Shown here piece by piece: positions 1 through 64,000 of a stretch of DNA of 64,000 nucleotides (positions within the stretch are counted from its first letter, which is position 1; each line of letters opens with the position of its first letter). The translations under genes and the position numbers were made by a program. Below the pieces are notes generated by a model. That model saw only the letters and a program-made list of their open reading frames with translations, had not been told where the DNA came from and searched no databases. The stretch is from Vulcanimicrobiota bacterium (GTDB lineage Bacteria; Vulcanimicrobiota; Xenobia; Xenobiales; JADMJV01): the NCBI GenBank assembly GCA_050250895.1, contig JBFWNU010000004.1, forward strand, positions 353,362-417,361. The letters run 5' to 3'.

Positions 1-1
1 G

Positions 2-283
2 CCGCAATTTTTCAACATTTTGCTCGGAGAGATGTCTTTCGTCGGCCCCCGTCCGTTTCCCGAGTACCACCTTCGGGTTTTCGACAAACCGTTCCGTCGC
101 CGTCGTCAGAGCGTCTTGCCCGGACTCACCGGCCTGTGGCAAATCCGCGTGCGTAGTGGCGGAGACATCAGGGCTCAGCGTTATTGGGACCTCAAATACC
201 TGGTGGGGCGCTGCCTGATGCTCGACCTGCGCATCTTGTGCGAGACTCCCCTGGTCGTGATCCGGGCCAAAGGCGCCGTCTAG
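2..283 (+). CDS. Polyprenyl-phosphate sugar phosphotransferase (bacterial sugar transferase family), C-terminal fragment; 5' end outside window
   Basis: Frame is open to the window edge; translated tail carries sugar-transferase signature segments SFVGPRP and PGLTGLWQIRVRSG; stop at 281-283. Confidence 0.85.
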   Translation, partial: PQFFNILLGEMSFVGPRPFPEYHLRVFDKPFRRRRQSVLPGLTGLWQIRVRSGGDIRAQRYWDLKYLVGRCLMLDLRILCETPLVVIRAKGAV

Positions 284-369
284 GCTCCGGCAGCGAACCC
301 CGTATCAGCGGGCTTTGCGGCCGGCAGGCTGGGAGGAGATCGTTATTCAACCAGTAATAGTTAGCCCCC

Positions 370-2886
370 ATGCGCAGAGCACGATGCCGTCCCAGCGAAA
401 ACTCTAGCTTCCGGACTCTGGCTGGATTGTTGGTATGCTTGGTCCTGCTGGCCCTGGTGGCTCCAGTCTGGGCTCAACCGACTCCCGTGCCTCCCGCACA
501 GGATGGCCAGCCGCAGCCGTCCCAACAGCAACTGGAGGAAGACTCCGCCGACCTTGGCCAGACGGGCGAAATCCAGGTCCCCCCTCCCCCGGTCACCCCC
601 ACCCAGACGGTGCGAGAACTCAATGCGCATCCTGGCCCGACGATCGGCTCGCCGGACACCTTTCGCAACTCGAGGGTGCTCGACGCCCTCGAGCAATCGC
701 GAGTTCAGCGCCAGCAGCGCCAGACCCAAGAGCTCGAGCGCTTCGGCTCTTCGTTCTTCGAGCGTTCCCAAGAAGAGTTGACCCGGGCCGATGAGGCGAC
801 CGTGCCGGATGACTACAAACTAAGGTCAGGCGACGAACTCAATGTCACCACCTACAACATCAGAGGCGGAGAATCGGTCGACATTTCCCGGGTGGACGAG
901 TCTGGGGTTGTCCAGCTGACGGGAGTTGGCCCGGTGCCTGTGGCGGGCCTCACCCGGCCTCAGGCAGAGACACGCTTCAACAGCCTCATCTCTCGCCAGT
1001 TTCCCAACATGCGGGTGAGGCTTACCTTTACCCGCGTCCCAAAAATTCGCGTTTTCGTGCTCGGAGAAGCCAATCGCCCCGGCGGGTACCTGATGAATCC
1101 CACGGCCACGGTGCTCGACGCCTTGCTCCACGCCCGCGGGCCTTCGCGAGCGGGCAGCTACCGCCGCATCGAATTGCAGCGAGCCGGCCGCACCGTGGCC
1201 ACCTTCGACCTCTACGACCTGTTGATTTTCGGGCGTACGGCCTCGCCCCGATTGCAAAACGGCGACCGAATCTTCGTGCCCCTGGTGGGCAACGAAGTCT
1301 CGATTACCGGCGAGGTGTTGCGCCCTGCCGTTTATGAACTGCGACAAGAGAAGACGCTGGCTCAGCTGATCTCGCTCGCCGGAGGCTTGCGTCCCGAAGC
1401 CTACTCTCCGCGGGTCCAGATCGAGCGAATCGATGACCACAACCTGAGAAAGCTCATCGATATTCCCTTCGACAAGGCAGCCACGACCGCTCTTCGGCCC
1501 GGTGACTTCATCATCATCGAGCCGGTGCTAGAGAACCTGACCAATGGCGTGTTCGTGTCGGGGGCTGTCGAGCGGCCCGGATTCTATGAGATCAAAACCG
1601 GTGCCTCGACGGTGGCCGGGGTTATTCGTCAGGCCCAGGGTTTGACCAACGGCGCCTACGCCCAACACGCTGAGATTTTTCGCTACGTAAGGACGTTTGG
1701 TCCCCACGGAGAAACGCTGATCGACCGCTCGGCCCCCCAGGAGGTCATCGGCTTTGATCTGGCCGCCGCTCTCAGCGGCGATTCGACCAACGACCTGGCC
1801 CTGCTTCCAGAAGACGTGATTGTCGTCTCGACCCGCGAAGAGGCCCTGGTCGACCGCGAGCGAGTCCGTATTCAGGGCGAGGTCAAAAACCCCGGCGAAT
1901 ACCCGCGCTTTGGCAAGATGCGGGTGCGCGATCTGGTCAACCTGGCCGGTGGCATCACCCCTGAGGCCTCGGTCCAGGCCGAGATCGCTCGCCCTGGTCC
2001 CATGGGTAAGATCGAGTTCATCCCGGTCGATCTGGGGGGCGCCATGGAGGGGGGGACCCTCGCCAACAACCCGGTCCTGCAAGACCTGGATGTGCTGATC
2101 GTCAGGCCGCAGCTGCGAGCCAAGCGATGGCCGGCCTCGATCACCTTGCTGGGAGAGTTCAAGCATCCCGGCGTCTATGTCGTCGATCCTGACCGCGAGA
2201 CGCTAGCCGACGTGATCGCACGGGCCGGTGGCCTCACCGCTGAGGCTTACCCGAAGGCAGCGGTGCTCACCCGCCGACGACCCGAGATTCTCTCCACCGA
2301 CCAGAGCGGCCTGGCGGCCATCGTCTTCAAAAACCTGCAAGAGGTAGCGCGCCAGATCGCTCTGGTCGAAAATGCCCGCCTCTCCCGGCAGCCGACCGCC
2401 GCCGGCGCGGCCCGGGTGGACTTTAGAGCCTTGACCGAGGCAGCTACGGCCCCGCCCCGAGAACTGGACTTCGTGCTCACCTCGGGCCGGATCCCCATCT
2501 CGCTGGGCGAGATTCTGGCCTCGGGCCAGGGAGATCCGCGGGTCAAAGAAGGCGACGTGCTCTTTGTTCCGCAAGAGCCTGAAATGGTCATCGTCTCCGG
2601 GGCGGTCGTCATGCCCACCCCGCTGGTCTGGCGCCCAGGCCGCCACGCCGAGGAATACATTGACCAGGCGGGTGGATTTGCCGAGGACGCGGCCACGGAT
2701 CGCGTGCTCATCCTGAGGGTCAGCGGGCAACTGGTCAAAGAGGGGGACGCCGGGGTCTTAGAACCCGGAGACCTCATTCTCGTCCCGCCTCGAGCGCTGA
2801 TCTCCGAGCCCGACGCCTTCGAGCGTTTCTTGAGCGTGCTCCAGGTCATCGCCAACGGAGCCTTTGTCTGGCGGGCCTTCCGATGA
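370..2886 (+). CDS. Polysaccharide export protein, Wza/KpsD-like, with multiple SLBB-type repeats
   Basis: 838-aa ORF with ATG at 370; N-terminal hydrophobic signal-like segment (LAGLLVCLVLLALVAPVWA); Poly_export-like segment (YKLRSGDELNV) followed by several repeats of the GEV..PG.Y / ..AGG pattern typical of SLBB domains. Confidence 0.8.
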   Translation: MRRARCRPSENSSFRTLAGLLVCLVLLALVAPVWAQPTPVPPAQDGQPQPSQQQLEEDSADLGQTGEIQVPPPPVTPTQTVRELNAHPGPTIGSPDTFRNSRVLDALEQSRVQRQQRQTQELERFGSSFFERSQEELTRADEATVPDDYKLRSGDELNVTTYNIRGGESVDISRVDESGVVQLTGVGPVPVAGLTRPQAETRFNSLISRQFPNMRVRLTFTRVPKIRVFVLGEANRPGGYLMNPTATVLDALLHARGPSRAGSYRRIELQRAGRTVATFDLYDLLIFGRTASPRLQNGDRIFVPLVGNEVSITGEVLRPAVYELRQEKTLAQLISLAGGLRPEAYSPRVQIERIDDHNLRKLIDIPFDKAATTALRPGDFIIIEPVLENLTNGVFVSGAVERPGFYEIKTGASTVAGVIRQAQGLTNGAYAQHAEIFRYVRTFGPHGETLIDRSAPQEVIGFDLAAALSGDSTNDLALLPEDVIVVSTREEALVDRERVRIQGEVKNPGEYPRFGKMRVRDLVNLAGGITPEASVQAEIARPGPMGKIEFIPVDLGGAMEGGTLANNPVLQDLDVLIVRPQLRAKRWPASITLLGEFKHPGVYVVDPDRETLADVIARAGGLTAEAYPKAAVLTRRRPEILSTDQSGLAAIVFKNLQEVARQIALVENARLSRQPTAAGAARVDFRALTEAATAPPRELDFVLTSGRIPISLGEILASGQGDPRVKEGDVLFVPQEPEMVIVSGAVVMPTPLVWRPGRHAEEYIDQAGGFAEDAATDRVLILRVSGQLVKEGDAGVLEPGDLILVPPRALISEPDAFERFLSVLQVIANGAFVWRAFR

Positions 2887-2903
2887 TTGCCATAGAGGGC
2901 TAG

Positions 2904-4178
2904 ATGGACCGCCCGCTGCGCCGGATTCATGGCATCGTGTGTATCATGTACATCGCCGATGCCTTCTTCTCGCTTTATGACGAGCCCGGCGTCAGTCTCA
3001 CCGAGAACAATCCGGCCAGCCGAGTTCTCTGGATTTTCTTGATCGTTTCGTCTTTGTTGCTGGCCCTGCCGCGACCCGGCCGCACGAGCCGCATGTTCTT
3101 CAACAACCTGGCGTTGACCGGCTTCGTCCTGCTCACCGTGGCCTCCAGTGCCTGGTCTATTCTGCCGGGCACGACCTTCAGAAGAGCCGTCCTGGCAGTC
3201 TTCACGCTCCAGTTTGCCAGCCACCTTCGGGCCAACTTCAAGCAAGCCGAAGTGTGGGAGTTGCTTCGCACCGCCTTGCGATGGTCACTGCTTTTGTCGG
3301 TGGCGGTTTGCCTGGTCAGACCCGACATCGGCGTGGACTCGCAGTACCACGTGGGGCAGTGGCGAGGTCTATTTCCGCACAAGAATAGTCTGGGCCGGGC
3401 GGCGGCGCTGCTGGGTAGTCTGGCCCTCGGGCACTGGCTGAGTGGGGGCAAAGGTCGCTTCAAGATCGGGCTCGATATGGTATTGTGCCTGGGCTTGATG
3501 GTACTGGCCTTTTCCAGGACCGGTCTGGCCTCGTTTTTGGGAGTCGCAGCCGTGCTGGTAGTACTGCGCATGCTGCAGAACACCAAAGGTCACGACCGCT
3601 GGTTGGCCGCCAGCGCCATTCCGATAGCCACCGGCGTGATCCTGATCGTCTCCGGGCTGATGCTGTCCCTGCTGCCGAGCAACCTGTATGAGGACAAGCT
3701 CCTCACGGGCCGAATCCCCCTCTGGTACACCCTCACCCTGATGGCCCTGGAGAGGCCGCTGCAAGGCTACGGCTATGGCCAGACGATTTTGAGTCCGGCC
3801 GGGCACGGTCTAGAGATCTGGGCCCGGGTGGGGTGGGAAATGGGTAGCGCCCACAACGCCATGCTCCAGGTTCAGCTCGACCTGGGCGTGGTGGGATTGG
3901 CTTGCTATCTGATGGTCTGGCTCACCATCTTCGCTCGGGTGGGTCGCAACCTCACCAGGCCGCGCAGTCTGGTCGAAGTAGGAGTTTGCCTGATGGTGTT
4001 CGTCAACGGCTTGACCGAGATCGGCTCGGCCGCCCTCTCGACCCTTTGGGGTCTTGCCTTCATCCTGCTGGCGTTATCCGACAGGCAAGTCACTCATGAT
4101 AGCGGTCCCGGCCCGGCTCTGCCGGTCGCGTCGCCGCCCTCCGCCTCCCCAGCAGATCTCGAACGGCGTGAGGAATGA
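2904..4178 (+). CDS. O-antigen ligase/polymerase family membrane protein (Wzy-like)
   Basis: 424-aa polytopic hydrophobic ORF; Wzy_C-like segment GLFPHKNSLG ... FSRTGLASF; sits between exporter and glycosyltransferases. Confidence 0.75.
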   Translation: MDRPLRRIHGIVCIMYIADAFFSLYDEPGVSLTENNPASRVLWIFLIVSSLLLALPRPGRTSRMFFNNLALTGFVLLTVASSAWSILPGTTFRRAVLAVFTLQFASHLRANFKQAEVWELLRTALRWSLLLSVAVCLVRPDIGVDSQYHVGQWRGLFPHKNSLGRAAALLGSLALGHWLSGGKGRFKIGLDMVLCLGLMVLAFSRTGLASFLGVAAVLVVLRMLQNTKGHDRWLAASAIPIATGVILIVSGLMLSLLPSNLYEDKLLTGRIPLWYTLTLMALERPLQGYGYGQTILSPAGHGLEIWARVGWEMGSAHNAMLQVQLDLGVVGLACYLMVWLTIFARVGRNLTRPRSLVEVGVCLMVFVNGLTEIGSAALSTLWGLAFILLALSDRQVTHDSGPGPALPVASPPSASPADLERREE

Positions 4179-4887
4179 GACTCCACGGTTCGAGAAGGTA
4201 ACGCTGCCAGACCCGACCCGGTGTCATCAACAGACGGGCCAGCCATTCGAGGCCCAACCGTCCGGTCCAGCGCGGTGGGGTGGGAATCTCGCCCGTGAGG
4301 TAGTCAAAGATGGCGCCGACCGTGATCGAGACGCAAGGCTCCAGGCGATCGAGATTGTGGCCCAGCCAGGTTTCCTGGCGCGGCATGCCCATTCCCACCA
4401 GCAGCACATGGGGCTGGAAAGCGTTGATATCGCTGACCACCCGCTCGTTGACCCGGGGGTCCTGGGGGTCGAAATAGCCGCTGGCGGCCCGAAATTCCAG
4501 GCCGGGGTAGCGGCTGGCTACATAGTCCTGGCTGCGTTCCACGACCTCCGGGCGTCCGCCCAGAGCGTAAACCCTCCACGATCGGTTCAGAGCCCGCTCG
4601 AGCAACGGGCCGATCCAGTCCAGCACGGTGATTCGATGCTCGGCGCGCAGCGGTTCTCCTAACCAGCGCCCCCAGAAGATCAGCGGCATGCCGTCAATGA
4701 AGCAGGAGTCGGCGCGGGCATAGACCGAGCGCATCGGTTCACAACGATGAAAATGGTAGATGCTGTGGAGATTGTGGTTCACGATGAGGTGGGGCGACGC
4801 ACCGACCCCCCGTGAGACATCCTCCAAGAACTCGTCGAGGTTCATCGGGGTCACCTTCACGCCCAGCAACTGGCAGTCTCTAGGCAT
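4090..4887 (-). CDS. WecB/TagA/CpsF-family glycosyltransferase
   Basis: ORF track frame 4090..5118 trimmed to internal ATG at 4887, 2 nt after the stop of the upstream GT4 gene; conserved segments VYALGG and GMGMPRQE; the upstream 77 codons are Pro/Arg/Ala-rich and overlap the neighbouring gene. Confidence 0.8.
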   Translation of the reverse strand: MPRDCQLLGVKVTPMNLDEFLEDVSRGVGASPHLIVNHNLHSIYHFHRCEPMRSVYARADSCFIDGMPLIFWGRWLGEPLRAEHRITVLDWIGPLLERALNRSWRVYALGGRPEVVERSQDYVASRYPGLEFRAASGYFDPQDPRVNERVVSDINAFQPHVLLVGMGMPRQETWLGHNLDRLEPCVSITVGAIFDYLTGEIPTPPRWTGRLGLEWLARLLMTPGRVWQRYLLEPWSLIPHAVRDLLGRRRAATRPAEPGRDRYHE

Positions 4888-6070
4888 GGCCCCGCCTCGG
4901 CCCAAGAAGGCCTCGCTCCTCGAGAGCGTCGAGGACCTGTTGGACGCGGGAGCGCCAGCTGTGCTCAGACTCCACCAGTTGCTGGCCCCGGCGCCCCATC
5001 TCGCTCCAGCGCTCCTGGCCGGCGCAGGCCTCTCGAAGGGCGTTCTCGAGGCTGCCGGCGGTGTGGGCCTCGAAGACGAATCCGCATTCAGCCCTGGCCA
5101 CCAGGGCTCGGGCATCACGAAAGTCCGAGACGATCACGGGCAGCCCGGCGGCTAAATACTCATATAACTTCAGAGGCGAATGATACATCCCGCCCCAGGC
5201 CAGATCTCGTTGCCCCGAGAAGCCAAGATCGCAACCGGCCAGGATCGCTCCAACCTGGCTGGGCGGCACCGGCCCCAAAAACTTGACCTGCTCAGCCAGC
5301 CCCAGCTTGACACTCAACTGCTGGCACTCGCGCAAGCCTACGCCACCTCCGGCCACGACCAACCCATAAGCAATTCCGTCCTGACGAAGCCGGTCCATGG
5401 CTTCGAGTAGAGCACACAGATTCTGCCATCGCTGCACCTGCCCCACGAAACAGATGGTGGGCCCGGCAAAGAAACGACTCGCCTCGGACCCGACTTGCAG
5501 GCGCGAGGCGTTCACCCCATTGGGCACCACCAGAATCTTCTGGTCGGGGATATCGAAGGTGTCGGCCACCAGCGCTTTGAGCTGCTCGCTGACACAGATG
5601 ACCAGATCGGCGGCCGCCAGGGATGTTCTCTGAATCCGGTGAGCCAGGTCGACCAGTTCGAGGGTTCGATACTCGTCACGCGACTCGAGGTGATGAATGC
5701 CGTTGACCTCGACCACCAGGCAGCCGCGGCGACCCAGCCCTTTCAAGAGACAACCGATGGCCTGGAAACTGCCACTTCGTTCGTAAAACACGTCGGCCTC
5801 GCCTAGCATGAAATAGGAGCAGAGGGCGTTGACAGGCCACAAGGCCAATCTGACGAAGTCTGAGGCAAGTCGCGCCGCTCTCGACTTCTGCAGATACTCC
5901 TGGGGATTTCCGCGATTGGGCAAGAAATCGCCGGCGATGTATCGCCGCGTCTCCCAGGCTAGCTCCTCAAAGCCAGCCAGGACTCCCAGGATATGGGTGC
6001 GAGCCCCGTATTGGGGACAATTCTCTCGCAGGGAGACACTCGGGGCTCCGGAAAGATAGGCCAAACGCAA
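4880..6070 (-). CDS. Glycosyltransferase family 4 (group 1 GT)
   Basis: 396 aa; GT-B C-terminal domain pattern (ICFVGQV ... GLVVAGGG ... LPVIVSD ... ECGFVFE); tightly packed with neighbours. Confidence 0.85.
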   Translation of the reverse strand: MRLAYLSGAPSVSLRENCPQYGARTHILGVLAGFEELAWETRRYIAGDFLPNRGNPQEYLQKSRAARLASDFVRLALWPVNALCSYFMLGEADVFYERSGSFQAIGCLLKGLGRRGCLVVEVNGIHHLESRDEYRTLELVDLAHRIQRTSLAAADLVICVSEQLKALVADTFDIPDQKILVVPNGVNASRLQVGSEASRFFAGPTICFVGQVQRWQNLCALLEAMDRLRQDGIAYGLVVAGGGVGLRECQQLSVKLGLAEQVKFLGPVPPSQVGAILAGCDLGFSGQRDLAWGGMYHSPLKLYEYLAAGLPVIVSDFRDARALVARAECGFVFEAHTAGSLENALREACAGQERWSEMGRRGQQLVESEHSWRSRVQQVLDALEERGLLGPRRGHA

Positions 6071-6073
6071 GGC

Positions 6074-7462
6074 TTAGCGCTCCTCGTCGAGTCGAAGAGT
6101 GACTTCAGCCCCGCCGGCCTTCAGGGTGGTCTTGAGACGCTGGCTGCGGCCGCCGGCCTCGACGACGATCTCATATTCGCCGAGAAACCCAGGAACGGTG
6201 AACTCACCCTGGCTATCGGTGACCCCGTCAGCCCTGGTCCACCAATCGTTATAGACGAGCTGCTTCCAGGTCGCCAGACCCGGCTTTTCGGTGCCATCCT
6301 CACGATAGAAGGGTGAATTGTGGAGCCAGTGCGAGGGCCCGTCGAACCCCCAGACGACGAAGCCGGTCGTGGCCGGGCTGCTGAAGCAGGCGGTCATGTA
6401 GTCGCGCAGGTAATCGGCTTCGAGCTGCTCCAGCTCGGGACCGGGACGGGTCGTTGGAGCCGTCCGCCAGCGTTGCTCGAAGGTGCCCGTCGCTTGCGAG
6501 GCTTGCAGGCGCACGTCGTATTCGGTGACCTCGAGGGCCACGCCCAGGCTCCCGAGTCGCTCGAGCCGGTCGAGGACCTGGGGAATCCCGGCCAAGGAGC
6601 CGATATGGTGAGACTGCAGGCCCAGTCCGTCCACCGGCGCCTGGCGCTTCTGCAACTCTTTCATCAGCTGGGTTACGGCCACCAGCCGGGACTCTTTCAG
6701 GTCACCGCTACAAAGCTTATGCTCGTTGACGAATAGGCGAGCCTCGGGCGCGAATTGGTGGGCCGCCACCAACCACTCGGCCGCCCCCGCCGCGCCCAGG
6801 CGGGCGAACAGGTCACTGTTATCCGAGGGTTCGTTCAAGACGTCCCAATCATCGATGGCTGCAAACGCCGGATCGCCGATGGTCTGCTCGAGATGGTGCC
6901 GCACTTGCTGCCGGATCTGCTCATCGGACGTCCCCGCCAACTCCTGGGGAGTCGCCTTCTTGCGGCCCCGGTTCCAGACCAGCACATGACCCCGCACCCG
7001 AAAATCGTTGTCCTTGAGCCATTTGAGGGCTGAAAGCGAGGAGACCTTTCTCTTCTGGACCTTCTCGGGAGTGTCCCAGGTCCAGTTGTAGAAGACATTC
7101 AGGGTCGCATAATTGAAGAGTTCTTTGAGACGCTCACGGTAGACCTCACTCGGCTGGCCGTCGGCCATCAACAGTTCGGCGTTGACCTGAGTCCCGAAAC
7201 GATACGCGTGCCCGGTCATGCGCACCCGGACCCTGGCCCCGCTCAGCGGTCCCGCCTCGTCCTCGACCTTGAGCTTCAGGTCGGCTTTGCGATACTTCTC
7301 GATTCTAGCCTGGGCGGGCCCACGCCAGTCGGCCCGCGGATCGTGCCCCTCGTAGTCGTGGGGAGGATCAGAACGAAGCCCCAGCACCAGACCGGTTAGC
7401 GACAGACCGGCCAATAAAACCAGGGCTCCCAGGCTCAAAGCACGCCGCGGCCCAAAGCTCAC
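6074..7462 (-). CDS. Secreted glycoside hydrolase, GH10-like catalytic domain with C-terminal beta-sandwich extension
   Basis: N-terminal signal-like segment (LSLGALVLLAGLSLTGLVLG); acid/base region DDWDVLNEP and nucleophile region LEVTEYDV matching the GH10 WDVVNE / ITELD pattern; 4-bp start/stop overlap with Wzz-like gene. Confidence 0.75.
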   Translation of the reverse strand: MSFGPRRALSLGALVLLAGLSLTGLVLGLRSDPPHDYEGHDPRADWRGPAQARIEKYRKADLKLKVEDEAGPLSGARVRVRMTGHAYRFGTQVNAELLMADGQPSEVYRERLKELFNYATLNVFYNWTWDTPEKVQKRKVSSLSALKWLKDNDFRVRGHVLVWNRGRKKATPQELAGTSDEQIRQQVRHHLEQTIGDPAFAAIDDWDVLNEPSDNSDLFARLGAAGAAEWLVAAHQFAPEARLFVNEHKLCSGDLKESRLVAVTQLMKELQKRQAPVDGLGLQSHHIGSLAGIPQVLDRLERLGSLGVALEVTEYDVRLQASQATGTFEQRWRTAPTTRPGPELEQLEADYLRDYMTACFSSPATTGFVVWGFDGPSHWLHNSPFYREDGTEKPGLATWKQLVYNDWWTRADGVTDSQGEFTVPGFLGEYEIVVEAGGRSQRLKTTLKAGGAEVTLRLDEER

Positions 7463-8685
7463 AGGTCGGGCTCTTTCGCATCGAGCTCGAGGCGCGCTCG
7501 GTCCAACCCCTCTCGAAAGAGGGCCCAGGCCAGCGCGAGCATGAAGCCAAAGAGAAAGCCGGCCACGGTCTTCAAAGCCCCATAGCGCCTGACCGGCTCG
7601 ACGGGAACAATCGGTTCGTCGATGATACGGTAGGGCGAGGTCACGCTCTTTCCCTGCTCGATCATCTGGGCCACCTGCAATTGCTGAACATACTGCTGGA
7701 AAATGTGCTCGCGAATGTTGACCTCGCGGGTGAGTTCCCGGTAGCGTTCGGCCTGACGAGGCGTTTGCTTGAGCAGTGAGGCCTGGGCGGCCGATTCGGC
7801 CTGCAACTCGAGCACTTTGGCCTCGAGCCCTGCCTCGCGTGATTTGAGGGCCATCTGCACTTCAAGATTACCGGACGAGGCGAGTTGACTCCTCACCGCT
7901 CGAAGCTCGGCTTCGGCCAGGATGCGCTCGGTGTTGAGCGTGGTCAGGGCGGAGAACTCGCTCTGGCTTTGCGTCTCGAGGGGAACCACGATCTCTTCGC
8001 TCTCGGCAAACTCGCGTAGCTCTCGGATGGCGGCCTCGAGCTCTTGCTTGCTCTGGCGCGTCTCGTCTTCGAGAAAGGAAGAGCGCGACTGGGTCTCTGT
8101 CTGCAGGCGGGCCTCGAGCAGTTGAAAGAACTCGTCGGCGATGGCCTGGGAGAGTTCTGCTGAATCGGTTTCGACGGTGAAACGGACGGGGGCCAGCAGG
8201 GGGGGATGAGGGCCTTCGACTTCGATGGAATCGCGCAAGATCTCCAGGACTTCATCCCGGTTCAAACCGGCGTCGATCTGCCTTCCTAAGAACCTCTCGT
8301 CGGTGGCCAGAGAGAGTTTCTCCATCACGGTCAGGTGCAGGGTCTCGCTTTCGAGGATTGCCGAGACATATTCACTACCGCCGGTGCTCAGACCGAACAT
8401 GGCCGCAAACTGCTGAGCCTCGGGCGACATGGTCATGCTCACGGGGCCGGTCACGAAAACGGAGAAACCGCTGGCGTAATGGCGGGGCGCCAATAAGACG
8501 ATGGCCGCCACCAGACCCGCGCACAGAAAAGAAGCGAGGAACGTAAAACGCCACCACCGCCTGACAAAGGCAAGGACCATCGAGGGTGTGATCTCGTCAC
8601 GGGTCTCGACTGGAGGTGGGGTTCTTTTGGCAGTATCGGTCAATCTCGTCCTTTGGCCGGGTTTGGCGCCAGCGACGAGTATCAT
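7459..8685 (-). CDS. Polysaccharide chain-length determinant (Wzz-like co-polymerase, no kinase domain)
   Basis: 408 aa; N-terminal TM (FTFLASFLCAGLVAAIVLLA) and C-terminal TM (TVAGFLFGFMLALAWALF) flanking a long helical, coiled-coil-like periplasmic region; no Walker motifs. Confidence 0.7.
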   Translation of the reverse strand: MILVAGAKPGQRTRLTDTAKRTPPPVETRDEITPSMVLAFVRRWWRFTFLASFLCAGLVAAIVLLAPRHYASGFSVFVTGPVSMTMSPEAQQFAAMFGLSTGGSEYVSAILESETLHLTVMEKLSLATDERFLGRQIDAGLNRDEVLEILRDSIEVEGPHPPLLAPVRFTVETDSAELSQAIADEFFQLLEARLQTETQSRSSFLEDETRQSKQELEAAIRELREFAESEEIVVPLETQSQSEFSALTTLNTERILAEAELRAVRSQLASSGNLEVQMALKSREAGLEAKVLELQAESAAQASLLKQTPRQAERYRELTREVNIREHIFQQYVQQLQVAQMIEQGKSVTSPYRIIDEPIVPVEPVRRYGALKTVAGFLFGFMLALAWALFREGLDRARLELDAKEPDL

Positions 8686-8770
8686 TGTTCATAAGCTTTA
8701 GCCGCTCCTGCCATCGAAAGCCGAGCAGAGCGAGAGGACCTGGTCGCGCCAGGAGGAAGCGGGAGCGACC

Positions 8771-9667
8771 ATGAGGCCGCCTAACTTCTTCGTGATCGGT
8801 GCCCCCAAGTGCGGAACGACTTCCCTGGTGGCCTGGCTATCGGACCACGAGCAGGCGTATCTGTCGCCTTCCAAGGAGCCACGCTACTTCGATCGCGACC
8901 TGAAGACCCGGTTTCGCCTCAACAAAAGCCAGTACGCGGCTCTCTTCCAGCAGGTGCGTGAAGAGCACCGAGCCATCGGAGAGGCGACGGTCCTCTACCT
9001 GTATTCAGAAGAGGCCGTGGACAACATCGAACGCGAACTGCCGGGGTCTCGCTATATCGTGATGCTGCGTAACCCCATCGACCTCGCCTACTCTCACCAT
9101 GAGCAGATGACGCTGCATCTGGGCGAGAATCTGCTGGATTTCGAAAGCGCCTGGCGAGCGAGCCCGAGAAGACGGCAGGGAAAGGGCGTCAATCCTTTCT
9201 TTCTGGCCGAGCCCCGGCTGTTGGACTATCAACGTCTGGGTCAATTGGGAAGTCAACTTGAGGCGGTCTTGCGCAAAGTCGAGCCAGAGCGCGTGCTGGT
9301 CCTGTTCCTCGAGGACCTGGTGAGAAATCCGAGAGCCGAGTATGTCAAAGTCCTCGGCTTTCTAGGCTTGGAGGACGATGGCAGAACGAGCTTTCCCAAG
9401 GAAAATCCGGCCAAGCGCGTCCGTTCACGCTATCTGCAACGCCTGATCACGATGCTCATGAAACTCGAGGTGGTGGTCCGGGCCCGACTCGGATTTGCCC
9501 CCGCCAGCTCAAGACCGCTCAGGGCTCTTAACCTTTGGAACAAGACTCCCCATCCCCGAGAGCCGATGCCTGCCCGGCTCAGGTCGGAACTCGCTCTGCA
9601 TTTTCGGGACGAGGTCGCAAAACTCGAGCAGTTGACCGGTCGCGACTTGAGCCACTGGCACCGCTAA
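8771..9667 (+). CDS. Sulfotransferase (PAPS-dependent family)
   Basis: 298 aa; 5'-phosphosulfate-binding loop FVIGAPKCGTTSL near N-terminus, later RNP.D..YS segment; AGGAGG and GGGAG purine-rich stretch upstream of ATG 8771. Confidence 0.85.
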   Translation: MRPPNFFVIGAPKCGTTSLVAWLSDHEQAYLSPSKEPRYFDRDLKTRFRLNKSQYAALFQQVREEHRAIGEATVLYLYSEEAVDNIERELPGSRYIVMLRNPIDLAYSHHEQMTLHLGENLLDFESAWRASPRRRQGKGVNPFFLAEPRLLDYQRLGQLGSQLEAVLRKVEPERVLVLFLEDLVRNPRAEYVKVLGFLGLEDDGRTSFPKENPAKRVRSRYLQRLITMLMKLEVVVRARLGFAPASSRPLRALNLWNKTPHPREPMPARLRSELALHFRDEVAKLEQLTGRDLSHWHR

Positions 9668-10896
9668 GCTGCTTCTGAGCGGTACCTCGCCCAGACCGCC
9701 ACGGCCAGATAAGCGGCCAGGAACGCCTCGCAGGCAAGCGTGGCCGACACGGCCCCCTTCCACGAGTAGAGCGGGATCAAGTAAGCATTGAGGCCGACGT
9801 TGAGGACGGCCGTGAGCAGCATGGCTTTGCCACGGCCACGTTGCAGGTCTGCGCCGGTGAGAACAGAGCCGGCCAGCTCCTGGGCGATTTTCAGGCCGGG
9901 CAACAGGCAGAGCAGGTGGACCACCGGGATGGTATCCGAGAACTTCGGCCCTAAAAGGATGGGAATTACCGGAGCGAGCAGCCACAGAAGCGCCGCCGTT
10001 CCGCCAGCGTAGGCCAGGGCCGCTGGAACCAGCCCCCGAGTCAACTTGAGTGCTCCCGCCACTCCCTCGGCCCCGGCCTGAAAGTATCTTCGATACATGG
10101 TACGATTCAAGGCCAACAGGGGGGTCAGGCTGACCTGAACGATCCGATAGGCCGCCCCATACAGTCCCGCCGCATCGGCCGTGGCCAGCCGCAGCAACAT
10201 CGCTTTATCGGCATCATTGTTGATCTGTTGGCACGCCTGGGTCATCGAGAAATCGAACCCATCCGACCGGATCACCGCAAAGCTAGACCACTCGATGGCG
10301 GGGGCGTTGAAATGAAAGCGAATCAGTCCATAGGCCAACAAAGCGGACAACAGTCCGGCCGTGACGTAGAAGTTCAGGTAAAACGCCGGGGTGGGCGATT
10401 CGGCCAGGCAGACGAAGACGATCACGGCCACCAGGCGAAAGGCGAAGGGCAGGTGATTGACCAGAGCGGCCATCTTCATGTTGCCGACCGCGTTAAAGGC
10501 CAGCGAAAACCCCTCCGCGATCTTGGTAAAGAACAACTCGCTAAACCCGGTGGCCAGCACGATGGCCAGCCCGAGTTCAGCCGGAAAGAGCCAACGACTG
10601 GCGCAGCCGAGCCCCAGACACAGCGCCAGGGCAGCCACGAAATTCAGCAAGACCATGCGCCCGAGGCAAACCTCTACGCTAGTTTGAGTTCGGGAGACTT
10701 CCCTGACCATGAGCTGAGGCGTGCCCAGACTGGAAAAGGGAGCAAGAATCCCAAAGATTGCGATGACCCCGATTAAGACACCGTAGTCTGACGGCCCAAA
10801 GGTTCGCGCCAGCAACAGGAAGTAAATGGATCGTCCCACCACGTTCGCCACCTGCCCTAAAAGGTTCCAGGTCATCTCGCGCCGACGACTGGTCAT
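9664..10896 (-). CDS. Polysaccharide flippase (Wzx, MOP superfamily)
   Basis: 410-aa highly hydrophobic ORF with about 12 predicted membrane helices; position inside polysaccharide locus; 4-bp overlap with downstream gene end. Confidence 0.8.
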   Translation of the reverse strand: MTSRRREMTWNLLGQVANVVGRSIYFLLLARTFGPSDYGVLIGVIAIFGILAPFSSLGTPQLMVREVSRTQTSVEVCLGRMVLLNFVAALALCLGLGCASRWLFPAELGLAIVLATGFSELFFTKIAEGFSLAFNAVGNMKMAALVNHLPFAFRLVAVIVFVCLAESPTPAFYLNFYVTAGLLSALLAYGLIRFHFNAPAIEWSSFAVIRSDGFDFSMTQACQQINNDADKAMLLRLATADAAGLYGAAYRIVQVSLTPLLALNRTMYRRYFQAGAEGVAGALKLTRGLVPAALAYAGGTAALLWLLAPVIPILLGPKFSDTIPVVHLLCLLPGLKIAQELAGSVLTGADLQRGRGKAMLLTAVLNVGLNAYLIPLYSWKGAVSATLACEAFLAAYLAVAVWARYRSEAA

Positions 10897-12038
10897 GGGA
10901 CGCGGGGGCCACTCCTTCTAACCTCGTCGTAGATTCTTTCCAGCTTACGAGTCTGGGCCTCGAGGTCAAAGTTGGCCACGGCATGGTCGCGGGCCGCTCG
11001 ACTCATGGTTTGCCAGAGCCTGTCGTCGGCGAGCAGTCGCCGACCGAACTCGACGGCCCGCGGGACCGCGTCTTGAGGGAACAGAAAGCCAGTGCGCTCC
11101 TCGGACACCCCTTCGGGGATACCTCCGAGTCGGGTGGCCAAGACCGGCGTGCCGCAGCTTTGGGCCTCGATAAAGACCAGGCCGAAAGCCTCGACCGCTC
11201 CCGAGGGCATCGCCCGACTGGGACCGATCAGGGCTTTGGAGCGCGCCAGCATGGCCCGGATCTCGTCATCGGGCAGGACGCCCATGAAGTCGGCGTTGCA
11301 TCCCAGCGACTCGGCTAGCAGCGTCAGGGCGGGTCGTTCGGGACCATCGCCCACAATCTTCAACCGTAGATCGGCAAAGGTTTGCTGCAGCCGGGCCGCG
11401 ACCCTGATGGCCACATCGCACCCCTTATCGGGCACCAGCCGCCCCACAAAGGCCAGCCAGTTCTGTCTGGGCTCGCTCTCGGGCAGGGGCGCAAAGACGT
11501 CGGTGTCCACACCGATGTAGTGCGTCTCGAGCAAGGCCGGGGAGAAGCCCTTGCGGATGAGTTCGGTTCGCAGCGCCTCGGACACGCACAAAATCCGACA
11601 AATGGAGCCCGGAAGTCGCCATTTGTTGAGGGCATAGTAGCGACCGAGCCACCCCACTTCTTGGAGCAGAGAATGGCGAAAAGCGTCATAACCGTGATAG
11701 GTCACGACCAGGGGCAGGCCGAGAGCCCTGGCCAGGGGCAAGGCCAAAAGGCCATTGGGACCGAAGTGGGCGTGGATGATGGCCGGGTTGCGTCCTCTCA
11801 ACTCGGCCAGCAGGCGGTGGCTGGGTAGTCCCAACCCGAAGGCCAGAATCCCCAGCCACGATTCGTGCTCGCACAGCAACACTGATTCGGCCGTGAGCCA
11901 GTCTCTTTGCCCGCCCGGTCGCAGCCCCAGGAAAAGAGGCCGGTAGTCACGCAGCGCCTCTCCCTGTCTCTTGATAAACGCCTGGGAAAAGGGCAACAGT
12001 CTATCGGTGAAGATTATGGCGGTGGGTCGGGCGCTCAA
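10893..12038 (-). CDS. Glycosyltransferase family 4; start codon uncertain (TTG at 12038 proposed)
   Basis: C-terminal 380 aa of the 10893..12656 frame are a clean GT4 (IIHAHF ... AFVGRLVPDKG ... FGLVFIEAQSCGTPVL); the N-terminal ~200 codons are Arg/Pro-rich and lie antisense-overlapped with the GT1 gene; no in-frame ATG until deep in the domain; TTG at 12038 overlaps the GT1 stop as TTGA. Confidence 0.7.
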   Translation of the reverse strand: MSARPTAIIFTDRLLPFSQAFIKRQGEALRDYRPLFLGLRPGGQRDWLTAESVLLCEHESWLGILAFGLGLPSHRLLAELRGRNPAIIHAHFGPNGLLALPLARALGLPLVVTYHGYDAFRHSLLQEVGWLGRYYALNKWRLPGSICRILCVSEALRTELIRKGFSPALLETHYIGVDTDVFAPLPESEPRQNWLAFVGRLVPDKGCDVAIRVAARLQQTFADLRLKIVGDGPERPALTLLAESLGCNADFMGVLPDDEIRAMLARSKALIGPSRAMPSGAVEAFGLVFIEAQSCGTPVLATRLGGIPEGVSEERTGFLFPQDAVPRAVEFGRRLLADDRLWQTMSRAARDHAVANFDLEAQTRKLERIYDEVRRSGPRVP

Positions 12039-13270
12039 GGTTGCTCGAGTTGTACACCGGAGACCCCAGCTCCTGGATTCTGGTCGAGCAGGACCTGGCA
12101 GGTCAGGTCGGTGGCATTGGCCGCAACGGCGCCAGGACGGTCCTGGGCCAGGAGGCGGGCCAGCCTGGTTCGCATGCCCGACAGGCCGGTCGAACCCAAA
12201 TTCAATCCGGCGCCGAGAGCCTCGAGCCGGGCCGCGTTGTCGGGCTGGTCGTGGGCCATCGGGACCAGCAACTGTGGGATCCCGGCCGCCAGCGCCTGAG
12301 CCGCGGTGCCGACTCCGCCGTGGTGAATCACCACTCTGGCCCGAGCAAACAAGGCGCCAAAGGGGGCCGTGGCCACATGGAAAACATCGTCCTCGGGCGC
12401 CGTGGGAGGCAGGTGAGGCGATACCAACACCACTCGCAGGTTCAGACTGCGGCAAGTGGCCACCGCCTGCCGAAAGCTCTCTTGACCGTGCCTTTGCCCG
12501 GTGCCAAAGGTGACGACGGCCGGAGCGGGACCGGCCGCCAGAAATGCTTCGAGTTCGGACTGCAGCGATTCGTCGTCGCCCAACAGAAAGCCGGTCTGAA
12601 ACCCGGGCCTGGGCCAATCGGCGGCGGGGGCGGCGAACCACCGAGGAAACAACCACAGGTGAATGGCGCCGGCCTGCATCCAGGCGAGCACCTTGGGGGC
12701 CGGGGCCAGGCCTGCGCTCATCCGCACTTCACGGAGGGCGGGCTCTACCAGGCGGTCTATGTTGACTTCGTTGAGCCGGTAGAAGAGCCAGCGAATCCAA
12801 CGAGGCATGGGGGTCACCCACTCCCAACCGCAGATCAGGGGCGTGGCCTCGAGGCTGACGATGCCGGCCGGCGCAAACCAGAGGCAGAAACGGGGCCAAT
12901 CCAGCAACTCTTGCAGGATGCGTGTGGCCGGAAGGGCCAGATAGGTCGAGACCAACCTCCACTCCTGGGCCCGGGGCAGCGAAAGTCCCAGCTCTACGAT
13001 CGGCCGGGTCGCTGGCACCATCAAGCCTTGCAAGACCACTCCGAAAAACCGGCGCGGATGCCAAAAATCGGGGTTGGATAGGGCGGCATCGTAGAGTTCT
13101 CTGGAGAGCACCGAGGTAAAGTCCAGTCCGGCGGCTTCGGCCAGGTCCTGGTAGGGCTCGGGCCCGGCTAGAATCACCGTGTGCCCCCGACGGCATAGCT
13201 CGCCGCCCAGCCGAATGCACGGCCTGATGTCTCCGCCGGTTCCCAGGGCGACCAACAGAAAATTCACCAA
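12035..13270 (-). CDS. GT1-family glycosyltransferase (MGT/UDP-glycosyltransferase-like)
   Basis: 411 aa; N-terminal GTGGD, C-terminal nucleotide-sugar motif VVIHHGGVGT ... HDQPDNA typical of GT1 enzymes. Confidence 0.8.
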   Translation of the reverse strand: MVNFLLVALGTGGDIRPCIRLGGELCRRGHTVILAGPEPYQDLAEAAGLDFTSVLSRELYDAALSNPDFWHPRRFFGVVLQGLMVPATRPIVELGLSLPRAQEWRLVSTYLALPATRILQELLDWPRFCLWFAPAGIVSLEATPLICGWEWVTPMPRWIRWLFYRLNEVNIDRLVEPALREVRMSAGLAPAPKVLAWMQAGAIHLWLFPRWFAAPAADWPRPGFQTGFLLGDDESLQSELEAFLAAGPAPAVVTFGTGQRHGQESFRQAVATCRSLNLRVVLVSPHLPPTAPEDDVFHVATAPFGALFARARVVIHHGGVGTAAQALAAGIPQLLVPMAHDQPDNAARLEALGAGLNLGSTGLSGMRTRLARLLAQDRPGAVAANATDLTCQVLLDQNPGAGVSGVQLEQP

Positions 13271-13366
13271 CCCAGGGCTGCCTGTTCGTTAGCGGTCTCA
13301 TTCGCAGGCCTGGCTCGGTGGGGGTCGAAGGTCGCCCCCAGTCCACAGGTAGGCCGGCGATCCCAG

Positions 13367-14635
13367 GTGTTAGCAGTCACGCCTTTTGAAAAACTCTTCC
13401 TCTATTGCGACGAGGTCGCGGGCCCGACGGCCTTCGAGATCGGGCTCGAATTTACCGCTGACTTCGACCACCAGAAACTGACCGCGGCTCTCGACCGGGC
13501 CGTGACGCGCCACCCGATGCTCTCGGCCCGCATCGAAGAGCATCGCGGGCGGTTGGTCTGGGTGCCTCAGCCTGAATACCACGTTCCGCTCTTGCCGCCC
13601 GCTACCGGCAACCTCCTTTCGCCCTTGCACGGGGGCGGAGTGCGAGTTCGGCTTTCTGACCTGGGGCCGGGCACGCGTCTGCTCTTCGAGATTCATCACA
13701 GTTGCTGTGATGGCCGAGGGGCGTTCTTGTTTCTGGACGACTTTCTCCAGGACTACCACGAACTCTGCGGCGGCGCCGCCCGACGCCGCCCCAAAAGAGA
13801 TCTGTCGGTACTGGAAAGGAGGGGGCAGGTCGAGGTTTCGGAGACCAGCCTCGAACTTTCCCTGTGGCTGAGGCTGCGCCTAGCCTGGGACTTTCTGAGC
13901 ACTCGGCCCCAGGGCTTTGGCGATGTGAAGCGACCAGCTCGGTCGCACCGCCCGTTCTCTCAGCAGCTGTTTTCGCCAGCCCTGAGTTCGCTCATCGACA
14001 GCCGCCTGGCTGGCTCAGGGGCCAATCTTAACGACCTCGGTCTGGCCTTGCTGCTGCGGACGCTGGCCTCTACCTCGTCCTCCTCCCAGCCGCTGCGACT
14101 GCTGGTGCCGACCAGCCTGCGTCGCCTCTCTGACTTCAGGGCCGGGGCCAGCCACCGCACCAGCTTCGCCTTTCTCACCCGGGCCCCACACGATTGCCTC
14201 GGCGGCTTTGCCGACCTGCTCGAGTGGACCGTGGGCGAGACTCGCTTCATCAAAGCGGCCCGTCCCGACTACACCACCGTGTTGGGCGTGAATCTGCTCG
14301 AGCGATTGCGCCTGCTCCGTCGCTTCTTGAGCTGGCCCCAGGCCCGCAACACGGCCGTGCTCTCTTTCATGGACGATGTCACCCGACTCCTCTCGCTCAA
14401 GCGTTTTCCCAGTTCTGCCCAGGGTGTGGGCATTGGCGACCAGGTGTTGAGCGGAGTCTTCGGCGTGCCCCCCACCCGACCGGGCACGAGTCTCAGCTTT
14501 GGCCTGGGCCGCTTCCAGGGGCGCGTCAACGTCTGTCTGAAGGGGGAGCCCCAGGTGGTGTCCGAGCAACTCGAAGCCCAGCTCATGGCGGCCTATACCA
14601 AAGGTTGGCAGGCTTGGGCCGAGGGCGCTCTCTAG
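13367..14635 (+). CDS. Condensation-domain-like acyltransferase (HHxxxDG family; PapA5 / WS-DGAT-like)
   Basis: 422 aa; catalytic-type motif HHSCCDGRG about 110 aa from the N-terminus; convergent with the SDR gene and divergent from GT1; start codon appears to be GTG. Confidence 0.6.
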   Translation: MLAVTPFEKLFLYCDEVAGPTAFEIGLEFTADFDHQKLTAALDRAVTRHPMLSARIEEHRGRLVWVPQPEYHVPLLPPATGNLLSPLHGGGVRVRLSDLGPGTRLLFEIHHSCCDGRGAFLFLDDFLQDYHELCGGAARRRPKRDLSVLERRGQVEVSETSLELSLWLRLRLAWDFLSTRPQGFGDVKRPARSHRPFSQQLFSPALSSLIDSRLAGSGANLNDLGLALLLRTLASTSSSSQPLRLLVPTSLRRLSDFRAGASHRTSFAFLTRAPHDCLGGFADLLEWTVGETRFIKAARPDYTTVLGVNLLERLRLLRRFLSWPQARNTAVLSFMDDVTRLLSLKRFPSSAQGVGIGDQVLSGVFGVPPTRPGTSLSFGLGRFQGRVNVCLKGEPQVVSEQLEAQLMAAYTKGWQAWAEGAL

Positions 14636-15381
14636 AGCAGGCTGATACCGCCGTCCACCACCAGCGTCTGGCCCTGAATCAGGTCGGCCAGGGGGCTCGA
14701 CAGAAACAGGACACTGTCGGCCACATCGTCACAGGTCAGCTTCCGTCCGGCCGTGAGCAGGTGCTGGTCGACTGTTTCGAAGAGAGCCTCGGGCAAGGCT
14801 TTAGTCGATTGGGTTCGCACCAGCCCGGCCAGCACGACATTGAAATTGATCTGCGGAAACTCCAGAGCCAGGTGACGCGTCAGGCTCTCCAAAGCAGCTT
14901 TCGAAGCCCCGATCATGCCATAGTTCTCGATGGCTTTGCGAGCTCCGTGGCTCGACAGGCTCACCACCTTGGGTCGTCCCGAACCGGCTTGCATCCAGGG
15001 CAAGGCGGCCTGCACCAGACTCACCAGGGCCATGGCGTTGACGTTCATGGTGGTCTTGAACTGCTCCGGAGTGATCGAGCGCAGCGAGTGAAAACCGCCC
15101 CGGGCCACATTGCTCACCAGGATGTCCAGTCGGCCGAATCGTTGACCCACAAAGTCGAGCATGGCCTCAATGTCCTCGGCTTCGCCGATGTCGGCTTTGA
15201 CCACCACCGCGTCTCGGCCCAATTGCTGCACCTCTTCGGCCACCTGCTCGGCGGCCCTGGGCGAGGCCAGATAGTTGATGACCACGTCGGCCCCGGCCCG
15301 AGCCAGCTTGAGGGCGCAGGCCCTCCCGATGCCGCGCGAGGCTCCCGTGACCAGCGCCACCTTTCCGTCCAATTCGATCAT
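14632..15381 (-). CDS. Short-chain dehydrogenase/reductase (FabG-like)
   Basis: 249 aa; Rossmann motif VTGASRGIG near N-terminus; 4-bp overlap with PKS stop. Confidence 0.9.
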   Translation of the reverse strand: MIELDGKVALVTGASRGIGRACALKLARAGADVVINYLASPRAAEQVAEEVQQLGRDAVVVKADIGEAEDIEAMLDFVGQRFGRLDILVSNVARGGFHSLRSITPEQFKTTMNVNAMALVSLVQAALPWMQAGSGRPKVVSLSSHGARKAIENYGMIGASKAALESLTRHLALEFPQINFNVVLAGLVRTQSTKALPEALFETVDQHLLTAGRKLTCDDVADSVLFLSSPLADLIQGQTLVVDGGISLL

Positions 15382-18300
15382 GCGCCGATTCGGTTGGGGA
15401 CGCCGAGCCAGGCCAGCCGATAGTCATGGGCCCGCGCCATGAGCTGGCCATCGTCCCCCCAGAGATGAATTTCGAAGCGCTCCTCGCCTATCCATTGCAC
15501 CCTGACGACACAGCGCTCGCCCGGGCGGGTGAGGCGCCCCACCCACAACTCGCCGATAGTCGCTGGCACCGTGTGCCCTTCGCGCACGCTCTTCCAGGCC
15601 AAGATTCCCGCCGCATAGAGACATCCGTCCAGGATGGCCGAGGGCAGCCGCCACCCTACTGTAGAGCGGTGAGAGCCGGCCAGTTCCACCAAGGGTGGGG
15701 CCACCAGTTCGCCCCAGAGAGTCTCTCCCTCTATTTGATAGCGTCGCAGCGTTCGCAACGAGGGCCCGTGGTACATCTGACCCGAGTCGGAATAGGCGAC
15801 CGGCTCCCATTGGTCGGGAACCTCGGGGCAGGCCAGTGACTCGACCGGCATCTCGTTCACCAACTCTACCTCGAGCAAAGTTCGGCGCGCCTCTAACACC
15901 GTTCCGTCGCGGGCCAACTGGGCATAGAGCAGCCTCACCGTATTGTCGTCACGAGCCACTTCCACCTGGCGTGGACGCCCCTCGTGGAACTTCAGAAACC
16001 CTGCCGGTCGGACTCGCCTCAAGCCGATGGGGCCAGGACCTCGAGATTGCGCCTCGCAGGCCAACTCGAGGGCCACCACCAGGGGTAGTACCGGAACGTC
16101 TTCCACCCGATGGTCTCGCAAGAAGGCTTCCTGCTCGGGATCGAGCCATACCTGATTGGAGGTTCCCAGCAGGGGTCGGGCGGCCTGCTGCGTCTCGAAC
16201 AGCTCGGCGTGATAGAATCTGCGGTAATAGTGCTCATCGGTGATGAGCACCTCGGCTCTGGGGGCGCCGGCCTGCAACTCGGCGATGAGGTGAGCGACCC
16301 CCTCGGCCGCTGGCATGAAGTTCATGTTCACTAACTCGAGACCCAGCTGGCTCTCGCCTTTGACGGCCATTCCGACATCGCCCCAGGCGTGCCAATGAAA
16401 GGTCACCGCGCCGACCTCCGGCCGTTGCTGACGATAATAGGCCACTAGCTTGGCCATCATCTCGTTGGCGGCCGAATAGTCGGCGTGCCCGTTGGCCCCG
16501 AACCGACCACTGATCGAGCCGAAGGCGACAAAGAAGTCGAGCGGGTCTGCAGCCATCAGGCTCATCAAGTTGTGGGTTCCCAGGACCTTGGCTCCCAAGC
16601 ATTCCCCCACCTTTTGGTGGTCCTTCTGCTCGAACTTCGAATCGCGGGTGGCCCCGGCCCCATGCAGGACGCCGCGAATGGGTCCATCGGCCCGGATCGC
16701 CTGAAGAGTTTGGGCCAGCCGGTCCCGATCGCTCAAGTCGCAACTGTGATAGTGCGCTTCCAGGCCGGCTTCGTGGAGGGCCACCAGGGCCGCCTCGATC
16801 TCGAGGCCCTTCTCGACGGCTTCCCAGCTTTTGACCGGGTTGGCTGCTCCCTGAGAGCGAGCCGTATCCATCACTTCCAGCTTCAATCCACGGCGGTCCT
16901 GTAGCCAACGGGCTCGCCACTCGGGCGGATGCGAGGGACCGGGGGCCCGTCCGATGAGATGGAGCTTCAATCCGAAGCGGCCGGCCAGTTCGCGGGCGAC
17001 GTGGGCAGTGATGCCCCGGGCCCCGCCGGTGCAGACCCAGTTACCGCGCGGCAACACCGCCTGGCCGTCCCGGTCGTCCACTGGCTGGGGTTCGGCCGTC
17101 ACCAGGGCCCGTTGGCCGGCGATTTCACCGATCTCGAGCTCATAGTTGCGGTGGCAAAGCTCTCGTAGCACGCGCTGGCCAGCGTCTGAGGCACTGATAT
17201 CAGGGCCGCAGTCGATAACTTTCACGGTCAAATCGCGATGTCCGGCTACCCAATTCTCGATGCGCATCGACTTTAAAAGGCCGGCCAGAAATCCTCCGTC
17301 AGGACCCTCTATGGGCGTTCCAAAGCCGAAGCCGCCCCCGAGTCTGGTCACGGCCACCACGGTGGCCTCGTCCACCAGGCCGTCTCCCTTGACCCGCCGC
17401 AACCATTCCTGGCAGAGCCAGAACGGAGTCGTGATGCGGGCGGTGTAATGCTCTGGCCGCTCCAGTTCGCCCGGCACCCAGGCGGTGGTGATAAACAGGT
17501 GGGGTAGCGGCCCGAGCGCTTCGAGACCTCGCTTGAGTTCCGTCAAGGCCCGGTGGGTATCGAGGATATGGACCGGCCCCCTGAGGCGGCTCGCGAGTTC
17601 ACGACTCAAAGCGTTGTCTCCGATGATCAGCGAAGCTCCGCCAAGGCTGCGAGTGGGCGAGAGCGGGAGGGGACATTCGACCATCCTCATCAGGTAGCGC
17701 TGAGTCTGGTCGGGGGTCGAGCCGGGCAGGGTCCCGTGGCGCTCTTTGTAGCCGATCAGGTTGTAGAGATGGACTCCCGCTCCCTCGGCCAGGCCGCGAA
17801 GCTCTTCCAGGGTGGCCGGGTCGAGGCCGGCCTCGAGGTCTTTCCCAGGCCGCCTTTGCCAGGGAAAGACCTTGAGCGCATCGTGGCGCAGAGCCGCGCG
17901 GATGGCTTGGGATTGCGCCCGGCCACGTAGCCGAGCACTTTCATAGGCCTGCCCGCTGACGCGGGGCAGGAGCGGCGCCTCGGCCTCGGTCGGGGCCTCG
18001 GTCACCCCGATATGCTCGAGAATGTCTTTGAGGCTTCGGAGGTTGGCCAGCTCTTTGTCAGAGGTGTCTAGACCGAAGGCATCGCGCAGCTCGCCCAGCA
18101 ATTGGGTTCTTTTGATACTGTCGATGCCGAGGTCGGCCTCGAGTTCCCATTCCAGCTTGAGCGCGCTACGTGGATAGCCCGTCAGGTCGGCAACATGGTC
18201 GAGGAGAAAGGCTTGAGCGCGGGCGTCGATGGCCGTGGTGCGTGTCTTGCCGCTAAGGCTGTCTTCCCCCAGCACGCGCTCGAGGCGGGGCCGGGTCGCG

Positions 18301-21300
18301 TCGAAATGATCGATGCTTCCGAGCCCTCTCTGGGTGGTCGTCGAGCGCGCCTGGGGCAGCCGGTCGACGCATTCGAAGGCGGCTTCGAGGCGGGCCCACT
18401 GGAGGGCCCGCTGGCGACGCGGGTGGTCGACCGAAGTCACGATCACATTGCGCTCCTTCAAATTTTGGCGGGCCAGTTGAGTCAACACCTGTTTAGGGCC
18501 CACTTCGACGAGCAGGCCGACTCCGTCGTTCACGAGTTGATCCAGGAGCTGACCAAATCGGACCGGCTCGACCAGTTGCCGAACCAGATTCTGGCGGATG
18601 ACCTCGACCTGGGTAGCCGGCTGATTGGTCACGTTACTGTAAAACAGGATCGTGGGTGGACGCAGCTCGAGCCTGGCCAGCCGGGCTTCGAGGGCCGTCT
18701 GAGCCGATGCCACCAAAGGAGTGTGAAGGGCGCCCGGAACCTTGAGCCGGCGAGTGGGCATGCTGTCTTTTCTCAGCTCGCTCTCCAGGGCGGCCAGCTG
18801 ACTGTTAAGGCCGCCCACCACCGTCTGACCGGCGGCGTTATAATGGGTGAAATAAAGTCCTAGCTCGGCCACCAGAGGCTCGAGCCGTTGGGGAGGCGCG
18901 GCCACGGAAAGCAGACCTCCGTCGGGCGAGGCTGCTAGCAGAGCCTGAGCGCGGACCTGGGTCAGCTCCAGAGCGTCTTCGAAGGTCATGACCCCGGCCG
19001 CCACCAGGGCAGGAATCTCGCCAAAGCTGTGGCCACACACACAGTCGGGCCGATAGCCTTGCTCGTCGAGCACGGCGAAAGCGATCTGATCAGCGATCAA
19101 GACGGCCAACTGGGTGACCACCGGGTCGGCGTCAAGGCGCTCATCCGCTTGCCAGGCCAGGAGTCCAAAGCCAGGCAGGCCCATCTTCTCGAGGGCAGCG
19201 TCGGCCCGGCGCACCACGGCTGCCGCGGCCGCGGACCCGCTCACCAGGTCTCGCAGCATGCCTTGATACTGAGAGCCCTGACCCGAGAAAAGATAAGCGA
19301 TCCGCGGTCGAGCACGGCCGAGTTCGCAGTAGAAGATACCCTGCTCTTCGAGCAGGCGCCGGCCCTTGGCTTCGGCCAACTGGTCAGCTGCCAGAGCCAC
19401 ATTCTGGGCCAGGCGAGGCTGGTCGGGAGCCACGGCCACCAGGCGGACCGGGTCGGCCTGCGCCAGGCCCTGGCGACCCTCGCGAAGGTTGGTCGCCAGT
19501 TGGTTCGGGTCGTGGGCACTGTAGCGAGCCACCCGGGCGGTGACGGATGACCGGGGGCCGGCGCCCTCGAAGATGAGCTGGGCAGCCTGGCCGGTCTCGG
19601 CCAGGCCGGCCAGCACCACTCTCTCTTGCGGATGGCACAAGCTAGCTCTCAACAACGAGAGCATCCCCCCGGCCGCATGCAGAGCCCCGAATTGGGCGGC
19701 CAATGAGGGCAAGAGGGGCTTGCCGCAGACCCGCTCCAAAACCGGGGCCAACTCGGCCGAGGGGGCATCAGCCAGGGCAAGGCCCGGGTCAGACAAGGCA
19801 GGGCCGACCACCAATTCGAGGGCCGACTCGGGGGTGAGTCCGCTGGCGAGTTCTGCCGTGTGCAAAAGGCCATAGATTCGGTCCCCGTCCTGCTGGGCTC
19901 GGTCGAGGGTCTTGAGGATGACCACTCCGACCCCTTCGCCTGGCAACTGGGCGCTCAAACGACCTTTGAGGGCAAGACTCTCGAACCCCACCAGGTCCAT
20001 GGAGTGCTGGCCGGCCGCCACCACCACGGCTGAGCAATCGCCGCCCCGCAGCAGGTCACAACCCACCTTCAAGGCCGCCTCGGACGATGTCTCGCCCACA
20101 TCGAGAGCCAGGGCTCCACCGCGCCAATCGTGGGCTTTAGTCAATCGTGAAGCGAGAGAGCTACAGGTAAAGCCTCCCGTCTCGTCGAGCAGTGCCGAGT
20201 ATCGCTCGAAGAAAATCCGGTCGAACTGCTCGAGCAATCCGGGCTTCGAGAGGCCCAACTCAGCCAGCAGCCTGGCCACCTCACGGCGAATCTCGGCGTG
20301 GCGAAAGCCCACTTGCATCTGATTGCCGAAGTCCGAACAAAAACTCGCGCCCACCACCACGGCTGTCGAGTTTGCCTCGAGTGGGGAGCCCAGCTCTGCC
20401 AGGGCCTGATTGGTCGCATCCAACAGCATCAGCTGGACCGGATTGGCCCGCTTGACCTGCTTGGGAGGAATCTTGTGGCCGACGGCGTCGAACTCGAAGT
20501 TAGTGATGTAGCCACCGCGACGGGTGGGCGTATGCCAGGGCTGGAGCTGCTCGGCCAGGCCGGCGTCACTGGGCCAGCGACCGGCCGGCGGTTCGCCGAG
20601 TTGGGACTGGCCGCTGCCGAGCAACTCTTTCAACTCGCCCAGGTTGCGAGCGCCGGGGACGACGACGCCGCGCCCGACCACCGCCACCAGCGGCTCGTCG
20701 GCGGCCACCGGCTCGACCGGTCCGCCTGGCTCTTCGACCACCAGGTGAACGTTGAGACCGCCCACCCCAAAGGCGCTGACACCGGCTCGGCGAGTCTCTC
20801 CCTGACGGGGCGCAGGCCAATCGGACGGCTCTCGCTGGACCACGAAAGGTAGCCGCGACCAGTCCACTCCGGGGTTGAGCTGGTCGACGTTGATGGTGTG
20901 GGGAATGCCGCGGTGTCTCAAGGCCAGCACGACCTTCAACAAACTGGCCAGTCCGGCCGTCTCGAGCGTATGCCCCAAATTGGACTTGACACTGCCGATG
21001 GGTATCTGGCGTCCTTTCAGATGAGGCCCGAAAAAGGTCGACAAAGACTCGAGTTCGGTGGCGTCACCCAGCTGAGTGCTGGTGGCGTGGGCTTCGATGT
21101 ACTGGACGCTGGCCGCGTCGACTCCGGCGTAGCAACGTTGCAGCGCCTCGAGCTGTCCCTCGGCACGGGGGGCCCACAGACTGCGACCGCGACCATCCGA
21201 AGACAGACCGATCGAGCGGATCACCGCTTGCATCGAATCCCCGTCGCGGCGGGCCGCATCGGCCCGCTTGAGGACCATTGCCACCACTCCTTCGGAGCTG

Positions 21301-22088
21301 ATCAGGCCGTCGGCTTCGGCATCGAACGGGCGCGAGCCGGACGCGCTGCACGATTGGGCGTGGGAAAAGAGAATGAGGCTCTCCGTCTTGTTGTAGGAGG
21401 ACCCTCCGACGATGGCCAGGTCGATTTCGCCCCGGGTCAGAGCCAGGGCGGCCAGGGAGAGAGCCACCAACGACGAGGCACAGGCGGCGTCTACCACCAG
21501 CTGAGGGCCGGCCAACCCCAGTTGCCGGACCAGCAGGCCCGCGATCCATTGGGCCTCGAGACACGGTTTGCCTTCCCCGTCGCGGCGAGGCCGTCCGCGG
21601 CGTAGCTGGCCGGTCAGGGCTTGCATGGCGGCCTGACGCGTCTGGGTCGGCAAAGCGCGAAAATCGGGCAAGCACTCGAGCAACTCCGCCACCTGAGCGG
21701 CCAGGGTGGCTACCACCAGTTCTCCCCCCCGGGGCGTTCCTCCGGAGTGACCGGCATAGACACCGACTCGCTGGCCTTGCAGCCCGTCAGCATAGCCCGC
21801 CTCGGCCAGCGCTTCCAGAGCCACATCGCAAAAGATGCGGTGGCTCAAGTCATAGGAATCATCTCCCGAGCGGGCCTGGCAAGACTTGAGGCAGCCGCCG
21901 ATGCTGGAGTAAGTCTTTCCCACCTGACCGCGGGTCGAATCAAAGTAAAGTTCTCGGTCCAGTCGCTCGGGGGGCAACTCGCGAACCGCATCATGGCCGT
22001 TCCAGAGCAACTCCCAGAATTCGGCCGGGTTGTCCGAATCGGGCAGGCGGCAGCCGCACCCCAATATCGCGATAGGAGCGATCTTCAT
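15378..22088 (-). CDS. Type I polyketide synthase, single module: KS / KS-like / AT / ACP / KR / DH
   Basis: 2236 aa; KS DAACASS + HATST + GHT; AT GQGSQ + GHSFGE; ACP LGIDSI; KR TGGARGIT + YSAAN; C-terminal HRVEDVPVLP hot-dog motif; 4-bp overlaps with flanking genes. Confidence 0.9.
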   Translation of the reverse strand: MKIAPIAILGCGCRLPDSDNPAEFWELLWNGHDAVRELPPERLDRELYFDSTRGQVGKTYSSIGGCLKSCQARSGDDSYDLSHRIFCDVALEALAEAGYADGLQGQRVGVYAGHSGGTPRGGELVVATLAAQVAELLECLPDFRALPTQTRQAAMQALTGQLRRGRPRRDGEGKPCLEAQWIAGLLVRQLGLAGPQLVVDAACASSLVALSLAALALTRGEIDLAIVGGSSYNKTESLILFSHAQSCSASGSRPFDAEADGLISSEGVVAMVLKRADAARRDGDSMQAVIRSIGLSSDGRGRSLWAPRAEGQLEALQRCYAGVDAASVQYIEAHATSTQLGDATELESLSTFFGPHLKGRQIPIGSVKSNLGHTLETAGLASLLKVVLALRHRGIPHTINVDQLNPGVDWSRLPFVVQREPSDWPAPRQGETRRAGVSAFGVGGLNVHLVVEEPGGPVEPVAADEPLVAVVGRGVVVPGARNLGELKELLGSGQSQLGEPPAGRWPSDAGLAEQLQPWHTPTRRGGYITNFEFDAVGHKIPPKQVKRANPVQLMLLDATNQALAELGSPLEANSTAVVVGASFCSDFGNQMQVGFRHAEIRREVARLLAELGLSKPGLLEQFDRIFFERYSALLDETGGFTCSSLASRLTKAHDWRGGALALDVGETSSEAALKVGCDLLRGGDCSAVVVAAGQHSMDLVGFESLALKGRLSAQLPGEGVGVVILKTLDRAQQDGDRIYGLLHTAELASGLTPESALELVVGPALSDPGLALADAPSAELAPVLERVCGKPLLPSLAAQFGALHAAGGMLSLLRASLCHPQERVVLAGLAETGQAAQLIFEGAGPRSSVTARVARYSAHDPNQLATNLREGRQGLAQADPVRLVAVAPDQPRLAQNVALAADQLAEAKGRRLLEEQGIFYCELGRARPRIAYLFSGQGSQYQGMLRDLVSGSAAAAAVVRRADAALEKMGLPGFGLLAWQADERLDADPVVTQLAVLIADQIAFAVLDEQGYRPDCVCGHSFGEIPALVAAGVMTFEDALELTQVRAQALLAASPDGGLLSVAAPPQRLEPLVAELGLYFTHYNAAGQTVVGGLNSQLAALESELRKDSMPTRRLKVPGALHTPLVASAQTALEARLARLELRPPTILFYSNVTNQPATQVEVIRQNLVRQLVEPVRFGQLLDQLVNDGVGLLVEVGPKQVLTQLARQNLKERNVIVTSVDHPRRQRALQWARLEAAFECVDRLPQARSTTTQRGLGSIDHFDATRPRLERVLGEDSLSGKTRTTAIDARAQAFLLDHVADLTGYPRSALKLEWELEADLGIDSIKRTQLLGELRDAFGLDTSDKELANLRSLKDILEHIGVTEAPTEAEAPLLPRVSGQAYESARLRGRAQSQAIRAALRHDALKVFPWQRRPGKDLEAGLDPATLEELRGLAEGAGVHLYNLIGYKERHGTLPGSTPDQTQRYLMRMVECPLPLSPTRSLGGASLIIGDNALSRELASRLRGPVHILDTHRALTELKRGLEALGPLPHLFITTAWVPGELERPEHYTARITTPFWLCQEWLRRVKGDGLVDEATVVAVTRLGGGFGFGTPIEGPDGGFLAGLLKSMRIENWVAGHRDLTVKVIDCGPDISASDAGQRVLRELCHRNYELEIGEIAGQRALVTAEPQPVDDRDGQAVLPRGNWVCTGGARGITAHVARELAGRFGLKLHLIGRAPGPSHPPEWRARWLQDRRGLKLEVMDTARSQGAANPVKSWEAVEKGLEIEAALVALHEAGLEAHYHSCDLSDRDRLAQTLQAIRADGPIRGVLHGAGATRDSKFEQKDHQKVGECLGAKVLGTHNLMSLMAADPLDFFVAFGSISGRFGANGHADYSAANEMMAKLVAYYRQQRPEVGAVTFHWHAWGDVGMAVKGESQLGLELVNMNFMPAAEGVAHLIAELQAGAPRAEVLITDEHYYRRFYHAELFETQQAARPLLGTSNQVWLDPEQEAFLRDHRVEDVPVLPLVVALELACEAQSRGPGPIGLRRVRPAGFLKFHEGRPRQVEVARDDNTVRLLYAQLARDGTVLEARRTLLEVELVNEMPVESLACPEVPDQWEPVAYSDSGQMYHGPSLRTLRRYQIEGETLWGELVAPPLVELAGSHRSTVGWRLPSAILDGCLYAAGILAWKSVREGHTVPATIGELWVGRLTRPGERCVVRVQWIGEERFEIHLWGDDGQLMARAHDYRLAWLGVPNRIGA
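15381..16226 (-). other. PKS dehydratase-like hot-dog domain, approx. residues 1955-2236
   Basis: HRVEDVPVLP (HxxxDxxxxP variant of the DH HxxxGxxxxP motif) at ~1993-2002. Confidence 0.55.
16344..17651 (-). other. PKS ketoreductase (KR) domain, approx. residues 1480-1915
   Basis: NADPH-binding VCTGGARGIT (~1685-1694) and catalytic YSAAN (~1871). Confidence 0.75.
17994..18236 (-). other. PKS acyl carrier protein (ACP) domain, approx. residues 1285-1365
   Basis: Phosphopantetheine attachment motif ADLGIDSI (Ser ~1324); only one such motif found. Confidence 0.75.
18399..19301 (-). other. PKS acyltransferase (AT) domain, approx. residues 930-1230
   Basis: FSGQGSQ at residues ~934-940 and active-site GHSFGE at ~1019-1024. 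Confidence 0.8.
19854..20693 (-). other. PKS second KS-like segment lacking catalytic Cys (chain-length-factor-like), approx. residues 466-745
   Basis: KS-like N-terminal half (VAVVGRGVVVPG, NPVQLMLLDA, LDVGETSS in place of Cys motif, GEGVGVVILK) that then loses KS similarity. Confidence 0.5.
20733..22082 (-). other. PKS ketosynthase (KS) domain, approx. residues 3-452
   Basis: Active-site Cys in DAACASS (residue ~203), His in EAHATST and NLGHT. Confidence 0.8.
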
Positions 22089-23458
22089 GCGGCCCCTAGT
22101 AGATCGACGACGTGCATCAGCATTTTTAGCGCTTCATCCAGGCGCTCGGAGTCCCCGACGAGCACCAGCTCACCTGCATAGAGAGCTTGCTCTGGGGTCA
22201 GCTGGCGGCCTGCCAGGTGAGCCAGCGTAGGCAGGCTGCAAAACGCTTCAGGCGCGCATTCGACTCTTGTCAGGGGAGTGCGTCCCGTTTCGGCAAAACC
22301 CCATTGTCCCCCTTCGGGTCCGGGCACGGTCAAAAAGAGCCGGGGTTCTGAGTTTGAGGCCAGCGGAATTCGCGAAAGTCGCCGGGCCAGATCCCACTCC
22401 GGCGCAGCCTGAAAGCGATGTTCCAGGGCGAAACCGACCAGCCGTTTAAGCGCCTCGCCATCCAGACGAGGGCAAGGCACGCCACTGTGCTCGAGGGTCA
22501 GCTGGCAGTCAAAGGTCGGATGGTTGCTGAGATAGGGTCGATAGGTCGACACCGCGGCCGGCCCGTCGAGCGATTGAACCGATGGCGGTTGGTCATCCTC
22601 GCTTCGACAGGCGCGCACAGCGTCATACAGAGCTTGGAAGCTGGTGGGATGAGGATTGGTCAGATGATAATATTGCTGGGCCGAGCGCTCCTGGCCCAGC
22701 AACGCGATGACCACCTGCGAGACCCAGTCCACCGGAACCAGGTTGATCCCGTCCTCGGGGTCTTCGACCCCTACCGTTTCTAGTAGTGAACGACTGCTCG
22801 AGGCCGAGTTCAGCCAGGTCAGCAAGAGGAGCGGGTACGCTCCCTGAAAATTCGGGGTGTAGCCGGTGGAAGACTCGCCTACGATGATGGAAGGACGATA
22901 GATGGTGAAACGCCGCAGAAACTCGGCCTGGGCAACCAGCGACTCGGCCAGGGCCTTGCTGCGCTCGTAGTCATTGTTGAAGACCTGGTGAAGGGGCACG
23001 GGTCGGGGCTCAAGGTTGGGAACGGTGGCCCCGCAGACGTAGGCGGTCGAAATCAAGTGAAACTCGTCGAGGTCACACCCGCGACTCAGTTCGAGCAGGC
23101 GGGCGGTTGCGTCGACATTGGTCAGATAAGGTTCTCCACTGCCATCGGCTCGAAACTTCACGGTGGCTGCCGAATGCAACACCCGGCAGCAGTGGTTCTT
23201 GAGCCACTCACGAGCCTGCTCGTCAAGACCGAGATCGGGTTGGCGCAGGTCACCCTCGATGAGCTGGGGACGAGGGAGCTGGCGGGCCAGCCCTCTTTCC
23301 AGTCGCTGGCAACAAACCTCGATCCTTTCGGCTGCAGACGCTCCGTTCGTCGGGCGAGCCAAAACCGCGAGGTTCAAGCCTTGCAATAGACCGTCACGCA
23401 TCAAAAACTGGCCCAGCAGGCCGGTTGCTCCGGTGAGTAGCGTAAAGGTTCTATCCAT
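22085..23458 (-). CDS. Stand-alone thioester reductase-domain protein (NAD(P)-dependent fatty acyl reductase-like)
   Basis: 457 aa; LLTGATGLLGQFL Rossmann motif at N-terminus, YERSK catalytic-type motif; no ACP segment; stop overlaps PKS start by 4 bp. Confidence 0.7.
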   Translation of the reverse strand: MDRTFTLLTGATGLLGQFLMRDGLLQGLNLAVLARPTNGASAAERIEVCCQRLERGLARQLPRPQLIEGDLRQPDLGLDEQAREWLKNHCCRVLHSAATVKFRADGSGEPYLTNVDATARLLELSRGCDLDEFHLISTAYVCGATVPNLEPRPVPLHQVFNNDYERSKALAESLVAQAEFLRRFTIYRPSIIVGESSTGYTPNFQGAYPLLLLTWLNSASSSRSLLETVGVEDPEDGINLVPVDWVSQVVIALLGQERSAQQYYHLTNPHPTSFQALYDAVRACRSEDDQPPSVQSLDGPAAVSTYRPYLSNHPTFDCQLTLEHSGVPCPRLDGEALKRLVGFALEHRFQAAPEWDLARRLSRIPLASNSEPRLFLTVPGPEGGQWGFAETGRTPLTRVECAPEAFCSLPTLAHLAGRQLTPEQALYAGELVLVGDSERLDEALKMLMHVVDLLGAA

Positions 23459-23532
23459 TGATGCTTACCAGTTCTTGGCGTCGCGCCCGACTAGCCCGGT
23501 GTCGACCGGCATCGCCCAGCGCCGGGATGACG

Positions 23533-23590
23533 CAAGTCTAAGACAGTATACGAGATCCTCCGAGATTTCAAGTCTTTGGCCAAGTCTTCA
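23533..23590. promoter_or_regulatory. Three direct copies of CAAGTCT (plus two CGAGAT) in the region upstream of the thioester reductase-PKS-SDR operon
   Basis: Copies at ~23533, ~23569 and ~23581 in the 130-bp gap between the hydroxylase gene end and the reductase start codon (23458, minus strand). Confidence 0.3.
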
Positions 23591-24676
23591 AGCCTGACCA
23601 CGGGTCTCGATGGTGGGTCTTTCGATAGCGGTCTGGGCTTCTTTCCAGCGAACTCCACCGGGCAAGAGGTTGTAGGCTCGCTGGAGTCGAGCGATGGCGC
23701 GGGTTTCGGCCGTCGACAAACAAGGGTGCCACAGGTTGAGAAAGAGGACCACCCTGAGCTGATCGCTGTGATTCCAGACCTCGTGCACGAAAGCGTCGTC
23801 AAACACCAGCACTTCGCCCTCCTCCCAGGTGGCCACCTGACCGCCGACTCGCAGGCCACAGTGGTCGGGCACCAACAGACCCAGATGGAAGCGAAGAATA
23901 CCGTTGATGGTGCCTACATGAGGAATGATTCGGCTCTGGGGGTTGAGGGCCGAGAACAGGATGAACTCTTTCTCGAGCCGGGGCAGACTGGCCAGCAACC
24001 CGCTCGTCAGGGGACAGCGTCGACAGTTGTCTTCCACCGCCTCACCCTGAATGTAGAAGTGGAAGGTGTTCCAGCCCGGCATCAGGTTGCCGTACTCCGT
24101 GCGATAGTTGCCAAAACCGCGCGGCTCCGCCAAGAGATCGTTCAACTCGTGGCGAATGGTCTGGCAATGCTCGCGCAGGATGGAGGTCCAGGGAAAATCT
24201 GAAGCCTGGTAGAGCCGGCGGGCGGGAATGCCAGGCAAAAAGAAGTGGGGGCGTTGATGGGGGTCGGTAAACTCGGTGCAAGGCCAATCGTCTTGATGGA
24301 AAAAGACGTCGAGAAAGCCGGACCGGTGGAACAGCGCTTCGGCCACGTTGCGATATCCGAGCCTGGCACAACCCCGTTGGAACGTGGCGTGGGCGTCCAG
24401 TCCGAACACCGCTCGGGCGAAGGCGTCGGTCTGGGCTGGTCGGAACTGGTTGGCCAGGTCACGCCAGAACCGGGCCGTGGGGTTGCTGACGAAGGCCCCT
24501 CCCAGGGCCCAGAGCCGATGCAGCCCCCACACCGACAGCCCGAGCGCGGTGGGGCCGCTCGCCGCCACCCTGGCCCAGACCCGGCGCAGCCAGGCCGGCA
24601 GACGCACCGGAGAACCATCCAAACCCAGCTGGTCGTAGCTCACCTGCATCAATTGTTCGAAAGTAGGTTGGGCCAC
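23588..24676 (-). CDS. Asp/Asn beta-hydroxylase-family Fe(II)/2-oxoglutarate oxygenase (LpxO-like)
   Basis: 362 aa; C-terminal cupin segment IPHVGTINGILRFHLGL ... DDAFVHEVWNHSD ... NLWHP resembling the aspartyl/asparaginyl beta-hydroxylase family. Confidence 0.65.
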   Translation of the reverse strand: MAQPTFEQLMQVSYDQLGLDGSPVRLPAWLRRVWARVAASGPTALGLSVWGLHRLWALGGAFVSNPTARFWRDLANQFRPAQTDAFARAVFGLDAHATFQRGCARLGYRNVAEALFHRSGFLDVFFHQDDWPCTEFTDPHQRPHFFLPGIPARRLYQASDFPWTSILREHCQTIRHELNDLLAEPRGFGNYRTEYGNLMPGWNTFHFYIQGEAVEDNCRRCPLTSGLLASLPRLEKEFILFSALNPQSRIIPHVGTINGILRFHLGLLVPDHCGLRVGGQVATWEEGEVLVFDDAFVHEVWNHSDQLRVVLFLNLWHPCLSTAETRAIARLQRAYNLLPGGVRWKEAQTAIERPTIETRGQA

Positions 24677-24707
24677 GGCCGAGCGCTCTTCTGGTCAGCT
24701 CTGCGAA

Positions 24708-24926
24708 CTAGCAGGTAATGTCGAGGTTGCGGCCGAGGTTGCGCTGGCGACGGGCGCGTTCCATCACCTCATCGGGCAGCTTGACGCTACGTTGGCACGA
24801 GGGGCAGCGCAGCTTCTCGGCGCCAAGCACCTCGTCGACGCTCCACTCGGGCAGCAAGGCCCGGCAATGGGGGCAGGCCATACGCTTCTCGGGGTTGATT
24901 CTTCCTACTTCAGCCATGTCGCCCAT
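24708..24926 (-). CDS. Small zinc-ribbon protein (FmdB-like CxxC...CxxC)
   Basis: 72 aa; CPHC ... CPSC pair separated by ~20 residues. Confidence 0.4.
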   Translation of the reverse strand: MGDMAEVGRINPEKRMACPHCRALLPEWSVDEVLGAEKLRCPSCQRSVKLPDEVMERARRQRNLGRNLDITC

Positions 24927-24979
24927 TTAGTCGGGGCTCGGCGAGGGTCCTCCCGGTAGCCGGCGCGAATGCTCCAGCC

Positions 24980-25852
24980 ATGCTATTTCTGGGAGCTGAC
25001 TGCAGCCGCCACAGCATCCATTGTGTGCTGGTCGACGCCGACGGCAGGGTCTGGCAGCGCACTCGAGCCCGTCGTCAGGGTCCCCTCGAGGCCGATCTGG
25101 CTTCGGCCCTGGCCCCCTGCTTGCAAGCAGCCACCGGACCGTTCGAAGCGGCCATCGCGGCCGAGGGTTGCGGGCCGTTGGCGCTGCCCGAGGGCGCCGC
25201 CAGCCTGTGGCAGTGCCGGCCCGAAGAAGCCCTGTTGTGTGGGGCGCTGGCCTGCCGGCCGGGGGTAGTCATCACCAGTGCCACCACGGCCCGCGCGCTG
25301 GGCATCGACCGCGGGCTAAAACCACGCCAACTCGAGCAAGATGGCGGCAGCGCCGGCTGGCTGGCCGAGCAGGGTCTAGCCTCGCGGGCCCAATCCCCGC
25401 GACTGGCCCAGGCAGTCCAACGTGTCTTTGGCTCGAAAGAGCCCGAAGGGGTGGCCCGACTGGCCTTTTGCCGCGAGGTGCTTGAACTGGCGACCTTTCC
25501 GGGTCCCGACCCCATCTGCCGGGCGCTGGTGCTCAAAGCCGCCCGCAGCCTGTGCGACCTGACTCGCTATCTGGTGCCACGGATCCAGACCCTCGAACGA
25601 GCCAGTTGGGCCGGGGTGGGCATGCGGGAACCGCTGCTCGAGGCCTATTTTCAAGAACTTCAGCAACATCTCCCCGGCCTGCCCTGGCGCCAGCCACGCT
25701 TTCCCGCCGAGGTGGGCTGCGCTCTGTTAGCGCAGGCTGGCTATCACGAACGCCAGCGCCGCGACGATCAGGCAGCCACCCCGCGCAGGGTCGGCCCCGA
25801 TGTCTGGCGCCACGTCTTTCGCAACCGCAAGCCCTTTCCTGAGTATGAATGA
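24980..25852 (+). CDS. Hypothetical protein
   Basis: 290-aa ORF in the coding strand series; N-terminus LFLGADCSRHSIHCVLVDADG weakly resembles sugar-kinase/ASKHA phosphate-1 loops, not assignable. Confidence 0.4.
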   Translation: MLFLGADCSRHSIHCVLVDADGRVWQRTRARRQGPLEADLASALAPCLQAATGPFEAAIAAEGCGPLALPEGAASLWQCRPEEALLCGALACRPGVVITSATTARALGIDRGLKPRQLEQDGGSAGWLAEQGLASRAQSPRLAQAVQRVFGSKEPEGVARLAFCREVLELATFPGPDPICRALVLKAARSLCDLTRYLVPRIQTLERASWAGVGMREPLLEAYFQELQQHLPGLPWRQPRFPAEVGCALLAQAGYHERQRRDDQAATPRRVGPDVWRHVFRNRKPFPEYE

Positions 25853-26513
25853 GCGACGGCTAAGGAAGCCCTGGTATGGCATCATTGGCGAGCTGTTTTG
25901 GGGCTGCTCGCTCACCATGTTCGAAATGGTCAATCTGGGCGGGTTTCCCTGGTGGTGGAAGCTCCACTGGCTGATGTTTCGCCACTATCGCGGCTTTGAT
26001 CCCGACGGGCGGGTGCGGCAATTGTACGGCAACAACCCGGGGTCGCTGGCTTATGGTGAAACCCCCGTCTCGGCCACTCGGCGCATGCTGGCCCTGGCCG
26101 AACTGCCGGTAGGTTCGACCCTGGTCGACCTCGGTTGCGGACGCGGCCTGGTAGCCATGGCGGCCGCCTGTTCAGGCTATCGAGCGGTGGGGGTCGAGGT
26201 GATGCCCGAGTATCTCGCAGCCGCTCCGCTCATCACGGCCGCCCTCGACATCGAGGTGGAGTGGCTGATCGGCGATTTTCTCGAACTCGAACTGCCTCGG
26301 GGCGATTGTTATTTCGCTGCCTCGACAGCGTTTCCCCAGCCTGTGCGCGAGCAACTCGGGCAACGCCTGGCCGAGGTCGGGGCCCCCCTGCTGATCACGC
26401 TCGACTGGATCGTCGAGCATCCTGACTATGAACCCATCCGGTCGCTGCGACTGCCGACCACCTGGGGCACCTCGCTGTTTACCGTCCACCGACTTCGGGG
26501 AACAGAGCCTTGA
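25845..26513 (+). CDS. Class I SAM-dependent methyltransferase
   Basis: Frame 25800..26513 trimmed to ATG 25845 (ATGAATGA overlap with upstream stop); motif I LVDLGCGRG, acidic post-I GVEV, motif II IGDF. Confidence 0.7.
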   Translation: MNERRLRKPWYGIIGELFWGCSLTMFEMVNLGGFPWWWKLHWLMFRHYRGFDPDGRVRQLYGNNPGSLAYGETPVSATRRMLALAELPVGSTLVDLGCGRGLVAMAAACSGYRAVGVEVMPEYLAAAPLITAALDIEVEWLIGDFLELELPRGDCYFAASTAFPQPVREQLGQRLAEVGAPLLITLDWIVEHPDYEPIRSLRLPTTWGTSLFTVHRLRGTEP

Positions 26514-27973
26514 TGGATTTCTTACCTGTGCTCTCTGAATCGGCCCAGGCCTTCTGGCGTACCAGTTACGGCCTGCTGCTGTTTTTGACCCTGTTGCTGA
26601 CCTGGCCGGCTTCGAAGTGGTTCTTCCGCAGCGAGAAGTGGGGTGGCTATGCCGAATCGAGCCCCACCGTCGATCTCGTTCAGAACCCCTTCATCCATCC
26701 CCTGGTGATGGGACTGTGGTTCACCTGCGCCACCATGCTGATGCTGGGACGCGACACCGTCCTGTTCGCTCTCATCAACCTGGGCCTGTGCTGGTATTTT
26801 TTCATCTACATGCGTTGGCGCGGCATCTTGCGCGGCATGGGGGCTCCCGGCTTCATGTGTTACTGGATGGGAGCGGCGGTGCTGTTTCTCGAGGCTGGTC
26901 GCCATCTCGACCCCAGCGGCCGCTTGCTGGCGGCGGGTCTTTTCGCCTTTCAGGTCGACTACGCCATCATCCAGCTGTGTGCGGGCAGCTACAAGCTGCG
27001 AGCCGGCTATCCCCGCAACGAGGGCATGCAGTTAGGAATGGCCAATCCCTGGTGGGGCTACTACTGGCGCTTCTTCAAGCAGCTCGATTACACCCATCCT
27101 CTCTACGTCTTTCTCAACCAATCGGCCTATCTGACCCAAATCGGGGCGGCCTTCTTGATGCTCTATCCTCCGACGCGGTTGCTGGGAGCAGGCATCATCA
27201 TGGCCAGCTTCGTGTTCATTCTCACCCAGATCCGCCTGGGTGTGCTGTGCGAGATGGTCATTATCGGCGGCCTGTTGTTCATCCCAGCCGGCGGCGTGGT
27301 CGACGGTTGGGTGACCTGGCTGATGGGGCACCCCCAGGTGCCCCAGAGTCTGCCCCAGATGCCGCCCTGGCTGGCTACAGGCCTGGCCGCTTTCTTCTGC
27401 GTTTATATCGCCTTGCTACCCTTTGCCAAGTTCGGCCAGTGGTATAACTATCTGGCCCACCAGCGTTTGCCCGAACCTTTTCAGACCTTCCTCGAGAAGT
27501 GGACCAACGCCTTCGGCATCATCATCTGGCGCGTCTTCTCGGTGGATGTGGTCAACTTCTTCGTCCGCGTCTATCAGGTCGACGGCGATGGCCGCGAGCA
27601 AGAATACACCTGTTTCGGAAAGATCGACTGGCCGACGCGCTGGCGCTATATCCATGTGGGCGAGTTCGTCTGCTTTGCCTCGATTTTCACGACGCTAAAA
27701 TATCATCCCAGCAACTCGGAGATGTTTCGCGCCAAGCTGGTTCGCTACGCCCGCACCATTCCTTGTCCCTCCGGAGGCAAGCTTCGCTTTGCCTATTTCT
27801 CGCTGGCCCGCGGCCAGGGAGAGATCGAACATCGCCACAGTGCCGACTTCCTCGTCGAGCCCCACTCGGGCCACCTCGAGGTGCGCCAGTATGACGACCT
27901 TGACCTGAGCAAGGGCCATGCCGTTTCTCCCGTGCGAGAGGGTGCCCGACCTGGAACCTACGCGCCGGCCTGA
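26513..27973 (+). CDS. Polytopic integral membrane protein, unknown function
   Basis: ~486 aa; ATG at 26513 overlaps upstream stop (TGATG); N-terminal two-thirds highly hydrophobic with Trp/Tyr-rich helices, C-terminal soluble region. Confidence 0.6.
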   Translation: MDFLPVLSESAQAFWRTSYGLLLFLTLLLTWPASKWFFRSEKWGGYAESSPTVDLVQNPFIHPLVMGLWFTCATMLMLGRDTVLFALINLGLCWYFFIYMRWRGILRGMGAPGFMCYWMGAAVLFLEAGRHLDPSGRLLAAGLFAFQVDYAIIQLCAGSYKLRAGYPRNEGMQLGMANPWWGYYWRFFKQLDYTHPLYVFLNQSAYLTQIGAAFLMLYPPTRLLGAGIIMASFVFILTQIRLGVLCEMVIIGGLLFIPAGGVVDGWVTWLMGHPQVPQSLPQMPPWLATGLAAFFCVYIALLPFAKFGQWYNYLAHQRLPEPFQTFLEKWTNAFGIIIWRVFSVDVVNFFVRVYQVDGDGREQEYTCFGKIDWPTRWRYIHVGEFVCFASIFTTLKYHPSNSEMFRAKLVRYARTIPCPSGGKLRFAYFSLARGQGEIEHRHSADFLVEPHSGHLEVRQYDDLDLSKGHAVSPVREGARPGTYAPA

Positions 27974-29066
27974 ATTCGGGCTGGCCACTTCGGCCTTTCA
28001 AGTCGAAGGCGGTTGGTCCGAGCGAGGTGCTTCCATTTGGGATGAGGCCTGTCCTCAGGCAGCCACAGCCTGCGGCAGCTGGCCCGACTTCGAGGGTGAA
28101 CTGGCCATGCTGGGCTGGCTGGGCGCCGAAGCCTTTCGCTTCTCTCTGGCCTGGCCTCGGCTTTGCCCGGACGGACGCCGATTTGAACTTGCTCGGCTGG
28201 CCCCTTACGAGCGCTTGGTGGAGCGATTACTGGAAGCCTCGATTCGGCCCGTTCCCACCCTCTATCATTGGGACCTGCCGCTGGCCCTCGAGGGCGGCTG
28301 GAAAAACCCCGACACGGCCCATCGCTTTGCAGACTACGTCGAGGCGGTGACAGGGCGGCTCTCGGACCGAATCGGACAATGGTTCACCCTCAACGAGCCG
28401 TGGTGCAGCTGTCATCTGGGCTATGAGACCGGCGAGCACGCCCCCTTCGAAACTTGCCCGCCCCGGGTGGTAGCCCAGGTTCGTGACCACCTGCTCGGGG
28501 CTCATCGCCTGGCGGTCCAGGCCATTCACGCCGCCGGAAGCCGCTGCGGCGCCGCCATGCTGCCGATTCCGTTGGTGGCCGCCGGACCCGAACACGAAGA
28601 GGCGGCCGAACTGGCCTGGCGCGAGGTCAACGATGTCTGGTTCGAGCCGCTCTATCCAGCCGACTTTCTGGGTCTCAACCTCTACTATCCCACTCTGGTC
28701 GAAGCCGTCGACGGCGGCTGGCGAGAGGTTCCCTGGTCGGGACCTCGCACCAGCCTGGGCTGGCCCGTGGACCCGGGCTTCTACGGCCCCACCATCGAGA
28801 AGGTCCTGGGCCGCTATGGTCCTCAAACTCTGGTGATCAGCGAAACCGGTTGGGCCACCTCTGATGACAGCCAAAGACAGCAGTGGCTCGAGGCCTCGCG
28901 GCTTGACCAGCTGCCGGTCGAAACGGTCTTCTTCTGGAGCCTGATGGACAATCTAGAGTGGCAGCACGGGTTCGAGCCTCAATTCGGGTTCTTCAGCCGC
29001 CAGGGCCAACCCAAACCCAGCGCCGCCTGGCTCAGGCGTAATTGGGGCCAAGCGAGGGGCGACTAG
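27918..29066 (+). CDS. Glycoside hydrolase family 1 (beta-glucosidase-like)
   Basis: 382 aa; N-terminal FGLATSAFQVEG, acid/base TLNEP, nucleophile ISETGW; start overlaps upstream gene by ~56 nt so true start may be the GTG at ~27942. Confidence 0.85.
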   Translation: MPFLPCERVPDLEPTRRPEFGLATSAFQVEGGWSERGASIWDEACPQAATACGSWPDFEGELAMLGWLGAEAFRFSLAWPRLCPDGRRFELARLAPYERLVERLLEASIRPVPTLYHWDLPLALEGGWKNPDTAHRFADYVEAVTGRLSDRIGQWFTLNEPWCSCHLGYETGEHAPFETCPPRVVAQVRDHLLGAHRLAVQAIHAAGSRCGAAMLPIPLVAAGPEHEEAAELAWREVNDVWFEPLYPADFLGLNLYYPTLVEAVDGGWREVPWSGPRTSLGWPVDPGFYGPTIEKVLGRYGPQTLVISETGWATSDDSQRQQWLEASRLDQLPVETVFFWSLMDNLEWQHGFEPQFGFFSRQGQPKPSAAWLRRNWGQARGD

Positions 29067-29424
29067 GCCCCGCAAAACTCGAAGCTCCGGTCGCCCGGGA
29101 TTCTTTGGCCGCGAAGCGCTCGAGGTATTGACGAAACAAGATCTGGCCGGTCGAATCGCAGGAAAAGGACACCAGGCATCGCCAGCAGCCGTTATCGAAC
29201 TTGACCTGATCGACCCGAGCACTGGCCCGCACGGTGCCGATGGTGACCAGTTGAAAATCGAAGGTCATCGTTTCGCCCGGTTCGACTCGCACGAAACTCT
29301 TGACCAGGACGCGCTGCAAGCCCACCTCGTGGCTCAACATACAGGTTGGGCGATCAGCGCCTACCCGCCAGGCGAAGATGAGCAGACTAAACTCTAGCTC
29401 GTGAAACTCCGGTAACAACGACAA
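29032..29424 (-). CDS. Hypothetical protein (weak call)
   Basis: 130-aa ORF; third-codon positions more G/C-rich than the overlapping plus-strand ORF 29128..29397; no recognisable motifs. Confidence 0.3.
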   Translation of the reverse strand: MSLLPEFHELEFSLLIFAWRVGADRPTCMLSHEVGLQRVLVKSFVRVEPGETMTFDFQLVTIGTVRASARVDQVKFDNGCWRCLVSFSCDSTGQILFRQYLERFAAKESRATGASSFAGPSRPSLGPNYA

Positions 29425-29552
29425 CCCTTCTTCCTCTCTGGAGCTTACAGCATAACTGGCAACACTGCAAGATGCCCGAACACGAATTTTAACATTTTTT
29501 TCGTCGCATCTTTGCCCGTTCTCTGCTTAAATAGGGGGTAGGAGTTTCTTGT

Positions 29553-30083
29553 ATGGCGACGATCAATCCCAATACCCCTCTCAATTCCGTCCTCCCCACC
29601 CGACCCGCCGCGACTGGCCTGCCCCTCTCTACTTCGCTCGGCAGTGGTCAGGTCCAGTTTCAGGCCCTGACCACCCTCGGTTTGGGTTGGCTCGACTTCG
29701 GAGGTGTTACGTCGGCGCAGCACCCTGGTTTCAATTTCGGAGCACCGGCTTTTCCGGCCGGCTTCGGCACGCCGGCCGCCATCCAGAGCCTGGTGGGCGC
29801 AGGCACCTTTCCCGAGTTGGATGTACGTCCTTTCCAGGCGCTCGACGCGGCCACCCTCAACCTGACCCCCCAGCTGCCCGCGGGCGTGGCGGGCGGCGTA
29901 ACCGCTCCCAAAATGCCCAGCCTACCAAAAGACTTCGAGAAACAGCTCAAGAAACAGATGGAGCAGTATGACAAGGCCATGAAGTCGGCCTTGAAAGGTG
30001 CCAGCAAGGGCGATAAGGCCGTCCTCTCGACCTATGAGGCCAGCAACAAACTCTGGCGCCAGTTGCTCGGATTGCCCGGCTAA
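29553..30083 (+). CDS. Hypothetical Ala/Gly/Pro-rich protein
   Basis: 176 aa; GGAG Shine-Dalgarno ~8 nt upstream of ATG 29553, preceded by the most AT-rich intergenic stretch of the window. Confidence 0.5.
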   Translation: MATINPNTPLNSVLPTRPAATGLPLSTSLGSGQVQFQALTTLGLGWLDFGGVTSAQHPGFNFGAPAFPAGFGTPAAIQSLVGAGTFPELDVRPFQALDAATLNLTPQLPAGVAGGVTAPKMPSLPKDFEKQLKKQMEQYDKAMKSALKGASKGDKAVLSTYEASNKLWRQLLGLPG

Positions 30084-30119
30084 CGCAGGGGAGAGCCCGC
30101 CGAGCGCAAAGGGATCCTC

Positions 30120-30494
30120 ATGCGAAAGATGATTCCGTTGCTATTGCTGATTCTGGCCCTGCCCAGCTGGGCCGAAGCCCCGACTGTAGGCGGTTGGTGG
30201 CGTCTTCATATGACCAACGGACATTGGAAGAAGGAAGTTCGCCTCAACCTCGAGCAAACCGGTGAGCGGCTAGAAGGCTATCTGTTCGACTCGAGCTTCT
30301 CGGGCGGAACCAAGGTCCAGGGCAAGGTCGACGGCGACCGCGTCATGGTTTGGTGCAAGGTCGAGGACCGCGCCGGGAACTCCGCCGAGTCGACCTTCCG
30401 AGCGGACCTCAAGGACGACCAGATGGTGGGCACCGCCGACTACTTTTCCAAGCGCTATGAGTTCACTGCCGAGCGCTTCGAACCCGAAAAGTAA
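30120..30494 (+). CDS. Hypothetical secreted protein
   Basis: 124 aa; signal peptide-like N-terminus MRKMIPLLLLILALPSWAEA; AAGGGA upstream of ATG. Confidence 0.5.
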   Translation: MRKMIPLLLLILALPSWAEAPTVGGWWRLHMTNGHWKKEVRLNLEQTGERLEGYLFDSSFSGGTKVQGKVDGDRVMVWCKVEDRAGNSAESTFRADLKDDQMVGTADYFSKRYEFTAERFEPEK

Positions 30495-30495
30495 T

Positions 30496-31221
30496 CTATA
30501 GCCTTCGATAGAGCGAGAGAAACCGTTCACTGGAAGCGGTCAACGGCGTCTTGTTCCAATCGCCGTACCGGGCCTCTAGAGCCAGCCCCGCCAGCCGGGC
30601 CATCAGGTCGAGTTCGCTGGGCCAGACGTAGCGCAATTCGGCCGGATAGCACTCGATGCCCCCCGTGCCCATCAAGAGATGGCGGGCCGAGACGCGCTGG
30701 CGAACCAGGTCGTGGATGGCGAAGTGGACATGAACACCGTCGTCGGTCATGGCGTAAGCGGCCACCCGCTGTCCTCGATCAAAGCGAGCCGGGTCCGGCC
30801 AGAAAGCCTCGACCAGAAATCGACCCCCGGGCTCGAGATGGGCAGCCACGCACTCCATGCAATGGATTTGATGCTCCTGGTCGAGCAGAGCCAGAAAGGT
30901 CGAGAAGGCGATGAAGACCAGCCCGTAGCGTCGCTGCAGCTCGAAGTCGCGAAAGTCGGCCCGGTGCACCGTCAGCTCGGTGCCGCCTGGCTTGGCCCGC
31001 AACATCTCGATCATCAGATCGGAGATATCGAGCCCTTCGATCTCGACCCCGGCCTCGGCCAGCGGCAGGGCCAGCCGGCCGGTCCCGATGCCCAGCTCGA
31101 GGACCCGCCGCGAACCTGCCAGTTCAAGCAAAAGCTCGACGGCCCCGGGCTCGGGGTCGGGGTAGAGCCGGTCGTAGATTGGCGCGATGGTATCCCCGTA
31201 GGTGCTGGGGTTATAGGGCAC
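30496..31221 (-). CDS. Class I SAM-dependent methyltransferase
   Basis: 241 aa; motif I VLELGIGTGR; apparent GTG start overlapping the stop of the upstream coiled-coil gene. Confidence 0.8.
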   Translation of the reverse strand: MPYNPSTYGDTIAPIYDRLYPDPEPGAVELLLELAGSRRVLELGIGTGRLALPLAEAGVEIEGLDISDLMIEMLRAKPGGTELTVHRADFRDFELQRRYGLVFIAFSTFLALLDQEHQIHCMECVAAHLEPGGRFLVEAFWPDPARFDRGQRVAAYAMTDDGVHVHFAIHDLVRQRVSARHLLMGTGGIECYPAELRYVWPSELDLMARLAGLALEARYGDWNKTPLTASSERFLSLYRRL

Positions 31222-32198
31222 TAGACGGAGTAGATGCCCATATCGAACAGGGCGTTGGTGAGATAGGCCGGCAGCACCTCGGAGAAGTTCTCGTTCTTAG
31301 GCTGGGCGTTAGCGGCGGCCATCATCTGGCGAGGGTCCATCAAGAAGTTGTCTTGCTGTTTCTGCGATTTGGCGGCCTCTCGTTCGGCGGCCATGGCCTG
31401 AGCCATGTCTCGGTCGTAATCGAGCAGGGCCTGTAAGTCTTCGGAGCCCTCTTCGGCCTGGGCGTGCCGCTGCTCCATCTCGCGCAGTTGCGAGAGTCCG
31501 CTATCGGCTTTGGCCAGGATCTCGCCGGTCGGCGGCAGGTCGATCTTCCAGCGCTCGTCATCTTGATCTTGCTGCAGCTTGAGAGCCTTTTTCTTGCTGT
31601 CGACGACCATCCGCTGGAGCTCGCCCTGCAAGATGGGGTCGTGCAGCGCGCCTTGATTCTGGGCCAAGAACTGCTTCACATTGGTGGTCTCGTTCTTGGT
31701 GAACGACTCGCGCTGGTCGGCGTGCTTGGTGGCCAACTCGTTGCGTTTGGCGGTCTCGAACCCTTCCCGGGCGAGACGTTGCTGCGGGTTCTCTGGCCCT
31801 TTCTCGACCTGGGGGCGGCCCTGCTGATCGAGAGCCACCTCGGGCTTGCCGTCGTTGCCGAATTTGGTGGCATAGTGGTTCTCTTCGAAGAACTCTTGCT
31901 TCATCTGGCCCAGCTCGTTCTGCAGGTTCTGCTGCAGGTTCTGTCGTTCGCCATAGTGCTGGGTCTGCATCTGTTGCAGGTTGTTGAAGGATTTCTCGGG
32001 GTAGTCTGGGACCTTGAAGTCGAACGTGATGGGGGACTTTAGTTCGGGCTCGTCGCGCTGCAGCAGGTCCAGATTGCCTTTCATTGCGTCGGTCTGACGC
32101 TGCATCTGCTGGATCTGGTTGCGCATCTGGTTGCCCTGCGTCAACCCTTGAATTGTGTTGATGAGCAAACCGACGCCCATTACCGCCCACATTGCCAT
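31221..32198 (-). CDS. Gln/Asn/Glu-rich coiled-coil protein with N-terminal membrane anchor
   Basis: Frame 31221..32261 trimmed to ATG ~32198 (MAMWAVMGVGLLINTIQG), which has AAAGGAG 9 nt upstream; remainder is strongly Q/E/K/N-rich helical heptad-like sequence. Confidence 0.55.
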   Translation of the reverse strand: MAMWAVMGVGLLINTIQGLTQGNQMRNQIQQMQRQTDAMKGNLDLLQRDEPELKSPITFDFKVPDYPEKSFNNLQQMQTQHYGERQNLQQNLQNELGQMKQEFFEENHYATKFGNDGKPEVALDQQGRPQVEKGPENPQQRLAREGFETAKRNELATKHADQRESFTKNETTNVKQFLAQNQGALHDPILQGELQRMVVDSKKKALKLQQDQDDERWKIDLPPTGEILAKADSGLSQLREMEQRHAQAEEGSEDLQALLDYDRDMAQAMAAEREAAKSQKQQDNFLMDPRQMMAAANAQPKNENFSEVLPAYLTNALFDMGIYSV

Positions 32199-32284
32199 GT
32201 TGGGACAACTCCTTTTGTCTTTTTTGGAGAGGGCATACTTCTCCAGGTCCCATGCTAACACAAACTATAGGGCGCAAGTCAAGG

Positions 32285-34444
32285 ATGCCGGGCACTTACG
32301 GCGAAACCAAACCCATGGGGCAATCACCAACGGTCCTGGTGGCCGGCGCTGACGAGTCGGTCCGCCAAGCGCTAGATGTCTGTTTTCCCGATCTCGCCAT
32401 GGACCGATTCGAGACCGGGCGTGCCGCCATGAATGCTCTGCTCAAGAGCCATTACGATCTGGTCGTGCTCGACCATCGACTCCAGAAGCCCGACGGGGTA
32501 AAGCTGCTAGAGTACCTGGCCAACCATCCCCGCCTGCGCGAAGCCCAGGTCATTTACTGCCTCGGCAAACATGTCGATGCCGCTCTACCCCGGCGTCTGG
32601 TCACCGAGCTCGGCGTCACGTCGCTCATCTATCATCCGGTCGAGCCCGAAGAGCTTTGTTTTCAGATGGCTCGGCTGCTGGGCTTGCCGTCGCCGGTAGC
32701 CCTACCCCGCCTGACCGTGGACACCCGGCGAACCACCAGTCGAGGCGACGGTGAAGGGGGGCTCTTGCTAGCGGTGGGCCTGGGTGAAGACATGGTGGCG
32801 GATCTCATCCCGCGGGCCACGGCCCGACGCTTGCGTACGGCCGTGTCCGAAGATTGGCAGAGCCTGACCGCGGCCGAGTGGATCGAAGACCCACCCCAAC
32901 TCTTGCTGGTCGACCTCAGCGGGCCCGAACGCAAAGAGAGGATGGCCCTTTTCGGGCGGATTCACGAACTCGAACTCAACACCCAGGTCATCGCCCTCGT
33001 CGGCGAAGAGCTGCAAGACAGGGTCGAAGCTTCCAACCGCGGGGCAGCCCGGGTGCTGACCAAGCCCTTCACCATCGAGGCCGTGATGGATGCCATCTAT
33101 GACGTGCTCGAGAGCAACAAAGAAGAGCAACTCAAGATTCTAGTGGTAGACGACGATCCCCTGACCCTGGCCAACTTGCAGTGGCTGCTCACCCAGACGG
33201 GCTACCGCGTGCAGACCCTGAGCCAGCCGTTGGCCTTTTGGGAATCCCTCGAGTCGTTCGTGCCCGACATGGTGATCCTCGATGTCATCATGCCAGCCGT
33301 GAGCGGTCTTGACCTTTGCCGAGCGGTGCGCACCGATTTGCGCTGGCGCGATCTACCGCTGCTGTTTTTGACCATTCAAAGTGACGCGGTGACCGCCCAC
33401 AACCTGTTTCAGGCCGGGGCCGACGACTTTCTCAACAAGCCCCTGCACAGCCTGGAAGTGCTGACCCGGGTGACCAACCGTCTGTCCCGCGCTCGCACCG
33501 CCCGCAGCGCCGATCGGGATGGCCTGACCGGAGTGCTGACCCGACGACGGGCCGCTCCCACCCTGCGCCGCCTGCTGCGCATGGCCGACCGCCGCGACAT
33601 CCCCTTCTCGTTGTGCGTGCTGGATCTCGACAACTTCAAGCAGGTCAACGACACCCACGGCCACCCGGCCGGCGATCAGGTGCTGGCCGCTCTGGGCAAA
33701 CTGCTCCACCGGGCTTTCCGCAACGAGGACGTGGTGGCCCGTTGGGGTGGCGAAGAGTTCGTGGTCGGTCTCTATGGCATGCCCTCTAGCACCGCCTCAC
33801 GCCGACTGCGCGGGTGCCTCGAGAAGCTGCGCAAACGGATCTTTCGCGGGCCGTCAGGTCCGTTCGGGGCCACCTTCAGCGCCGGGGTGGCCGAGTACCC
33901 TCGCGACGGTGAAGACATTCAGACCCTTTACGCCCAGGCCGATGCCGCCCTTTATGAGGCCAAGCAGAAAGGCCGCGACCAGGTGGTCGAGGTCTCTGAG
34001 CAGCGCCAACCAACGGTCAGTCGGGTGGTGCGCAAGGTCGACATCGCACTGGTGGCTCCGGTGGCGGAATGGAGCCATCTGCTGGCCGACGGCCTCAACG
34101 AGACCGGCTACAGCTCGGTGTGGTTCGAATCCACCGAAGAGGCCACCGCTCAGCTGACGGTGACTCCGGCCGAACTCCAGGCGAAACTGATCGTCTTGGA
34201 CCTTGACTCCACCGGCAGCCTGCTCGAAGACCTGCGCCTGGACCGCCGACGCGACTTCACCCAGGTCCTGGCGGTGACGGGTCAGACCAACGCCGAGGTT
34301 CGCCTCTGGGCTCTCGACCAGGGAGCCTATGATTGTCTCGAAGCCGGCTGCGGACTGCCGTTGATGTTGCGCAAGCTGGATCGAGCAATGCAGTTTGGCT
34401 ACATGTCCGAGCATATGCCTCGGCCGACCGCGGCACGCTCGTAA
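32285..34444 (+). CDS. Multi-receiver response regulator with GGDEF diguanylate cyclase domain
   Basis: Degenerate REC-like segments, then a canonical REC (KILVVDDDPL ... MVILDVIMP ... FLNKP), GGDEF domain with RNED I-site-like motif immediately before GGEEF, and a C-terminal receiver-like segment; start among in-frame ATGs at ~32252/32285/32315 is uncertain. Confidence 0.8.
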   Translation: MPGTYGETKPMGQSPTVLVAGADESVRQALDVCFPDLAMDRFETGRAAMNALLKSHYDLVVLDHRLQKPDGVKLLEYLANHPRLREAQVIYCLGKHVDAALPRRLVTELGVTSLIYHPVEPEELCFQMARLLGLPSPVALPRLTVDTRRTTSRGDGEGGLLLAVGLGEDMVADLIPRATARRLRTAVSEDWQSLTAAEWIEDPPQLLLVDLSGPERKERMALFGRIHELELNTQVIALVGEELQDRVEASNRGAARVLTKPFTIEAVMDAIYDVLESNKEEQLKILVVDDDPLTLANLQWLLTQTGYRVQTLSQPLAFWESLESFVPDMVILDVIMPAVSGLDLCRAVRTDLRWRDLPLLFLTIQSDAVTAHNLFQAGADDFLNKPLHSLEVLTRVTNRLSRARTARSADRDGLTGVLTRRRAAPTLRRLLRMADRRDIPFSLCVLDLDNFKQVNDTHGHPAGDQVLAALGKLLHRAFRNEDVVARWGGEEFVVGLYGMPSSTASRRLRGCLEKLRKRIFRGPSGPFGATFSAGVAEYPRDGEDIQTLYAQADAALYEAKQKGRDQVVEVSEQRQPTVSRVVRKVDIALVAPVAEWSHLLADGLNETGYSSVWFESTEEATAQLTVTPAELQAKLIVLDLDSTGSLLEDLRLDRRRDFTQVLAVTGQTNAEVRLWALDQGAYDCLEAGCGLPLMLRKLDRAMQFGYMSEHMPRPTAARS

Positions 34445-34455
34445 AGGCTGACCCA

Positions 34456-34480
34456 GGGTGGGGCGGGGCCGGCCCTTTTC
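34456..34480 (+). terminator. Possible weak intrinsic terminator after the GGDEF regulator gene
   Basis: GC-rich stretch GGGTGGGGCGGGGCCGGCCC able to form a short stem (GGGGC/GCCCC-type pairing) followed by TTTT, 12 nt after the TAA stop. Confidence 0.25.
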
Positions 34481-34506
34481 ATACAAGTTCACACCGTTGA
34501 AACAAC

Positions 34507-35607
34507 ATGCTCGCTGGCGAAAAGCATGCATGGGGAATGAACCTGAACCCATCCGCCCACACCGTATCCCCCCACCGCGCCGCGGGTTGTTTCAACTGGC
34601 CCGGCACCAAGCCGCCGGAAGAGCCCCCCAAGCCCCCGGCCCCGCCGAACCCGCTCGATCCCCCGGTCAATCGCGACCGCCTGGTGGACACCTTCATTCG
34701 CTTCACCCAGGTAGAAGGTCCCACCCGCAACGAGCGCAAGATCGCTGACGCCATCAAGGCCGAATTGGCCGATCTCGGCCTGTCCGCCACCGAAGACGAC
34801 GCCGGTCCTAAGATTGGTGGCAACACGGGCAACCTGATCGTCAACATCAAGGGCAACGTCGAGGGTGCGCCTTCGCTGCTGTTTGCTGCCCACATGGACA
34901 CCGTGCCTCTAGCCGTCGGCGTCAAACCGCAAATCGGCGAAGACGGCATCATTCGCAGCGACGGCACCACTGCCCTTGGCGGCGACAACCGCGCCGGTGT
35001 CTCGGAAATCCTCGAAGCTTATCGCGAGATCAAAGAGAACAACCTGCCCCACGGCGACCTGCAGTTTCTCTTCACAGTCGGCGAAGAAGGCGGCCTCCTG
35101 GGCGCCCGGGCGCTTGACCCCAGCGTGCTGAAGTCTGACTTCGGCTTCGCCGTGGACGTGTTCAAAGCCAACCAGCTTTACACCCAGGGACGCCATCTCT
35201 TGATCGATGGACAGGAACCCGATTTCTCGCCCGAAGGAGTCCACGCGGCCAAAGACGCAGCCGCCAACTCGCCCATCATTCCGCCCGAGCACCTCGACCT
35301 GCGCCCTGAGGAAGTCGACATCATGAACTTTGCTGGTGGGGCCATGAAAGACATCGGTCTCGAACCCGAGTTCCACCGCATCGAGTGGGCCGGAACCGAC
35401 GCCATCGCCCTGCGCCGCCACGGCATGAACGCCATCAGCCTCGGCGCCGGCGAGAACCGGCCTCACACCACCCGCGAGTTCGTCGAGATCAATGACCTGG
35501 TGGCCAGCACCACCCTGATTCGCTCGATGATCGCCAAAGCGGCTGCCCAGGGCATGGCCGCCGCCGCCGTGGGCGGCCCGGCCGGAGCCGCGCTGGCCAC
35601 CGCCTAG
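34507..35607 (+). CDS. M20/M42-family metallopeptidase (aminopeptidase-like)
   Basis: Metal-ligand pattern AAHMDTV ... GGDNRAG ... GEEGG; start uncertain (alternative ATG ~34537). Confidence 0.6.
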   Translation: MLAGEKHAWGMNLNPSAHTVSPHRAAGCFNWPGTKPPEEPPKPPAPPNPLDPPVNRDRLVDTFIRFTQVEGPTRNERKIADAIKAELADLGLSATEDDAGPKIGGNTGNLIVNIKGNVEGAPSLLFAAHMDTVPLAVGVKPQIGEDGIIRSDGTTALGGDNRAGVSEILEAYREIKENNLPHGDLQFLFTVGEEGGLLGARALDPSVLKSDFGFAVDVFKANQLYTQGRHLLIDGQEPDFSPEGVHAAKDAAANSPIIPPEHLDLRPEEVDIMNFAGGAMKDIGLEPEFHRIEWAGTDAIALRRHGMNAISLGAGENRPHTTREFVEINDLVASTTLIRSMIAKAAAQGMAAAAVGGPAGAALATA

Positions 35608-36405
35608 ATGCGACTGGCGCTAGTTACCTGCGCCGAGTTCGGTCTCATCGACGACGACCAGTTTCTGGTCAAAGCCCTCGAAGCTCGAGGGCTTTTTGCA
35701 TCGCCGGTGGTCTGGACCGGCCCCATCGACTGGTCCGGTTATGCGGCCGCCCTGGTGCGAACGCCCTGGGACTACCAGGGCCGTTTGCAAGAATTCCTGG
35801 CCTTCAGTCGCTCGGTCCCGGTGCCCCTGTGGCACTCGCCCGAACTCATCGCCTGGAACGCCAGCAAGACCTACTTGCTCGAACTTATCCCGCAAGTACC
35901 GGTGGTGCCCACCTTGCTCGACCCCGACTGGGATGAGGTGCCGTGGGACGAGGTGGTGGTCAAGCCCGTGGTGGGAGCCAGTGCCCGCGGGCTCGTTCGT
36001 CTGCGCCGCGGCCAGCCCTTGCCGACCGGCCTGGTTCAGCCATATCTGCCCAGCGTCGCCTGTGACGGCGAATTTTCGCTGATCTTTCTCGATGGTCGCT
36101 TCACTCACGCCATTCGCAAGCAGCCAGCGGCCGGCGACTTTCGCGTGCAAGAGCATCTGGGCGGTCGCTCCTTGCCCGCCCTCGCTTCGCCCACCCTGAT
36201 AGCTCAAGCCGAAGCGGTGCTGGCCTGCATCGAGCCGACGCTCTACGCCCGGGTCGACTTTTTGCCAGGACCCCAGGGTTGGCTGCTCAGCGAACTCGAA
36301 CTCATCGAGCCAGAACTCTTCTTTCGCTGTTGTCCCCAGGCGGCCGAGGTGCTGGCCGACGGGATCGCCGCTCGCCTGGCCGGGGGCTGCGCCCTTACGG
36401 CCTAG
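35608..36405 (+). CDS. ATP-grasp-like protein (RimK/glutathione synthetase-like fold), tentative
   Basis: 265 aa; ATG directly after upstream stop; central VVKPVVGASARG and C-terminal segments compatible with the ATP-grasp fold. Confidence 0.5.
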   Translation: MRLALVTCAEFGLIDDDQFLVKALEARGLFASPVVWTGPIDWSGYAAALVRTPWDYQGRLQEFLAFSRSVPVPLWHSPELIAWNASKTYLLELIPQVPVVPTLLDPDWDEVPWDEVVVKPVVGASARGLVRLRRGQPLPTGLVQPYLPSVACDGEFSLIFLDGRFTHAIRKQPAAGDFRVQEHLGGRSLPALASPTLIAQAEAVLACIEPTLYARVDFLPGPQGWLLSELELIEPELFFRCCPQAAEVLADGIAARLAGGCALTA

Positions 36406-37172
36406 CCGTGATCCACCGGTCGCCAGCCCAACAAAAAGCCACGCTGAGCCAGTTGCTGCAGATCGACGAGTTCTTCGAGCTGCTGGCGGGGCATGTGGGC
36501 GACCACGCCATAGACGTAGTGGTCTTTACGGGTCAGCAAGGTGGTGTAACCCTGGTACTGCTGGGGCTCTAGTTCGCCCTGGTAAGAAGCGAGAAAGTCG
36601 CTGGCCGGCAAGACATAGACCGACACCCGCTGGTCCCCCTTGAGATACATCAAGTGCCCAGCCCGGACCTCGCCGGCCGGGCATTCGCGCTGGTCGTAAG
36701 CGACCAGCTCAGACGAAACCGTGGGCGAGGGGGGCTTGTCGCCACCGAGCTTATCGAGCCATCGCTGGTATTGAGACTTGCGACCCGGGCTGGGGGCGAT
36801 ATCGAAACAGGTCTCATGATGATCGACCAGGGCGATGATGGCCTCGTCGGCCCGAGGGCGATAAAGATAGCCAAGACAGACCAGACAGATGACGGCGGCC
36901 GCGGCCAGCACCTTGAAGACCAGCGGGCGCAGGGGTCGGACCTTCCTCTGACGCTCTTGAGCGATGGCCTCGAGTAGACGCGCTTGAACCTCGGCCGGAT
37001 ATTCGAACTCTGGCTGGCTCCGCACCAGGGCGCCGCGTAACCCCACCAGGAATTGCTTCTTCAAGCGACAATCCTCGCAACTGGCCAGATGCTCTTCCAC
37101 CGTCACCGGGTCGGACAGGTGGCCGTTGAGATACTCGGTCAGTTGGTCTTGTACGTCTTGGCAGGCTTGCAT
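36402..37172 (-). CDS. Anti-sigma factor with zf-HC2-type zinc finger and transmembrane segment
   Basis: Frame 36402..37262 trimmed to internal ATG ~37172 (MQACQDVQDQ); HxxxCxxC motif EEHLASCEDC; central TM VLAAAAVICLVCLGYL; divergent from ECF sigma gene. Confidence 0.7.
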   Translation of the reverse strand: MQACQDVQDQLTEYLNGHLSDPVTVEEHLASCEDCRLKKQFLVGLRGALVRSQPEFEYPAEVQARLLEAIAQERQRKVRPLRPLVFKVLAAAAVICLVCLGYLYRPRADEAIIALVDHHETCFDIAPSPGRKSQYQRWLDKLGGDKPPSPTVSSELVAYDQRECPAGEVRAGHLMYLKGDQRVSVYVLPASDFLASYQGELEPQQYQGYTTLLTRKDHYVYGVVAHMPRQQLEELVDLQQLAQRGFLLGWRPVDHG

Positions 37173-37208
37173 GTCTTTCTCCAGCCCCCACAATGGGGCC
37201 GGCTCCAG

Positions 37209-37235
37209 AAAAAGTTCCCGATCTCGGAACTTTTT
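37209..37235. promoter_or_regulatory. Perfect 10-bp inverted repeat AAAAAGTTCC-N7-GGAACTTTTT between divergent anti-sigma and ECF sigma genes; possible operator and/or ECF -35 (GGAAC) element
   Basis: Read directly from sequence at ~37209-37235; GGAACTT is the classic ECF -35 core; a TCCAAA-like stretch lies ~16 nt downstream. Confidence 0.35.
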
Positions 37236-37273
37236 TTTGGAGGATTCCAAAAGTGGCCGCATAACCCGGGCGA

Positions 37274-37816
37274 GTGAGCGACACTTTCAACGACGAGGCG
37301 CTGACCCACTCCGAAGCCCTGTACCGCTTCGCGCGGCGGCTTTGTCGTTTGCCGGCCGACGCCGAAGACTTGCTCCAAGAAACCTTCCTCAAGGCCTATC
37401 GCTCCTTTCACCAGTACACTCCCGGCACGAACTGCAAGTCGTGGCTGTTTCGCATCATGCACAACTGCCACCGCCAGAAGTGGCGCAAAGCCGAAACCCG
37501 AGCCACCCATGTGGCCATCGAGCAAGAGGGCGGTGAATTCGTGCTGCACAACTACATGCTCGAAAAAGACGAGACCTATCGAGACAATCCCGAAAAGCGG
37601 CTACTCGACCGCTTGCCCTCGGCCGCCATGCAAAAGGCTCTCGAAGAATTGCCCGAAGAGTACCGCACCACGCTGTTGCTGTGCGACGTCGAGCAGATGT
37701 CGTATCAAGAAGTGGCCGATCTGCTGGAGGTGCCGATCGGCACGGTCCGCTCGCGACTCAACCGGGCTCGCGGCCGGCTGCAGCGAAGGCTCATGCAACT
37801 GCAATCACTCGAGTAG
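37274..37816 (+). CDS. ECF-type RNA polymerase sigma-70 factor
   Basis: 180 aa; region 2 LLQETFLKAYRSF, region 4 HTH YQEVADLLEVPIGTVRSRLNRAR; apparent GTG start. Confidence 0.9.
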   Translation: MSDTFNDEALTHSEALYRFARRLCRLPADAEDLLQETFLKAYRSFHQYTPGTNCKSWLFRIMHNCHRQKWRKAETRATHVAIEQEGGEFVLHNYMLEKDETYRDNPEKRLLDRLPSAAMQKALEELPEEYRTTLLLCDVEQMSYQEVADLLEVPIGTVRSRLNRARGRLQRRLMQLQSLE

Positions 37817-40264
37817 TTCACCCTCTTCTTCCTCGACGTAGGGCGGCAAAGCGATCGAGAAGGTGGCTCCCCGATCGGGTTGCGAGCGCAAGGCCAGACT
37901 GCCGCCATTGCGTTCGACCAGTTCCAGGCTGACCGAAAGCCCGAGACCGGTGCCCTGGCCGACATCCTTGGTGGTGAAGAAAGGGTCGAAAATACGGTCT
38001 TGCAGCTCGGGCGCCACCCCCGGACCGGTGTCGACCACCTCGAGCAAGACCCTCTCCCCGTCAAAGCGCGAAAAGACCGTGACCAGGGTGTCGGAGGCTT
38101 CGGGCAAAAGCACGGCGTCCTTAGCATTGATGATCAGGTTGGTCAGGACCTGTTGGAGCTCGGTGCGGTTGGCGCGAACCAGCGGAACCTCGGAGAGCCG
38201 CTTCTCCAGGCGGACCCCCAGCTTGACCACTTGAGGGCCGATGAGGGCCAGAGTGTCGCTGAGCACCTGGTTGGGATCGACGGTCTGCTGTTCAGAGGGT
38301 GCCCGGCGTGAATAGACGAGCAGCTTGGAGATGATCTCGCGGGCGCCTTTGGCCGCTTCTTCGGCCACCGCCAGCTTCTTGTCGGCTGGTCCGAGGTTGC
38401 CCTTTTTGATGTTGATCCGCACCGATTGGACGGCCAACAGGATGGCCGCCAACGGCGAGTTGATCTCATGGGCCACCCCGGCCGCCAGCTGCCCGATGGC
38501 GGCCATCTTCGAGGATTGCACCAACTGAGCTTGCGATTCTTCCAACTCTTGATTGGTAGCCAGAACCTGCTGATAGAGACGACTGTTGGTGCAGACCGCG
38601 GCCGCGTGGTAGGCCAGGGTCATCAGCACGTCCTGATCATTGCGGGAAAAGGCGTTGGGCGTGGGCGAGGTTAGCGTGACGATACCCTCGACCCGGTCCT
38701 CGGACAGGATCGGCACCACCAGCACCCCTTTGGCGCCGGCCGTCGGCTGGCCAAAGCGAGACGTCTGGATATCTTCAAAGAGCAAAGGGCAGCCCTGCGT
38801 GGTGGCTGCCTGCAGCAACCCCTCGAGCGCAGGGGTCCAGCGAACCGAGTCGGGCCAATGCAGACGCAACGAGCGTTCGTCGCTCAAGAGCACGATGCAG
38901 CCAGCCTGGTGATGAGGCACCAACCCTCGGGCCAGCCGCTGGAGCCGGTCGAGCAGGGCGGCCGGGTCGAGGGTCGAGGCCATCTCTCCCGAGGCCGCCA
39001 GCATCGCCGCCAGGCGCTCGTTCCACAAGGAAAGATTCTGGTTGGCCTCCGCCTGCGAAGTCAGGGCCGTGCCCAGCTCTTCGGACCGGCGGGCCGAGAC
39101 CAGCGCTGGCACCACCTGGTCGGCCAGCAGTGCCAGCAGGTTCAGTTCGGCCCGCTCGAAACGCTCGCGGTGAATCTTGCCACAATAGAGCACCCCCACC
39201 CGAAACAGCGGCAGAGCCACCGCGCTTTGCTCGTCGTCGAAAAGGCGCGGACCGGCCAGGTGGTGTGGCTTGGTCAAGAGCACCTTGCGCTCTTGCCAGC
39301 ACTGCAACACGATGGGTTCGTGGGTATCGAGCAGTTCGAAGCTCTCGAGCTTCTCGCGGTGGCGGCTCTTCCAGCCCTTGGGCACCAGTCGCTCTGCCTC
39401 TTCCAGAAAGATGACGGCACTGTCGCAGCGCACCACCCGCTGAGCCATGGTGACGGCCATCTCGATGGTCGCCTCGAGCCCCGGTCCGCGGGCCAGTTCG
39501 GCCGCCAACTGGTCGAGCAGGGCACGCTCTTCATACTTCTCGCTCAAAGTTCGCTGGGTCACGTTGAGGGCGTTGCCCAGCTTTTCAGCCTGCCGCTCGG
39601 CTGCCTCCTGGCGTTGCTTGAGCAGGCGGCGGGTCAGGGTTTCGACCTCGCTGGTGACGAAGCGGCCGAAGCGAACCCCCGACATCAGGATGGGCATGGT
39701 GGCTAGCGCCAGCCACGGCTCGGTCTGCATGCTGGTGGCGATCAGGGGAGCCAGGAGTCCCGCCCCGGCCTGGAACGGGAAGAGATTCAGCCGAATGAAA
39801 CTCTCTTGTTCGGGGTCGATGTCACCGGCTAGTTGGCCGGGCAACCACAGCATCAAGGGCGAGTAAAGGCCGAGCGCCAGGAAAGTGCGCCCCAACAAGC
39901 CCGGATCCGTGAAGAGCACCTCGGCCGGTGGCCCCGACAGCGTCAGGGCCATCAGTCCGGGCAGCAGGTCCACCAATATGTCGCGAAGTTTGGGGCCGCC
40001 ATGGAGCACGCTCTTGAGCAAGACTCCACCAACCATAAACAGGACGGCCGCTCGCAGCCCCACCCCTTCGGTGAGTGCGATGGCCAGATAGATGGGGAAA
40101 GCCAGGCTGAACAGTCCGTAGCCAGGCACCACCACAGCTCGCGCCTCGATCACCACCACAGCGATGAGATAGGCGTAAAGGAGAACCGAGGAGGTGGGAT
40201 TTGTGCCGACCCAGAGGTCGAAAGCGCCCAGAACCAGGCAAAGCAGCAGGGCTGGGCGTTCCAA
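37805..40264 (-). CDS. Sensor histidine kinase with N-terminal membrane domain and GAF-like segments
   Basis: 819 aa; hydrophobic N-terminal third; HisKA phospho-acceptor box AAGVAHEINSPLAAI; HATPase_c G-boxes (DTGPGV, GTGLGLS); 12-nt convergent overlap with sigma gene end. Confidence 0.85.
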   Translation of the reverse strand: MERPALLLCLVLGAFDLWVGTNPTSSVLLYAYLIAVVVIEARAVVVPGYGLFSLAFPIYLAIALTEGVGLRAAVLFMVGGVLLKSVLHGGPKLRDILVDLLPGLMALTLSGPPAEVLFTDPGLLGRTFLALGLYSPLMLWLPGQLAGDIDPEQESFIRLNLFPFQAGAGLLAPLIATSMQTEPWLALATMPILMSGVRFGRFVTSEVETLTRRLLKQRQEAAERQAEKLGNALNVTQRTLSEKYEERALLDQLAAELARGPGLEATIEMAVTMAQRVVRCDSAVIFLEEAERLVPKGWKSRHREKLESFELLDTHEPIVLQCWQERKVLLTKPHHLAGPRLFDDEQSAVALPLFRVGVLYCGKIHRERFERAELNLLALLADQVVPALVSARRSEELGTALTSQAEANQNLSLWNERLAAMLAASGEMASTLDPAALLDRLQRLARGLVPHHQAGCIVLLSDERSLRLHWPDSVRWTPALEGLLQAATTQGCPLLFEDIQTSRFGQPTAGAKGVLVVPILSEDRVEGIVTLTSPTPNAFSRNDQDVLMTLAYHAAAVCTNSRLYQQVLATNQELEESQAQLVQSSKMAAIGQLAAGVAHEINSPLAAILLAVQSVRINIKKGNLGPADKKLAVAEEAAKGAREIISKLLVYSRRAPSEQQTVDPNQVLSDTLALIGPQVVKLGVRLEKRLSEVPLVRANRTELQQVLTNLIINAKDAVLLPEASDTLVTVFSRFDGERVLLEVVDTGPGVAPELQDRIFDPFFTTKDVGQGTGLGLSVSLELVERNGGSLALRSQPDRGATFSIALPPYVEEEEGELLE

Positions 40265-40269
40265 GGCCG

Positions 40270-40578
40270 CTAAGGCGCCCCGAAATCACCGGGTGTGGCG
40301 AGAATGTGCATGGCGCGAAAAAGCTCTTCGCGCTGAATGCGAAAATCGACCCCCAGTTCTTGACCGCGCTTCTGCAGGTCCTGACGCAACTTCAACAGGT
40401 TGAAGGAGTCGCAATTCGAGGACTCGGCAAAAAGAAGAAGTCCCCCGCGGGCCTGCTCGGTGCGACTGACCACCAGGCCCTGGTCGGCCAACAGACCCAG
40501 CACCCTGCTCTCGAATCCCCCTTCGCCCTTGAGGCTGAAGGCTGCGATGATCAAACTACAACCGGAACTCATAGGCAC
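40270..40578 (-). CDS. Hypothetical small protein (possible ACT-like regulatory domain)
   Basis: 102-aa ORF immediately upstream of and co-oriented with the histidine kinase. Confidence 0.35.
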   Translation of the reverse strand: MPMSSGCSLIIAAFSLKGEGGFESRVLGLLADQGLVVSRTEQARGGLLLFAESSNCDSFNLLKLRQDLQKRGQELGVDFRIQREELFRAMHILATPGDFGAP

Positions 40579-40614
40579 AGGTTCACCGCCTGCAGCGAGC
40601 CCCCTCCTCCGGCC

Positions 40615-41286
40615 TTAAGGAGCGACTTCGGTCCACACCGGCAGGCGGAAAGGCTGCCCTTTGTGCGTTCCCTCGATCCACCACGGGCCGGCCGCCTCAA
40701 CCTTGAGGTCTCCCAGCGTTTTGCCTTTGAGGTCACCCGCCTGGCCCACCCCGCCCTGGCCTTTGAATTGAAGCGACTGCTTTGCAGTTCTGACGGTCAG
40801 GGTGTAGTGTTGGCCCTGGGCCAACAACAGGTCGGCGCTGGCCCCGGTCGCCTCTTTGCCTGCCCAGCGCGGGCCGCTGCCGGCCTCGGCCTTGAGGGAC
40901 CGCAGGGCTGACACCAGCCCGGTCAGGGGAACGGGCAGGTCCCGGCGACCCTGCTCCCAGCTGTAGTCACGCCGGCTGCCAGCAGACTGATAAACCAGAG
41001 AGGTGGTCATATTGGCGTATTGCCTGAGCTGGATGCCTTCTGCCGCTTTGAGACAGTTCAGCACCTTTTGCAGCTGGGTCTTGTCCACTTTGCCCAGATA
41101 GGTCCGGGTGGCGTGCCCCGGCGTCACCATCGTAGTCTTGAAAAGCGAGCCATCCGAGCGCAGTTCCGTTCCGCCTCCCCCACCGGTGATTCCCCCGGCG
41201 GTGGTCAGCGTGATCCGCCACGGTTCCTCGGCCAATCCGGGCACGGCGCACAGCAAGAGCAGAACTATTCCTAGTCTCGTTCGCAT
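40615..41286 (-). CDS. Hypothetical secreted protein
   Basis: 223 aa; signal peptide-like MRTRLGIVLLLLCAVPGLAEEP. Confidence 0.5.
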   Translation of the reverse strand: MRTRLGIVLLLLCAVPGLAEEPWRITLTTAGGITGGGGGTELRSDGSLFKTTMVTPGHATRTYLGKVDKTQLQKVLNCLKAAEGIQLRQYANMTTSLVYQSAGSRRDYSWEQGRRDLPVPLTGLVSALRSLKAEAGSGPRWAGKEATGASADLLLAQGQHYTLTVRTAKQSLQFKGQGGVGQAGDLKGKTLGDLKVEAAGPWWIEGTHKGQPFRLPVWTEVAP

Positions 41287-41399
41287 CAGTCATGCTTCTG
41301 GCGGCTAGCGGGACCTCCTGTGAGGCCACCCGCCTGATACGATCTCGATGAAGTCTGGCCGGGCCAGGATTCTGGCCCTGGTCAGGAATATCAAGAACC

Positions 41400-42098
41400 A
41401 TGCCAAACTTCTCGCAAGTTCCCCCGCACGCCTCGGGTCGCCTGGGCAAGTTGCTGCTCATCGAAGACAACCCCGAACTCTCGCGCTTGCTAGAAGCCTA
41501 TCTGAGCAAGCAGGGCTTCGAACTCGAGGCCGTGGACGAGGGGGACGGAGTGCTCGAGCAACTCAAGCAGGGCTATGACCTGATTCTGCTCGACTTGCTC
41601 TTGCCCGGCATTAGCGGCATGGAAGTCATCAAGCGAGTGCGCGCTCGCACGCCCCTGCCCATCCTGGTGATCTCGGCTTGCGCGGCGGGCGAGGACCGGG
41701 TCAAGGCTCTCGACCTGGGGGCCGACGACTACCTGGTGAAGCCGTTCCTGCCGGCCGAACTGGTGGCTCGGGTGCGGGCCCTCTTAAGACGAACCCGAAC
41801 GGTCCAGCCCTCAGCTTATGAGTCGGTGCTCGAGATCGATCCGGCCAGTCGCGAGGTCCGCCTGCTGGGGCAGCCCGTCGATCTCACCGAGCGCGAGCGC
41901 GAATTACTGATGGTGCTGGCCTCCGAGCCGGGTCGAAACTTTACCCGAGCCGAACTGCTGGAGCGAATCTGGGGAGGCACCCAGGATACCCGTCGCGTCG
42001 ACCTCTACATCAGCCGCATTCGAGCCAAGTTGCGGCTACCAGGCGACCAGGAGTTCGTCCATTCCATCTACGGAGTAGGCTATCGCTTTGGCCAGTGA
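41400..42098 (+). CDS. OmpR-family response regulator
   Basis: Receiver LLLIEDN ... LILLDLLLPG ... LVKPF followed by winged-helix output (LTERERELL ... VYGVGYRF). Confidence 0.9.
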   Translation: MPNFSQVPPHASGRLGKLLLIEDNPELSRLLEAYLSKQGFELEAVDEGDGVLEQLKQGYDLILLDLLLPGISGMEVIKRVRARTPLPILVISACAAGEDRVKALDLGADDYLVKPFLPAELVARVRALLRRTRTVQPSAYESVLEIDPASREVRLLGQPVDLTERERELLMVLASEPGRNFTRAELLERIWGGTQDTRRVDLYISRIRAKLRLPGDQEFVHSIYGVGYRFGQ

Positions 42099-42110
42099 GA
42101 AGTCCGTCCC

Positions 42111-43475
42111 GTGCGCCTGAAAAACTTGCTGACCCTGGCTCTGGTCGCCTTGAGCCTGCTGGTCCTTGCCATCTACAGCGCCCTGTTCCGGAATACCGGG
42201 CTGGCCGACGCCCAGGGACCGCCCCCCGTGGTCTTTCATTTTCCCAACAGCCGTGAGGTCCATCTGGCCGAGCAACACCGGTGGCCCGAGCTACGCCACC
42301 ATCTCGGCACGGTCCCCTGGCCCCCCGACACCGCGGCTGCCTACCAGCCTCTGGCGGGCGAGCGGATTCAGCTTCGGCACTTCGTGGATGACTTTCCTCA
42401 GAATCTCATCGACCGCTCGGATGAGGCGGGAACCTGGTTGCTCGAGGTCCACCCCGACTTCGTCTATCAGGTGTTTCCCATTCATCGCGACGGTCGATTG
42501 GATGGACACGTGCTGGTCCATCTCACGCCCGGCCCGCGCTTCAACGAGCACCGGCGTCCCGCCATGGTCACGGCTCGTTGGGCCAGCGCGACGGTGGCCT
42601 TGCTGGTCTGCCTGATGATGGTGCAGCTGGCCAGCCGCCGCTCGGCCGTTCGCCTGGAAGAGCTGGCCCAGGCCGCTCTCAGTCTCTCGGCCGGCCAGCG
42701 CCGGCGCCTGGACCCGCCCCGAGTCCCCCTCGAGTTAGCCCAGTTGGGAGAGGCCTTCAACACCATGAGCGACCAGCTCGAAGAGCGTATGGCGCGGTTG
42801 GTGGAAGCTCGCCAGGCGGCCGAAGAGGCCGATCGATTGCGGCGGGACTTCATCGCCGATATCGCCCACGGCATCGGCACCCCCCTGGCCTCGATCCACC
42901 TGAGACTGCAGTCTCTAGGCTCCCTTACACCGAGCGAGCGCAGCCAGGCCGAGAAGAAGTTGCTGCGCGACATCGCCTGGGTCAGCCAGGCCTCGCGGCG
43001 ACTGCTCGACCTATCGGTGTGGGAGACGGTCGAGCCCGAACTGCGTCTGACCGAGTTCGACCTGATGCAGCCGGTCATGGAGACCATCGAGACCCTCGAA
43101 GAACCGTTGCTCGAGGCCGGCATGGAGCTCGACCTCAAAGATCTGCGCGCTCTGCAGGTCCGGGCCGACCTCGGGGCGGTGCGCGAGATTCTGGTGGCCT
43201 TGCTCGAGAACTGTGTCAAACACTCGGGAGGAAATTGTCGTTTGCTGGTCAGGGCCGAAGAGAGCGAGGGTCAGGTCGAGGTGACCATCCGGGACGAAGG
43301 GGTGGGAATGGGCGAAGAGCAGCTGAGTCGGGCCGCTCAACGCCACTACACCACCGGCGGCAGCGGATTGGGTCTGGCCATCGCCCGCCGCCTCGTCGAG
43401 GCCCATGGCAGCCGCCTATCGATCACCAGTGCTCCCGGCCAGGGGGTGGAGTTTCGCTTTCGCCTAGATTCTTAG
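42111..43475 (+). CDS. Sensor histidine kinase (TM-HAMP-HisKA-HATPase_c)
   Basis: Two hydrophobic segments, HisKA box FIADIAHGIGTPLASI, ATP-binding boxes DEGVGM and GGSGLGLAI; 13 nt after the response-regulator stop. Confidence 0.9.
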   Translation: MRLKNLLTLALVALSLLVLAIYSALFRNTGLADAQGPPPVVFHFPNSREVHLAEQHRWPELRHHLGTVPWPPDTAAAYQPLAGERIQLRHFVDDFPQNLIDRSDEAGTWLLEVHPDFVYQVFPIHRDGRLDGHVLVHLTPGPRFNEHRRPAMVTARWASATVALLVCLMMVQLASRRSAVRLEELAQAALSLSAGQRRRLDPPRVPLELAQLGEAFNTMSDQLEERMARLVEARQAAEEADRLRRDFIADIAHGIGTPLASIHLRLQSLGSLTPSERSQAEKKLLRDIAWVSQASRRLLDLSVWETVEPELRLTEFDLMQPVMETIETLEEPLLEAGMELDLKDLRALQVRADLGAVREILVALLENCVKHSGGNCRLLVRAEESEGQVEVTIRDEGVGMGEEQLSRAAQRHYTTGGSGLGLAIARRLVEAHGSRLSITSAPGQGVEFRFRLDS

Positions 43476-45995
43476 CTTGACCACGGTGACGCCCCAGCCC
43501 CCCTCGTGGACTTCGCCTAAGCGATAGTCGGCCACCAGGGTGTGCTGACGCAGGTGGCTCTGGACGGCATTGCGCAAAGCGCCGGTCCCCTTGCCGTGAA
43601 TGACTTCGAGCTTGTCCGAGCGGGCCATGGCAGCGGCGTCGAGATAACGGTCTAGCTCGAAGAGAGCCTCGTCGACGGTGAGCCCGCGCAGGTCGACCCG
43701 GGTCGAGACCTTATCGCGACCGCTCTCGGGCAGGCGGATCTGGGTGGCCTCGCGGCGAGCCTCGATCACCTCCAGGTCATCGCGGTCGACGGTCATGCGA
43801 ACGGCGCCCAGCCGGACCTCGACCCGGTCGCCCTTGTGCGAGATGACCTCGCCGTCTTGCCCGTAGCGGCGGGCGTAGACGGCCGTGCCGGGCTCGAGCG
43901 GAGCACTCGCGTCCGCCGGCTTGGGAGCAGGTCGGTAGGGAGCCAACTGCTCGTCGAGTTGAGCCAGGGCGGCCTCGACCTGGCGGGCCTCGCGGCGGGC
44001 GACTTCGTCGACCACGTCCTCGTCCGGTTCGGGCTCGGCCGGGGTTTCGGTGGTGGCGAACTGCTCGTCAAAGCCCTCCTCTTCGGCCTCTTCCAGGGGA
44101 GCTTCCAACTCCTCCTGGCTCGGTTCTGGGGGCGGCTCGACCCGTTGAGCCAATTCTTCGGTCAACTGGCGGGCCTGCTCGAGAGCGTCCCGGCGAGCCT
44201 GACCCAGAGCTTTCATGCGGGTGCGAAAGTCTTGCAGCAAGCCGGTGACCTTCTTGCGGGCATCTTCCACCAGGCGTCCGGCCTCGACCGAGGCCTCGGC
44301 CAGCAGTCGTTCGCGCTCGTCGCGAGCGGCTCGCATCTTCTCTTCATAGGCCCGGCGCAGCTCCGACAGCTCGCGATTCTCGACCTCGAGCCGCCCTTCC
44401 AGAGCCCGCACGGCGTCGCGTTCGTGCTCGAGATCGTCGAGCAACCCCTCCACCCCGGCATGGTCCTGGCCCAGGTGCTCGCGAGCCCGCCGCAGCACTT
44501 CTCGAGGCAATCCCAGGCGGTCGGCGATGGCCAGAGCGTTGGAGCGGCCGGGAATGCCCATCAAAATGCGAAAGGTCGGCGATAGGCTGGCGGCGTCGAA
44601 CTCGACAGCCGCATTCTGAAAGCCCGGGGTCTGAGCGGCGTGGACCTTGAGTTGGGATAGATGAGTGGTCAGCACCGTCAGCCCGCCCTGGGCGTTGAGA
44701 TAGTCGAGCAGGGCGATGCCCAGCGCGCTGCCCTCGGCCGGGTCGGTGCCCGCCCCCAGTTCGTCGAGCAGGACCAGAGTGCGGGGGCCCGATTGGGGTA
44801 GGATGCGCAAAATCTGGGTGAGGTGGGCGGAAAAGGTCGATAGGCTCTGGGCGATGCTCTGCTCGTCGCCGATGTCGGCCCAGACGCCCGTCAGTAAAGG
44901 CACGGTGGTGCCCGAACTGGCGGGGATGGGCATGCCGCACAGCGCCATCACGGCCAGCAAGCCCACCGTCTTGAGCCCCACCGTCTTGCCCCCCGTGTTG
45001 GGACCGGTGATGACCAGGGTGGTGAAACCGTCACCCACTTCGATCGAGATCGGCACGCAGTCTCGCCCCAGCAACGGATGGCGGGCGTTGACCAGGCGCA
45101 GGGCGCAATCCTCTTTGACCTCGGGCAGGTTGGCCCCCGCCTCGACGGCGTAACGAGCCAGGGCCAGGATAGCATCGAGATAGCCGAGGGTGTTGGCCAC
45201 CTCGAGCAGCCGATGGCTCTCTTCCCCCACCCGGCCCGAGAGGCCGGCCAGCACGGCCTCGACCTCTTTCTCTTCGGCCAGCTCGGCCGAGCGCAACTTG
45301 TTGCCCAGTTCTACCACCGAGTAGGGCTCCATGAAGACCGTGGCGCCGCTGGCTGACTGGTCGATCACCAGGCCCGGAAACTGCCCTCGATGGTCGGCCT
45401 TGACCGGCACCACGTGGCGGCCGTTGCGTTGAGTGACGATGGGCTCTTGCAGTAGCCTGGCGATGTCTCCTCGACGCAAGATATTCTGCAAGGTCGACTG
45501 GACCTGACCCTCCAGGCGGCGAACCTCGAGGCGCAGCTTGCCCAGCCGCGGGCTGGCCGTGTCGAGCACCCGTTGGTCGGGCCCGATCGAATTCTTGATG
45601 GCCGACTCGAGCTTGGGAAAGGGCGTCAGAATCTCGCCGCGACCGGCCAGCCGGGGACATTGCTGGCGCTGCCCGTGCAACAGCCGCCCCGAGCGCCGCG
45701 AGGCGGCTATCAGCTCGAGCACGTCGAGCAAGACCCCCGGGCCCAGCACCGAGCCTTTAGCCGCAGCCTTGATCGGGTCGCGCACATCCTGCAGGCCGCC
45801 CAGCGTCAGGCCCGAGCCCGACTCGACCAGCTCGAGCCCCTCGGCCACTTCGGCCTGGCGTTCGCTCAGGTCGTAAAGATCGTTGCAGGGCTGGAAAGCC
45901 TCGAGGGTCTGGCGGCCGAGACTCCAATGGGTCTGGCGACAGACCAGCTCGAGCACGGCCGGAAACTCGAGCACTCTGAGGGCGTGGGAGTCCAT
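43464..45995 (-). CDS. mutS2: Endonuclease MutS2 (MutS domain plus C-terminal Smr domain)
   Basis: Frame 43464..46142 trimmed to ATG 45995 (MDSHALRVLEFPAVLELV); Walker A GPNTGGKT, Walker B LVLLDELGAGTDP, Smr domain LDLRGLTVDEA ... VIHGKGTGALR. Confidence 0.9.
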   Translation of the reverse strand: MDSHALRVLEFPAVLELVCRQTHWSLGRQTLEAFQPCNDLYDLSERQAEVAEGLELVESGSGLTLGGLQDVRDPIKAAAKGSVLGPGVLLDVLELIAASRRSGRLLHGQRQQCPRLAGRGEILTPFPKLESAIKNSIGPDQRVLDTASPRLGKLRLEVRRLEGQVQSTLQNILRRGDIARLLQEPIVTQRNGRHVVPVKADHRGQFPGLVIDQSASGATVFMEPYSVVELGNKLRSAELAEEKEVEAVLAGLSGRVGEESHRLLEVANTLGYLDAILALARYAVEAGANLPEVKEDCALRLVNARHPLLGRDCVPISIEVGDGFTTLVITGPNTGGKTVGLKTVGLLAVMALCGMPIPASSGTTVPLLTGVWADIGDEQSIAQSLSTFSAHLTQILRILPQSGPRTLVLLDELGAGTDPAEGSALGIALLDYLNAQGGLTVLTTHLSQLKVHAAQTPGFQNAAVEFDAASLSPTFRILMGIPGRSNALAIADRLGLPREVLRRAREHLGQDHAGVEGLLDDLEHERDAVRALEGRLEVENRELSELRRAYEEKMRAARDERERLLAEASVEAGRLVEDARKKVTGLLQDFRTRMKALGQARRDALEQARQLTEELAQRVEPPPEPSQEELEAPLEEAEEEGFDEQFATTETPAEPEPDEDVVDEVARREARQVEAALAQLDEQLAPYRPAPKPADASAPLEPGTAVYARRYGQDGEVISHKGDRVEVRLGAVRMTVDRDDLEVIEARREATQIRLPESGRDKVSTRVDLRGLTVDEALFELDRYLDAAAMARSDKLEVIHGKGTGALRNAVQSHLRQHTLVADYRLGEVHEGGWGVTVVKLRI

Positions 45996-46033
45996 GCCCG
46001 CGATGTTCCCACTCTCGAGTTCGAATCCTTCGC

Positions 46034-46795
46034 CTAACGTCCCAGCGCCTGGCGTACCAACTGCTCTCGCTCGTGGCCGCCAGGGTGTTGCATATCGGCC
46101 TCCAGGCCGCCCAGGAACGCCAGTGCCGGAGCCGGATCGCAACCAAGCTGAGCCAACACTCCGGCGGCGAAGGCGTCGGCCTCCCGTTCGTTCTGGTGGC
46201 GACCTTCGCGCAAGACCTTGAAGCTGAGGCTCTCTAGCTGGTCGTTGCCCTGGCAGCCGGCCAGGAAGGCCTCGAGCCCGGCCACGCCCGCCTTGTCGCG
46301 ATGCTGGCGATGGCCCTCTTCGTGGGCCAGAGTGAAGAGCAAGATGGTGTCGTCGGCCATGTCGCCGGCCAGGCTGGCGGTGCCCAGATACATTTCGCGG
46401 CTGTCGGACTGGGCGTCGATGAAGCTCGACTCGAGCACCACCGGGGCCGGAAAGCTCGACTGACTGGCCTGGGCCACCTGGCTCCAGGCCTGCTCGACTC
46501 GCGGGTCCTGGCGGTGCGGTAGGCTGGAGTACTGGTCGGCCAGATTATCGGCAAAAGCGGCATCTTCGGCCTGACTCACCAGGTTCTGGCCGATCTCTTG
46601 ACTGAGGGCCGCCAGGGCCGGCACTTGGCTGGCTCCGGCAGCGGCCGAAACGGCCAGGACCATCTGTTGGAAACGACGCGCCTGGTTACTCGGTTCGAAG
46701 CTATCGGCCGGCAAAGCCTCGAGCTGGTCAGCCGGGACGAGGGGACGGGCCCGTTCGCAGAAGGCGCGTTGAAACTGGAACGTGTCGATTCTCAC
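46034..46795 (-). CDS. Hypothetical HExxH protein (possible zinc metallopeptidase)
   Basis: 253-aa ORF; single HExxH motif in TLAHEEGHRQHRD; start uncertain. Confidence 0.45.
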   Translation of the reverse strand: MRIDTFQFQRAFCERARPLVPADQLEALPADSFEPSNQARRFQQMVLAVSAAAGASQVPALAALSQEIGQNLVSQAEDAAFADNLADQYSSLPHRQDPRVEQAWSQVAQASQSSFPAPVVLESSFIDAQSDSREMYLGTASLAGDMADDTILLFTLAHEEGHRQHRDKAGVAGLEAFLAGCQGNDQLESLSFKVLREGRHQNEREADAFAAGVLAQLGCDPAPALAFLGGLEADMQHPGGHEREQLVRQALGR

Positions 46796-46818
46796 ATAGC
46801 GACTCTAGGCGAGCTGGT

Positions 46819-47175
46819 ATGCTTTGTCCTGAACAAGCTGTGTCCAGACGACCAAAAGGAGCGCAACCACCGACCATGGAAAGATCCCGAATGGAATGGC
46901 GCTGTCCCGACTGCAACATGCTGGCGAACTCGGCGGTGTGCGAGTGCGGACGCCGGCAAAGTCGCCGATCAGCCTTCGGCAGCCCTTTGCAGCTGTTCTT
47001 TCTGGCGGCTCTGGTGACGTGCCTGGTGCTGGCGGCCTGGTGCGAGGCGCACTACTACAACCACGGCATCGACTGGCTGGTAGCCGGACGCCAGATCCAT
47101 GAGGTCTTCCAGGGACTGGCCATGGGCCTGGTCGTGGTCACCTTGATCTCGCTGGTGGATTGGCGGTCGGCCTGA
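46819..47175 (+). CDS. Hypothetical small protein with zinc-ribbon-like Cys pairs and one TM helix
   Basis: CPDC ... CEC motif followed by hydrophobic LQLFFLAALVTCLVLAAW; start may be an internal ATG. Confidence 0.4.
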   Translation: MLCPEQAVSRRPKGAQPPTMERSRMEWRCPDCNMLANSAVCECGRRQSRRSAFGSPLQLFFLAALVTCLVLAAWCEAHYYNHGIDWLVAGRQIHEVFQGLAMGLVVVTLISLVDWRSA

Positions 47176-47505
47176 ATGAGCGATATCCCCCCGCCTTACA
47201 GTCCCGAGATCGAGGCGCGCATCGCCCAAATGGTAGCCCTCGGCTGGCGGCGTGACGATGTCTACGTGCGAGCCAATGGCGAGGTGTATCACGACCCGAT
47301 GAGTGACGCTGTGGCCTATCTCTGCGCCGGCCATCACGCCAGCCTCGATTGCTACATGAACAGCCACCCCCACCGCTTTCCGGTGCCCGAGCCCGTCGAC
47401 GAAGCGAGTATCGAACTCCCTCCCGAGCCGTGGTGGATTCGGCTCAACTGGGCCATCATCGGCTACCTCGCCCGACTGGGCAGGGCCCAGAGGGAGAGTT
47501 CCTAG
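47176..47505 (+). CDS. Hypothetical protein
   Basis: 109-aa ORF starting 1 nt after previous stop; no recognised motifs. Confidence 0.4.
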   Translation: MSDIPPPYSPEIEARIAQMVALGWRRDDVYVRANGEVYHDPMSDAVAYLCAGHHASLDCYMNSHPHRFPVPEPVDEASIELPPEPWWIRLNWAIIGYLARLGRAQRESS

Positions 47506-48722
47506 TCGCGAATGTCGAGTTCGATATCGCCCACGGTAATGACACCATCACCCAAATCGATGGTGGGAAGAGGGGCGTCGGGCTGGGCGGGGTCGCGCTC
47601 GAGAGCTTTCAATAGACCCATGCTGGAGAGGGCGTGTAGTCCGCCTTTGCGCGTAGCCAGGATGACCCGGTCCCCTTGCAGGGTCAAGCTGGAGGGGGTC
47701 TGTTTTTCGTCGGAGGTGTAGTTCCACAGCACCGAGCCGTCCTCGGGGCGCATGGCATAAACCTGACCTTCCTGGTCGCCCACCGCATAGACGGTGTCGT
47801 CAGGGCCAACCTGGACCCCGGAATGGGCTATGGGAAACTGCATCTGCTTGCTCCACAGTTCGTTGCCTTCGGCGTCGAGGCAAAACAGGGTGCGATCCCA
47901 GCTGCCGGCGTAGATGCGGGTGCCATCGTTGGAGAGAACCGGGGTCGAACTCAACGCAAACGAGTCTCGCTTGGAAAGGGATTCACGCTGCTCGGCGGTC
48001 ATCTGGTCAAGCCGTTGATGAGCCTCGCCCGAGAACTCCCAGAGCGTATTTCCCTGGGTGTCCATCTTGCGGATCTTGCCATTACCGGTGGTGAAGAGCA
48101 GGCCATCCTCGGTCGGAGTGACCCGCGTGCCCGCGTGCAATCCGTCGTAAGACGGAAACCCCCGGGACCACAAAAAGTTGCCGTCTTTGATGGCGGTGAT
48201 GGAGCCATCGGCCTGATAGATGGTGTCGTCGGCGCCCACCGCCAGACCGCCGTGATGCCCGGTGTTTTGCCGAGTATAATGGGTCCAGCCCCGCTGACCG
48301 TCAAACTTGATGAGATGGACGTTGCCGGGCCAGCCCTCGGAATAGACCACGCCATCCTTAGACACAGCGCCAATACGACCGGTAGGCGGGGCCGGCAGGT
48401 CTTCTTTACTGATGCTCCACTGGGGCTGGCCGTCTTTGCGGTCCAGGCAAACCAGGGGAGCCTCGCTCGTCGTAACGATGACGGCCTCGCTGGTAACCAG
48501 CGGGGAGGCGGCCATGGCCAGGCCTTTCATCTCTTTTTGCCACTGGACTTCGGCGTTGTCGGGATTCATGGCGATAAGAGCCCGGTCGGTGGGCACGTAG
48601 AGCGTTCCGTCATCGCCCACGCTGGGCGGGGCCACGATATCGCGGTCGAGCTTGACCGACCATTCCTCGACCGTGCTGCGCTTGGGGTCGAGGACCACAG
48701 AGATGGGGTTGGAGCCTATCAT
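47502..48722 (-). CDS. PQQ-like beta-propeller repeat protein
   Basis: 406 aa; repeated segments of the DG.lYa....G.l.Al...G...W type (DGTLYVPTDRALIAM, DGVVYSEG, DDTIYQADGSITAI, DGTRIYAGSWDRTLFCLDAEGNELW, DDTVYAVGDQEGQVYAM). Confidence 0.75.
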   Translation of the reverse strand: MIGSNPISVVLDPKRSTVEEWSVKLDRDIVAPPSVGDDGTLYVPTDRALIAMNPDNAEVQWQKEMKGLAMAASPLVTSEAVIVTTSEAPLVCLDRKDGQPQWSISKEDLPAPPTGRIGAVSKDGVVYSEGWPGNVHLIKFDGQRGWTHYTRQNTGHHGGLAVGADDTIYQADGSITAIKDGNFLWSRGFPSYDGLHAGTRVTPTEDGLLFTTGNGKIRKMDTQGNTLWEFSGEAHQRLDQMTAEQRESLSKRDSFALSSTPVLSNDGTRIYAGSWDRTLFCLDAEGNELWSKQMQFPIAHSGVQVGPDDTVYAVGDQEGQVYAMRPEDGSVLWNYTSDEKQTPSSLTLQGDRVILATRKGGLHALSSMGLLKALERDPAQPDAPLPTIDLGDGVITVGDIELDIRD

Positions 48723-48745
48723 CTCATGAGCCTAAAGCGCCCGGC

Positions 48746-48994
48746 TTAACGGGTTCTTAAATAACGGAGAAAATCCCACAGGCCAGCGAAACGGTAGTCG
48801 CCGTCGATGTAATGCTCGATGACGTAGAAGGCGAAGTAGTAGGCCCGGGCAAAGGCCCAGATAGCCAGCGCCAGCATCCCGGCTACCATGGGCTCGGGAT
48901 GAAGCAGCAGCAGATTGAGCGCCGCCATCAACCCCAGCAGTAGAAAAAGCACACCTTTGGCATAGAGCCACTTCGGATTCTCGAGATCGCCCAT
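48746..48994 (-). CDS. Small two-helix membrane protein, hypothetical
   Basis: Frame 48746..49060 trimmed to internal ATG ~48994 to leave a divergent intergenic region; two hydrophobic helices. Confidence 0.35.
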   Translation of the reverse strand: MGDLENPKWLYAKGVLFLLLGLMAALNLLLLHPEPMVAGMLALAIWAFARAYYFAFYVIEHYIDGDYRFAGLWDFLRYLRTR

Positions 48995-49040
48995 CACCCG
49001 ATTTATACCCCCAGGTTGCACTTCTCGGAAGTTTTCCACA

Positions 49041-49056
49041 AGGATTTGAGGATTTT
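49041..49056. repeat. Tandem 8-bp repeat AGGATTTG/AGGATTTT with a further GGATTT copy at the start codon, upstream of the beta-helix/ATPase pair
   Basis: Read directly from sequence in a locally AT-rich stretch preceding 49074. Confidence 0.3.
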
Positions 49057-49073
49057 TCAAGGAATCTAAGGGA

Positions 49074-50843
49074 ATGGATTTATTGGGCTTGGTAGAGCAA
49101 GCGGCCGATGGAGACGTGCTGCAGCTCGAGGGTGTCTATTCTTTGGCCGAGCCGCTGGTCTTGACGCGGGCAGTGAGCCTGGTGGGCCAGGCGGCCACCA
49201 TCGTGTCCGAGAGTCCTGACGTGGTGGTGCGGCTGGTGGGTCCCGGCCCTTTCAGTTTTCATGACATCCGTTTCGAATATCGCGGCCAAGAGCCGGCCCG
49301 GGTGGTCTGGCTCGAATCGGGTCGAGCCGACTTCGAGCGCTGTCGCTTCAGCGGCGGCCATTGGAATGACGAGCGTGGCTATGGCTGCGGTCTGCACCTG
49401 GGCGGCCAGAGCCAGGCCAGAGTGCGCCAATGCCAGTTCTTTGAAAACGATGTGGGGGTGCTGGTCGACCACCAGGCTCGGCCTTTACTCGAGGGTTGCC
49501 GGTTCACCGATAATCGTCTCGACGGTTTGCGTTTTCGTGGCTATTCGGGCGGTCGGGCGGTGCAGAACGAATGTCGAGGCAACGGCTGGTCGGGTATTTC
49601 GGTGGCCGGCGAGGCGACCCCCGAGCTGGTCAGCAACTTCTGCTCCGAGAACGGGAGCAGCGGTATCCTCTATCGCGAGCGAGGCAGCGGCATCGGTTCG
49701 TCCAACGAGTGTTCGCACAACGCCCACCACGGCATCAGCTTGAGCGAATACTGCCGCCCCTTGCTCAAAGCCAACCAGTGCGAAGAGAACCAGCTCTGCG
49801 GCATCGACCTGGGGGATCAGTCGCGCGGCGTGTTGCAATCGAATCTTTGTTGCGGCAACGGCGTGCACGGCATGCAGGTGCGCGATGAGGCCGATCCCGT
49901 CCTGGAAGACAACGAGTGCATGGAGAACGCCAGCTCGGGGCTGGCCATTTTCGGAGCCTCGCGAGCCGTGTGCCGGCGCAACGTGTTGACCCAGAACGCC
50001 TGCTACGGCCTGCAAGTGAGCCAGGACGCCTCGCCCGTGCTCGTCGAGAACCACGCCGTGGGTAATCGTCTGTCGGGGTTCGGCTTCTTTGGCCAGGCGG
50101 GCGGCCTGGGGGCCGCCAACGAGTGCAGCGAAAACCACGGCTACGGGGTGCAACTGTCGGGCACCGCAGCCCCCATCCTGGGCGATCAGCTCTGCACTCA
50201 AAACCAGCGCGGGGGCCTCCTGGCAGCCGAAGAGAGCCGTCCCCTCGTGCGGGGCGGCCAGTTCAGCAAGAACGAAAAGCACGGCCTGGTGGTCAACGAC
50301 CGCTCCCGCCCCCTGTTGCACGGAGCCAAAGCCGCCAGCAATGCCGAAGACGGCGTGGTCTTCGTGGGCCGAGCCGGGGGCGAGGCGCTGGCGGTCGAGG
50401 CCAGCGAGAACGGCCGCCACGGAATGTCCATCGGCCCCAAGACCTCACCCCTGCTCGAAGGCTGCAACTGCAACCAGAACCAGGCAGCCGATACCAGCAA
50501 CCAATCGGGCAAGGCCCGCACAGCCTCGCGGGGCGGCGAACACGAACCACTGCCCGAGGGCTTCGAGGTGGCCATCGAAAGCGGCGAATCGCTGCGTCTG
50601 CCGTTCGAACCCAAGGGAGTGGAAAAGTTGATTCTCGAGGCTCTACTAAAGCACGGTCGCTTGAGCGAGGCATCCCTTGCCAAGGTGGCCCGCACCCGCC
50701 GCATCGGGGGAGCCATGGAGAACTTGCTCGAGCGCCTCAATCAGGCCGGGCTGCGCTATATTCGGCGCGACGGCGAGGGGCCCGAGGGCAACGTCTACGC
50801 GCTCAGCCGCGACACCAACCAATCAGGGAGACAAGCATGCTAG
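49074..50843 (+). CDS. Cytoplasmic right-handed parallel beta-helix repeat protein with C-terminal helical domain
   Basis: 589 aa; no signal peptide; more than 12 tandem ~22-residue repeats with a recurring N.C..N...G pattern (NECRGNGWSGISV, NFCSENGSSGIL, NECSHNAHHGISL, NQCEENQLCGIDL, NLCCGNGVHGMQV, NECMENASSGLAI ...); last ~100 residues non-repetitive and helical; start could be TTG ~49083. Confidence 0.7.
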   Translation: MDLLGLVEQAADGDVLQLEGVYSLAEPLVLTRAVSLVGQAATIVSESPDVVVRLVGPGPFSFHDIRFEYRGQEPARVVWLESGRADFERCRFSGGHWNDERGYGCGLHLGGQSQARVRQCQFFENDVGVLVDHQARPLLEGCRFTDNRLDGLRFRGYSGGRAVQNECRGNGWSGISVAGEATPELVSNFCSENGSSGILYRERGSGIGSSNECSHNAHHGISLSEYCRPLLKANQCEENQLCGIDLGDQSRGVLQSNLCCGNGVHGMQVRDEADPVLEDNECMENASSGLAIFGASRAVCRRNVLTQNACYGLQVSQDASPVLVENHAVGNRLSGFGFFGQAGGLGAANECSENHGYGVQLSGTAAPILGDQLCTQNQRGGLLAAEESRPLVRGGQFSKNEKHGLVVNDRSRPLLHGAKAASNAEDGVVFVGRAGGEALAVEASENGRHGMSIGPKTSPLLEGCNCNQNQAADTSNQSGKARTASRGGEHEPLPEGFEVAIESGESLRLPFEPKGVEKLILEALLKHGRLSEASLAKVARTRRIGGAMENLLERLNQAGLRYIRRDGEGPEGNVYALSRDTNQSGRQAC

Positions 50844-52141
50844 CCAGTTTAAGCCGCGACACGGCCACTTCGATCATCAACGCGCTGCGTTCGGGAACCG
50901 TCCCTTTTGACGGGCTCGAGCACTATGCGGTGGGCCTCGAGCGCCAGATGGAGGTGCTGCGCGAGCAGCGCGAGTACGTGGCCGGTGGTCACTCGGCCTA
51001 TAAGTGCATTCGGGGCGCTTACGGGTCGGGCAAGACCTTTCTCTCGAGCCTGGCCGCGGCCGAAGCTGCCGACGCCAAGTTTCTGACCAGTAAAGTGGTC
51101 ATCTCGGCCGCCGATACGCCGCTCCATAAGCTCAAAGAAGTCTATCGCCGCTTCTGCCAGAACCTTTCTCTGGCCGACCGCCGAGGGGGCGCCCTGCAGA
51201 CCCTGGTCGACCGCTGGCTCTATCGCCTCGAGGACCAGGTCATCGAGGTCGATGGAGTGGCTGAGGACGACCCCGACTTCGCCGAGGTGGTGGCCCGCAA
51301 GGTCGACATGAGCCTGGTGCGCATCGGAGAACGGGCGGGCCGCCTGGCCGTCACCCTCAAAGCCTATCACAAAGCCAAGTACGACAGTCGCTTCTCGGAC
51401 GCACGGGGCTTGCTCGATTGGGTCTCGGGCGAACCCAAGGTGGGGGCCGACGTCAAGCGCCTGGCCTCGGTGACCGGCCAGATCGACAACACCGACGCCC
51501 TGGTCTTTCTGCGCGGTTGGCTGGAACTGGCGGAGGCGGCCGGCTACGCCGGGGTGTTGCTGGTGCTCGACGAAGTCGAGACCATCCTGCGCCTGCGCCG
51601 GCCCGAGCGGCTCAAATCGCTCGAAGTGTTGCGCCAGTTGATCGACGCCGTCGAGAATCAAGAACTGCCGGGGTTGCACCTGCTGATCACCGGCACCCCC
51701 GACTTCTTCGAAAGTTCCCAGGGGGTCCCGTCGCTGGTGCCCCTGCACGAGCGCATCCGCCAGACCCACCGCGACGGCGAGCCCGAGAACTTTCGCCAAC
51801 CCCAGATCACGTTGCCCACCCTCGACGCCGAGCGTCTGCGCCAGGTGGCCACGCGGGTGCGGGCCATCTATCCGGCCGAACATGGCGAGCGGTTGAGCAA
51901 GCGAGTACCCGACAGCTATGTGTTGCAACTGGTGGACCAGATGACGGCCGGCTTCGGTGGTCGCATCGAGGTGTTGCCGCGCTTGTTCCTGCGCGAATTC
52001 GTGCACATCCTCGACCTGGTCGACCAGCACTCAGACTACGATCCGGCTCAAGCCTATCGCTTTGATGTGGCCGGACTGAGCGAACTCAGGCCCGAAGAGG
52101 AAGAGGCCATTCAAGCGGCCGGGCGCGAGGTTCTCATCTAG
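50837..52141 (+). CDS. P-loop NTPase (AAA-like ATP-binding protein; possibly BrxC/BrxD-type DUF2791 fold)
   Basis: Frame 50123..52141 trimmed to ATG 50837, preceded by GGGAGA and overlapping the upstream stop as ATGCTAG; Walker A GAYGSGKTFL, Walker B LLVLDEVE; C-terminal helical region. Confidence 0.8.
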   Translation: MLASLSRDTATSIINALRSGTVPFDGLEHYAVGLERQMEVLREQREYVAGGHSAYKCIRGAYGSGKTFLSSLAAAEAADAKFLTSKVVISAADTPLHKLKEVYRRFCQNLSLADRRGGALQTLVDRWLYRLEDQVIEVDGVAEDDPDFAEVVARKVDMSLVRIGERAGRLAVTLKAYHKAKYDSRFSDARGLLDWVSGEPKVGADVKRLASVTGQIDNTDALVFLRGWLELAEAAGYAGVLLVLDEVETILRLRRPERLKSLEVLRQLIDAVENQELPGLHLLITGTPDFFESSQGVPSLVPLHERIRQTHRDGEPENFRQPQITLPTLDAERLRQVATRVRAIYPAEHGERLSKRVPDSYVLQLVDQMTAGFGGRIEVLPRLFLREFVHILDLVDQHSDYDPAQAYRFDVAGLSELRPEEEEAIQAAGREVLI

Positions 52142-52153
52142 TCCGCGCTGCAG

Positions 52154-54103
52154 TTAGAACTGCTGCCAGAGCAGCACGCGGCTCTTCTCGGCCGGGTCGA
52201 AGACCTGATTGAGGTCGAGATTGATCAAGTAGAACTCTTTGCCGTTCTTGATGGTGGGCTTGAGCAGCGAGTCGAGATAGGCTTCGACCTTCATGTCATC
52301 GACCTTGACGGCCGGCTGAAAAGTGTGAGTCGAACTCGAAGAGGTCTTGGTGGTCTTGGACGAGAGCCCGAACCAGGAACTCTCCTTCTTCTTGTATTCG
52401 GTGGTTACCGTGTATTCCACCGGCGCGCCGGCCGAGGCCTGGGCCACTGCGGCCCAGTTGGCAACTTCGGCCAGCACCGTCTCGCGAGAAACGTTATTGC
52501 CGCGATAATAGTTGACATAGACCGTCTTGTCTTCAATAGTGAAGGGGTACTTGTCGAGCTGGAAATTGGCCGCATCTTCAACTGGGATGGCCGAGGCATC
52601 GGTATACATGTTGCCTCGCGAGAAAGCGCCTTGAATAGCCACCGAGAAGCGCTCTTCACCGGTCTCGGTGGCGGGCATTCGATGGCCTGACACCGCCAGC
52701 CCGGCCACCACCGAGTCGGCCAGCTTGGCCTTGTCGGCGGCGCTGATGATGTTGGTGGTGGTGGTGTCTTTATCGCCCCAGCCGAGGAACCGGTCGTCGT
52801 CTTCATCCTCTTTGCTGGTGGTATCGGGCAGCGTGCTCTTGGTGACATCGGGCACGCCGACCGCAAAACTCACCGAGATGGGCGTCTTGACCAGGGTGAC
52901 GTTGTCGAGGCGCAACTTTCCTTTCCCTTTGGGGCCGTTGGCCACGGCCGCTCCCACCACCGTGATGTCCTTGGCCCACAGGTCGCCTTCGGAATAGACC
53001 AGTCCGTTAAAGAAGTTGCCACTCTTGCTCAGGCCGTGAAGGGTGATATCGCCTTTGGAGACCAGCGCCACCACATCGGTGGCCGAAATCTCGGCGCCCT
53101 CTTTGATCGACACTTCACCGAGCGAGAAAATCGCGCCGTTGCCGTAGACCTTGCCGGTCACGTCGACATCGCCCCGCACATACAGCAGGCCACCGTTGAG
53201 GTGAATGTTGCCATTGACCCTGAGGTCGCCCAGGGCCTCGGTGAAGAAGTCGACCTCTAAATTGGTAAGGGTCGGCGACCCATCGAGGATCTGATCGTTG
53301 CCTTTGATCTCGTCAAGCTTGGCAAAGATGTTGTCCACATCCAGGTCGGGCATGGTCTGCTCACCCGAGTGCTCGCGCACCTCGCCGGCCACTTTGACCG
53401 AGGTATCGAGGTCGATGCTTCCTACTGCCATGACGTCGCCCATCACGGTCGAGGTTGGCCCGATAGAAACGGCCTTGTCCCCGGCAAAGTTACTGGCCAC
53501 ATGGGCCATATCCAAATCCGCCGGGTCGAGGGTGGTGGCTTTGCCGGTGTCGGCAAAAGCCTGGGTAGAAGCCACTCCTGCAACCAGCAGCCCGCCCGAC
53601 GAGGTCAGGGGTCCGGTCGAAGCCAGAGCGTTGGGATAAGGAGGGATGTAGTAAATGGCTTCCATCTGGTAGCGGGCGTTCTTGCACTTGCCCACGGCCA
53701 CCAGGTGCACGGCGCTGTCGGGAATCTGCCGGCCGTTGGCCCCCTCGACCGAGGTCGGCTCTTCGAAATTATTGGTCGAGAAGGGCAACTTCAGATCGGA
53801 GGCCTGCTTCTTGCTGAAGGTCAGCCAACCATCGGCCTCGTCAGGAGCGAAGCTGGATGGGATGTGAATGGTCTGGTCATCAGCCCGGGCCTTGCCGAAC
53901 GTCTGGTCCATCCAGATGCGTCCCAGCGCCGTGGCCACCGCCGACTCGGCCAGATTGCGGGCTTCGCGCTGGTCCACCACCGTGTTGCTGAAATTGAGGT
54001 GGAAGAAGGAAACGGCCACCACGGTAAACAGCGCCAGGGTAATGATGGTAACCAGCAGTAGAACAGAACCGATTGTGAGACCGCGTGCTCCCCTGCGAAC
54101 CAT
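52154..54103 (-). CDS. Large surface/secreted beta-helical protein with pseudopilin-like N-terminal hydrophobic segment
   Basis: 649 aa; N-terminus MVRRGARGLTIGSVLLLVTIITLALFTVVAVSF resembling minor-pseudopilin leaders; central Gly/Asn/Val-rich repeats (NGNIHLNGGLLYVRGDVDVTGKVYGNGAIFSLGEV ...). Confidence 0.65.
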   Translation of the reverse strand: MVRRGARGLTIGSVLLLVTIITLALFTVVAVSFFHLNFSNTVVDQREARNLAESAVATALGRIWMDQTFGKARADDQTIHIPSSFAPDEADGWLTFSKKQASDLKLPFSTNNFEEPTSVEGANGRQIPDSAVHLVAVGKCKNARYQMEAIYYIPPYPNALASTGPLTSSGGLLVAGVASTQAFADTGKATTLDPADLDMAHVASNFAGDKAVSIGPTSTVMGDVMAVGSIDLDTSVKVAGEVREHSGEQTMPDLDVDNIFAKLDEIKGNDQILDGSPTLTNLEVDFFTEALGDLRVNGNIHLNGGLLYVRGDVDVTGKVYGNGAIFSLGEVSIKEGAEISATDVVALVSKGDITLHGLSKSGNFFNGLVYSEGDLWAKDITVVGAAVANGPKGKGKLRLDNVTLVKTPISVSFAVGVPDVTKSTLPDTTSKEDEDDDRFLGWGDKDTTTTNIISAADKAKLADSVVAGLAVSGHRMPATETGEERFSVAIQGAFSRGNMYTDASAIPVEDAANFQLDKYPFTIEDKTVYVNYYRGNNVSRETVLAEVANWAAVAQASAGAPVEYTVTTEYKKKESSWFGLSSKTTKTSSSSTHTFQPAVKVDDMKVEAYLDSLLKPTIKNGKEFYLINLDLNQVFDPAEKSRVLLWQQF

Positions 54104-54249
54104 ACACCAAAGTATATCACGATCGACCAGCGCTGGACCAGTTCATCTAAAATTAACATCCCCCAACACTTTTCCAAGGGATGCTCCGGAGGCACCCGGT
54201 AGACTGAAACCATGGCAGGAGAGTTTGCGCTTATTGTGGGCGGCCGGCG

Positions 54250-55125
54250 ATGAATGCGGTCAGAACCCATCGCCCGACCGCCGGGCCCACTCTCCCGGCC
54301 GCGCGCCCGCGCCCGGCCGGGCCTGCGCTCAGCGGCACCGCTGACACAGGGCTCAAGGCGCAGCGCCTCTCTGAGCTGCGCGACCAGAAACCGACCACCC
54401 CGGCGGGCCAGAACCCCACTCTCGCCAGCCAGGCCGAAAGGGCTAGGGCAGGCCTGGGCCAAGCCTTCGAGCTAAAGAAGCCGGTCACGCTCAAGAATGG
54501 AGTCACCGTGGTCAAAAGCGCCGACCTCAGCGACGGCTCGGGCCTATATGACCTGAATGTGGGCGGCCACAAAGTGGGGGTCCGTTTCGACCAGGGAATC
54601 GACGCAGGCACAAAGCTGCCGCAATTGGCCGACTACCTCGAGCAGACACCCGAACACTTGCGCAAAGAGCTTGGTTTTATCAACTTTCAGAACGGGGCCA
54701 ATCCCAAGGACGCTGAAATCGCCAAGAAGTTTGGAGTCGAAGAGTTTCAGACCTGGGCTACCGCCGATGACCACGCCATCAACGTCTACCACGGCGGAAA
54801 ATTCTTCGGTCAACGCGAGTTCGACCACGAGCTGGGCCATCTGGTGGGCGCCCGTCGCAGCGGCCACGACGAACTGGTCGACTGGGTCAATCTGCGCCAC
54901 GACCCCCACAACACACCGGTTGGTTGGGGGGCCCGCAAAGCCTACGACCATAAAGAGGTTTCTGACTACGGAAAGCTGTCGCTCGGCGAGGACTTCGCCG
55001 AGGGCTATGCCGACTACATGCAGGCTCGCCGTCAGGGCCCCGAAGCCTGGCAGGCGTTCGGACAGAAGTTTCCCAGCCGGACGGCCCTGCTCGAGCGCAT
55101 CGTGACCAACGGAGACACCCGCTGA
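54250..55125 (+). CDS. Hypothetical protein with HExxH motif (possible metallopeptidase/effector)
   Basis: 291 aa; low-complexity Pro/Ala/Arg-rich N-terminus, then globular region with FDHELGHLV; start uncertain. Confidence 0.45.
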   Translation: MNAVRTHRPTAGPTLPAARPRPAGPALSGTADTGLKAQRLSELRDQKPTTPAGQNPTLASQAERARAGLGQAFELKKPVTLKNGVTVVKSADLSDGSGLYDLNVGGHKVGVRFDQGIDAGTKLPQLADYLEQTPEHLRKELGFINFQNGANPKDAEIAKKFGVEEFQTWATADDHAINVYHGGKFFGQREFDHELGHLVGARRSGHDELVDWVNLRHDPHNTPVGWGARKAYDHKEVSDYGKLSLGEDFAEGYADYMQARRQGPEAWQAFGQKFPSRTALLERIVTNGDTR

Positions 55126-55167
55126 CACTCCGCCAAGACAGGGTTTGCCCAGGCCTGGCAGAAATCC

Positions 55168-56130
55168 GTGGCGATGGCCGACTTCATTGCCCTGGGGACC
55201 GAGAAGTGGGACCGGGCCGCCGCTCGGGCCTATCGACTCGAGCGCTTTCTTTATCGCAACCAGGACCTCGAACTCAGGCTGCTCAGGTCGGGGCGGGGCC
55301 AGCCCTGGGTGAGCAATCCCTACGGCTATGTCGGGGGCCTGGACCGAGCCCGGCCTGAACTCACCCAGGAGCTGCCTCAGGTGTTGGCCAGGCTGCTGCA
55401 GGAAAGCCAAGCCCCCTATGCGCTGTTGCGCACTCTCGAGCCGTTAGGAGGCGAGGTGGCCGAGAAGTTTCAGGTCGACACCCGCTTTCACACCTTCTTT
55501 CTTGACCTCGAGGGTGGCTCTGAGGTGGTCTGGAACACGCGTCTGGCCTCGAAGGTGCGCCGCCAAACGCGCCGCGGCCTCCGTCAGGGGGTAGTGGCCC
55601 GCCTCGGCCAGCTCGACCTTTTCCCAGACTTCTTGCGGGTACTGAGCCAGTGCTGGAGAGACCTGGGTACTCCCTTTCACACCCCCGCGTTCTTCAAAGC
55701 GCTGCTGGCCAACTATGGCCCGGCCGATTCGGCCATCCTGAACCTCTACCAGGGCGAAGAGCCAGTGGCCACCGCCCTGCTGGTCATCGCGGGCGATACG
55801 CTGTTTTTTCCCTACACCGGCACCCTCAAAGAGGCTCAGCGAAACGGAGTCAACAACGTGCTCTACTGGCGCATCATCGAGTTTGGCTGCGCGCGGGGCT
55901 GCCGCTGGTGGGATCTGGGGCGCAGCCGCAAAGACTCGAGCCACGCCATCTATAAGCGACCATGGGGGGTCCAGGAGCGGCCGCTCTACTACAACTATCT
56001 GATGGCCCCGGGCGCCGCCATCCAAAACCTGGAAAGCCGCCTGGTGAAGCTAGCCGTCGAGACCTGGAAGCATTTGCCGGTAGGCCTGCATCGGGCCCTC
56101 GGTCCCCGGCTGATCCGGAGGGTGTTATGA
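55168..56130 (+). CDS. FemAB-family / BioF2-like GNAT-fold acyltransferase
   Basis: 320 aa; architecture and C-terminal segments (ALLVIAGDTLFFPYTG ... NNVLYWRIIEFGCARGCRWWDLGRS) typical of FemAB-like proteins found in polysaccharide loci. Confidence 0.6.
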   Translation: MAMADFIALGTEKWDRAAARAYRLERFLYRNQDLELRLLRSGRGQPWVSNPYGYVGGLDRARPELTQELPQVLARLLQESQAPYALLRTLEPLGGEVAEKFQVDTRFHTFFLDLEGGSEVVWNTRLASKVRRQTRRGLRQGVVARLGQLDLFPDFLRVLSQCWRDLGTPFHTPAFFKALLANYGPADSAILNLYQGEEPVATALLVIAGDTLFFPYTGTLKEAQRNGVNNVLYWRIIEFGCARGCRWWDLGRSRKDSSHAIYKRPWGVQERPLYYNYLMAPGAAIQNLESRLVKLAVETWKHLPVGLHRALGPRLIRRVL

Positions 56131-56717
56131 GCTTCACCCAGGCCGATTCGACCACCGATCGGGCCATCCTCGAGCAGGTAGTCCAACTGCACCTGGCCAC
56201 CCTGGGCGACCTCTTTCTCAGCCAGCTGGGTTCTTATTTCGTCGACCGTTACTACGACGAACTGCGCCACGACGGCGGCTCGCTGCTGGGCCTTTGGATG
56301 GACGGTCCGCAAGTGGTGGGTCTGGCCGCTGGCGGCCTGGCTCCCGGTCAGGTCTTTTCGCGGCTGGGTTGGCGTCGTCTGGAGTTTAGCCTGCAGATGC
56401 TACGTGCGCTGGCCAGAAGGCCTCGCCTGCTCGGCCAATTGCTGGCCTCGCTGGGCGGCGTAGAAGACTTACCCTCGAGCCAGGTCGAACTGACCTATTT
56501 CGCGGTGGCTCCGGCCCGCCAGGGCCAGGGTCTCGGTAAACAGCTGCTCGAGGCTTATGCTCAATGGTGGACCGCGCGAGGCATGACGGGGCTTTCTCTG
56601 AGCGTTGAAGAAGAGAACCAGGGCGCCTTGCGATTCTACTCTCGTCAGGGCTTCCAAAAACTCGGGGCTCAAAAGCACGGAGCCTATCAGCGTTATCTAC
56701 TGAGAAAACCGTTGTGA
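56127..56717 (+). CDS. GNAT-family N-acetyltransferase
   Basis: Frame 55962..56717 trimmed to ATG 56127 (ATGA overlap with upstream stop); acetyl-CoA-binding motif QGQGLGKQLL and RFYSRQGF. Confidence 0.75.
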   Translation: MSFTQADSTTDRAILEQVVQLHLATLGDLFLSQLGSYFVDRYYDELRHDGGSLLGLWMDGPQVVGLAAGGLAPGQVFSRLGWRRLEFSLQMLRALARRPRLLGQLLASLGGVEDLPSSQVELTYFAVAPARQGQGLGKQLLEAYAQWWTARGMTGLSLSVEEENQGALRFYSRQGFQKLGAQKHGAYQRYLLRKPL

Positions 56718-57526
56718 GATTTCACGCCGACGACCTGGGCGCCAGCCCCGCCATCACTCGGGCCGTGCTCGACTGTTACACGGCCGGGGCGATTTCGAGC
56801 TGCAGCGTGCTGATCAATCGCCAACCCTTCGAGCAGCTGGTCGAGGCTTTGCAGCCCCACCCCGGCCTTGGCCTCAGGCTGCACCTCAATCTGAGCGAAG
56901 GCTATGCTCTGACGGAAGCTCCCCGGCTGTGCCGGCCCGACGGCAGCTTTCGTCACTCCTTCCAGAGTCTCGCCCTGGACTATCTCTTCTCGCCTCAAAG
57001 GGCTGAACTCCGGCGCCAGTTGCAGGCTGAACTCGAGGCCCAGTGCCACCGCTACGGCCAGCTGCTGGCAGCCCTGGGCCGCAGCGCCGAAGTGGGCCTC
57101 GACAGTCACGAGCACTTCCACTTTCTGCCCTTTGTCTTTGAAGCCGTGTCCCAACTGGCTGGGCAGTTTGCGGTGGTGTCGCTGCGCCTGCCTCCCAGGA
57201 CCGTCTTCCTCAGTCACTTCACTCCGGCCTCGCCGGTGCCGCTGCTCAAAGCGCTGGTGCTGACCGGTCTCGGCAGGTGGCTGCACTCGCGCTGGCCGTA
57301 TCAGGCACCTCGGTTGCTGGTCACGGGCACCGTCGATCCCTTCCGACTCGATATCGACCAGGCCGGCGAGGTGATTTTTCACCCCGGGCAACTGGCCCCC
57401 GACGAATCGGGACCTCCTCAGCCGCGATTGGCCAGGGCCTATCGGGCCGAGCATCGCAAGCTCGAGCACGAAGCTCTGCTTCGCTTCACAGCTGGTCGCG
57501 CAGCACGTAACGGGGCCGGGCTTTGA
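56714..57526 (+). CDS. YdjC/ChbG/HpnK-family carbohydrate deacetylase
   Basis: 270 aa; N-terminal FHADDLGAS motif typical of the YdjC family; 4-bp overlap with GNAT stop. Confidence 0.7.
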   Translation: MRFHADDLGASPAITRAVLDCYTAGAISSCSVLINRQPFEQLVEALQPHPGLGLRLHLNLSEGYALTEAPRLCRPDGSFRHSFQSLALDYLFSPQRAELRRQLQAELEAQCHRYGQLLAALGRSAEVGLDSHEHFHFLPFVFEAVSQLAGQFAVVSLRLPPRTVFLSHFTPASPVPLLKALVLTGLGRWLHSRWPYQAPRLLVTGTVDPFRLDIDQAGEVIFHPGQLAPDESGPPQPRLARAYRAEHRKLEHEALLRFTAGRAARNGAGL

Positions 57527-58403
57527 CCTCTTCGTGGATCCGGCCCACGTAGAGACCGAGAATGGACAGGCCCAGAAAGTTGAGCCCGCCCGACGAGAGA
57601 ATCAGAAAGTTGATGGTCGATAGACCGTTGACCGCCTGTCCGGTGAACTTGAGATAAAGGGTCCAGCCGCCCACCAGCGAGGCCGGAAAGAGCAGCAGCA
57701 ATCCGGTCACCAGCAACATGGTGAGGGGAATCGACGAGAAAGCCGTGATGTTATTGATGGCATAGCGCATCAGCCCGAAGAACGACCACCGCGAGTCGCG
57801 ACCGGGGATGTCGCGCACCATGAACTGCACCCGAGCCCGGTCGAACCCGAGCCAGTTGGTCACGCCTCGAAAAAACATATTGCGCTCGGGTAGCCTCAAC
57901 CAGGCATCGCGGGCTCGGGCGCTGAGCAGCTTGAAGTCGGTCTGCCCCTCGAGATCGGTGCCACACATCAGGTTGAACACCTTGTAGAAGAGCCTGGCTC
58001 GGGTGCGGCTGAAGTAGCCCTCGTTAGGAGAGCGCATCTTGATGCCCTCGACGAGATCGCAGGCTTGCTCTTGCCAGGTCCTGACCATCTCGGGAATGAG
58101 CTCGGGGGGATGCTGCAAATCGCCGTCGATCGTCACGAAGGCCTCGCCTTCGGCGAACTCGAGGCCGGCACACAAAGCCGCCTCCTTGCCAAAGTTGCGA
58201 CTCAGTCGCAAGGCCCGCAAAGGGTATTTCTCTTGGAGCTCGGTTAGAGCCGCCCAGGTCCCATCGGTTGATCCGTCATCCACCACCAGACACTGGTAAT
58301 CGAGGTCTTTGAGGTGGATGTCGAGCTGCTCGAGCAGGGCCGGCAGCCCACTGGCCTCGTTATAGATCGGGACAATCACGCACAGAGTCGGCACAGAGCT
58401 CAT
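57486..58403 (-). CDS. GT2-family polyprenyl-phosphate glycosyltransferase (ArnC/DPM1-like)
   Basis: 305 aa; CVIVPIYNE, VVDDGSTDGT, DGDLQHPPE motifs, two C-terminal TM helices. Confidence 0.9.
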   Translation of the reverse strand: MSSVPTLCVIVPIYNEASGLPALLEQLDIHLKDLDYQCLVVDDGSTDGTWAALTELQEKYPLRALRLSRNFGKEAALCAGLEFAEGEAFVTIDGDLQHPPELIPEMVRTWQEQACDLVEGIKMRSPNEGYFSRTRARLFYKVFNLMCGTDLEGQTDFKLLSARARDAWLRLPERNMFFRGVTNWLGFDRARVQFMVRDIPGRDSRWSFFGLMRYAINNITAFSSIPLTMLLVTGLLLLFPASLVGGWTLYLKFTGQAVNGLSTINFLILSSGGLNFLGLSILGLYVGRIHEEVKARPRYVLRDQL

Positions 58404-58493
58404 CGTTCAAGGTTCGAATTCGCCCACATAGCCCCTGCGCTCGAGCGCTGCTTTGTCGGCAGGAACTGCTTGCAGCGACAGGAACCGGTTGCG

Positions 58494-60191
58494 ATGACCA
58501 GGGTTCGACCGCTACCGGTGATTCTTTGCGCCTTCATGCTGGTCACGTTCCCTCTGCGTCTGCGCGAACACGATACCTTTCAAGTCGAGTTCGATCAGGC
58601 CAACATCCAGCAATATCTGTGGCTGATGGCCCACGGCCAACGACCCTATGGCACGCTGGCCGAGAGTCACGCCTTCGGCGATCACTTCGACCCCGTCCTC
58701 TATCTCTTCTGCCTGCCCTTCCGCTGGCTCCCCAGCTTCGAACTCTATCTGCTGATGCACCTGGGCCTCATGCTGGTCGGTGGAGTGGCCGTCTTTCGTC
58801 TGGCCCATCGCAAGCTCGAGTCAGAATGGCTGGCGGCCGCCTGCACCATGGCCTACATGTTCAATCCCCTTACGTTGGGCGTGAGCCTCTATCCCCTACC
58901 CCATGTGGCCGTCGGGCTGGCAGCCTTCCTGTGGGCTCTGGCCCTGGACTGCGACCCTCGTGCCCTGGCGGTAGGCCTGCTGGTGGCGGCGGCCAGTGTC
59001 GAAATGGCTCTACTTCCATTCCTGGGTCTGGCCCTTTACCTCCTCAGCCAGAAAGAGTACAAGAAAGGACTGGTGTTGGCCGCGGCCAGCCTGTTCTTGA
59101 TGGTCCTGCTCACCCAGGTGGTCACCCCCACCTTCGGGGCCGTCGGGCAGCACGCCGGGCTGGACCGCCAATTCGGTCGCTTCGACTATCTCAAGCAAGA
59201 TGTGGCCGGGCTGCCGGGCCGGCTGGCCACTCATGCCGCCGCCTTTTGGAGCCTGGATCGAACCTTGCTGGCCCAGATGTTCTTGGCCACGGCCGGGCTT
59301 TTCGTGTTGGCCCTGCCGGCCTGCCTGGCCTTCTTGCCAGGGCTGATCATCAATCTGGCTGCCGACTTCTGGGGGATGCACAGCGTCTTTTTGCACTATC
59401 AGGCCATCGTGGTAGGCGGGCTCTACTTCGCGGCCATCTGCGGCCTCGAGCGTTTGGGCGACCAGCACCGGTCCAGGGCGGCGGTGTTCCTGCTGGTAGG
59501 CACAGCCGGGTCGCTTTTGTTGGGCAACCCGCTGGCCGGCCGGGTCGGGCAATCACCAGAACGCGTCGCTCAACTCAGCACGGCCCTGGACCGGCTGCCT
59601 CCCCAGGCCTCGGTCCTGGCGCCGGCCTCCACCGTCTCGCACCTGGCCTTTCGCCCCCAGGTCTACAGCCTGCCCTCGCTGACCGAGACGCCATCCTGGC
59701 AGAGTTCGGCCGCCCACCAGGCACAGGTCGACTGGATCCTGCTCGATCTCGACGGGCTGGGCTTTCCCTGGCGCAAAGACATGCTCAACCTCAAGGCCCA
59801 ACAGATTTTGCAAGACCCCGACTACGGTTTTCACTCAGCCATCGGGCGCCTGGTCCTGCTCGAACGGGGCAACACCACCCCTTTACCCGAAGGCCTGGTC
59901 AAGGTGATCCCGACCTATTCGAGTCTGGAACTGGTGAACGCTTACCTGGCAGGGGGCTTCCCCGAACAGGCTCAGGCCGAACTCGACCGCCTGCTGGGCC
60001 AGGCCGAGTCGCCGGTCTTGTGCTACTGGCAGGGGCGCATCTTCCAGCAGCAGCGGGCGGTCGAGAAATCGAACCAGTGGTTCGAACGGGCCCTCGAACA
60101 GGGTCCTTCCGACGACCTGCGCCAGGAGTTGCTGGCCCAGCTCGAGACCAACCGGCGGGGCTACGTTCCCCAGATCGCGCCGCGATACTAA
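58494..60191 (+). CDS. Polytopic membrane protein (DUF2079-like, possible GT-C-type glycosyltransferase)
   Basis: Frame 58314..60191 trimmed to ATG 58494 (MTRVRPLPVILCAFMLVTF); many hydrophobic helices then soluble C-terminal domain; preferred over the overlapping 58526..60835 frame, which is Arg/Pro/Gly-rich low-complexity. Confidence 0.6.
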   Translation: MTRVRPLPVILCAFMLVTFPLRLREHDTFQVEFDQANIQQYLWLMAHGQRPYGTLAESHAFGDHFDPVLYLFCLPFRWLPSFELYLLMHLGLMLVGGVAVFRLAHRKLESEWLAAACTMAYMFNPLTLGVSLYPLPHVAVGLAAFLWALALDCDPRALAVGLLVAAASVEMALLPFLGLALYLLSQKEYKKGLVLAAASLFLMVLLTQVVTPTFGAVGQHAGLDRQFGRFDYLKQDVAGLPGRLATHAAAFWSLDRTLLAQMFLATAGLFVLALPACLAFLPGLIINLAADFWGMHSVFLHYQAIVVGGLYFAAICGLERLGDQHRSRAAVFLLVGTAGSLLLGNPLAGRVGQSPERVAQLSTALDRLPPQASVLAPASTVSHLAFRPQVYSLPSLTETPSWQSSAAHQAQVDWILLDLDGLGFPWRKDMLNLKAQQILQDPDYGFHSAIGRLVLLERGNTTPLPEGLVKVIPTYSSLELVNAYLAGGFPEQAQAELDRLLGQAESPVLCYWQGRIFQQQRAVEKSNQWFERALEQGPSDDLRQELLAQLETNRRGYVPQIAPRY

Positions 60192-61807
60192 CGGGCGGGA
60201 AAGCGATAGACCTGGTAGACCCAGATCTGGGCAATCTTGTCGGCCCCGGCGGTCAGGCGCTCGAGGAGTCTGGCTTCTTCCTTCTGATACAGGTCGGGGT
60301 CCATGCTGGGGTATTCGGCCCGAATGCTCGAAGCGGTCGAGAGAAAGAGCACTCCACAGCGGTCGGCCGCTCGGATCTGTCGCTCAGCTTTTTCGAAGGC
60401 CTCTTCCGGATAATAGAGGGGAACCAGGCTCTCGAAATCGGTGGGGTTGTGGGCTCCCACCAACCAGACCAGCTGGGGAAGCTCGGGAAAGGCGAAGAGG
60501 TTCTGGCCGGCAAACTGCTGGGTCAAAACGTTGCTCAACTGCTGGGTGGCCGCGGCCACTTGAGGATCGTTGGCATACAGGGTGCCGCGCGGAAAGCGAA
60601 TAGGATAGCGGTATGGGCCCCAGCCGATGACATTGTCGAGGCCGTGCGTCAAGAACACGGTCACCACACACGCGGCCACTGTCCTGGCCAGGCGGGGATA
60701 GGCCGATTGAAGCCAATAGAGCAGGTAGGCCAGCGCGGGATACCAGGCCACCGTCAAAAAATTAAAGTGGTAACGAGTGGCCCGGGCCATGGCAAAATAG
60801 GTCGAGACCCACAACAGGAGCAGCAACCCCAGTAGCAAGCTCCGGCCGGCATCGTCGAGAGCCTGGGAGTGACGCAGCCTGGTCGCGTAGACCACGGTGA
60901 GCACGATCAGGACCGGGAAAAAGCCGGTATACTTCACTAGATCCACTCCGGCAAAGGCGGCGGCCCGCACGAACCAGACCAGCCAGCTAACGATGGACGG
61001 ATTGCCGAACTGGGAGAGCCCCGAAGAAAGCGTCTGGAAATGTCCGAGGGCCAGCCCCCAGTCGAACGGATAGCCCTGGACGGCTTTGTATTCGAGCACG
61101 TTGAACAGGATCGCCTGAGACCAGAAGTCGCCAAAGACGCCCCGCCAGAGCATCCAGCCGACAAAGAGGGCTCCCGGGATAGCCGCGCCGGCCACCAGAT
61201 AGGCCAAACGCTCGAGCCGCGCCTCCTGGCTGACCACCACCATGAGCGCCAGGGCCAGGCAGACAGCCACTCCCCGCGGTTGCAGATAGAGCACGGTCAG
61301 CCCGGCGAGAAGACCTGCCCCCAGTTGGTGGCGGGGCTGGCTGGCGTAAGCCGAACAGAGGAGGGCGAGCAGAGCGGGGATCGAGGCATCCCAGTGATAG
61401 ACAGCCATGGGGAACATCTGGCCCCCCACACAGGCGAACATCAGCGGCGGGATGGCCGACCAGAGCCGAGGCATGAGGCAGCGACTGACCAGCCAGACGG
61501 CCACGCAAAGCAGGCACAGCGACAGCATGAAGTAGAGCCGGGCCACCCAGATCTGCTCGCCCAGGGCGAGAAAGAAGATTTTCAGACCGAACGGCGTCCC
61601 CGGCATGAAGCGCATGAAGAAGTCGCGATAGGGAAGTTGCCCCTGGTTGAGGCGCGAGGCCCACTCGAGCATGTTACCCTCGTCTTGCAGCACCAGGTAG
61701 GCCGAACGAGAGGGCCAGATGGCCGCCAGTTGCAGCCAGAAGACGAGGGCCGAGCCCTTGACCAATTCGGAGGCCGACGGCGTCTGGTAGGAGCGCGATT
61801 CGGTCAT
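60188..61807 (-). CDS. GT-C-fold membrane glycosyltransferase-like protein (ArnT/PMT-like)
   Basis: 539 aa; polytopic; first predicted loop carries QDEGNMLEWASRL, resembling the DE..Y.E loop motif of ArnT/PMT enzymes; 4-bp overlap with DUF2079-like gene end. Confidence 0.55.
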   Translation of the reverse strand: MTESRSYQTPSASELVKGSALVFWLQLAAIWPSRSAYLVLQDEGNMLEWASRLNQGQLPYRDFFMRFMPGTPFGLKIFFLALGEQIWVARLYFMLSLCLLCVAVWLVSRCLMPRLWSAIPPLMFACVGGQMFPMAVYHWDASIPALLALLCSAYASQPRHQLGAGLLAGLTVLYLQPRGVAVCLALALMVVVSQEARLERLAYLVAGAAIPGALFVGWMLWRGVFGDFWSQAILFNVLEYKAVQGYPFDWGLALGHFQTLSSGLSQFGNPSIVSWLVWFVRAAAFAGVDLVKYTGFFPVLIVLTVVYATRLRHSQALDDAGRSLLLGLLLLLWVSTYFAMARATRYHFNFLTVAWYPALAYLLYWLQSAYPRLARTVAACVVTVFLTHGLDNVIGWGPYRYPIRFPRGTLYANDPQVAAATQQLSNVLTQQFAGQNLFAFPELPQLVWLVGAHNPTDFESLVPLYYPEEAFEKAERQIRAADRCGVLFLSTASSIRAEYPSMDPDLYQKEEARLLERLTAGADKIAQIWVYQVYRFPAR

Positions 61808-61810
61808 GGA

Positions 61811-63469
61811 CTAGCGCGCCCCTGACGGGGGAGGAACGGGCCGCGTCCAGAGAGGAATCTCGGTCTCCTTGATGATCTCGATGGTGGGATAGGTGAAGTA
61901 CTCGACATCGACGGCCGTCAGGCTCACCAGCGGCTCCTGGCCCTGGTACGAGCCTTCGGGACGACGCACGAAGAAGTGATTGGGCGCCTGCAACCAGTTG
62001 AGCACTCGCAGCGGCCAGGAACGCTTGTAGCTGTAGCGATTATGGGTGTAGTAGACCAGAAACTCGGTAAAGCGACGGCTGGTCTCTTCGGAATAGCGGT
62101 CCTCGCCAAAGGCGGCCTTCACCTTGGGGAGCTGGGCGGGTTCGACCTGGTTGAGAAACCGGGCCACCACCGGCGAGTGGGTGGCTCCGTAGGTCTCGAC
62201 CAGCCTCGGTTCGGAGCGAAGAAAGAAAAAACGGCTCTGGACCATCTCGAGTTCGTAGAGAGAAAAGTCGGAGGGAGCCAGCTCATAGGTCTGACCACTG
62301 GCGCCGGTGCCGACGAGCCGAAATCGATTGACGAAGGGCGTGTCGTACCAGAAGAAGCTGGTGGGCAGCAAGAAGAAGATGCCCAGGCAGTACATCGCCA
62401 ACCACAGACCGCGGTGATAGCGGTTGAAGATGGGCCTCAGAAAGCGACCGCGGCCTCGCCAGAGAACGAAGATCAGGACCAGATCGAGCAACATCCAGGT
62501 CCAGAAGAAGATCCCGCTGGTCACCAGGATCAGCGCGTGCAGCCCGATGACGCCGACCAGGCCCAGTTGAGCGCTGCGACGTCCCCAGATCAGCAGGATA
62601 CCGCCCAACTCGAGCAGCAAGGCGCCGACCTGCATAGGCACGGCGAAGACCGACATCGACCGGGCTACGCTCTCGATCTCGGCCTGGTTCATCCAGGTGT
62701 GCATGCGGTAGATCCAGCCGGCCGGGAGCAGGTGGCTCATATCGTTGCCCAGCACCCAACGCAGGCCGCCCGCATAGAAGATCTTGCCGACTCCGGCGTT
62801 GAAATAGAAAAATCCCGTCAGGGCGATGGCCAAAAAGACGAAAAAGCGCCGGTTGAGCTTGAGGCAGTATTGCACCGGCAGATAGGCTGCGAACAGGATC
62901 ATCATATCCCAGGGCAGGCGCTTGTCGAGCAAAAACCAGAAGTAGCCAAAGACCGGAAAGCGAAACTGCAGACTGATGGTGGTGATGGTGGCGATAAAGG
63001 GATAGATGAACAGCGGGTGCCTCCACAGGGCCAGCCAGAGCACGATGAGGCAGAGGCGGTCGCCCAGGTGCTCTTGCCCGAAGAAATAGTTCATCTGATA
63101 GGCGCTAAAGATCCAGGTCAGAATGGCGGTGGTGGCCAGAACGATGATGCGAGCGTTGCCGCTGGGGTCGATAGCCTCCCAGCTCAGCTCGTCTTTGACG
63201 TGATACGAAATGATGACGAACAGGCCGGCCAGAGCCAGCACCAGGGGCCTTTTGAGTTGCTCCCACATGAGAAAGGGAGCGCGAAAAACCGCCTCATCAA
63301 GACCCAGTACGCTCTGGGACATGATCCAGACGAGATTGAATAGAAGGATGACCGCCACCATCGCGAGCAGGCCTTTGGAGCGGAGAAAACGGCTCACGGC
63401 CCTTCGATTCCGTGTCGCCAGGGGAAGAACCTCTCCTGGAACTCTGGCCACCACGAGCTGGTTATGCAT
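61811..63469 (-). CDS. Polytopic integral membrane protein with C-terminal soluble domain, unknown function
   Basis: 552 aa; hydrophobic N-terminal two-thirds; same general architecture as the 26513..27973 protein. Confidence 0.55.
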   Translation of the reverse strand: MHNQLVVARVPGEVLPLATRNRRAVSRFLRSKGLLAMVAVILLFNLVWIMSQSVLGLDEAVFRAPFLMWEQLKRPLVLALAGLFVIISYHVKDELSWEAIDPSGNARIIVLATTAILTWIFSAYQMNYFFGQEHLGDRLCLIVLWLALWRHPLFIYPFIATITTISLQFRFPVFGYFWFLLDKRLPWDMMILFAAYLPVQYCLKLNRRFFVFLAIALTGFFYFNAGVGKIFYAGGLRWVLGNDMSHLLPAGWIYRMHTWMNQAEIESVARSMSVFAVPMQVGALLLELGGILLIWGRRSAQLGLVGVIGLHALILVTSGIFFWTWMLLDLVLIFVLWRGRGRFLRPIFNRYHRGLWLAMYCLGIFFLLPTSFFWYDTPFVNRFRLVGTGASGQTYELAPSDFSLYELEMVQSRFFFLRSEPRLVETYGATHSPVVARFLNQVEPAQLPKVKAAFGEDRYSEETSRRFTEFLVYYTHNRYSYKRSWPLRVLNWLQAPNHFFVRRPEGSYQGQEPLVSLTAVDVEYFTYPTIEIIKETEIPLWTRPVPPPSGAR

Positions 63470-63922
63470 CAGGTGAGACTTTTGCTGAGCACGATCCTGG
63501 TGGCCCTGGTGGCGTGGTGGCTATGGCCCGTCCCCGAGCCCGATTGGGCTCACCTGAGCGACCAGCAGTGGCAGCAACGCTTGAGCGCCGAACAATACCA
63601 CATCCTTCGCGAGGGTGGCACCGAACCGCCCGGCACCGGCCTCTATGCCAAGCCGGGCCAGCCAGGCACGTTTCGCTGTGCCGGCTGCGGCCAGCCCCTG
63701 TTTGCCAGCCAGAAGCAGTACGACTCGGGCACCGGCTGGCCCAGCTTTACCCAGCCCCTCGAGGGGGCTGTCGACCACCACCAGGACAATACTTTCATGT
63801 TCGCCCAGGTCGAAGTGCGCTGCGGCCGCTGCCTGGGTCATCTGGGACACGTCTTTCCCGACGGTCCTAAGCCGACCGGAACGCGCTACTGCATCAATTC
63901 GCTGGCCCTCGAGCTAGAATAG
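63464..63922 (+). CDS. msrB: Peptide-methionine (R)-S-oxide reductase MsrB with N-terminal hydrophobic extension
   Basis: SelR signatures: CxxC pairs (CAGCGQPLF and RCGRCLGHLGHVF), GWPSF, RYCINS; N-terminal LLLSTILVALVAWWLW hydrophobic segment. Confidence 0.9.
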   Translation: MHQVRLLLSTILVALVAWWLWPVPEPDWAHLSDQQWQQRLSAEQYHILREGGTEPPGTGLYAKPGQPGTFRCAGCGQPLFASQKQYDSGTGWPSFTQPLEGAVDHHQDNTFMFAQVEVRCGRCLGHLGHVFPDGPKPTGTRYCINSLALELE

Positions 63923-64000
63923 GCACCGAAGGCCAGCACGGCGTTGAGCCCGCCGAAGGCGAAAGAATTGGAAATCGCTTTCTGGACGGGGGCTTCGAGA

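What the first reader, a model, noticed from the sequence alone, without database searches (positions are those of the whole stretch)
49074..52141. Cytoplasmic parallel beta-helix repeat protein translationally coupled to a P-loop ATPase: candidate uncharacterised two-gene system
Seen: a 589-aa protein without a signal peptide, built from more than 12 Cys/Asn-containing ~22-residue repeats and a C-terminal helical domain. Its stop overlaps (ATGCTAG) the start of a 434-aa ATPase with Walker A GAYGSGKTFL and Walker B LLVLDEVE, which has its own GGGAGA ribosome-binding site. The pair is set off from its neighbours (divergent small membrane gene upstream, convergent surface protein downstream). 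Established: parallel beta-helix repeats of this type occur in NosD, polysaccharide lyases and phage tailspikes. Inference: from memory the ATPase resembles BrxC/BrxD-type (DUF2791) defence ATPases, which I cannot verify here; a cytoplasmic beta-helix partner is not part of any defence or metabolic system I know, so this may be a new module (for example sensing or degrading a polymeric or phage-derived ligand).
Basis: partly seen in the sequence, partly recalled or inferred. Interest (0 to 1): 0.8.

Follow-up and report, generated by a model that had tools for sequence, protein, structure and literature searches.

The report
Beta-helix adaptor protein paired with BrxD ATPase
A conserved two-gene operon pairs a cytoplasmic beta-helix protein ending in a small winged-helix domain with the BREX ATPase BrxD; it looks like a stripped-down, rebuilt offshoot of a type 2 BREX anti-phage system, and it identifies that winged helix as the mark of BrxD partner proteins.

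Summary
The ATPase is a full-length BrxD (NCBIfam equivalog 459 bits against a cutoff of 350). The window, from a Vulcanimicrobiota/Eremiobacterota MAG, holds no other BREX gene. The partner is about 16 regular 23-residue beta-helix coils with no signal peptide, followed by a roughly 65-residue three-stranded winged helix (CTD). This CTD is the key feature. It sits at the extreme C-terminus of the gene next to BrxD in 84 of 87 sources, fused to different N-terminal modules: beta-helix (Eremiobacterota), TPR (about 69 Methanomicrobiales), a full type 2 BREX PglZ, a truncated PglZ, or a STAND-like NTPase. Sister loci keep the BrxHI helicase; the window's subclade has lost it. A rough tree places genuine type 2 BREX BrxDs as the sister group. 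BrxD and the CTD are 60-72% conserved where MutS2 is 46-48% and the beta-helix body 27-28%. The pair lies in syntenic housekeeping DNA, not in a defence island. Best reading: a BREX-2-derived sensor/adaptor plus AAA+ switch. Whether it still acts in defence or has been domesticated is open. This is a new variant of a known kind.

The parts
49074..50843 (+). Gene for the 589-aa cytoplasmic beta-helix-winged-helix protein, the BrxD partner
   Evidence: ORF. Pfam Beta_helix E 8.5e-45. AF2 pLDDT 89. Homologues at 32-42% identity are always found next to BrxD.
49074..50543 (+). Right-handed parallel beta-helix body (residues 1-490), about 16 regular 23-residue coils. It evolves fast.
   Evidence: DSSP and pLDDT above 90. 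Repeat register. Foldseek returns only generic beta-helix hits: 8egr 1e-8, AlgG 4ozy 7e-8. Only 27-28% identical to syntenic orthologues where MutS2 is 46-48%.
50589..50807 (+). C-terminal three-stranded winged-helix domain (CTD, residues about 506-578). Signature: E..hL..L..hG.lsE..L.k...tRRVgG..e.L...L...G.......G.G.eG..Y.
50826..50831 (+). GGGAGA Shine-Dalgarno-like site, 5 nt upstream of the BrxD ATG and inside the upstream gene
   Evidence: Sequence.
50837..50843 (+). ATGCTAG start/stop overlap (translational coupling)
   Evidence: The same -7 nt overlap occurs in L002, L003, L004 and L008. The stop-to-start distance is -32 to +4 nt in about 72 of 78 CTD-BrxD pairs.
50837..52141 (+). brxD: 434-aa ORC/Cdc6-type AAA+ ATPase of the BrxD family
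   Evidence: PF10923 E 8.5e-119; NF033438 equivalog 459 bits against a cutoff of 350; PADLOC BrxD 1.5e-140. It is 100% identical to NCBI MGE0492926.1, 'BREX system ATP-binding protein BrxD [Vulcanimicrobiota bacterium]'.
51014..51043 (+). Walker A, GAYGSGKTFL (residues 60-69)
   Evidence: G60, Y62, G63, G65, K66, T67, F68 and L69 are invariant in 26 relatives.
51557..51580 (+). Walker B, LLVLDEVE (residues 241-248)
   Evidence: D245, E246, V247 and E248 are invariant.

Best explanation
The two genes form a reduced, remodelled offshoot of the PglZ-BrxD-BrxHI arm of a type 2 BREX system. Shown: (1) the ATPase is a catalytically intact BrxD; (2) its partner ends in a dedicated ~65-residue winged helix (CTD) that is found almost exclusively at the C-terminus of the protein encoded next to a BrxD; (3) the N-terminal module in front of the CTD is interchangeable: type 2 PglZ, truncated PglZ, beta-helix, TPR or STAND-like NTPase; (4) in the beta-helix lineage one subclade keeps the BrxHI helicase, and the window's subclade has lost it. 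Inferred: the CTD is the coupling element. It may dock on the BrxD oligomer, supplying in trans the winged helix that ORC/Cdc6- and STAND-type NTPases normally carry in cis, or it may bind DNA, or both. Tight translational coupling would then favour co-assembly. The undecorated, fast-evolving beta-helix is the variable ligand- or protein-binding surface, playing the part that repeat arms play in NLR/STAND sensors. ATP binding and hydrolysis by BrxD converts ligand recognition into an oligomeric or DNA-bound state that interferes with foreign DNA. I consider a role in excluding phage or mobile DNA the most likely function (about one in two). The architecture and ancestry are well supported. The biochemical output is not shown, and no effector is evident.
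For: BrxD identity comes, and the invariant Walker motifs. The pair is conserved in every beta-helix locus examined. The CTD lies next to BrxD in 84 of 87 sources. It is rare elsewhere, with 98 hits among 1.84 billion proteins. Partner classes were assigned. L015 is a genuine type 2 BREX locus with PglX (E 0), PglY/BrxC (E 0), PglZ (E 4.8e-217) carrying the CTD, BrxD and BrxHI. BrxHI (PADLOC E 1e-196 to 1e-213) follows BrxD in L001, L005 and L009-L015 and is absent from the window. In a neighbour-joining tree the beta-helix-associated BrxDs form one clade, sister to the PglZ-CTD BREX BrxDs. Against syntenic relatives, BrxD is 67-72% identical, the CTD 60-70%, MutS2 46-48% and the beta-helix body 27-28%. 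Stop/start overlaps are conserved. The CTD fold is a three-stranded winged helix. The literature describes BrxD as a stand-alone ORC/Cdc6 AAA+ ATPase without a DNA-binding domain, tightly linked to BrxHI (PMC12839542). Shango, which has the same gene grammar of variable protein, DUF2791 ATPase and helicase, is experimentally anti-phage (PMC10250203; locus L089).
Against: No nuclease or other effector, methyltransferase or helicase lies in the window's 64 kb. None of ten flanking genes matches PADLOC. The locus is syntenic with MutS2, SLT, GGT and T2SSF in relatives whose MutS2 is only 46-48% identical, which means long vertical inheritance and is unusual for defence genes. The archaeal TPR version sits in a strongly syntenic block of biosynthetic genes in 68-69 of 69 loci. 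No relatives were found in viral contigs. No physical CTD-BrxD contact was tested. No BrxD-CTD fusion protein was found. The tree has no bootstrap support.
Confidence: 0.55

Rival explanations
1. This is a domesticated, non-defence function. After descending from a BREX-type ancestor, the helicase-less adaptor-BrxD pair became a stable core-genome complex. It would act on the host's own DNA or on a protein substrate, for example in chromosome, replication or repair-associated remodelling, or as an ATP-driven chaperone or assembly factor. The beta-helix (or TPR in archaea) would be a structural scaffold.
For: The chromosomal position is conserved next to MutS2 and housekeeping genes in L003, L004, L007 and L008. 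BrxD is more conserved than MutS2, 67-72% against 46-48%. The Methanomicrobiales TPR-CTD + BrxD pair is present in 68-69 of 69 loci within a syntenic block of CTP synthase, GMP synthase, histidinol dehydrogenase and aminotransferases. The window has no defence neighbours, no viral copies were found, and no effector gene is present.
Against: All identifiable relatives of both parts are conflict-system components: BrxD, BrxHI, PglZ and Shango SngB. Swapping of N-terminal modules and a beta-helix body that diverges faster than MutS2 are typical of immune sensors. Sister loci retain the BREX helicase. The same genome can carry a second BrxD-BrxHI-CTD system elsewhere (L005 and L004).
Confidence: 0.3
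2. This is an envelope or polysaccharide system. The beta-helix protein would be a secreted or periplasmic carbohydrate-active or NosD-like maturation protein, energised by the adjacent ATPase as in NosD-NosF.
For: There are Pfam NosD and Beta_helix matches and weak AlgG and NosD NCBIfam hits. Structural neighbours include AlgG/AlgE epimerases, alginate lyases and tailspikes. Polysaccharide genes (GT2, YdjC, Poly_export) occur elsewhere in the window.
Against: Neither the window protein nor 12 homologues has a signal peptide or transmembrane segment. The NosD subfamily score is 27.7 against a cutoff of 300, and the AlgG score is 26.6 against 700. The coils are undecorated, with no conserved catalytic loop. 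The protein ends in a winged helix. The ATPase is an AAA+ BrxD, not an ABC ATPase. The same CTD-BrxD arrangement occurs with PglZ, TPR and STAND modules.
Confidence: 0.03
3. The adjacency of two unrelated genes is a coincidence.
For: None beyond the absence of experimental data.
Against: The pair is conserved in 13 of 13 beta-helix loci. The CTD lies next to BrxD in 84 of 87 sources across Bacteria and Archaea. The stop/start overlap is conserved.
Confidence: 0.01

Closest known systems
Type 2 BREX (Pgl) system, specifically its pglZ-brxD-brxHI arm
   Same: The ATPase is a full-length BrxD by three libraries. The gene order, CTD-bearing protein then BrxD (then BrxHI in sister loci), is the order pglZ-brxD-brxHI. 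The same CTD is present on a genuine type 2 PglZ in L015, and that BrxD is 60% identical to the window's. The BrxD tree places the two groups as sisters.
   Different: The window has no PglZ, PglX, PglY/BrxC, PglW or BrxHI. A beta-helix stands in place of the PglZ body. The CTD is an extra winged helix that follows the canonical type 2 PglZ C-terminal winged helix, and it is absent from the Azospirillum type 2 PglZ in L090. The chromosomal context is syntenic and housekeeping.
Shango (SngA TerB protein, SngB DUF2791 ATPase, SngC helicase)
   Same: The three-gene grammar and order match the helicase-containing sister loci: a variable N-terminal protein, a DUF2791 ATPase and a DEAD-box helicase (L089). 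BrxD hits the SngB model (E 5.8e-44) and the sister-locus BrxHI hits SngC (E 1e-131). Shango is experimentally anti-phage (PMC10250203).
   Different: The SngB score of 149 bits is far below the BrxD score of 467 bits. There is no TerB domain. SngA has no CTD detectable with my profiles. The window has no helicase.
STAND / ORC-Cdc6 NTPases with repeat sensor arms (NLR-like, Avs-type)
   Same: The parts list is the same when the two proteins are taken together: P-loop plus helical lid (BrxD), winged helix (CTD) and a repeat scaffold (beta-helix here, TPR in archaea). BrxD is classed as an ORC/Cdc6-type AAA+ ATPase (PMC12839542). It has weak, sub-threshold AAA_16 and NACHT hits.
   Different: The parts are split over two polypeptides and encoded in permuted order: repeats, then winged helix, then NTPase. 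No STAND Pfam model reaches its threshold. Whether the winged helix completes the ATPase module is an inference, not a test.
NosD / CASH-type and carbohydrate-active right-handed beta-helix proteins
   Same: Both share the PbH1-type 23-residue coil repeats and the fold.
   Different: This protein is cytoplasmic, has undecorated coils, carries a C-terminal winged helix, pairs with an AAA+ rather than an ABC partner, and scores far below the family cutoffs.

Membership tests
BrxD (NCBIfam NF033438 / Pfam PF10923 BrxC_BrxD / PADLOC BrxD) | Full-length match above the curated cutoff | tested here: met
   NF033438 scores 459.1 bits against a cutoff of 350, covering residues 8-424 over model positions 3-422 of 423. 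PF10923 scores 397.6 bits against 22.2. PADLOC BrxD gives E 1.5e-140.
BrxD (NCBIfam NF033438 / Pfam PF10923 BrxC_BrxD / PADLOC BrxD) | Intact P-loop NTPase motifs (Walker A GxxGxGKT, Walker B hhhhDE) | tested here: met
   GAYGSGKTFL at residues 60-69 and LLVLDEVE at residues 241-248, invariant in 26 relatives.
Type 2 BREX system | PglZ, PglX and BrxC/PglY core genes in the same locus | tested here: not met
   The Pfam scans of the larger ORFs examined across the window (18 flanking and distant ORFs) found no PglZ, methyltransferase or DUF499 protein. PADLOC found nothing on ten neighbours.
Type 2 BREX system | BrxD-BrxHI helicase dyad and the PglW kinase | tested here: not met
   phmmer with the L001 BrxHI finds no hit anywhere in the 64-kb window, although it finds BrxHI in nine other loci. 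The Pfam and PADLOC scans of the flanking genes found no NERD-kinase protein.
Shango | TerB-N/TerB-C protein plus an SngB ATPase plus an SngC helicase | tested here: not met
   The partner has no PADLOC hit and no TerB Pfam hit. The ATPase fits BrxD far better than SngB, 467 against 149 bits. There is no helicase.
Right-handed parallel beta-helix (Pfam PF13229, TIGR03804 repeat) | Repeated PbH1-type coils folding into a right-handed beta-helix | tested here: met
   PF13229 scores 152.6 bits against a cutoff of 25.9. TIGR03804 scores 55.3 against 19.45. AF2 gives pLDDT above 90 over residues 1-490. Foldseek hits beta-helix structures.
NosD (TIGR04247) / AlgG (NF038177) | Score above the curated cutoff, periplasmic location, and NosF/NosY or alginate gene context | tested here: not met
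   The scores are 27.7 against a cutoff of 300 and 26.6 against 700. There is no signal peptide. No nosF/nosY or alg genes lie nearby.
Winged helix-turn-helix fold (CTD) | H1-b1-H2-H3-b2-b3 topology with structural similarity to solved winged helices | tested here: met
Canonical C-terminal three-stranded winged helix of type 2 PglZ (PMC12839542) | Homologous position at the end of the PglZ model | tested here: not met
   In L015 the canonical tail, aligned to the Azospirillum PglZ tail, covers residues 789-858. The PADLOC model ends at residue 883. The CTD is a further domain at residues 904-975. Whether the CTD arose by duplication of that winged helix was not tested.
Defence-island resident | Enrichment of known defence genes in the neighbourhood | tested here: not met
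   None of ten window neighbours matches PADLOC. Neighbours in L001-L004 and L087 are metabolic or housekeeping genes.

The most novel reading that the evidence does not exclude
The ~65-residue winged helix is a dedicated BrxD-coupling adaptor. It defines a previously unrecognised modular family ('X-wHTH + BrxD +/- BrxHI') spanning Bacteria and Archaea. In this reading the helicase-less versions, beta-helix in Xenobia-like Eremiobacterota and TPR in nearly all sampled Methanomicrobiales, are core-genome split ORC/STAND-like switches that have been exapted from BREX for a housekeeping role in host DNA or protein transactions. It would also predict that BrxD acts in type 2 BREX through direct coupling to the protein encoded upstream of it.
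Probability: 0.25. Interest if true: 0.8.

Novelty: new variant of a known kind. Interest (0 to 1): 0.6.

Why it matters
BrxD is one of the least understood BREX components. The latest survey calls its role 'distinct, yet uncharacterized' and treats it as specific to type 2 BREX (PMC12839542). This locus shows BrxD operating outside BREX with a different partner. It also shows that a small, highly conserved winged helix is what the diverse partners (PglZ, truncated PglZ, beta-helix, TPR, STAND-like) have in common. That yields a concrete hypothesis that can be tested at once: the winged helix couples the upstream protein to the BrxD ATPase. It also offers minimal two-gene versions that are far easier to reconstitute than a six-gene BREX. 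Finally, the core-genome, syntenic retention of helicase-less pairs in two distant lineages raises the possibility that a defence ATPase module has been domesticated.

Tried and rejected
1. A single-protein scan of genome contigs with BrxD found nothing because its patterns were too specific. The alignment-based rescan worked.
2. The first homologue search with the whole beta-helix protein returned only 8 hits, because the 8000 candidates admitted by the word index were scored and repeat proteins crowded that list. It also missed the window protein's own record, and the exact beta-helix sequence is not in the collection.
3. The word-index search with the CTD profile returned only short fragments and gave no architectures. 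The exhaustive representatives search was used instead.
4. Pfam at E up to 10 and a PDB sequence search gave no family for the CTD. BrxD has no solved relative by sequence.
5. I first read the CTD as the canonical type 2 PglZ C-terminal winged helix reported in PMC12839542. Alignment of the L015 and Azospirillum PglZ proteins showed it is an additional domain after that one, so I rejected that reading.
6. I tested whether Shango SngA carries the CTD. My profiles did not detect it.
7. I looked for a BrxD-CTD fusion protein and found none.
8. I compared the N- and C-termini of CTD-linked and CTD-less BrxDs for a discriminating docking motif and saw none.
9. The promoter and terminator scan was uninformative, with 0 promoters and terminators at chance level.
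10. The viral-contig scan found no relatives.
11. The afdb50 fold library was unavailable.
12. Literature searches (BrxD + beta-helix, DUF2791, BrxD, BrxHI, Shango/SngB, TerB-N/TerB-C) found no description of beta-helix or TPR partners of BrxD.
Full report
**Observation.** Gene 1 (49074-50843, +) encodes 589 aa from the first start codon after a stop, so there is no hidden N-terminal extension. Gene 2 (50837-52141, +) encodes 434 aa. Its ATG overlaps the TAG of gene 1 as ATGCTAG (50837-50843), and GGGAGA lies 5 nt upstream. Walker A (GAYGSGKTFL, residues 60-69) and Walker B (LLVLDEVE, residues 241-248) are present and invariant among 26 relatives. Gene 1 matches Pfam Beta_helix (E 8.5e-45) and NosD (E 8.2e-23). 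It consists of about 16 units of 23 residues. Its AlphaFold model (pLDDT 89) is a regular, undecorated right-handed beta-helix over residues 1-490. Neither it nor 12 homologues has a signal peptide. The flanks are a divergent small membrane ORF and a convergent 649-aa ORF.

**Identity of the ATPase and the organism.** Gene 2 is a full-length BrxD. It scores 459 bits on the NCBIfam equivalog NF033438 (cutoff 350), E 8.5e-119 on PF10923 and E 1.5e-140 on PADLOC BrxD. The Shango SngB model fits much less well, at E 5.8e-44. It is 100% identical to an NCBI protein named BrxD from a Vulcanimicrobiota (Eremiobacterota) MAG with a 764-kb contig. Pfam scans of the larger ORFs examined in the window found a PKS, polysaccharide export genes, histidine kinases, MutS2, GNATs, YdjC and GT2. 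They found no PglZ, PglX, BrxC/PglY or PglW. No BrxHI helicase lies anywhere in the 64 kb. This is therefore a BrxD outside a BREX system.

**The pair is conserved.** Homologues of the beta-helix protein are only 32-42% identical, yet every one with readable context is followed by a BrxD: L001, L002 and L003 and L004. A scan of 100,044 species genomes with a BrxD alignment returned 80 loci. I called ORFs in all loci and searched them with my own profiles. All 13 beta-helix genes lie within 5 kb of a BrxD. Eleven are directly upstream. Two (L010, L012) have been moved 3-4 kb downstream onto the other strand.

**The key feature is the C-terminal domain.** The last ~70 residues of the beta-helix protein (CTD) are far better conserved than the rest. 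A CTD profile hit the C-terminus of the ORF next to BrxD in 84 of 87 sources. The N-terminal parts of those proteins differ:
- beta-helix in the Eremiobacterota-type MAGs;
- TPR repeats in about 69 Methanomicrobiales (Methanoregula, Methanocorpusculum, Methanolinea and others);
- a full-length PglZ in L015 and L016 (PADLOC PglZ E 4.8e-217 over residues 10-883, then the CTD at 904-975);
- a 350-480-aa protein that matches only the last ~125 positions of the PglZ model and then the CTD;
- a STAND-like NTPase (P0157).

**Relation to BREX.** L015 is a genuine type 2 BREX locus: PglX (E 0), PglY/BrxC (E 0), PglZ with the CTD, BrxD (60% identical to the window's) and BrxHI. The recent BREX survey reports that type 2 PglZ ends in a three-stranded winged helix, calls BrxD a stand-alone ORC/Cdc6 AAA+ ATPase without DNA-binding domains, and describes it as a tightly linked dyad with BrxHI (PMC12839542). 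I first equated the CTD with that PglZ winged helix, but the alignment does not allow it. The canonical tail, as in the Azospirillum type 2 PglZ of L090, aligns to L015 residues 789-858. The CTD is an extra domain after it, and the Azospirillum PglZ lacks the CTD. So the CTD marks a subset of BrxD partners, including a subset of type 2 PglZ proteins.

**Two beta-helix subtypes.** BrxHI (PADLOC E 1e-196 to 1e-213) follows BrxD in L001 and L009-L014 (beta-helix triads), in L015 (BREX) and in L005 (order BrxD-BrxHI-CTD protein). It is absent from the window, from L002-L004, L007 and L008, and from all archaeal loci. In a neighbour-joining tree without bootstrap, the beta-helix-associated BrxDs form one clade with a helicase-containing and a helicase-less subclade. 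The window is basal in the helicase-less subclade. The PglZ-CTD BREX BrxDs are the sister group. The simplest history is: a type 2 BREX with a PglZ-CTD, then replacement of the PglZ body by a beta-helix, then loss of BrxHI in the window's lineage.

**Conservation and context.**

| Compared with the window | Loci | MutS2 | BrxD | CTD | Beta-helix body |
|---|---|---|---|---|---|
| Syntenic relatives | L003, L004, L007, L008 | 46-48% | 67-72% | 60-70% | 27-28% |
| Helicase-containing relatives | L001, L009, L014 | not compared | 64-67% | 54-59% | 36-41% |

BrxD and the CTD are conserved together, and more strongly than a housekeeping protein, while the beta-helix body diverges faster than that protein. 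The stop-to-start distance between the CTD gene and brxD is -32 to +4 nt in about 72 of 78 pairs. The 7-nt overlap seen in the window recurs in L002, L003, L004 and L008.

The context is not a defence island:
- MutS2 lies directly and divergently beside the pair in L003, L004, L007 and L008, and 3 kb away in the window.
- SLT, GGT and T2SSF follow the pair in relatives.
- Ten window neighbours have no PADLOC hit.
- L087 neighbours are metabolic genes.
- No relatives were found in viral contigs.
- The archaeal TPR-CTD + BrxD pair is present in 68-69 of 69 loci, inside a strongly syntenic block with CTP synthase, GMP synthase, histidinol dehydrogenase, aminotransferases, DJ-1 and a GT2.

**Mechanism.** The shown facts are an intact BrxD ATPase, a partner made of a repeat scaffold plus a winged helix, tight and conserved coupling of the two genes, interchangeable N-terminal modules in front of a constant winged helix, and BREX ancestry. 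The rest is inference. The winged helix would be the coupling element between the variable module and the BrxD oligomer. It may dock on BrxD, supplying in trans the winged helix that ORC/Cdc6 and STAND NTPases carry in cis. It may bind DNA, or do both. The fast-evolving beta-helix, like the TPR arm in the archaeal version, would be the recognition surface. ATP turnover by BrxD would convert recognition into an oligomeric or DNA-bound state. In the sister triads BrxHI would be the motor or effector. In the window no effector is visible.

**Defence or domestication.** The ancestry, the module swapping, the fast sensor-like divergence and the analogy with Shango all favour anti-phage or anti-plasmid activity. 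Shango has the same order, TerB protein, DUF2791 ATPase and helicase, and is experimentally anti-phage (PMC10250203; L089). Long-term synteny in core DNA, strong conservation and the lack of an effector favour a domesticated role. I put these at roughly 0.5 and 0.3. A NosD-like or polysaccharide role is effectively excluded: the protein has no signal peptide, its scores are far below the NosD and AlgG cutoffs, it carries a winged helix, and its partner is an AAA+ rather than an ABC ATPase.

**Novelty.** In the paper library searched, no paper describes a beta-helix or TPR partner of BrxD, nor this winged helix as a BrxD-linked domain. PADLOC has no model for the partner. The ATPase is already annotated as BrxD in NCBI. 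This is a new variant of a known kind: a BREX type 2-derived BrxD module with a new partner architecture. It carries a wider implication about how BrxD is coupled to its neighbours.

**Limits.**
- No interaction, DNA binding or phenotype was tested.
- The tree lacks support values.
- The denominators for 'present in the lineage' are the loci returned by one capped scan (80 of 222 relatives), not a full census.
- The CTD profile was built from the beta-helix class and may miss diverged members.

Noticed in passing
L017-L086 (e.g. L019 8161-11257; L064 7819-11269, Methanoregula sp. SKADARSKE-2 complete genome CP121470.1): About 69 Methanomicrobiales genomes carry a ~600-aa TPR protein ending in the same winged helix, directly followed by a BrxD (38-43% identical to the window's) and with no helicase. 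The pair sits in a strongly syntenic block with CTP synthase, GMP synthase, histidinol dehydrogenase, aminotransferases, DJ-1/PfpI and a GT2. It looks like a core-genome gene pair of the order.
   Followed up: partly
L005 8001-12768 and L004 6172-9305 (same 1.47-Mb contig, ERZ26696514): One genome carries two BrxD systems. The first is the beta-helix-CTD + BrxD dyad next to MutS2. The second, 375 kb away, is BrxD + BrxHI + a 421-aa protein whose C-terminal part resembles the tail of type 2 PglZ followed by the CTD; here the CTD gene lies after the helicase, not before BrxD.
   Followed up: partly
L015 7059-10004: The type 2 BREX PglZ of this MAG has two C-terminal winged-helix-like segments in tandem: the canonical tail (about residues 789-883) and the extra CTD (904-975). 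The Azospirillum type 2 PglZ (L090) has only the first. A duplication origin for the CTD is possible but was not tested.
   Followed up: partly
L010 14545-16311 (-) and L012 15119-16966 (-): In two Eremiobacterota MAGs the beta-helix-CTD gene is not upstream of brxD. It lies 3-4 kb downstream of brxD-brxHI on the opposite strand, so the linkage survives a rearrangement.
   Followed up: no
P0157, P0144, P0163, P0174, P0187, P0196, P0210, P0226 (representative proteins): Further proteins end in the CTD but have other N-terminal parts: a STAND-like NTPase (P0157) and several 300-500-aa regions with no Pfam family. Their genomic contexts were not examined.
   Followed up: no
L006 1-21296: A BrxD 52% identical to the window's sits in an unusual BREX-2-like cluster. 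Upstream are a 1886-aa DEAD/MZB helicase, a NERD-helicase and an unannotated 1245-aa protein; downstream are a PglW-like NERD-kinase and an MmeI-type methyltransferase. No CTD is detectable.
   Followed up: no
window 52154-54103 (-): The convergent 649-aa ORF has an N-terminal hydrophobic segment (RGLTIGSVLLLVTIITLALFTVVAVSFF) and no Pfam or PADLOC family. Its identity is unknown.
   Followed up: no
window 46034-46795 (-) and 54250-55125 (+): Two unannotated ORFs contain HExxH-like motifs (AHEEGH; HELGH), suggesting zinc metallopeptidases. Neither has a Pfam hit.
   Followed up: no
window 15378-22088 (-): A 2236-aa type I polyketide synthase (KS-AT-ACP-KR-DH) lies in the window, with a polysaccharide export protein (370-2886) nearby. 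Both are unrelated to the finding.
   Followed up: no
BrxD C-termini across loci (alignment): BrxD proteins of all classes, including Shango SngB, end in an acidic stretch followed by a short hydrophobic tail (for example EVLI, VVEF, ELDL, NFKL). This might be a docking peptide. It is unexplained.
   Followed up: no

Follow-up and report, generated by a model that had tools for sequence, protein, structure and literature searches.

A probable ComZ/PilX-like modular minor pilin encoded away from pilus genes in a Vulcanimicrobiota bacterium

Results

The gene and its segments

The 64-kb stretch of Vulcanimicrobiota DNA analysed here (the window; 62% GC) carries a 649-codon open reading frame at 52154–54103, with its ATG start at the 54103 end of the minus strand. 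The N-terminus of the protein reads MVRRGARGLTIGSVLLLVTIITLALFTVVAVSFF. The initial annotation had given the protein, its position and its N-terminus correctly; the strand, absent from it, is minus. ORF inspection revealed no in-frame start codon upstream of the ATG. The third-position GC of the gene is 0.78, a value typical of real genes in this window. The product is 100% identical to the MAG protein AB7S38_27195 at NCBI ('Vulcanimicrobiota bacterium', Eremiobacterota), and an orthologue with 86% identity is present in another MAG. Between these two orthologues dN/dS was 0.10, which indicates that the gene is under purifying selection. The ORF is a genuine gene, and its segments are as follows.

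52154–54103, minus strand: whole gene, putative ComZ/PilX-like modular minor pilin of 649 aa (ORF and translation; the stop codon at 52154–52156 is included)
54080–54103, minus strand: basic leader peptide MVRRGARG, aa 1–8, ending in Gly at −1, with a putative prepilin-peptidase site after Gly8 (conserved Arg/Gly columns)
53909–54079, minus strand: predicted α1 helix, aa 9–65, made up of a hydrophobic α1N part (aa 9–34, Ser at +5) and an amphipathic part with the A48..A52-E53 motif (helix 11–65 in both AF2 models; column statistics)
53633–53908, minus strand: predicted pilin head, aa 66–157, an antiparallel β-sheet against the helix
52814–53632, minus strand: predicted β-solenoid of ice-binding-protein-like fold, aa 158–430
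52289–52813, minus strand: variable C-terminal α/β domain, aa 431–605, with Lys/Ser/Thr-rich linkers (AF2 secondary structure; comparison with the paralogue)
52157–52288, minus strand: conserved C-terminal tail, aa 606–649, with RVLLWQQF as the predicted last strand (tail identity to the paralogue; W646)

The 26 residues from aa 9 to 34 form the sole hydrophobic stretch of the protein (Kyte-Doolittle 19-mer maximum of 2.76, at aa 13–31), and no other 19-mer window exceeded 1.6. The protein is acidic, with a net charge of about −24. The solenoid region (aa 158–430) consists of 12% Gly, 11% Val, 10% Leu and 9% Asp. The 'Gly/Asn/Val-rich repeats' described in the initial annotation were therefore right as to Gly and Val, whereas Asn is not enriched and no tandem repeats were found in the gene at the DNA level. 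The repeats are structural coils rather than sequence repeats.

Inspection by eye of the sequence upstream of the ATG (54104–54125) revealed a −10-like hexamer, TATACT, ending about 8 nt before the start codon, and no obvious Shine-Dalgarno sequence. Judged from these letters, the leader of the transcript may be very short or absent. Scanning for promoters and terminators at the gene gave nothing informative.

Surroundings in the window

Across the 64 kb, 41 ORFs (the target among them) were scanned with Pfam, and none was identified as a gene for type IV pili or type II secretion. Likewise, tblastn of the window with the pilus-cluster proteins from related loci gave no match, and a six-frame scan of the 64 kb for prepilin motifs returned only the N-terminus of the target itself. 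The earlier remark that pilus and secretion genes are missing nearby thus holds for the type IV pilus and T2SS throughout the window. That neither partner minor pilins nor assembly machinery lie beside this copy within 64 kb counts against a pilin.

The target is flanked by a gene for a BamB-like β-propeller, and GNAT/FemAB-like, YdjC, GT2 and DUF2079 genes are also found around it. Two plus-strand genes are convergent with it, one for a 589-aa right-handed β-helix/NosD-like protein (49074–50843) and the other for a BrxC/BrxD-like ATPase (about 50850–52141; PF10923, E 3e-118). This pair recurs at the locus of the target's orthologue (L005), and no further BREX-type genes were seen near the ATPase gene. 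Divergent from the target lies a plus-strand gene (54250–55125) for a 291-aa protein with no Pfam match and with an HELGH motif of the HExxH, zinc-metalloprotease-like kind; a 292-aa gene occupies the same place next to the orthologue (3216–4094 of L005).

Farther away, an exopolysaccharide (EPS) locus extends from 370 to 13270. It encodes a Wza-like exporter (Poly_export and SLBB domains; 370–2886), a Wzy-type polymerase/ligase, GT1, GH10, GNVR (Wzz-like), a sulfotransferase, a flippase and a GT28-like transferase. The presence of a Wza-like exporter fits a diderm envelope. On the minus strand, 15378–22088 encodes a 2236-aa type I polyketide synthase (KS-AT-ACP-KR-DH), and a short-chain dehydrogenase gene comes after it at 14632–15381.

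The N-terminal leader across the family

The N-terminus of the target, MVRRGARG|LTIGSVLLLVTIITLALFTVVAVSFF, resembles a class III signal in having a short basic leader, Gly at −1 and then the 26 hydrophobic residues. Residues were counted column by column in an alignment of 115 relatives (n=114 for the leader columns). Gly at −1 (position 8) was present in 110/114 relatives and Arg at −2 (position 7) in 73/114, and Leu occupied +3 in 95 of the aligned sequences. At +5, where the target has Ser, Thr was found in 72 and Ser in 15 of the 115 relatives, and Glu in none. Within the α1 helix, A48, A52 and E53 were nearly invariant in the same alignment.

By its sequence, the conserved Arg-Gly junction with a non-acidic residue at +5 represents the GspK/PilX type of class III leader, in agreement with the initial annotation, which had likened the leader to those of minor pseudopilins lacking Glu at +5. 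We take it to match the leader type of GspK/XcpX (G|VALITVLL). Since the target lacks Glu5, as do ComZ and GspK, motif-based tools would miss it as a peptidase substrate, and this counts against the assignment. Even ComZ is not recognised by PilFind as a PilD substrate (PMC6561018).

Predicted structure and insertion topology

The AF2 model of the full-length target had a pLDDT of 78.6 and a pTM of 0.64; when the N-domain (aa 1–157) was modelled alone, the pLDDT was 85.7 and the helix at aa 11–65 recurred. In the full model this helix is followed by a small antiparallel sheet (aa 78–152), a β-solenoid at about aa 158–430, an α/β domain (aa 446–630) and a final strand (aa 642–648). The prediction thus contains the hallmark of a pilin fold, an α1 helix of about 50 residues on an antiparallel β-sheet, together with a large triangular β-solenoid of the ice-binding-protein fold. 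Structure prediction had been proposed earlier as a check on the pilin reading, and it pointed the same way: the top Foldseek match in the PDB was ComZ of Thermus thermophilus (6QVI; E 3.7e-7 over 521 columns), with ice-binding proteins next. The global TM-scores between the model and ComZ were low, 0.22–0.26, which means that the domain orientations differ in the model and counts against the match.

Two observations bear on how the solenoid is joined to the pilin domain. The last 44 residues are 39% identical to those of a paralogue described below, although the preceding domain differs, and W646 among them is shared by at least 90% of 84 sequences. In addition, more residues could be aligned to known pilins with the full model than with aa 1–157 alone (99 versus 86 for GspK, and 98 versus 88 for PilA of Streptococcus sanguinis). 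Because the tail is conserved where the domain before it varies, and because the full model adds aligned residues, we infer that the C-terminal strand returns to the pilin sheet in the predicted fold, so that the solenoid would be inserted before the last strand.

A large family beyond the reach of curated profiles

When 1.84 billion cluster representatives were searched by phmmer, 975 matches were obtained at E<1e-3, 500 of them at E<1e-30. The family thus comprises about 975 representatives at 50% identity, and conservation within it extends from aa 1 to about aa 420, with a further short conserved stretch at the C-terminus. Nearly all named members come from Eremiobacterota, Vulcanimicrobiota or Xenobiia MAGs, and every one is annotated as 'hypothetical protein'. 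The few members under other taxon labels may reflect binning errors. A repeat homology search from an 84-sequence alignment returned no further relatives, and a contig profile search with a closer alignment returned 2 loci.

Pfam and NCBIfam scans of the target gave only sub-threshold solenoid matches (FapA, Bactofilin and YdcK). T2SSK (PF03934), PilX_N (PF14341) and N_methyl (PF07963) did not match it at E<=10, and a PG_binding_4 match at aa 572–623 was discarded as noise (E 0.16). Among 84 relatives scanned, none reached a Pfam gathering score. PilX_N appeared below threshold in 10 of them, with a best E of 2.1e-5. The HMM search recommended in the initial annotation therefore yielded these weak PilX_N matches among the relatives and no curated pilin family for the target. 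The other recurrent sub-threshold matches (Bactofilin, FapA, DUF7305 and DUF2572) all fell within the solenoid; DUF7305 and DUF2572 were discarded for this location and for being below threshold throughout. Profiles built from 19 and from 84 sequences, searched against all PDB sequences, left ComZ (6QVI) unmatched at E<=10 and gave no match to GspK or any other pilin. The lack of a significant sequence match between the target and any pilin family in Pfam, NCBIfam or the PDB profile searches counts against the cap-pilin reading developed below.

Relatives and a same-MAG paralogue lie in a pilus-like cluster

We examined the genes around relatives of the target. In 8 of 10 independent contexts (L001, L002, L003, L004, L008, L010, L012 and L013), the family gene adjoins a T2SSF platform gene and two prepilin genes. 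The T2SSF (PilC/GspF-type) products are about 330–390 aa long, and the prepilins about 112–150 aa and about 185–212 aa. The T2SSF and prepilin neighbours are homologous across most of these loci. Canonical G|F/M-x-x-x-E motifs, among them KG|FSFIEVVV and RG|MTLIELLV, are present in most of the cluster prepilins; two prepilins attain the gathering score of the Pfam N_methyl model, and one has a weak T2SSI match. The exceptions to this context are the window together with its orthologue locus L005, which share non-pilus surroundings, and L011, where a kinase and a J-like prepilin lie 6–8 kb from the family gene. An assembly ATPase, a prepilin peptidase, a secretin and a major pilin were not seen among the retrieved loci, which counts against the cap-pilin reading.

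A Ser/Thr kinase belongs to the set at seven loci, and in L010 a histidine kinase takes its place:

L001, 12002–13288: Ser/Thr kinase
L002, 11939–13216: Ser/Thr kinase
L003, 11858–13177: Ser/Thr kinase
L004, 13004–14596: Ser/Thr kinase
L008, about 11891–13087: Ser/Thr kinase
L012, 9584–10879: Ser/Thr kinase
L013, 1935–3260: Ser/Thr kinase
L010, 9885–11645: HisKA kinase

This recurrence suggests that kinase signalling is coupled to the filament module. The cluster Ser/Thr kinase has a hydrophobic, signal-like N-terminus. In L004, from Xenobiales, all cluster genes share one orientation as in an operon. In L001–L003, L008, L010, L012 and L013 the putative cap-pilin gene is on the strand opposite to the T2SSF, prepilin and kinase genes, and in L013 it converges with the kinase gene, with an overlap of about 30 nt.

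One of these clusters can be placed in the same MAG as the target. The 536-aa paralogue AB7S38_39800 (P0262), which belongs to the cluster of representative P0022, has the locus-tag prefix of the target, the same-genome link being drawn from this cluster membership. Its locus, L013, has the order T2SSF, 139 aa (3892–4311), 212 aa (3257–3895; N_methyl) and Pkinase, with the family gene alongside, and stems from the sequencing run (SRR27751815) that also yielded a contig with the window protein. A T2SSF profile search for the platform gene of the same MAG gave 94 matches, none tagged AB7S38. The target and AB7S38_39800 are 36% identical over aa 25–450, besides the similarity of their tails, and the C-terminal domain of the target is longer by about 90 residues (roughly 155 versus 65). 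Two family members per MAG were found in other MAGs as well.

Discussion

A probable terminal subunit of a type IV pilus-like filament

We conclude that the target is probably a GspK/PilX/ComZ-class minor pilin of modular build that caps a type IV pilus-like filament as its terminal subunit. It is a second, longer paralogue encoded away from the cluster of pilus-like genes. The initial annotation had offered a pilus-tip protein remote from its machinery as one possibility; the conserved leader (Gly at −1, Thr/Ser and never Glu at +5), the match of the model to ComZ and GspK, the T2SSF and prepilin synteny of the relatives and the same-MAG cluster all support it. It had also held that a plain Sec signal, in a genome devoid of type II/IV machinery, would be incompatible with this idea; what we found was a GspK/PilX-type leader, and a T2SSF and prepilin cluster beside AB7S38_39800 elsewhere in the MAG.

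In the T2SS and type IVa pili, assembly is primed by a tip complex of the I/J/K (or V/W/X) minor pilins, with the E5-less member on top. The target would be inserted into the inner membrane by its N-terminal hydrophobic helix and probably cleaved by prepilin peptidase after Gly8. Together with two canonical minor pilins, I-like (about 130 aa) and J-like (about 210 aa), it would form a small tip complex that primes filament assembly on the PilC/GspF-type platform. Lacking Glu5, the target would need no subunit above it and so would stay at the tip, where it could display the rigid ice-binding-fold solenoid and the additional C-terminal domain, either as a plug or as a head that binds a ligand. 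The copy in the window may serve as an alternative tip for machinery encoded elsewhere, shared between the paralogues. The one cultured member of the phylum is a diderm that moves by type IV pili (PMC9758169).

A more specific proposal is that the conserved set of a short T2SSF paralogue, I-like and J-like prepilins, solenoid cap and kinase constitutes a dedicated, previously undescribed filament module of Eremiobacterota, in which tip engagement is coupled to the cluster kinase and the orphan long caps are interchangeable sensor or adhesin heads that retarget the filament. We regard it as distinctly unlikely in this full form; if true, the orphan caps might be directed to, for example, the cell's own exopolysaccharide or ice.

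Could the target instead be a surface protein that never enters a filament? A signal-anchored or Sec-secreted β-helix protein (adhesin, polysaccharide-binding or lyase-like), on the model of tapirins or TPS/autotransporter passengers, would act alone at the envelope and resemble a pilin only through its N-terminal transmembrane helix. Such a protein would suit the gene neighbourhood of the window copy. A plain anchor, however, leaves unexplained the near-invariant Arg-Gly before the hydrophobic segment, the 55-residue helix with its A..AE motif, the conserved C-terminal strand, and the occurrence of relatives beside prepilin and platform genes in most contexts. We consider this explanation unlikely, and the membrane-anchored polymer-binding protein named as an alternative in the initial annotation explains the data less well than a cap pilin.

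Within the pilus context, the target might be the equivalent of ComZ in function too, sitting at the end of a competence pilus and serving as the receptor for DNA in natural transformation. ComZ, the closest solved structure, is a DNA-binding protein that transformation requires (PMC6561018), and one cyanobacterial subfamily of solenoid-bearing PilX is tied to competence (bioRxiv 10.64898/2026.02.12.705559). The second cyanobacterial subfamily, however, acts in motility and EPS and not in DNA uptake, so that the architecture does not fix the ligand. The target's strong negative charge also argues against a DNA receptor, as does the lack of comEA, comEC and dprA in the window and the clusters, and without sequence homology to ComZ its two DNA-binding lysines cannot be mapped onto the target. 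This role appears very unlikely. That the solenoid is a cell-anchored ice-binding or antifreeze module is extremely improbable, since the likeness is confined to the fold, no Pfam ice-binding family (DUF3494/IBP-1) matched the target or the 84 relatives, and the solenoid of ComZ, a protein of a thermophile, has these structural neighbours too and no ice-binding role (PMC6561018).

A cap pilin thus remains our preferred interpretation. It gives a place in structure and function to a large family of 'hypothetical proteins' that lacks a Pfam model, and it would extend the ComZ/solenoid-PilX type of cap beyond Deinococcota and Cyanobacteria to Eremiobacterota. That one genome contains both a cap within the cluster and a diverged cap outside it suggests exchangeable pilus tips, and these proteins offer concrete targets for studies of adhesion, motility or DNA uptake in a poorly known phylum.

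Comparison with known systems

ComZ of T. thermophilus HB27 shares the pilin-plus-solenoid build predicted for the target. Its pilin domain is GspK-like and accommodates, ahead of the last strand, a solenoid resembling ice-binding proteins; ComZ has been argued to reside at the pilus tip (PMC6561018). Sequence similarity between the two was undetectable in the PDB profile searches, their domains are oriented differently in the model, and in the target the solenoid is followed by a further domain of about 175 residues. The ComZ gene lies within the pilA1–pilA4 locus, whereas the target copy is an orphan.

The cyanobacterial PilX proteins (PilX-Com and PilX-EPS/HpsA), with which we compared the target by their description, resemble it as read here: they are terminal minor pilins without Glu5, and a solenoid of ice-binding-like fold is inserted in them before the last strand. 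All of them share this architecture, with several paralogues per genome; the paralogues are not always near partner pilins, and some have additional undefined domains (bioRxiv 10.64898/2026.02.12.705559). Cyanobacterial pilin loci contain Ser/Thr-kinase-containing proteins, whereas in the target family a conserved neighbouring gene of its own encodes the kinase. The target also belongs to a different phylum, and any link of the window copy to EPS would be one of genomic surroundings.

Other members of the class differ in what is added to the pilin fold. GspK (3CI0) has an α-helical insertion between strands 3 and 4 (PMC6561018), in contrast to the solenoid of the target. PilX of type IVa pili and GspK are further set apart in that the target matches neither T2SSK nor PilX_N in Pfam. 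In the modular pilins of S. sanguinis (PilB with vWA, PilC with lectin), both the grafted modules and their positions differ from those of the target. Caldicellulosiruptor tapirins are type IV pilus-associated and, unlike the target as read here, are not pilins themselves. The architecture is therefore already known from Thermus and cyanobacteria and is here found in another phylum, in a sequence family without a curated model; the extra C-terminal domain and the orphan location are particular to the target.

Follow-up and report, generated by a model that had tools for sequence, protein, structure and literature searches.

A Conserved Five-Gene Core in a Vulcanimicrobiota Bacterium and Its Possible Role in the Decoration of the Cell Envelope with a Modified Hexosamine

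Introduction

Towards the end of a 64,000-nucleotide stretch of contig JBFWNU010000004.1 from a Vulcanimicrobiota bacterium (the window, to which all positions refer), seven adjacent open reading frames, G1 to G7, were read in an initial annotation as a single lipid-carrier-dependent module installing an N-acyl-edited amino sugar on an envelope target. This raises the question of which of the genes belong together and what their products would make. Five of them form a core that is conserved in related genomes. To the view that these five constitute one module, which attaches a modified hexosamine, built on polyprenyl-phosphate, to an acceptor in the envelope, we give an even chance of being correct. 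The combination of a family 2 glycosyltransferase (GT2), a YdjC-type deacetylase and a GT-C glycosyltransferase is an already known strategy; the pair of a Fem-like and a GNAT protein would be a new, undescribed extra step, found here in a core set of a little-studied bacterial phylum.

Genes of the Locus

G1 to G7 are genes and not chance open reading frames: Pfam matches were identified for G1 to G5, and homologues together with confident AlphaFold models were obtained for G6 and G7 (Table 1). All seven reading frames are present as first annotated, and so are their overlaps, two of 4 bp and a convergent one of 41 bp. Pfam also bore out the FemAB-like, GNAT, YdjC, GT2 and DUF2079 calls, and no domain call amenable to an HMM test failed. 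G7 precedes G6 on the minus strand with 3 nt between them, and the divergent genes G5 and G4 are 90 bp apart.

Table 1. Genes of the locus, with Pfam matches.
Gene	Positions	Strand	Pfam match (E value)	Remarks
G1	55168-56130	+	Acetyltransf_6 (1.3e-16); FemAB (4e-5)	320 aa (NCBI call: 318 aa)
G2	56127-56717	+	Acetyltransf_1 (4e-15)	ATGA overlap with G1 at 56127-56130
G3	56714-57526	+	YdjC (5.8e-27)	GTGA overlap with G2 at 56714-56717
G4	57486-58403	-	Glycos_transf_2 (3.5e-27)	convergent on G3, 41-bp overlap (57486-57526)
G5	58314-60191 (ORF)	+	DUF2079 (1.7e-33); TPR_16, C-terminal, weak (3.9e-5; 24.5 bits, below the 32.7-bit cutoff)	likely start ATG 58494, giving 565 aa (58494-60191)
G6	60188-61807	-		contains VLQDEGNMLEWASRL
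G7	61811-63469	-		gene call of the assembly starts at M37 (63361)

Conservation of the Core

Synteny was analysed at loci of Vulcanimicrobiota and Eremiobacterota relatives, with identities of 44-62%. The conserved core consists of G6 (GT-C), G4 (GT2), G3 (YdjC), G1 (Fem-like) and G2 (GNAT). In the most compact form, L001, homologues of G6, G1, G2 and G3 are tightly packed as a same-strand run, with 4-bp overlaps among G1, G2 and G3 and the GT2 gene convergent to them. L002 contains all five core genes in a different order, with G6, G1 and G2 contiguous. At both loci, the G1 homologue that accompanies G6 is 59-62% identical. A YdjC gene accompanies G6 in L004 as well, where a Fem-like gene (30% identical to G1) is located near the G6 homologue. 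The G4 homologue adjoins that of G6 in L001, L002, L003 and L007, the last two of which consist of this pair without the other three core genes. In L005, the G6 homologue stands alone within the DNA available. With L003, L007 and L005 incomplete, the editing enzymes might be dispensable or have their site of action elsewhere. In these diverged relatives the core stays clustered, as opposed to being conserved only beside unrelated neighbours.

Parts of the core were also identified with other partners. The G2 homologue directly follows that of G1 not only in L001 and L002 but also in L011, where a GT87-type GT-C gene precedes the G1 homologue. In L012 and L013, the YdjC gene and a G1 homologue share a 4-bp overlap and are accompanied by a GT2, a GtrA and a candidate YfhO-like GT-C gene; the YfhO match is weak (30.9 bits against a cutoff of 28.5 bits) and covers about 60 C-terminal residues. 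L015 combines a Fem-like protein with a CE4 deacetylase in an exopolysaccharide (EPS) locus, and a pair of a Fem-like protein and a deacetylase, PapO and PapP, is present in an EPS locus of P. fluorescens (PMC7716237). More distant relatives of G1 occur in EPS loci of the exosortase type, where the flanks read contain no GT-C.

Homologues of G5 and G7 were not found at any of the seven related loci (L001-L007). Both are neighbours in this genome only and are not assigned to the pathway, and the seven-gene module first proposed is reduced to five genes. G5 is a polytopic membrane protein, and its domain, DUF2079, is grouped with GT-C-like families in Pfam; when G5 was compared with the G6 family by hhalign, similarity was confined to loop 1 and was not significant (probability 1%). 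G7 is likewise polytopic and carries an alpha/beta domain at its C-terminus. It has no match in Pfam or NCBIfam; its family is large, with 938 cluster representatives among its homologues, and is not covered by a Pfam model. Elsewhere, its homologue lies among unrelated genes. Its confident AlphaFold model gave no clear match among solved structures, and an assignment of G7 as a GT-C enzyme was rejected.

Proteins of the Core

For G6, no Pfam or NCBIfam match of its own was obtained; a PMT_2 match was found in 7 of 12 members of its family, the best at 2.8e-10. The AlphaFold2 model (pLDDT 87.6, pTM 0.89) was compared with the PDB by Foldseek, which placed ArnT (5F15) first with an E value of 2e-7 and a TM score of 0.55, followed by DPY19, AftA, STT3, ALG9, PglB and AftB; the top nine matches are all GT-C. 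Within the family, D42-E43-G44 between predicted helices 1 and 2 is invariant, as are R342 and H347. Only nine close homologues were identified, and two matches among 185,579 species genomes. By its predicted structure, G6 is a GT-C fold glycosyltransferase, a divergent PMT_2/ArnT-like member of a separate, very small subfamily, as the earlier GT-C-like call had it, and would act as the terminal transferase of the module.

G4 is predicted to be a polyprenyl-phosphate glycosyltransferase of the GtrB/ArnC/PgfS type, with two C-terminal transmembrane helices. Its alignment to GtrB (5EKP, 2.7e-51) spans the full length (residues 6-303), as does that to ArnC (1.4e-35), in agreement with the ArnC-type GT2 assigned at first; DPMS follows with 1.4e-23. 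A DGD motif is present at residue 93, and transmembrane-like segments were identified at 219-249 and 264-284. In NCBIfam, PgfS (1.9e-59) and ArnC (6.8e-36, 124 bits against a cutoff of 529) were matched, both below the equivalog cutoffs.

G3 has the features of a cytoplasmic YdjC-family deacetylase in which the conserved Asp and His positions are kept: against the chitooligosaccharide deacetylase 7vi8 (1.4e-5), the positions of the ADD, H and HxH motifs align. The best NCBIfam match is HpnK (1.4e-22), which covers the N-terminal half only and reaches 80 bits, far below the cutoff of 232.

G1 is assigned as a cytoplasmic Fem-like (Acetyltransf_6) transferase. It matches the pepcterm_femAB model TIGR03019 with 3.7e-47 (161 bits, below the cutoff of 260), and its family profile matches an aminoacyl-tRNA-dependent peptide synthase (9wqy, 7e-15), FemX (6snr, 1e-10) and Weissella FemX (1.5e-8) in the PDB. 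Among the characterised entries, only aminoacyl-tRNA-dependent transferases were matched, which suggests that the activity of G1 is probably aminoacylation rather than simple acyl editing. To our knowledge, the use of aminoacyl-tRNA by Fem-like proteins of the PEP-CTERM type has never been demonstrated. G2 is assigned as a cytoplasmic GNAT N-acetyltransferase, belonging to the core in the closest relatives; its NCBIfam matches (RimI, WecD and, at 1.6e-6, MshD) are all sub-threshold. No transmembrane segment or hydrophobic stretch was identified in G1, G2 or G3. Since none of the equivalog cutoffs is reached, neither that of TIGR03019 by G1 nor any in NCBIfam by G3 and G4, the specificities of the models cannot be transferred to these proteins.

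A Proposed Pathway

In the pathway proposed, G4 would work at the cytoplasmic face, charging undecaprenyl phosphate with an N-acetyl-hexosamine taken from a common UDP-HexNAc; no gene for nucleotide-sugar synthesis is encoded at the locus. G3 would then N-deacetylate the sugar on its lipid carrier in the manner of NaxD, whose substrate is Und-P-GalNAc, and G1, as a member of the aminoacyl-tRNA-dependent Fem superfamily, would add an amino acid to the freed C2 amine. The amine of this amino acid would be acetylated by G2, in the chemical order known from mycothiol (GlcNAc, GlcN, Cys-GlcN, AcCys-GlcN). The lipid-linked product would be flipped by a flippase encoded elsewhere, and G6 would hand the sugar on to an acceptor in the periplasm. 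That no GtrA or ArnE/F gene is present at the module locus in the window counts against the proposal. Members of the phylum are diderm and have LPS; candidate acceptors are lipid A or the LPS core, a polysaccharide and a protein. While families, folds, gene clustering and the preservation of catalytic motifs were observed, the substrates, the order of the three editing steps, the use of aminoacyl-tRNA and the acceptor are predictions from sequence, and instead of the lipid-linked sugar, the finished polymer or a soluble precursor could be the substrate of G1 and G2. The earlier view that the YdjC and GNAT enzymes edit N-acyl groups did not separate deacetylation from the Fem-like step, which is probably an aminoacylation.

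Precedents on the Lipid Carrier

NaxD is a YdjC-superfamily enzyme which acts on Und-P-GalNAc (PMC11279074). In the modification of lipid A with galactosamine by Francisella FlmF2/NaxD/FlmK, to which NaxD of A. baumannii is related, undecaprenyl phosphate is first charged with HexNAc by a GT2; a YdjC enzyme deacetylates the lipid-linked sugar, which an ArnT-like GT-C then transfers on the periplasmic side. These three roles suit G4, G3 and G6 at the level of family or fold. The module differs by the Fem-like and GNAT proteins, whose genes separate that of the GT-C from that of the deacetylase in L001, and by the separate subfamily of G6. The same three-enzyme logic applies to LgmA/LgmB/LgmC(/LgmD) of Bordetella, where lgmA, lgmB and lgmC are needed for GlcN on the lipid A phosphates (PMC4993483); at the module locus, LgmD-like or other flippase genes are absent and the Fem-like and GNAT genes are additional. 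The NaxD and Lgm pathways, the closest precedents, were not mentioned in the initial annotation.

The ArnC/ArnD/ArnT system for L-Ara4N on lipid A is similar in its GT2 and GT-C enzymes and in the N-deacylation on the lipid carrier. ArnD, however, belongs to the CE4 polysaccharide-deacetylase family and not to YdjC, ArnA/ArnB-type sugar-nucleotide genes are absent from the module locus, and the ArnC score of G4 is far below the cutoff. In mycobacteria, the GT2 PpgS (Rv3631) makes polyprenyl-P-GalNAc, from which the GT-C Rv3779 transfers the sugar to arabinogalactan, where it ends as GalN (PMC3485146); the acceptor therefore need not be lipid A. Here, the NCBIfam PpgS model matches only the N-terminus of G4 (7.4e-10), the mycobacterial deacetylase is not defined, and there is no Fem-like or GNAT partner.

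Alternative Explanations

Because the GT2, YdjC and GT-C trio by itself reproduces the Francisella and Bordetella systems, it might simply equip lipid A or the LPS core with a cationic hexosamine whose amine is free, with the Fem-like and GNAT genes merely co-located and serving another substrate, such as an exopolysaccharide or a peptidoglycan precursor. The best structural match of G6 is ArnT, the phylum has LPS, and the distant G1 relatives in exosortase-type loci without a GT-C nearby are consistent with a separate role. We nevertheless consider this unlikely: in L001, G1 and G2 are flanked by the GT-C gene on one side and the deacetylase gene on the other, G6, G1 and G2 are contiguous in L002, and the YdjC and Fem-like genes overlap in L012/L013 beside GtrA, a GT2 and the weakly YfhO-like membrane protein, so that the co-location is kept across rearrangements and different GT-C partners. 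It is also conceivable, though quite improbable, that editing takes place before or after the lipid stage, with YdjC, Fem-like and GNAT proteins acting on a soluble sugar conjugate or on the transferred glycan, while the role of GT2 and GT-C is confined to adding a simple sugar branch, comparable to O-antigen glucosylation of the Gtr type or GlcNAc decoration of the GacI/GacL type. In favour of this reading, GtrB and PgfS resemble G4 more closely than ArnC does, G6 and the GT2 occur as a pair alone in L003 and L007, and no transmembrane segments were identified in G1 to G3. On the other hand, the same lack of a hydrophobic stretch makes it unlikely that these three proteins modify a polymer in the periplasm once the sugar has been transferred. 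The PTS and catabolic genes typical of soluble YdjC substrates (chitobiose) are absent from the locus, and for a YdjC enzyme beside GT2 and GT-C, NaxD provides a precedent on a lipid-linked sugar.

That all seven genes, including those for the DUF2079 protein and G7, modify the product of the first locus of the window is highly unlikely. Physical contiguity and the affiliation of DUF2079 favour this reading, but G5 and G7 are absent from seven of seven related loci, and G7 is not a GT-C. The first locus, a Wza/Wzx/Wzy-type EPS cluster at 370-12656, is 42 kb from the module and separated from it by PKS, methyltransferase and other genes. In other genomes, no orthologues of its genes were found near the module, only generic GT4 similarity, and the suggestion that the module acts on its product gains no support from synteny. 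Hardly to be expected at all is a modification of hopanoid head groups, in which G3 would be an HpnK-like deacetylase of GlcNAc-bacteriohopanetetrol made by the GT2. It is suggested by HpnK as the best NCBIfam match of G3, a partial match far below its cutoff; G4 is of the GtrB/ArnC type over its full length and not HpnI-like, no HpnJ, HpnH or cyclase gene was found at the locus, and the hopanoid pathway does not involve a GT-C.

The Proposed Fem-Like and GNAT Step

For the aminoacylation proposed in the five-gene module, the nearest relatives by family profile are FemX and related peptide synthases. The substrate of FemX-type enzymes is a free amine of a peptidoglycan precursor, for some of them lipid II. 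In contrast to FemX and the PEP-CTERM FemAB proteins, G1 is partnered with YdjC, a polyprenyl-phosphate GT2 and a GT-C, and not with peptidoglycan or exosortase genes. The proposed order, from a HexNAc conjugate by a deacetylase to an amino acid on the sugar amine and a GNAT, resembles MshA-MshB-MshC-MshD of mycothiol synthesis by analogy only, with MshD among the weak matches of G2. Mycothiol differs in being soluble and in being made by other enzyme families, namely a GT4, the MshB/LmbE deacetylase and a CysRS-like ligase, without a GT-C.

Gene Organisation and Family Assignment

The interval from 55168 to 63469 is wholly taken up by seven open reading frames, here designated G1 to G7. An initial annotation, read from the sequence alone, had claimed a glycosylation module of seven genes for this interval, and the reading frames, both 4-bp overlaps among G1 to G3 and the 41-bp convergent overlap were identified exactly where it had placed them. 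G7 and G6 are both located on the minus strand, and the start codon of G6 is preceded, after 3 nt, by the end of G7. The families initially named for the region (FemAB-like, GNAT, YdjC, GT2 and DUF2079) were confirmed by Pfam; for G6 and G7, no match was identified in Pfam or NCBIfam. Transmembrane (TM) segments were not found in G1, G2 or G3, and a scan of 54-64 kb for promoters and terminators revealed nothing above the shuffled expectation.

Features of the region and its surroundings, with Pfam matches (E-values; bit scores against cutoffs in brackets)
Feature	Position	Strand	Match or remark
G1, Fem-like transferase	55168-56130	+	Acetyltransf_6, 1.3e-16; FemAB, weak, 4e-5 (23 bits, cutoff 24)
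G1/G2 overlap	56127-56130	+	ATGA
G2, GNAT	56127-56717	+	Acetyltransf_1, 4e-15
G2/G3 overlap	56714-56717	+	GTGA
G3, YdjC deacetylase	56714-57526	+	YdjC (PF04794), 5.8e-27 (95.6 against 29.7)
G3/G4 convergent overlap	57486-57526	G3 +, G4 −	41 bp
G4, GT2	57486-58403	−	Glycos_transf_2, 3.5e-27
G5, DUF2079 protein	58494-60191	+	DUF2079 (PF09852), 2e-33 (116.9 against 28.2); TPR_16, 4e-5, under gathering score
G5/G6 convergent overlap		G5 +, G6 −	4 bp
G6, predicted GT-C	60188-61807	−	
G7, membrane protein	61811-63469	−	
MsrB	63464-63922	+	SelR, 3.7e-44
NosD-like protein and ATPase	49074-52141	+	PF10923 (ATPase), 8.5e-119
649-aa protein	52154-54103	−	no family match
291-aa protein	54250-55125	+	no family match
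Exopolysaccharide cluster	370-12656		
PKS	14632-24676 (with flanking genes)	−	

The GT-C Transferase G6

For G6, nine close homologues with identities of 44-62% were identified, plus one relative of 26% identity which carries PMT_2. A direct sequence search of the PDB gave no match, and the G6 protein of the window did not match the PMT_2 HMM even at E<=10; within the aligned family, PMT_2 (PF13231) was matched by seven of the 12 members at E<=1, with a best value of 2.8e-10. The residues D42-E43-G44 are invariant in all 12 members and are located just past the first TM helix (residues 12-35 in the AlphaFold model), giving the conserved acidic position in the predicted first loop after TM1 that is expected for GT-C enzymes. 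The loop QDEGNMLEWASRL, quoted in the initial annotation, corresponds to residues 41-53, and R342 and H347 are likewise invariant. The AlphaFold model (pLDDT 87.6, pTM 0.89) conforms to the GT-C fold, which is characterised by a polytopic N-terminal module, a long first extracytoplasmic loop and a C-terminal soluble domain. When the model was compared to the PDB by Foldseek, the top nine matches were all GT-C enzymes with a probability of 1.00, the best being ArnT (5F15; E 2e-7, TM 0.55), followed by DPY19, AftA, STT3, ALG9, PglB and AftB. On the basis of the PMT_2 matches in the family, the invariant residues and the restriction of the top structural matches to GT-C enzymes, G6 is assigned to the GT-C enzymes, within a small and divergent branch that resembles ArnT and PMT_2, which bears out the GT-C-like call initially made for this gene.

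Conservation of a Five-Gene Core

Loci with G6 homologues were identified in a number of relatives (L001-L007). In L001, with a G6 of 62% identity, the genes G6-G1-G2-G3 form a single run on the same strand, with 4-bp overlaps of G1/G2 and G2/G3, and a convergent GT2 gene overlaps the YdjC gene. All five genes are also present in L002 (59% identity), with the order changed to YdjC, GT2, G6, G1 and G2. In L004 (47%), G6 is followed by YdjC, and a Fem-like gene is located 2.3 kb upstream. Only GT2 adjoins G6 in L003, which is the same as L006 (44%), and in L007 (51%), and G6 stands by itself within the DNA available for L005 (48%). The genes for G5, G7 and MsrB and two upstream genes were found in none of L001-L007. 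From this synteny, the core therefore consists of G6, G4, G3, G1 and G2, and the DUF2079 protein and G7, which had initially been included, do not belong to it. A GT2, a YdjC deacetylase and an ArnT-like GT-C are thus encoded together, a clustering kept in L001 and L002. At present, the region provides a testable five-gene unit in place of the seven-gene reading. By family alignment, G6 loci were recovered from only two among 185,579 species genomes and from one contig in a metagenome scan, and a scan of genome contigs with the single protein gave no loci; the synteny sample is therefore small.

In L004, a 731-aa protein with a spermine/spermidine-synthase-like domain precedes the G6 homologue with a 4-bp overlap (7809-11593 of that locus), and a Fem-like gene and a methyltransferase gene are located upstream of this pair. 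With this arrangement, the lineage of L004 may have an amine decoration of another kind.

The editing genes were also identified with other GT-C partners. In L011, an Eremiobacteraeota contig of 75% identity, a GT87-type GT-C is located upstream of G1-G2. In L012/L013, from an unrelated MAG, a G1 homologue of 38% identity and a YdjC gene share a 4-bp overlap. Genes for GtrA and a DegT aminotransferase are located beside this pair, as are those for a GT2 with 37% identity to G4 and for a membrane protein of 891 aa which matches YfhO weakly (30.9 bits, cutoff 28.5). This analogous cassette indicates that the YdjC/Fem-like pair can be exchanged from one GT-C system to another. The cassette (369-10957 of L012/L013) also encodes a weakly Wzy_C-like membrane protein, Laminin_G_3 and a methyltransferase. 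More distant G1 relatives are found in exosortase-type EPS loci, in one case with a CE4 deacetylase, and in the Pap cluster of P. fluorescens the YdjC-like PapP adjoins the FemX-like PapO (PMC7716237). Fem-like proteins are thus repeatedly paired with a deacetylase.

The Membrane Proteins G5 and G7

For both membrane proteins outside of the core, a GT-C identity was considered. The DUF2079 family of G5 is presumably grouped with GT-C in a Pfam clan. A sequence search of the PDB with G5 returned nothing, and its comparison with the G6 family by hhalign gave a non-significant probability of 1%, with loop 1 as the aligned stretch, so that G5 is at most a putative GT-C. A literature search on DUF2079/PF09852 yielded nothing useful.

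G7 had initially been included in the module as a further large membrane protein. It was modelled with very high confidence by AlphaFold (pLDDT 91.6), and neither a Foldseek comparison of this model to solved structures in the PDB at E<0.001 nor a sequence search of the PDB gave a match. The resemblances identified were weak, namely to vitamin-K gamma-carboxylase (HTTM) and to NACHO/DoxX-like bundles. Judged from the model, in which the GT-C fold was not found, G7 is not a GT-C enzyme. Relatives of G7 are numerous, with 938 among 50%-identity cluster representatives, each of about 540 aa, and none of 57 sampled relatives had a credible Pfam match. Invariant in the family are W97, N127, R138, P152, Q168, K229, W238, E287, W325 and W374. 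Pfam has no model for this family, which may be one of undescribed membrane enzymes. The single homologue with retrievable context is surrounded by genes for HupE, ornithine cyclodeaminase and an acyl-CoA dehydrogenase.

The MsrB protein encoded beside G7 is probably anchored in the membrane or exported, given the hydrophobic segment at its N-terminus. The longest reading frame of G7 overlaps the MsrB start by 6 nt; with the G7 start that the assembly gives (63361), there is no overlap.

The Glycosyltransferase, Deacetylase and Acyltransferases

G4 aligns in full both with GtrB, a polyprenyl-phosphate glucosyltransferase (5EKP; 2.7e-51, residues 6-303), and with ArnC (1.4e-35); its alignment with dolichol-P-mannose synthase (1.4e-23) is confined to about 105 residues at the N-terminus. 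A DGD motif at residue 93 and two hydrophobic segments at the C-terminus give it the DxD-containing GT-A domain and the C-terminal TM hairpin of GT2 enzymes of the GtrB/ArnC/DPMS type. The best NCBIfam models, PgfS and ArnC, score far under their equivalog cutoffs (201 bits against 500 and 124 against 529). With full-length alignments to GtrB and ArnC and scores below these cutoffs, G4 is assigned as a polyprenyl-phosphate sugar synthase and not as a PgfS or ArnC equivalog.

For G3, the positions of HADDLG, LHLN and SHEHFH align with those of the chitooligosaccharide deacetylase 7vi8, and the Asp/His positions of the metal site are kept; together with the Pfam score above the cutoff, this places G3 in the YdjC family. 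A hopanoid-related role as HpnK (TIGR03473) was rejected, since G3 scores 80 bits against 232.6 with the N-terminal half only, and the context also speaks against it. By the shared superfamily and the GT2/GT-C context, G3 may be a NaxD/LgmC-type deacetylase of lipid-linked HexNAc.

G1 matches TIGR03019, the equivalog of PEP-CTERM-associated FemAB proteins, with 3.7e-47 and 161 bits, below the cutoff of 260, and an exosortase gene was found beside G1 neither here nor in L001, L002, L004 or L011-L013. A PDB search with the single sequence gave no direct match. With the family profile, the aminoacyl-tRNA-dependent peptide synthase 9wqy (7.3e-15), the lipid II:glycine glycyltransferase FemX (6snr; 1.1e-10) and Weissella FemX (1.5e-8) were identified. 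By these profile matches, G1 is placed in the aminoacyl-tRNA-dependent Fem transferase superfamily, the use of an aminoacyl-tRNA donor being predicted. G2 is a generic GNAT.

Precedents and Proposed Pathway

The lipid-carrier hexosamine pathways Arn, Flm/NaxD and Lgm set the envelope charge, the cationic-peptide resistance and the innate immune recognition of pathogens. NaxD, of the YdjC superfamily, deacetylates undecaprenyl-P-GalNAc before galactosamine is joined to lipid A (PMC11279074), and lgmA, lgmB and lgmC are needed in Bordetella for GlcN on lipid A (PMC4993483). In mycobacteria, PpgS and Rv3779 bring GalN onto arabinogalactan via polyprenyl-P-GalNAc (PMC3485146). The GT2, YdjC deacetylase and ArnT-like GT-C of the Flm/Nax and Lgm systems are also present in this module, so that lipid-carrier hexosamine modification, deacetylation on the carrier and GT-C transfer are the known part of its predicted function. 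Beyond Arn, Flm/NaxD and Lgm, it contains a conserved Fem-like/GNAT pair, placed in a compact arrangement between the GT-C and the deacetylase, which is the first new part. The second is the G6 subfamily itself, found only in Vulcanimicrobiota/Eremiobacterota or in unclassified MAGs and metagenome contigs.

By analogy, G4 would make polyprenyl-P-HexNAc, the acetyl group would be removed by G3, and the sugar would be transferred in the periplasm by G6. Before this transfer, the freed amine is proposed to be re-acylated by the addition of an amino acid by G1, which would then be N-acetylated by G2, in the order of mycothiol synthesis, where an amino acid is added and then N-acetylated. An amino acid is proposed for G1 because, to our knowledge, all of its characterised relatives are transferases that depend on aminoacyl-tRNA and modify a free amine, with lipid II as the substrate of some. 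A flippase gene is not encoded in the module locus. Like this re-acylation, the sugar, its acyl group, a flippase and the acceptor are what we infer.

As of 2022, one cultured isolate was available for the phylum Vulcanimicrobiota/Eremiobacterota, from which this module comes. The envelope of this sole described isolate is Gram-negative and contains LPS (PMC9758169), and genes for LPS synthesis and BamA are present in WPS-2 genomes (PMC6664022). LPS in the phylum and ArnT as the best fold match for G6 point indirectly to a lipid A phosphate as a candidate acceptor.

Taken as a whole, a novel envelope decoration can be proposed only tentatively: a hexosamine with an N-acetyl-aminoacyl group on the C2 amine. 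A Fem-type transferase dependent on aminoacyl-tRNA would build it on undecaprenyl phosphate, and a GT-C would export it. As part of this rather doubtful reading, the Fem-type enzyme would act on a lipid-linked sugar and not on the stem peptide of peptidoglycan. Should G1 and G2 re-acylate the freed amine, this would constitute a new chemical class of envelope modification, and tRNA-dependent aminoacylation would be extended to polyprenyl-phosphate sugars as a new substrate class for aminoacyl-tRNA-dependent transferases. In addition, the Fem-like proteins which accompany deacetylases in many polysaccharide loci, of the PEP-CTERM type or like Pseudomonas Pap, would for the first time become functionally accessible, and this widespread, uncharacterised pairing would be given a function.

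Neighbouring Loci

Upstream of the module, a 589-aa right-handed beta-helix (NosD-like) protein is directly followed by an ATPase of the BrxC/BrxD family. The pair is kept in L011; it may consist of NTPases of a defence type or of another kind and has no relation to the glycosylation module. The 649-aa protein has one N-terminal hydrophobic segment and is 86% identical in L011, and the 291-aa protein contains an HELGH (HExxH-like) motif and is 78% identical there. In L011, a 210-aa gene and the GT87-type GT-C are inserted between the homologues of these two genes and the G1 homologue.

At the other end of the window, 42 kb from the module and with the PKS region in between, a Wzx/Wzy-type exopolysaccharide cluster is located. 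It codes for a Wza-like Poly_export+SLBB protein, Wzy_C, a WecG/TagA glycosyltransferase, two GT4s, a GH10, a GNVR protein, a sulfotransferase and a Wzx-type flippase, and the sulfotransferase gene suggests a sulfated polysaccharide as the product. This product had been proposed initially as the target of the module; the link was ruled out for want of synteny, since no orthologue from this cluster was found near the module elsewhere.

The PKS region codes for a 2236-aa single-module PKS (KS-AT-ACP-KR-DH), flanked by an SDR, an NAD_binding_4 ('male sterility') reductase and a protein of the Asp/Asn beta-hydroxylase family (PF05118), which we take to include the lipid A hydroxylase LpxO. A long-chain lipid or alcohol may be the product of this locus.
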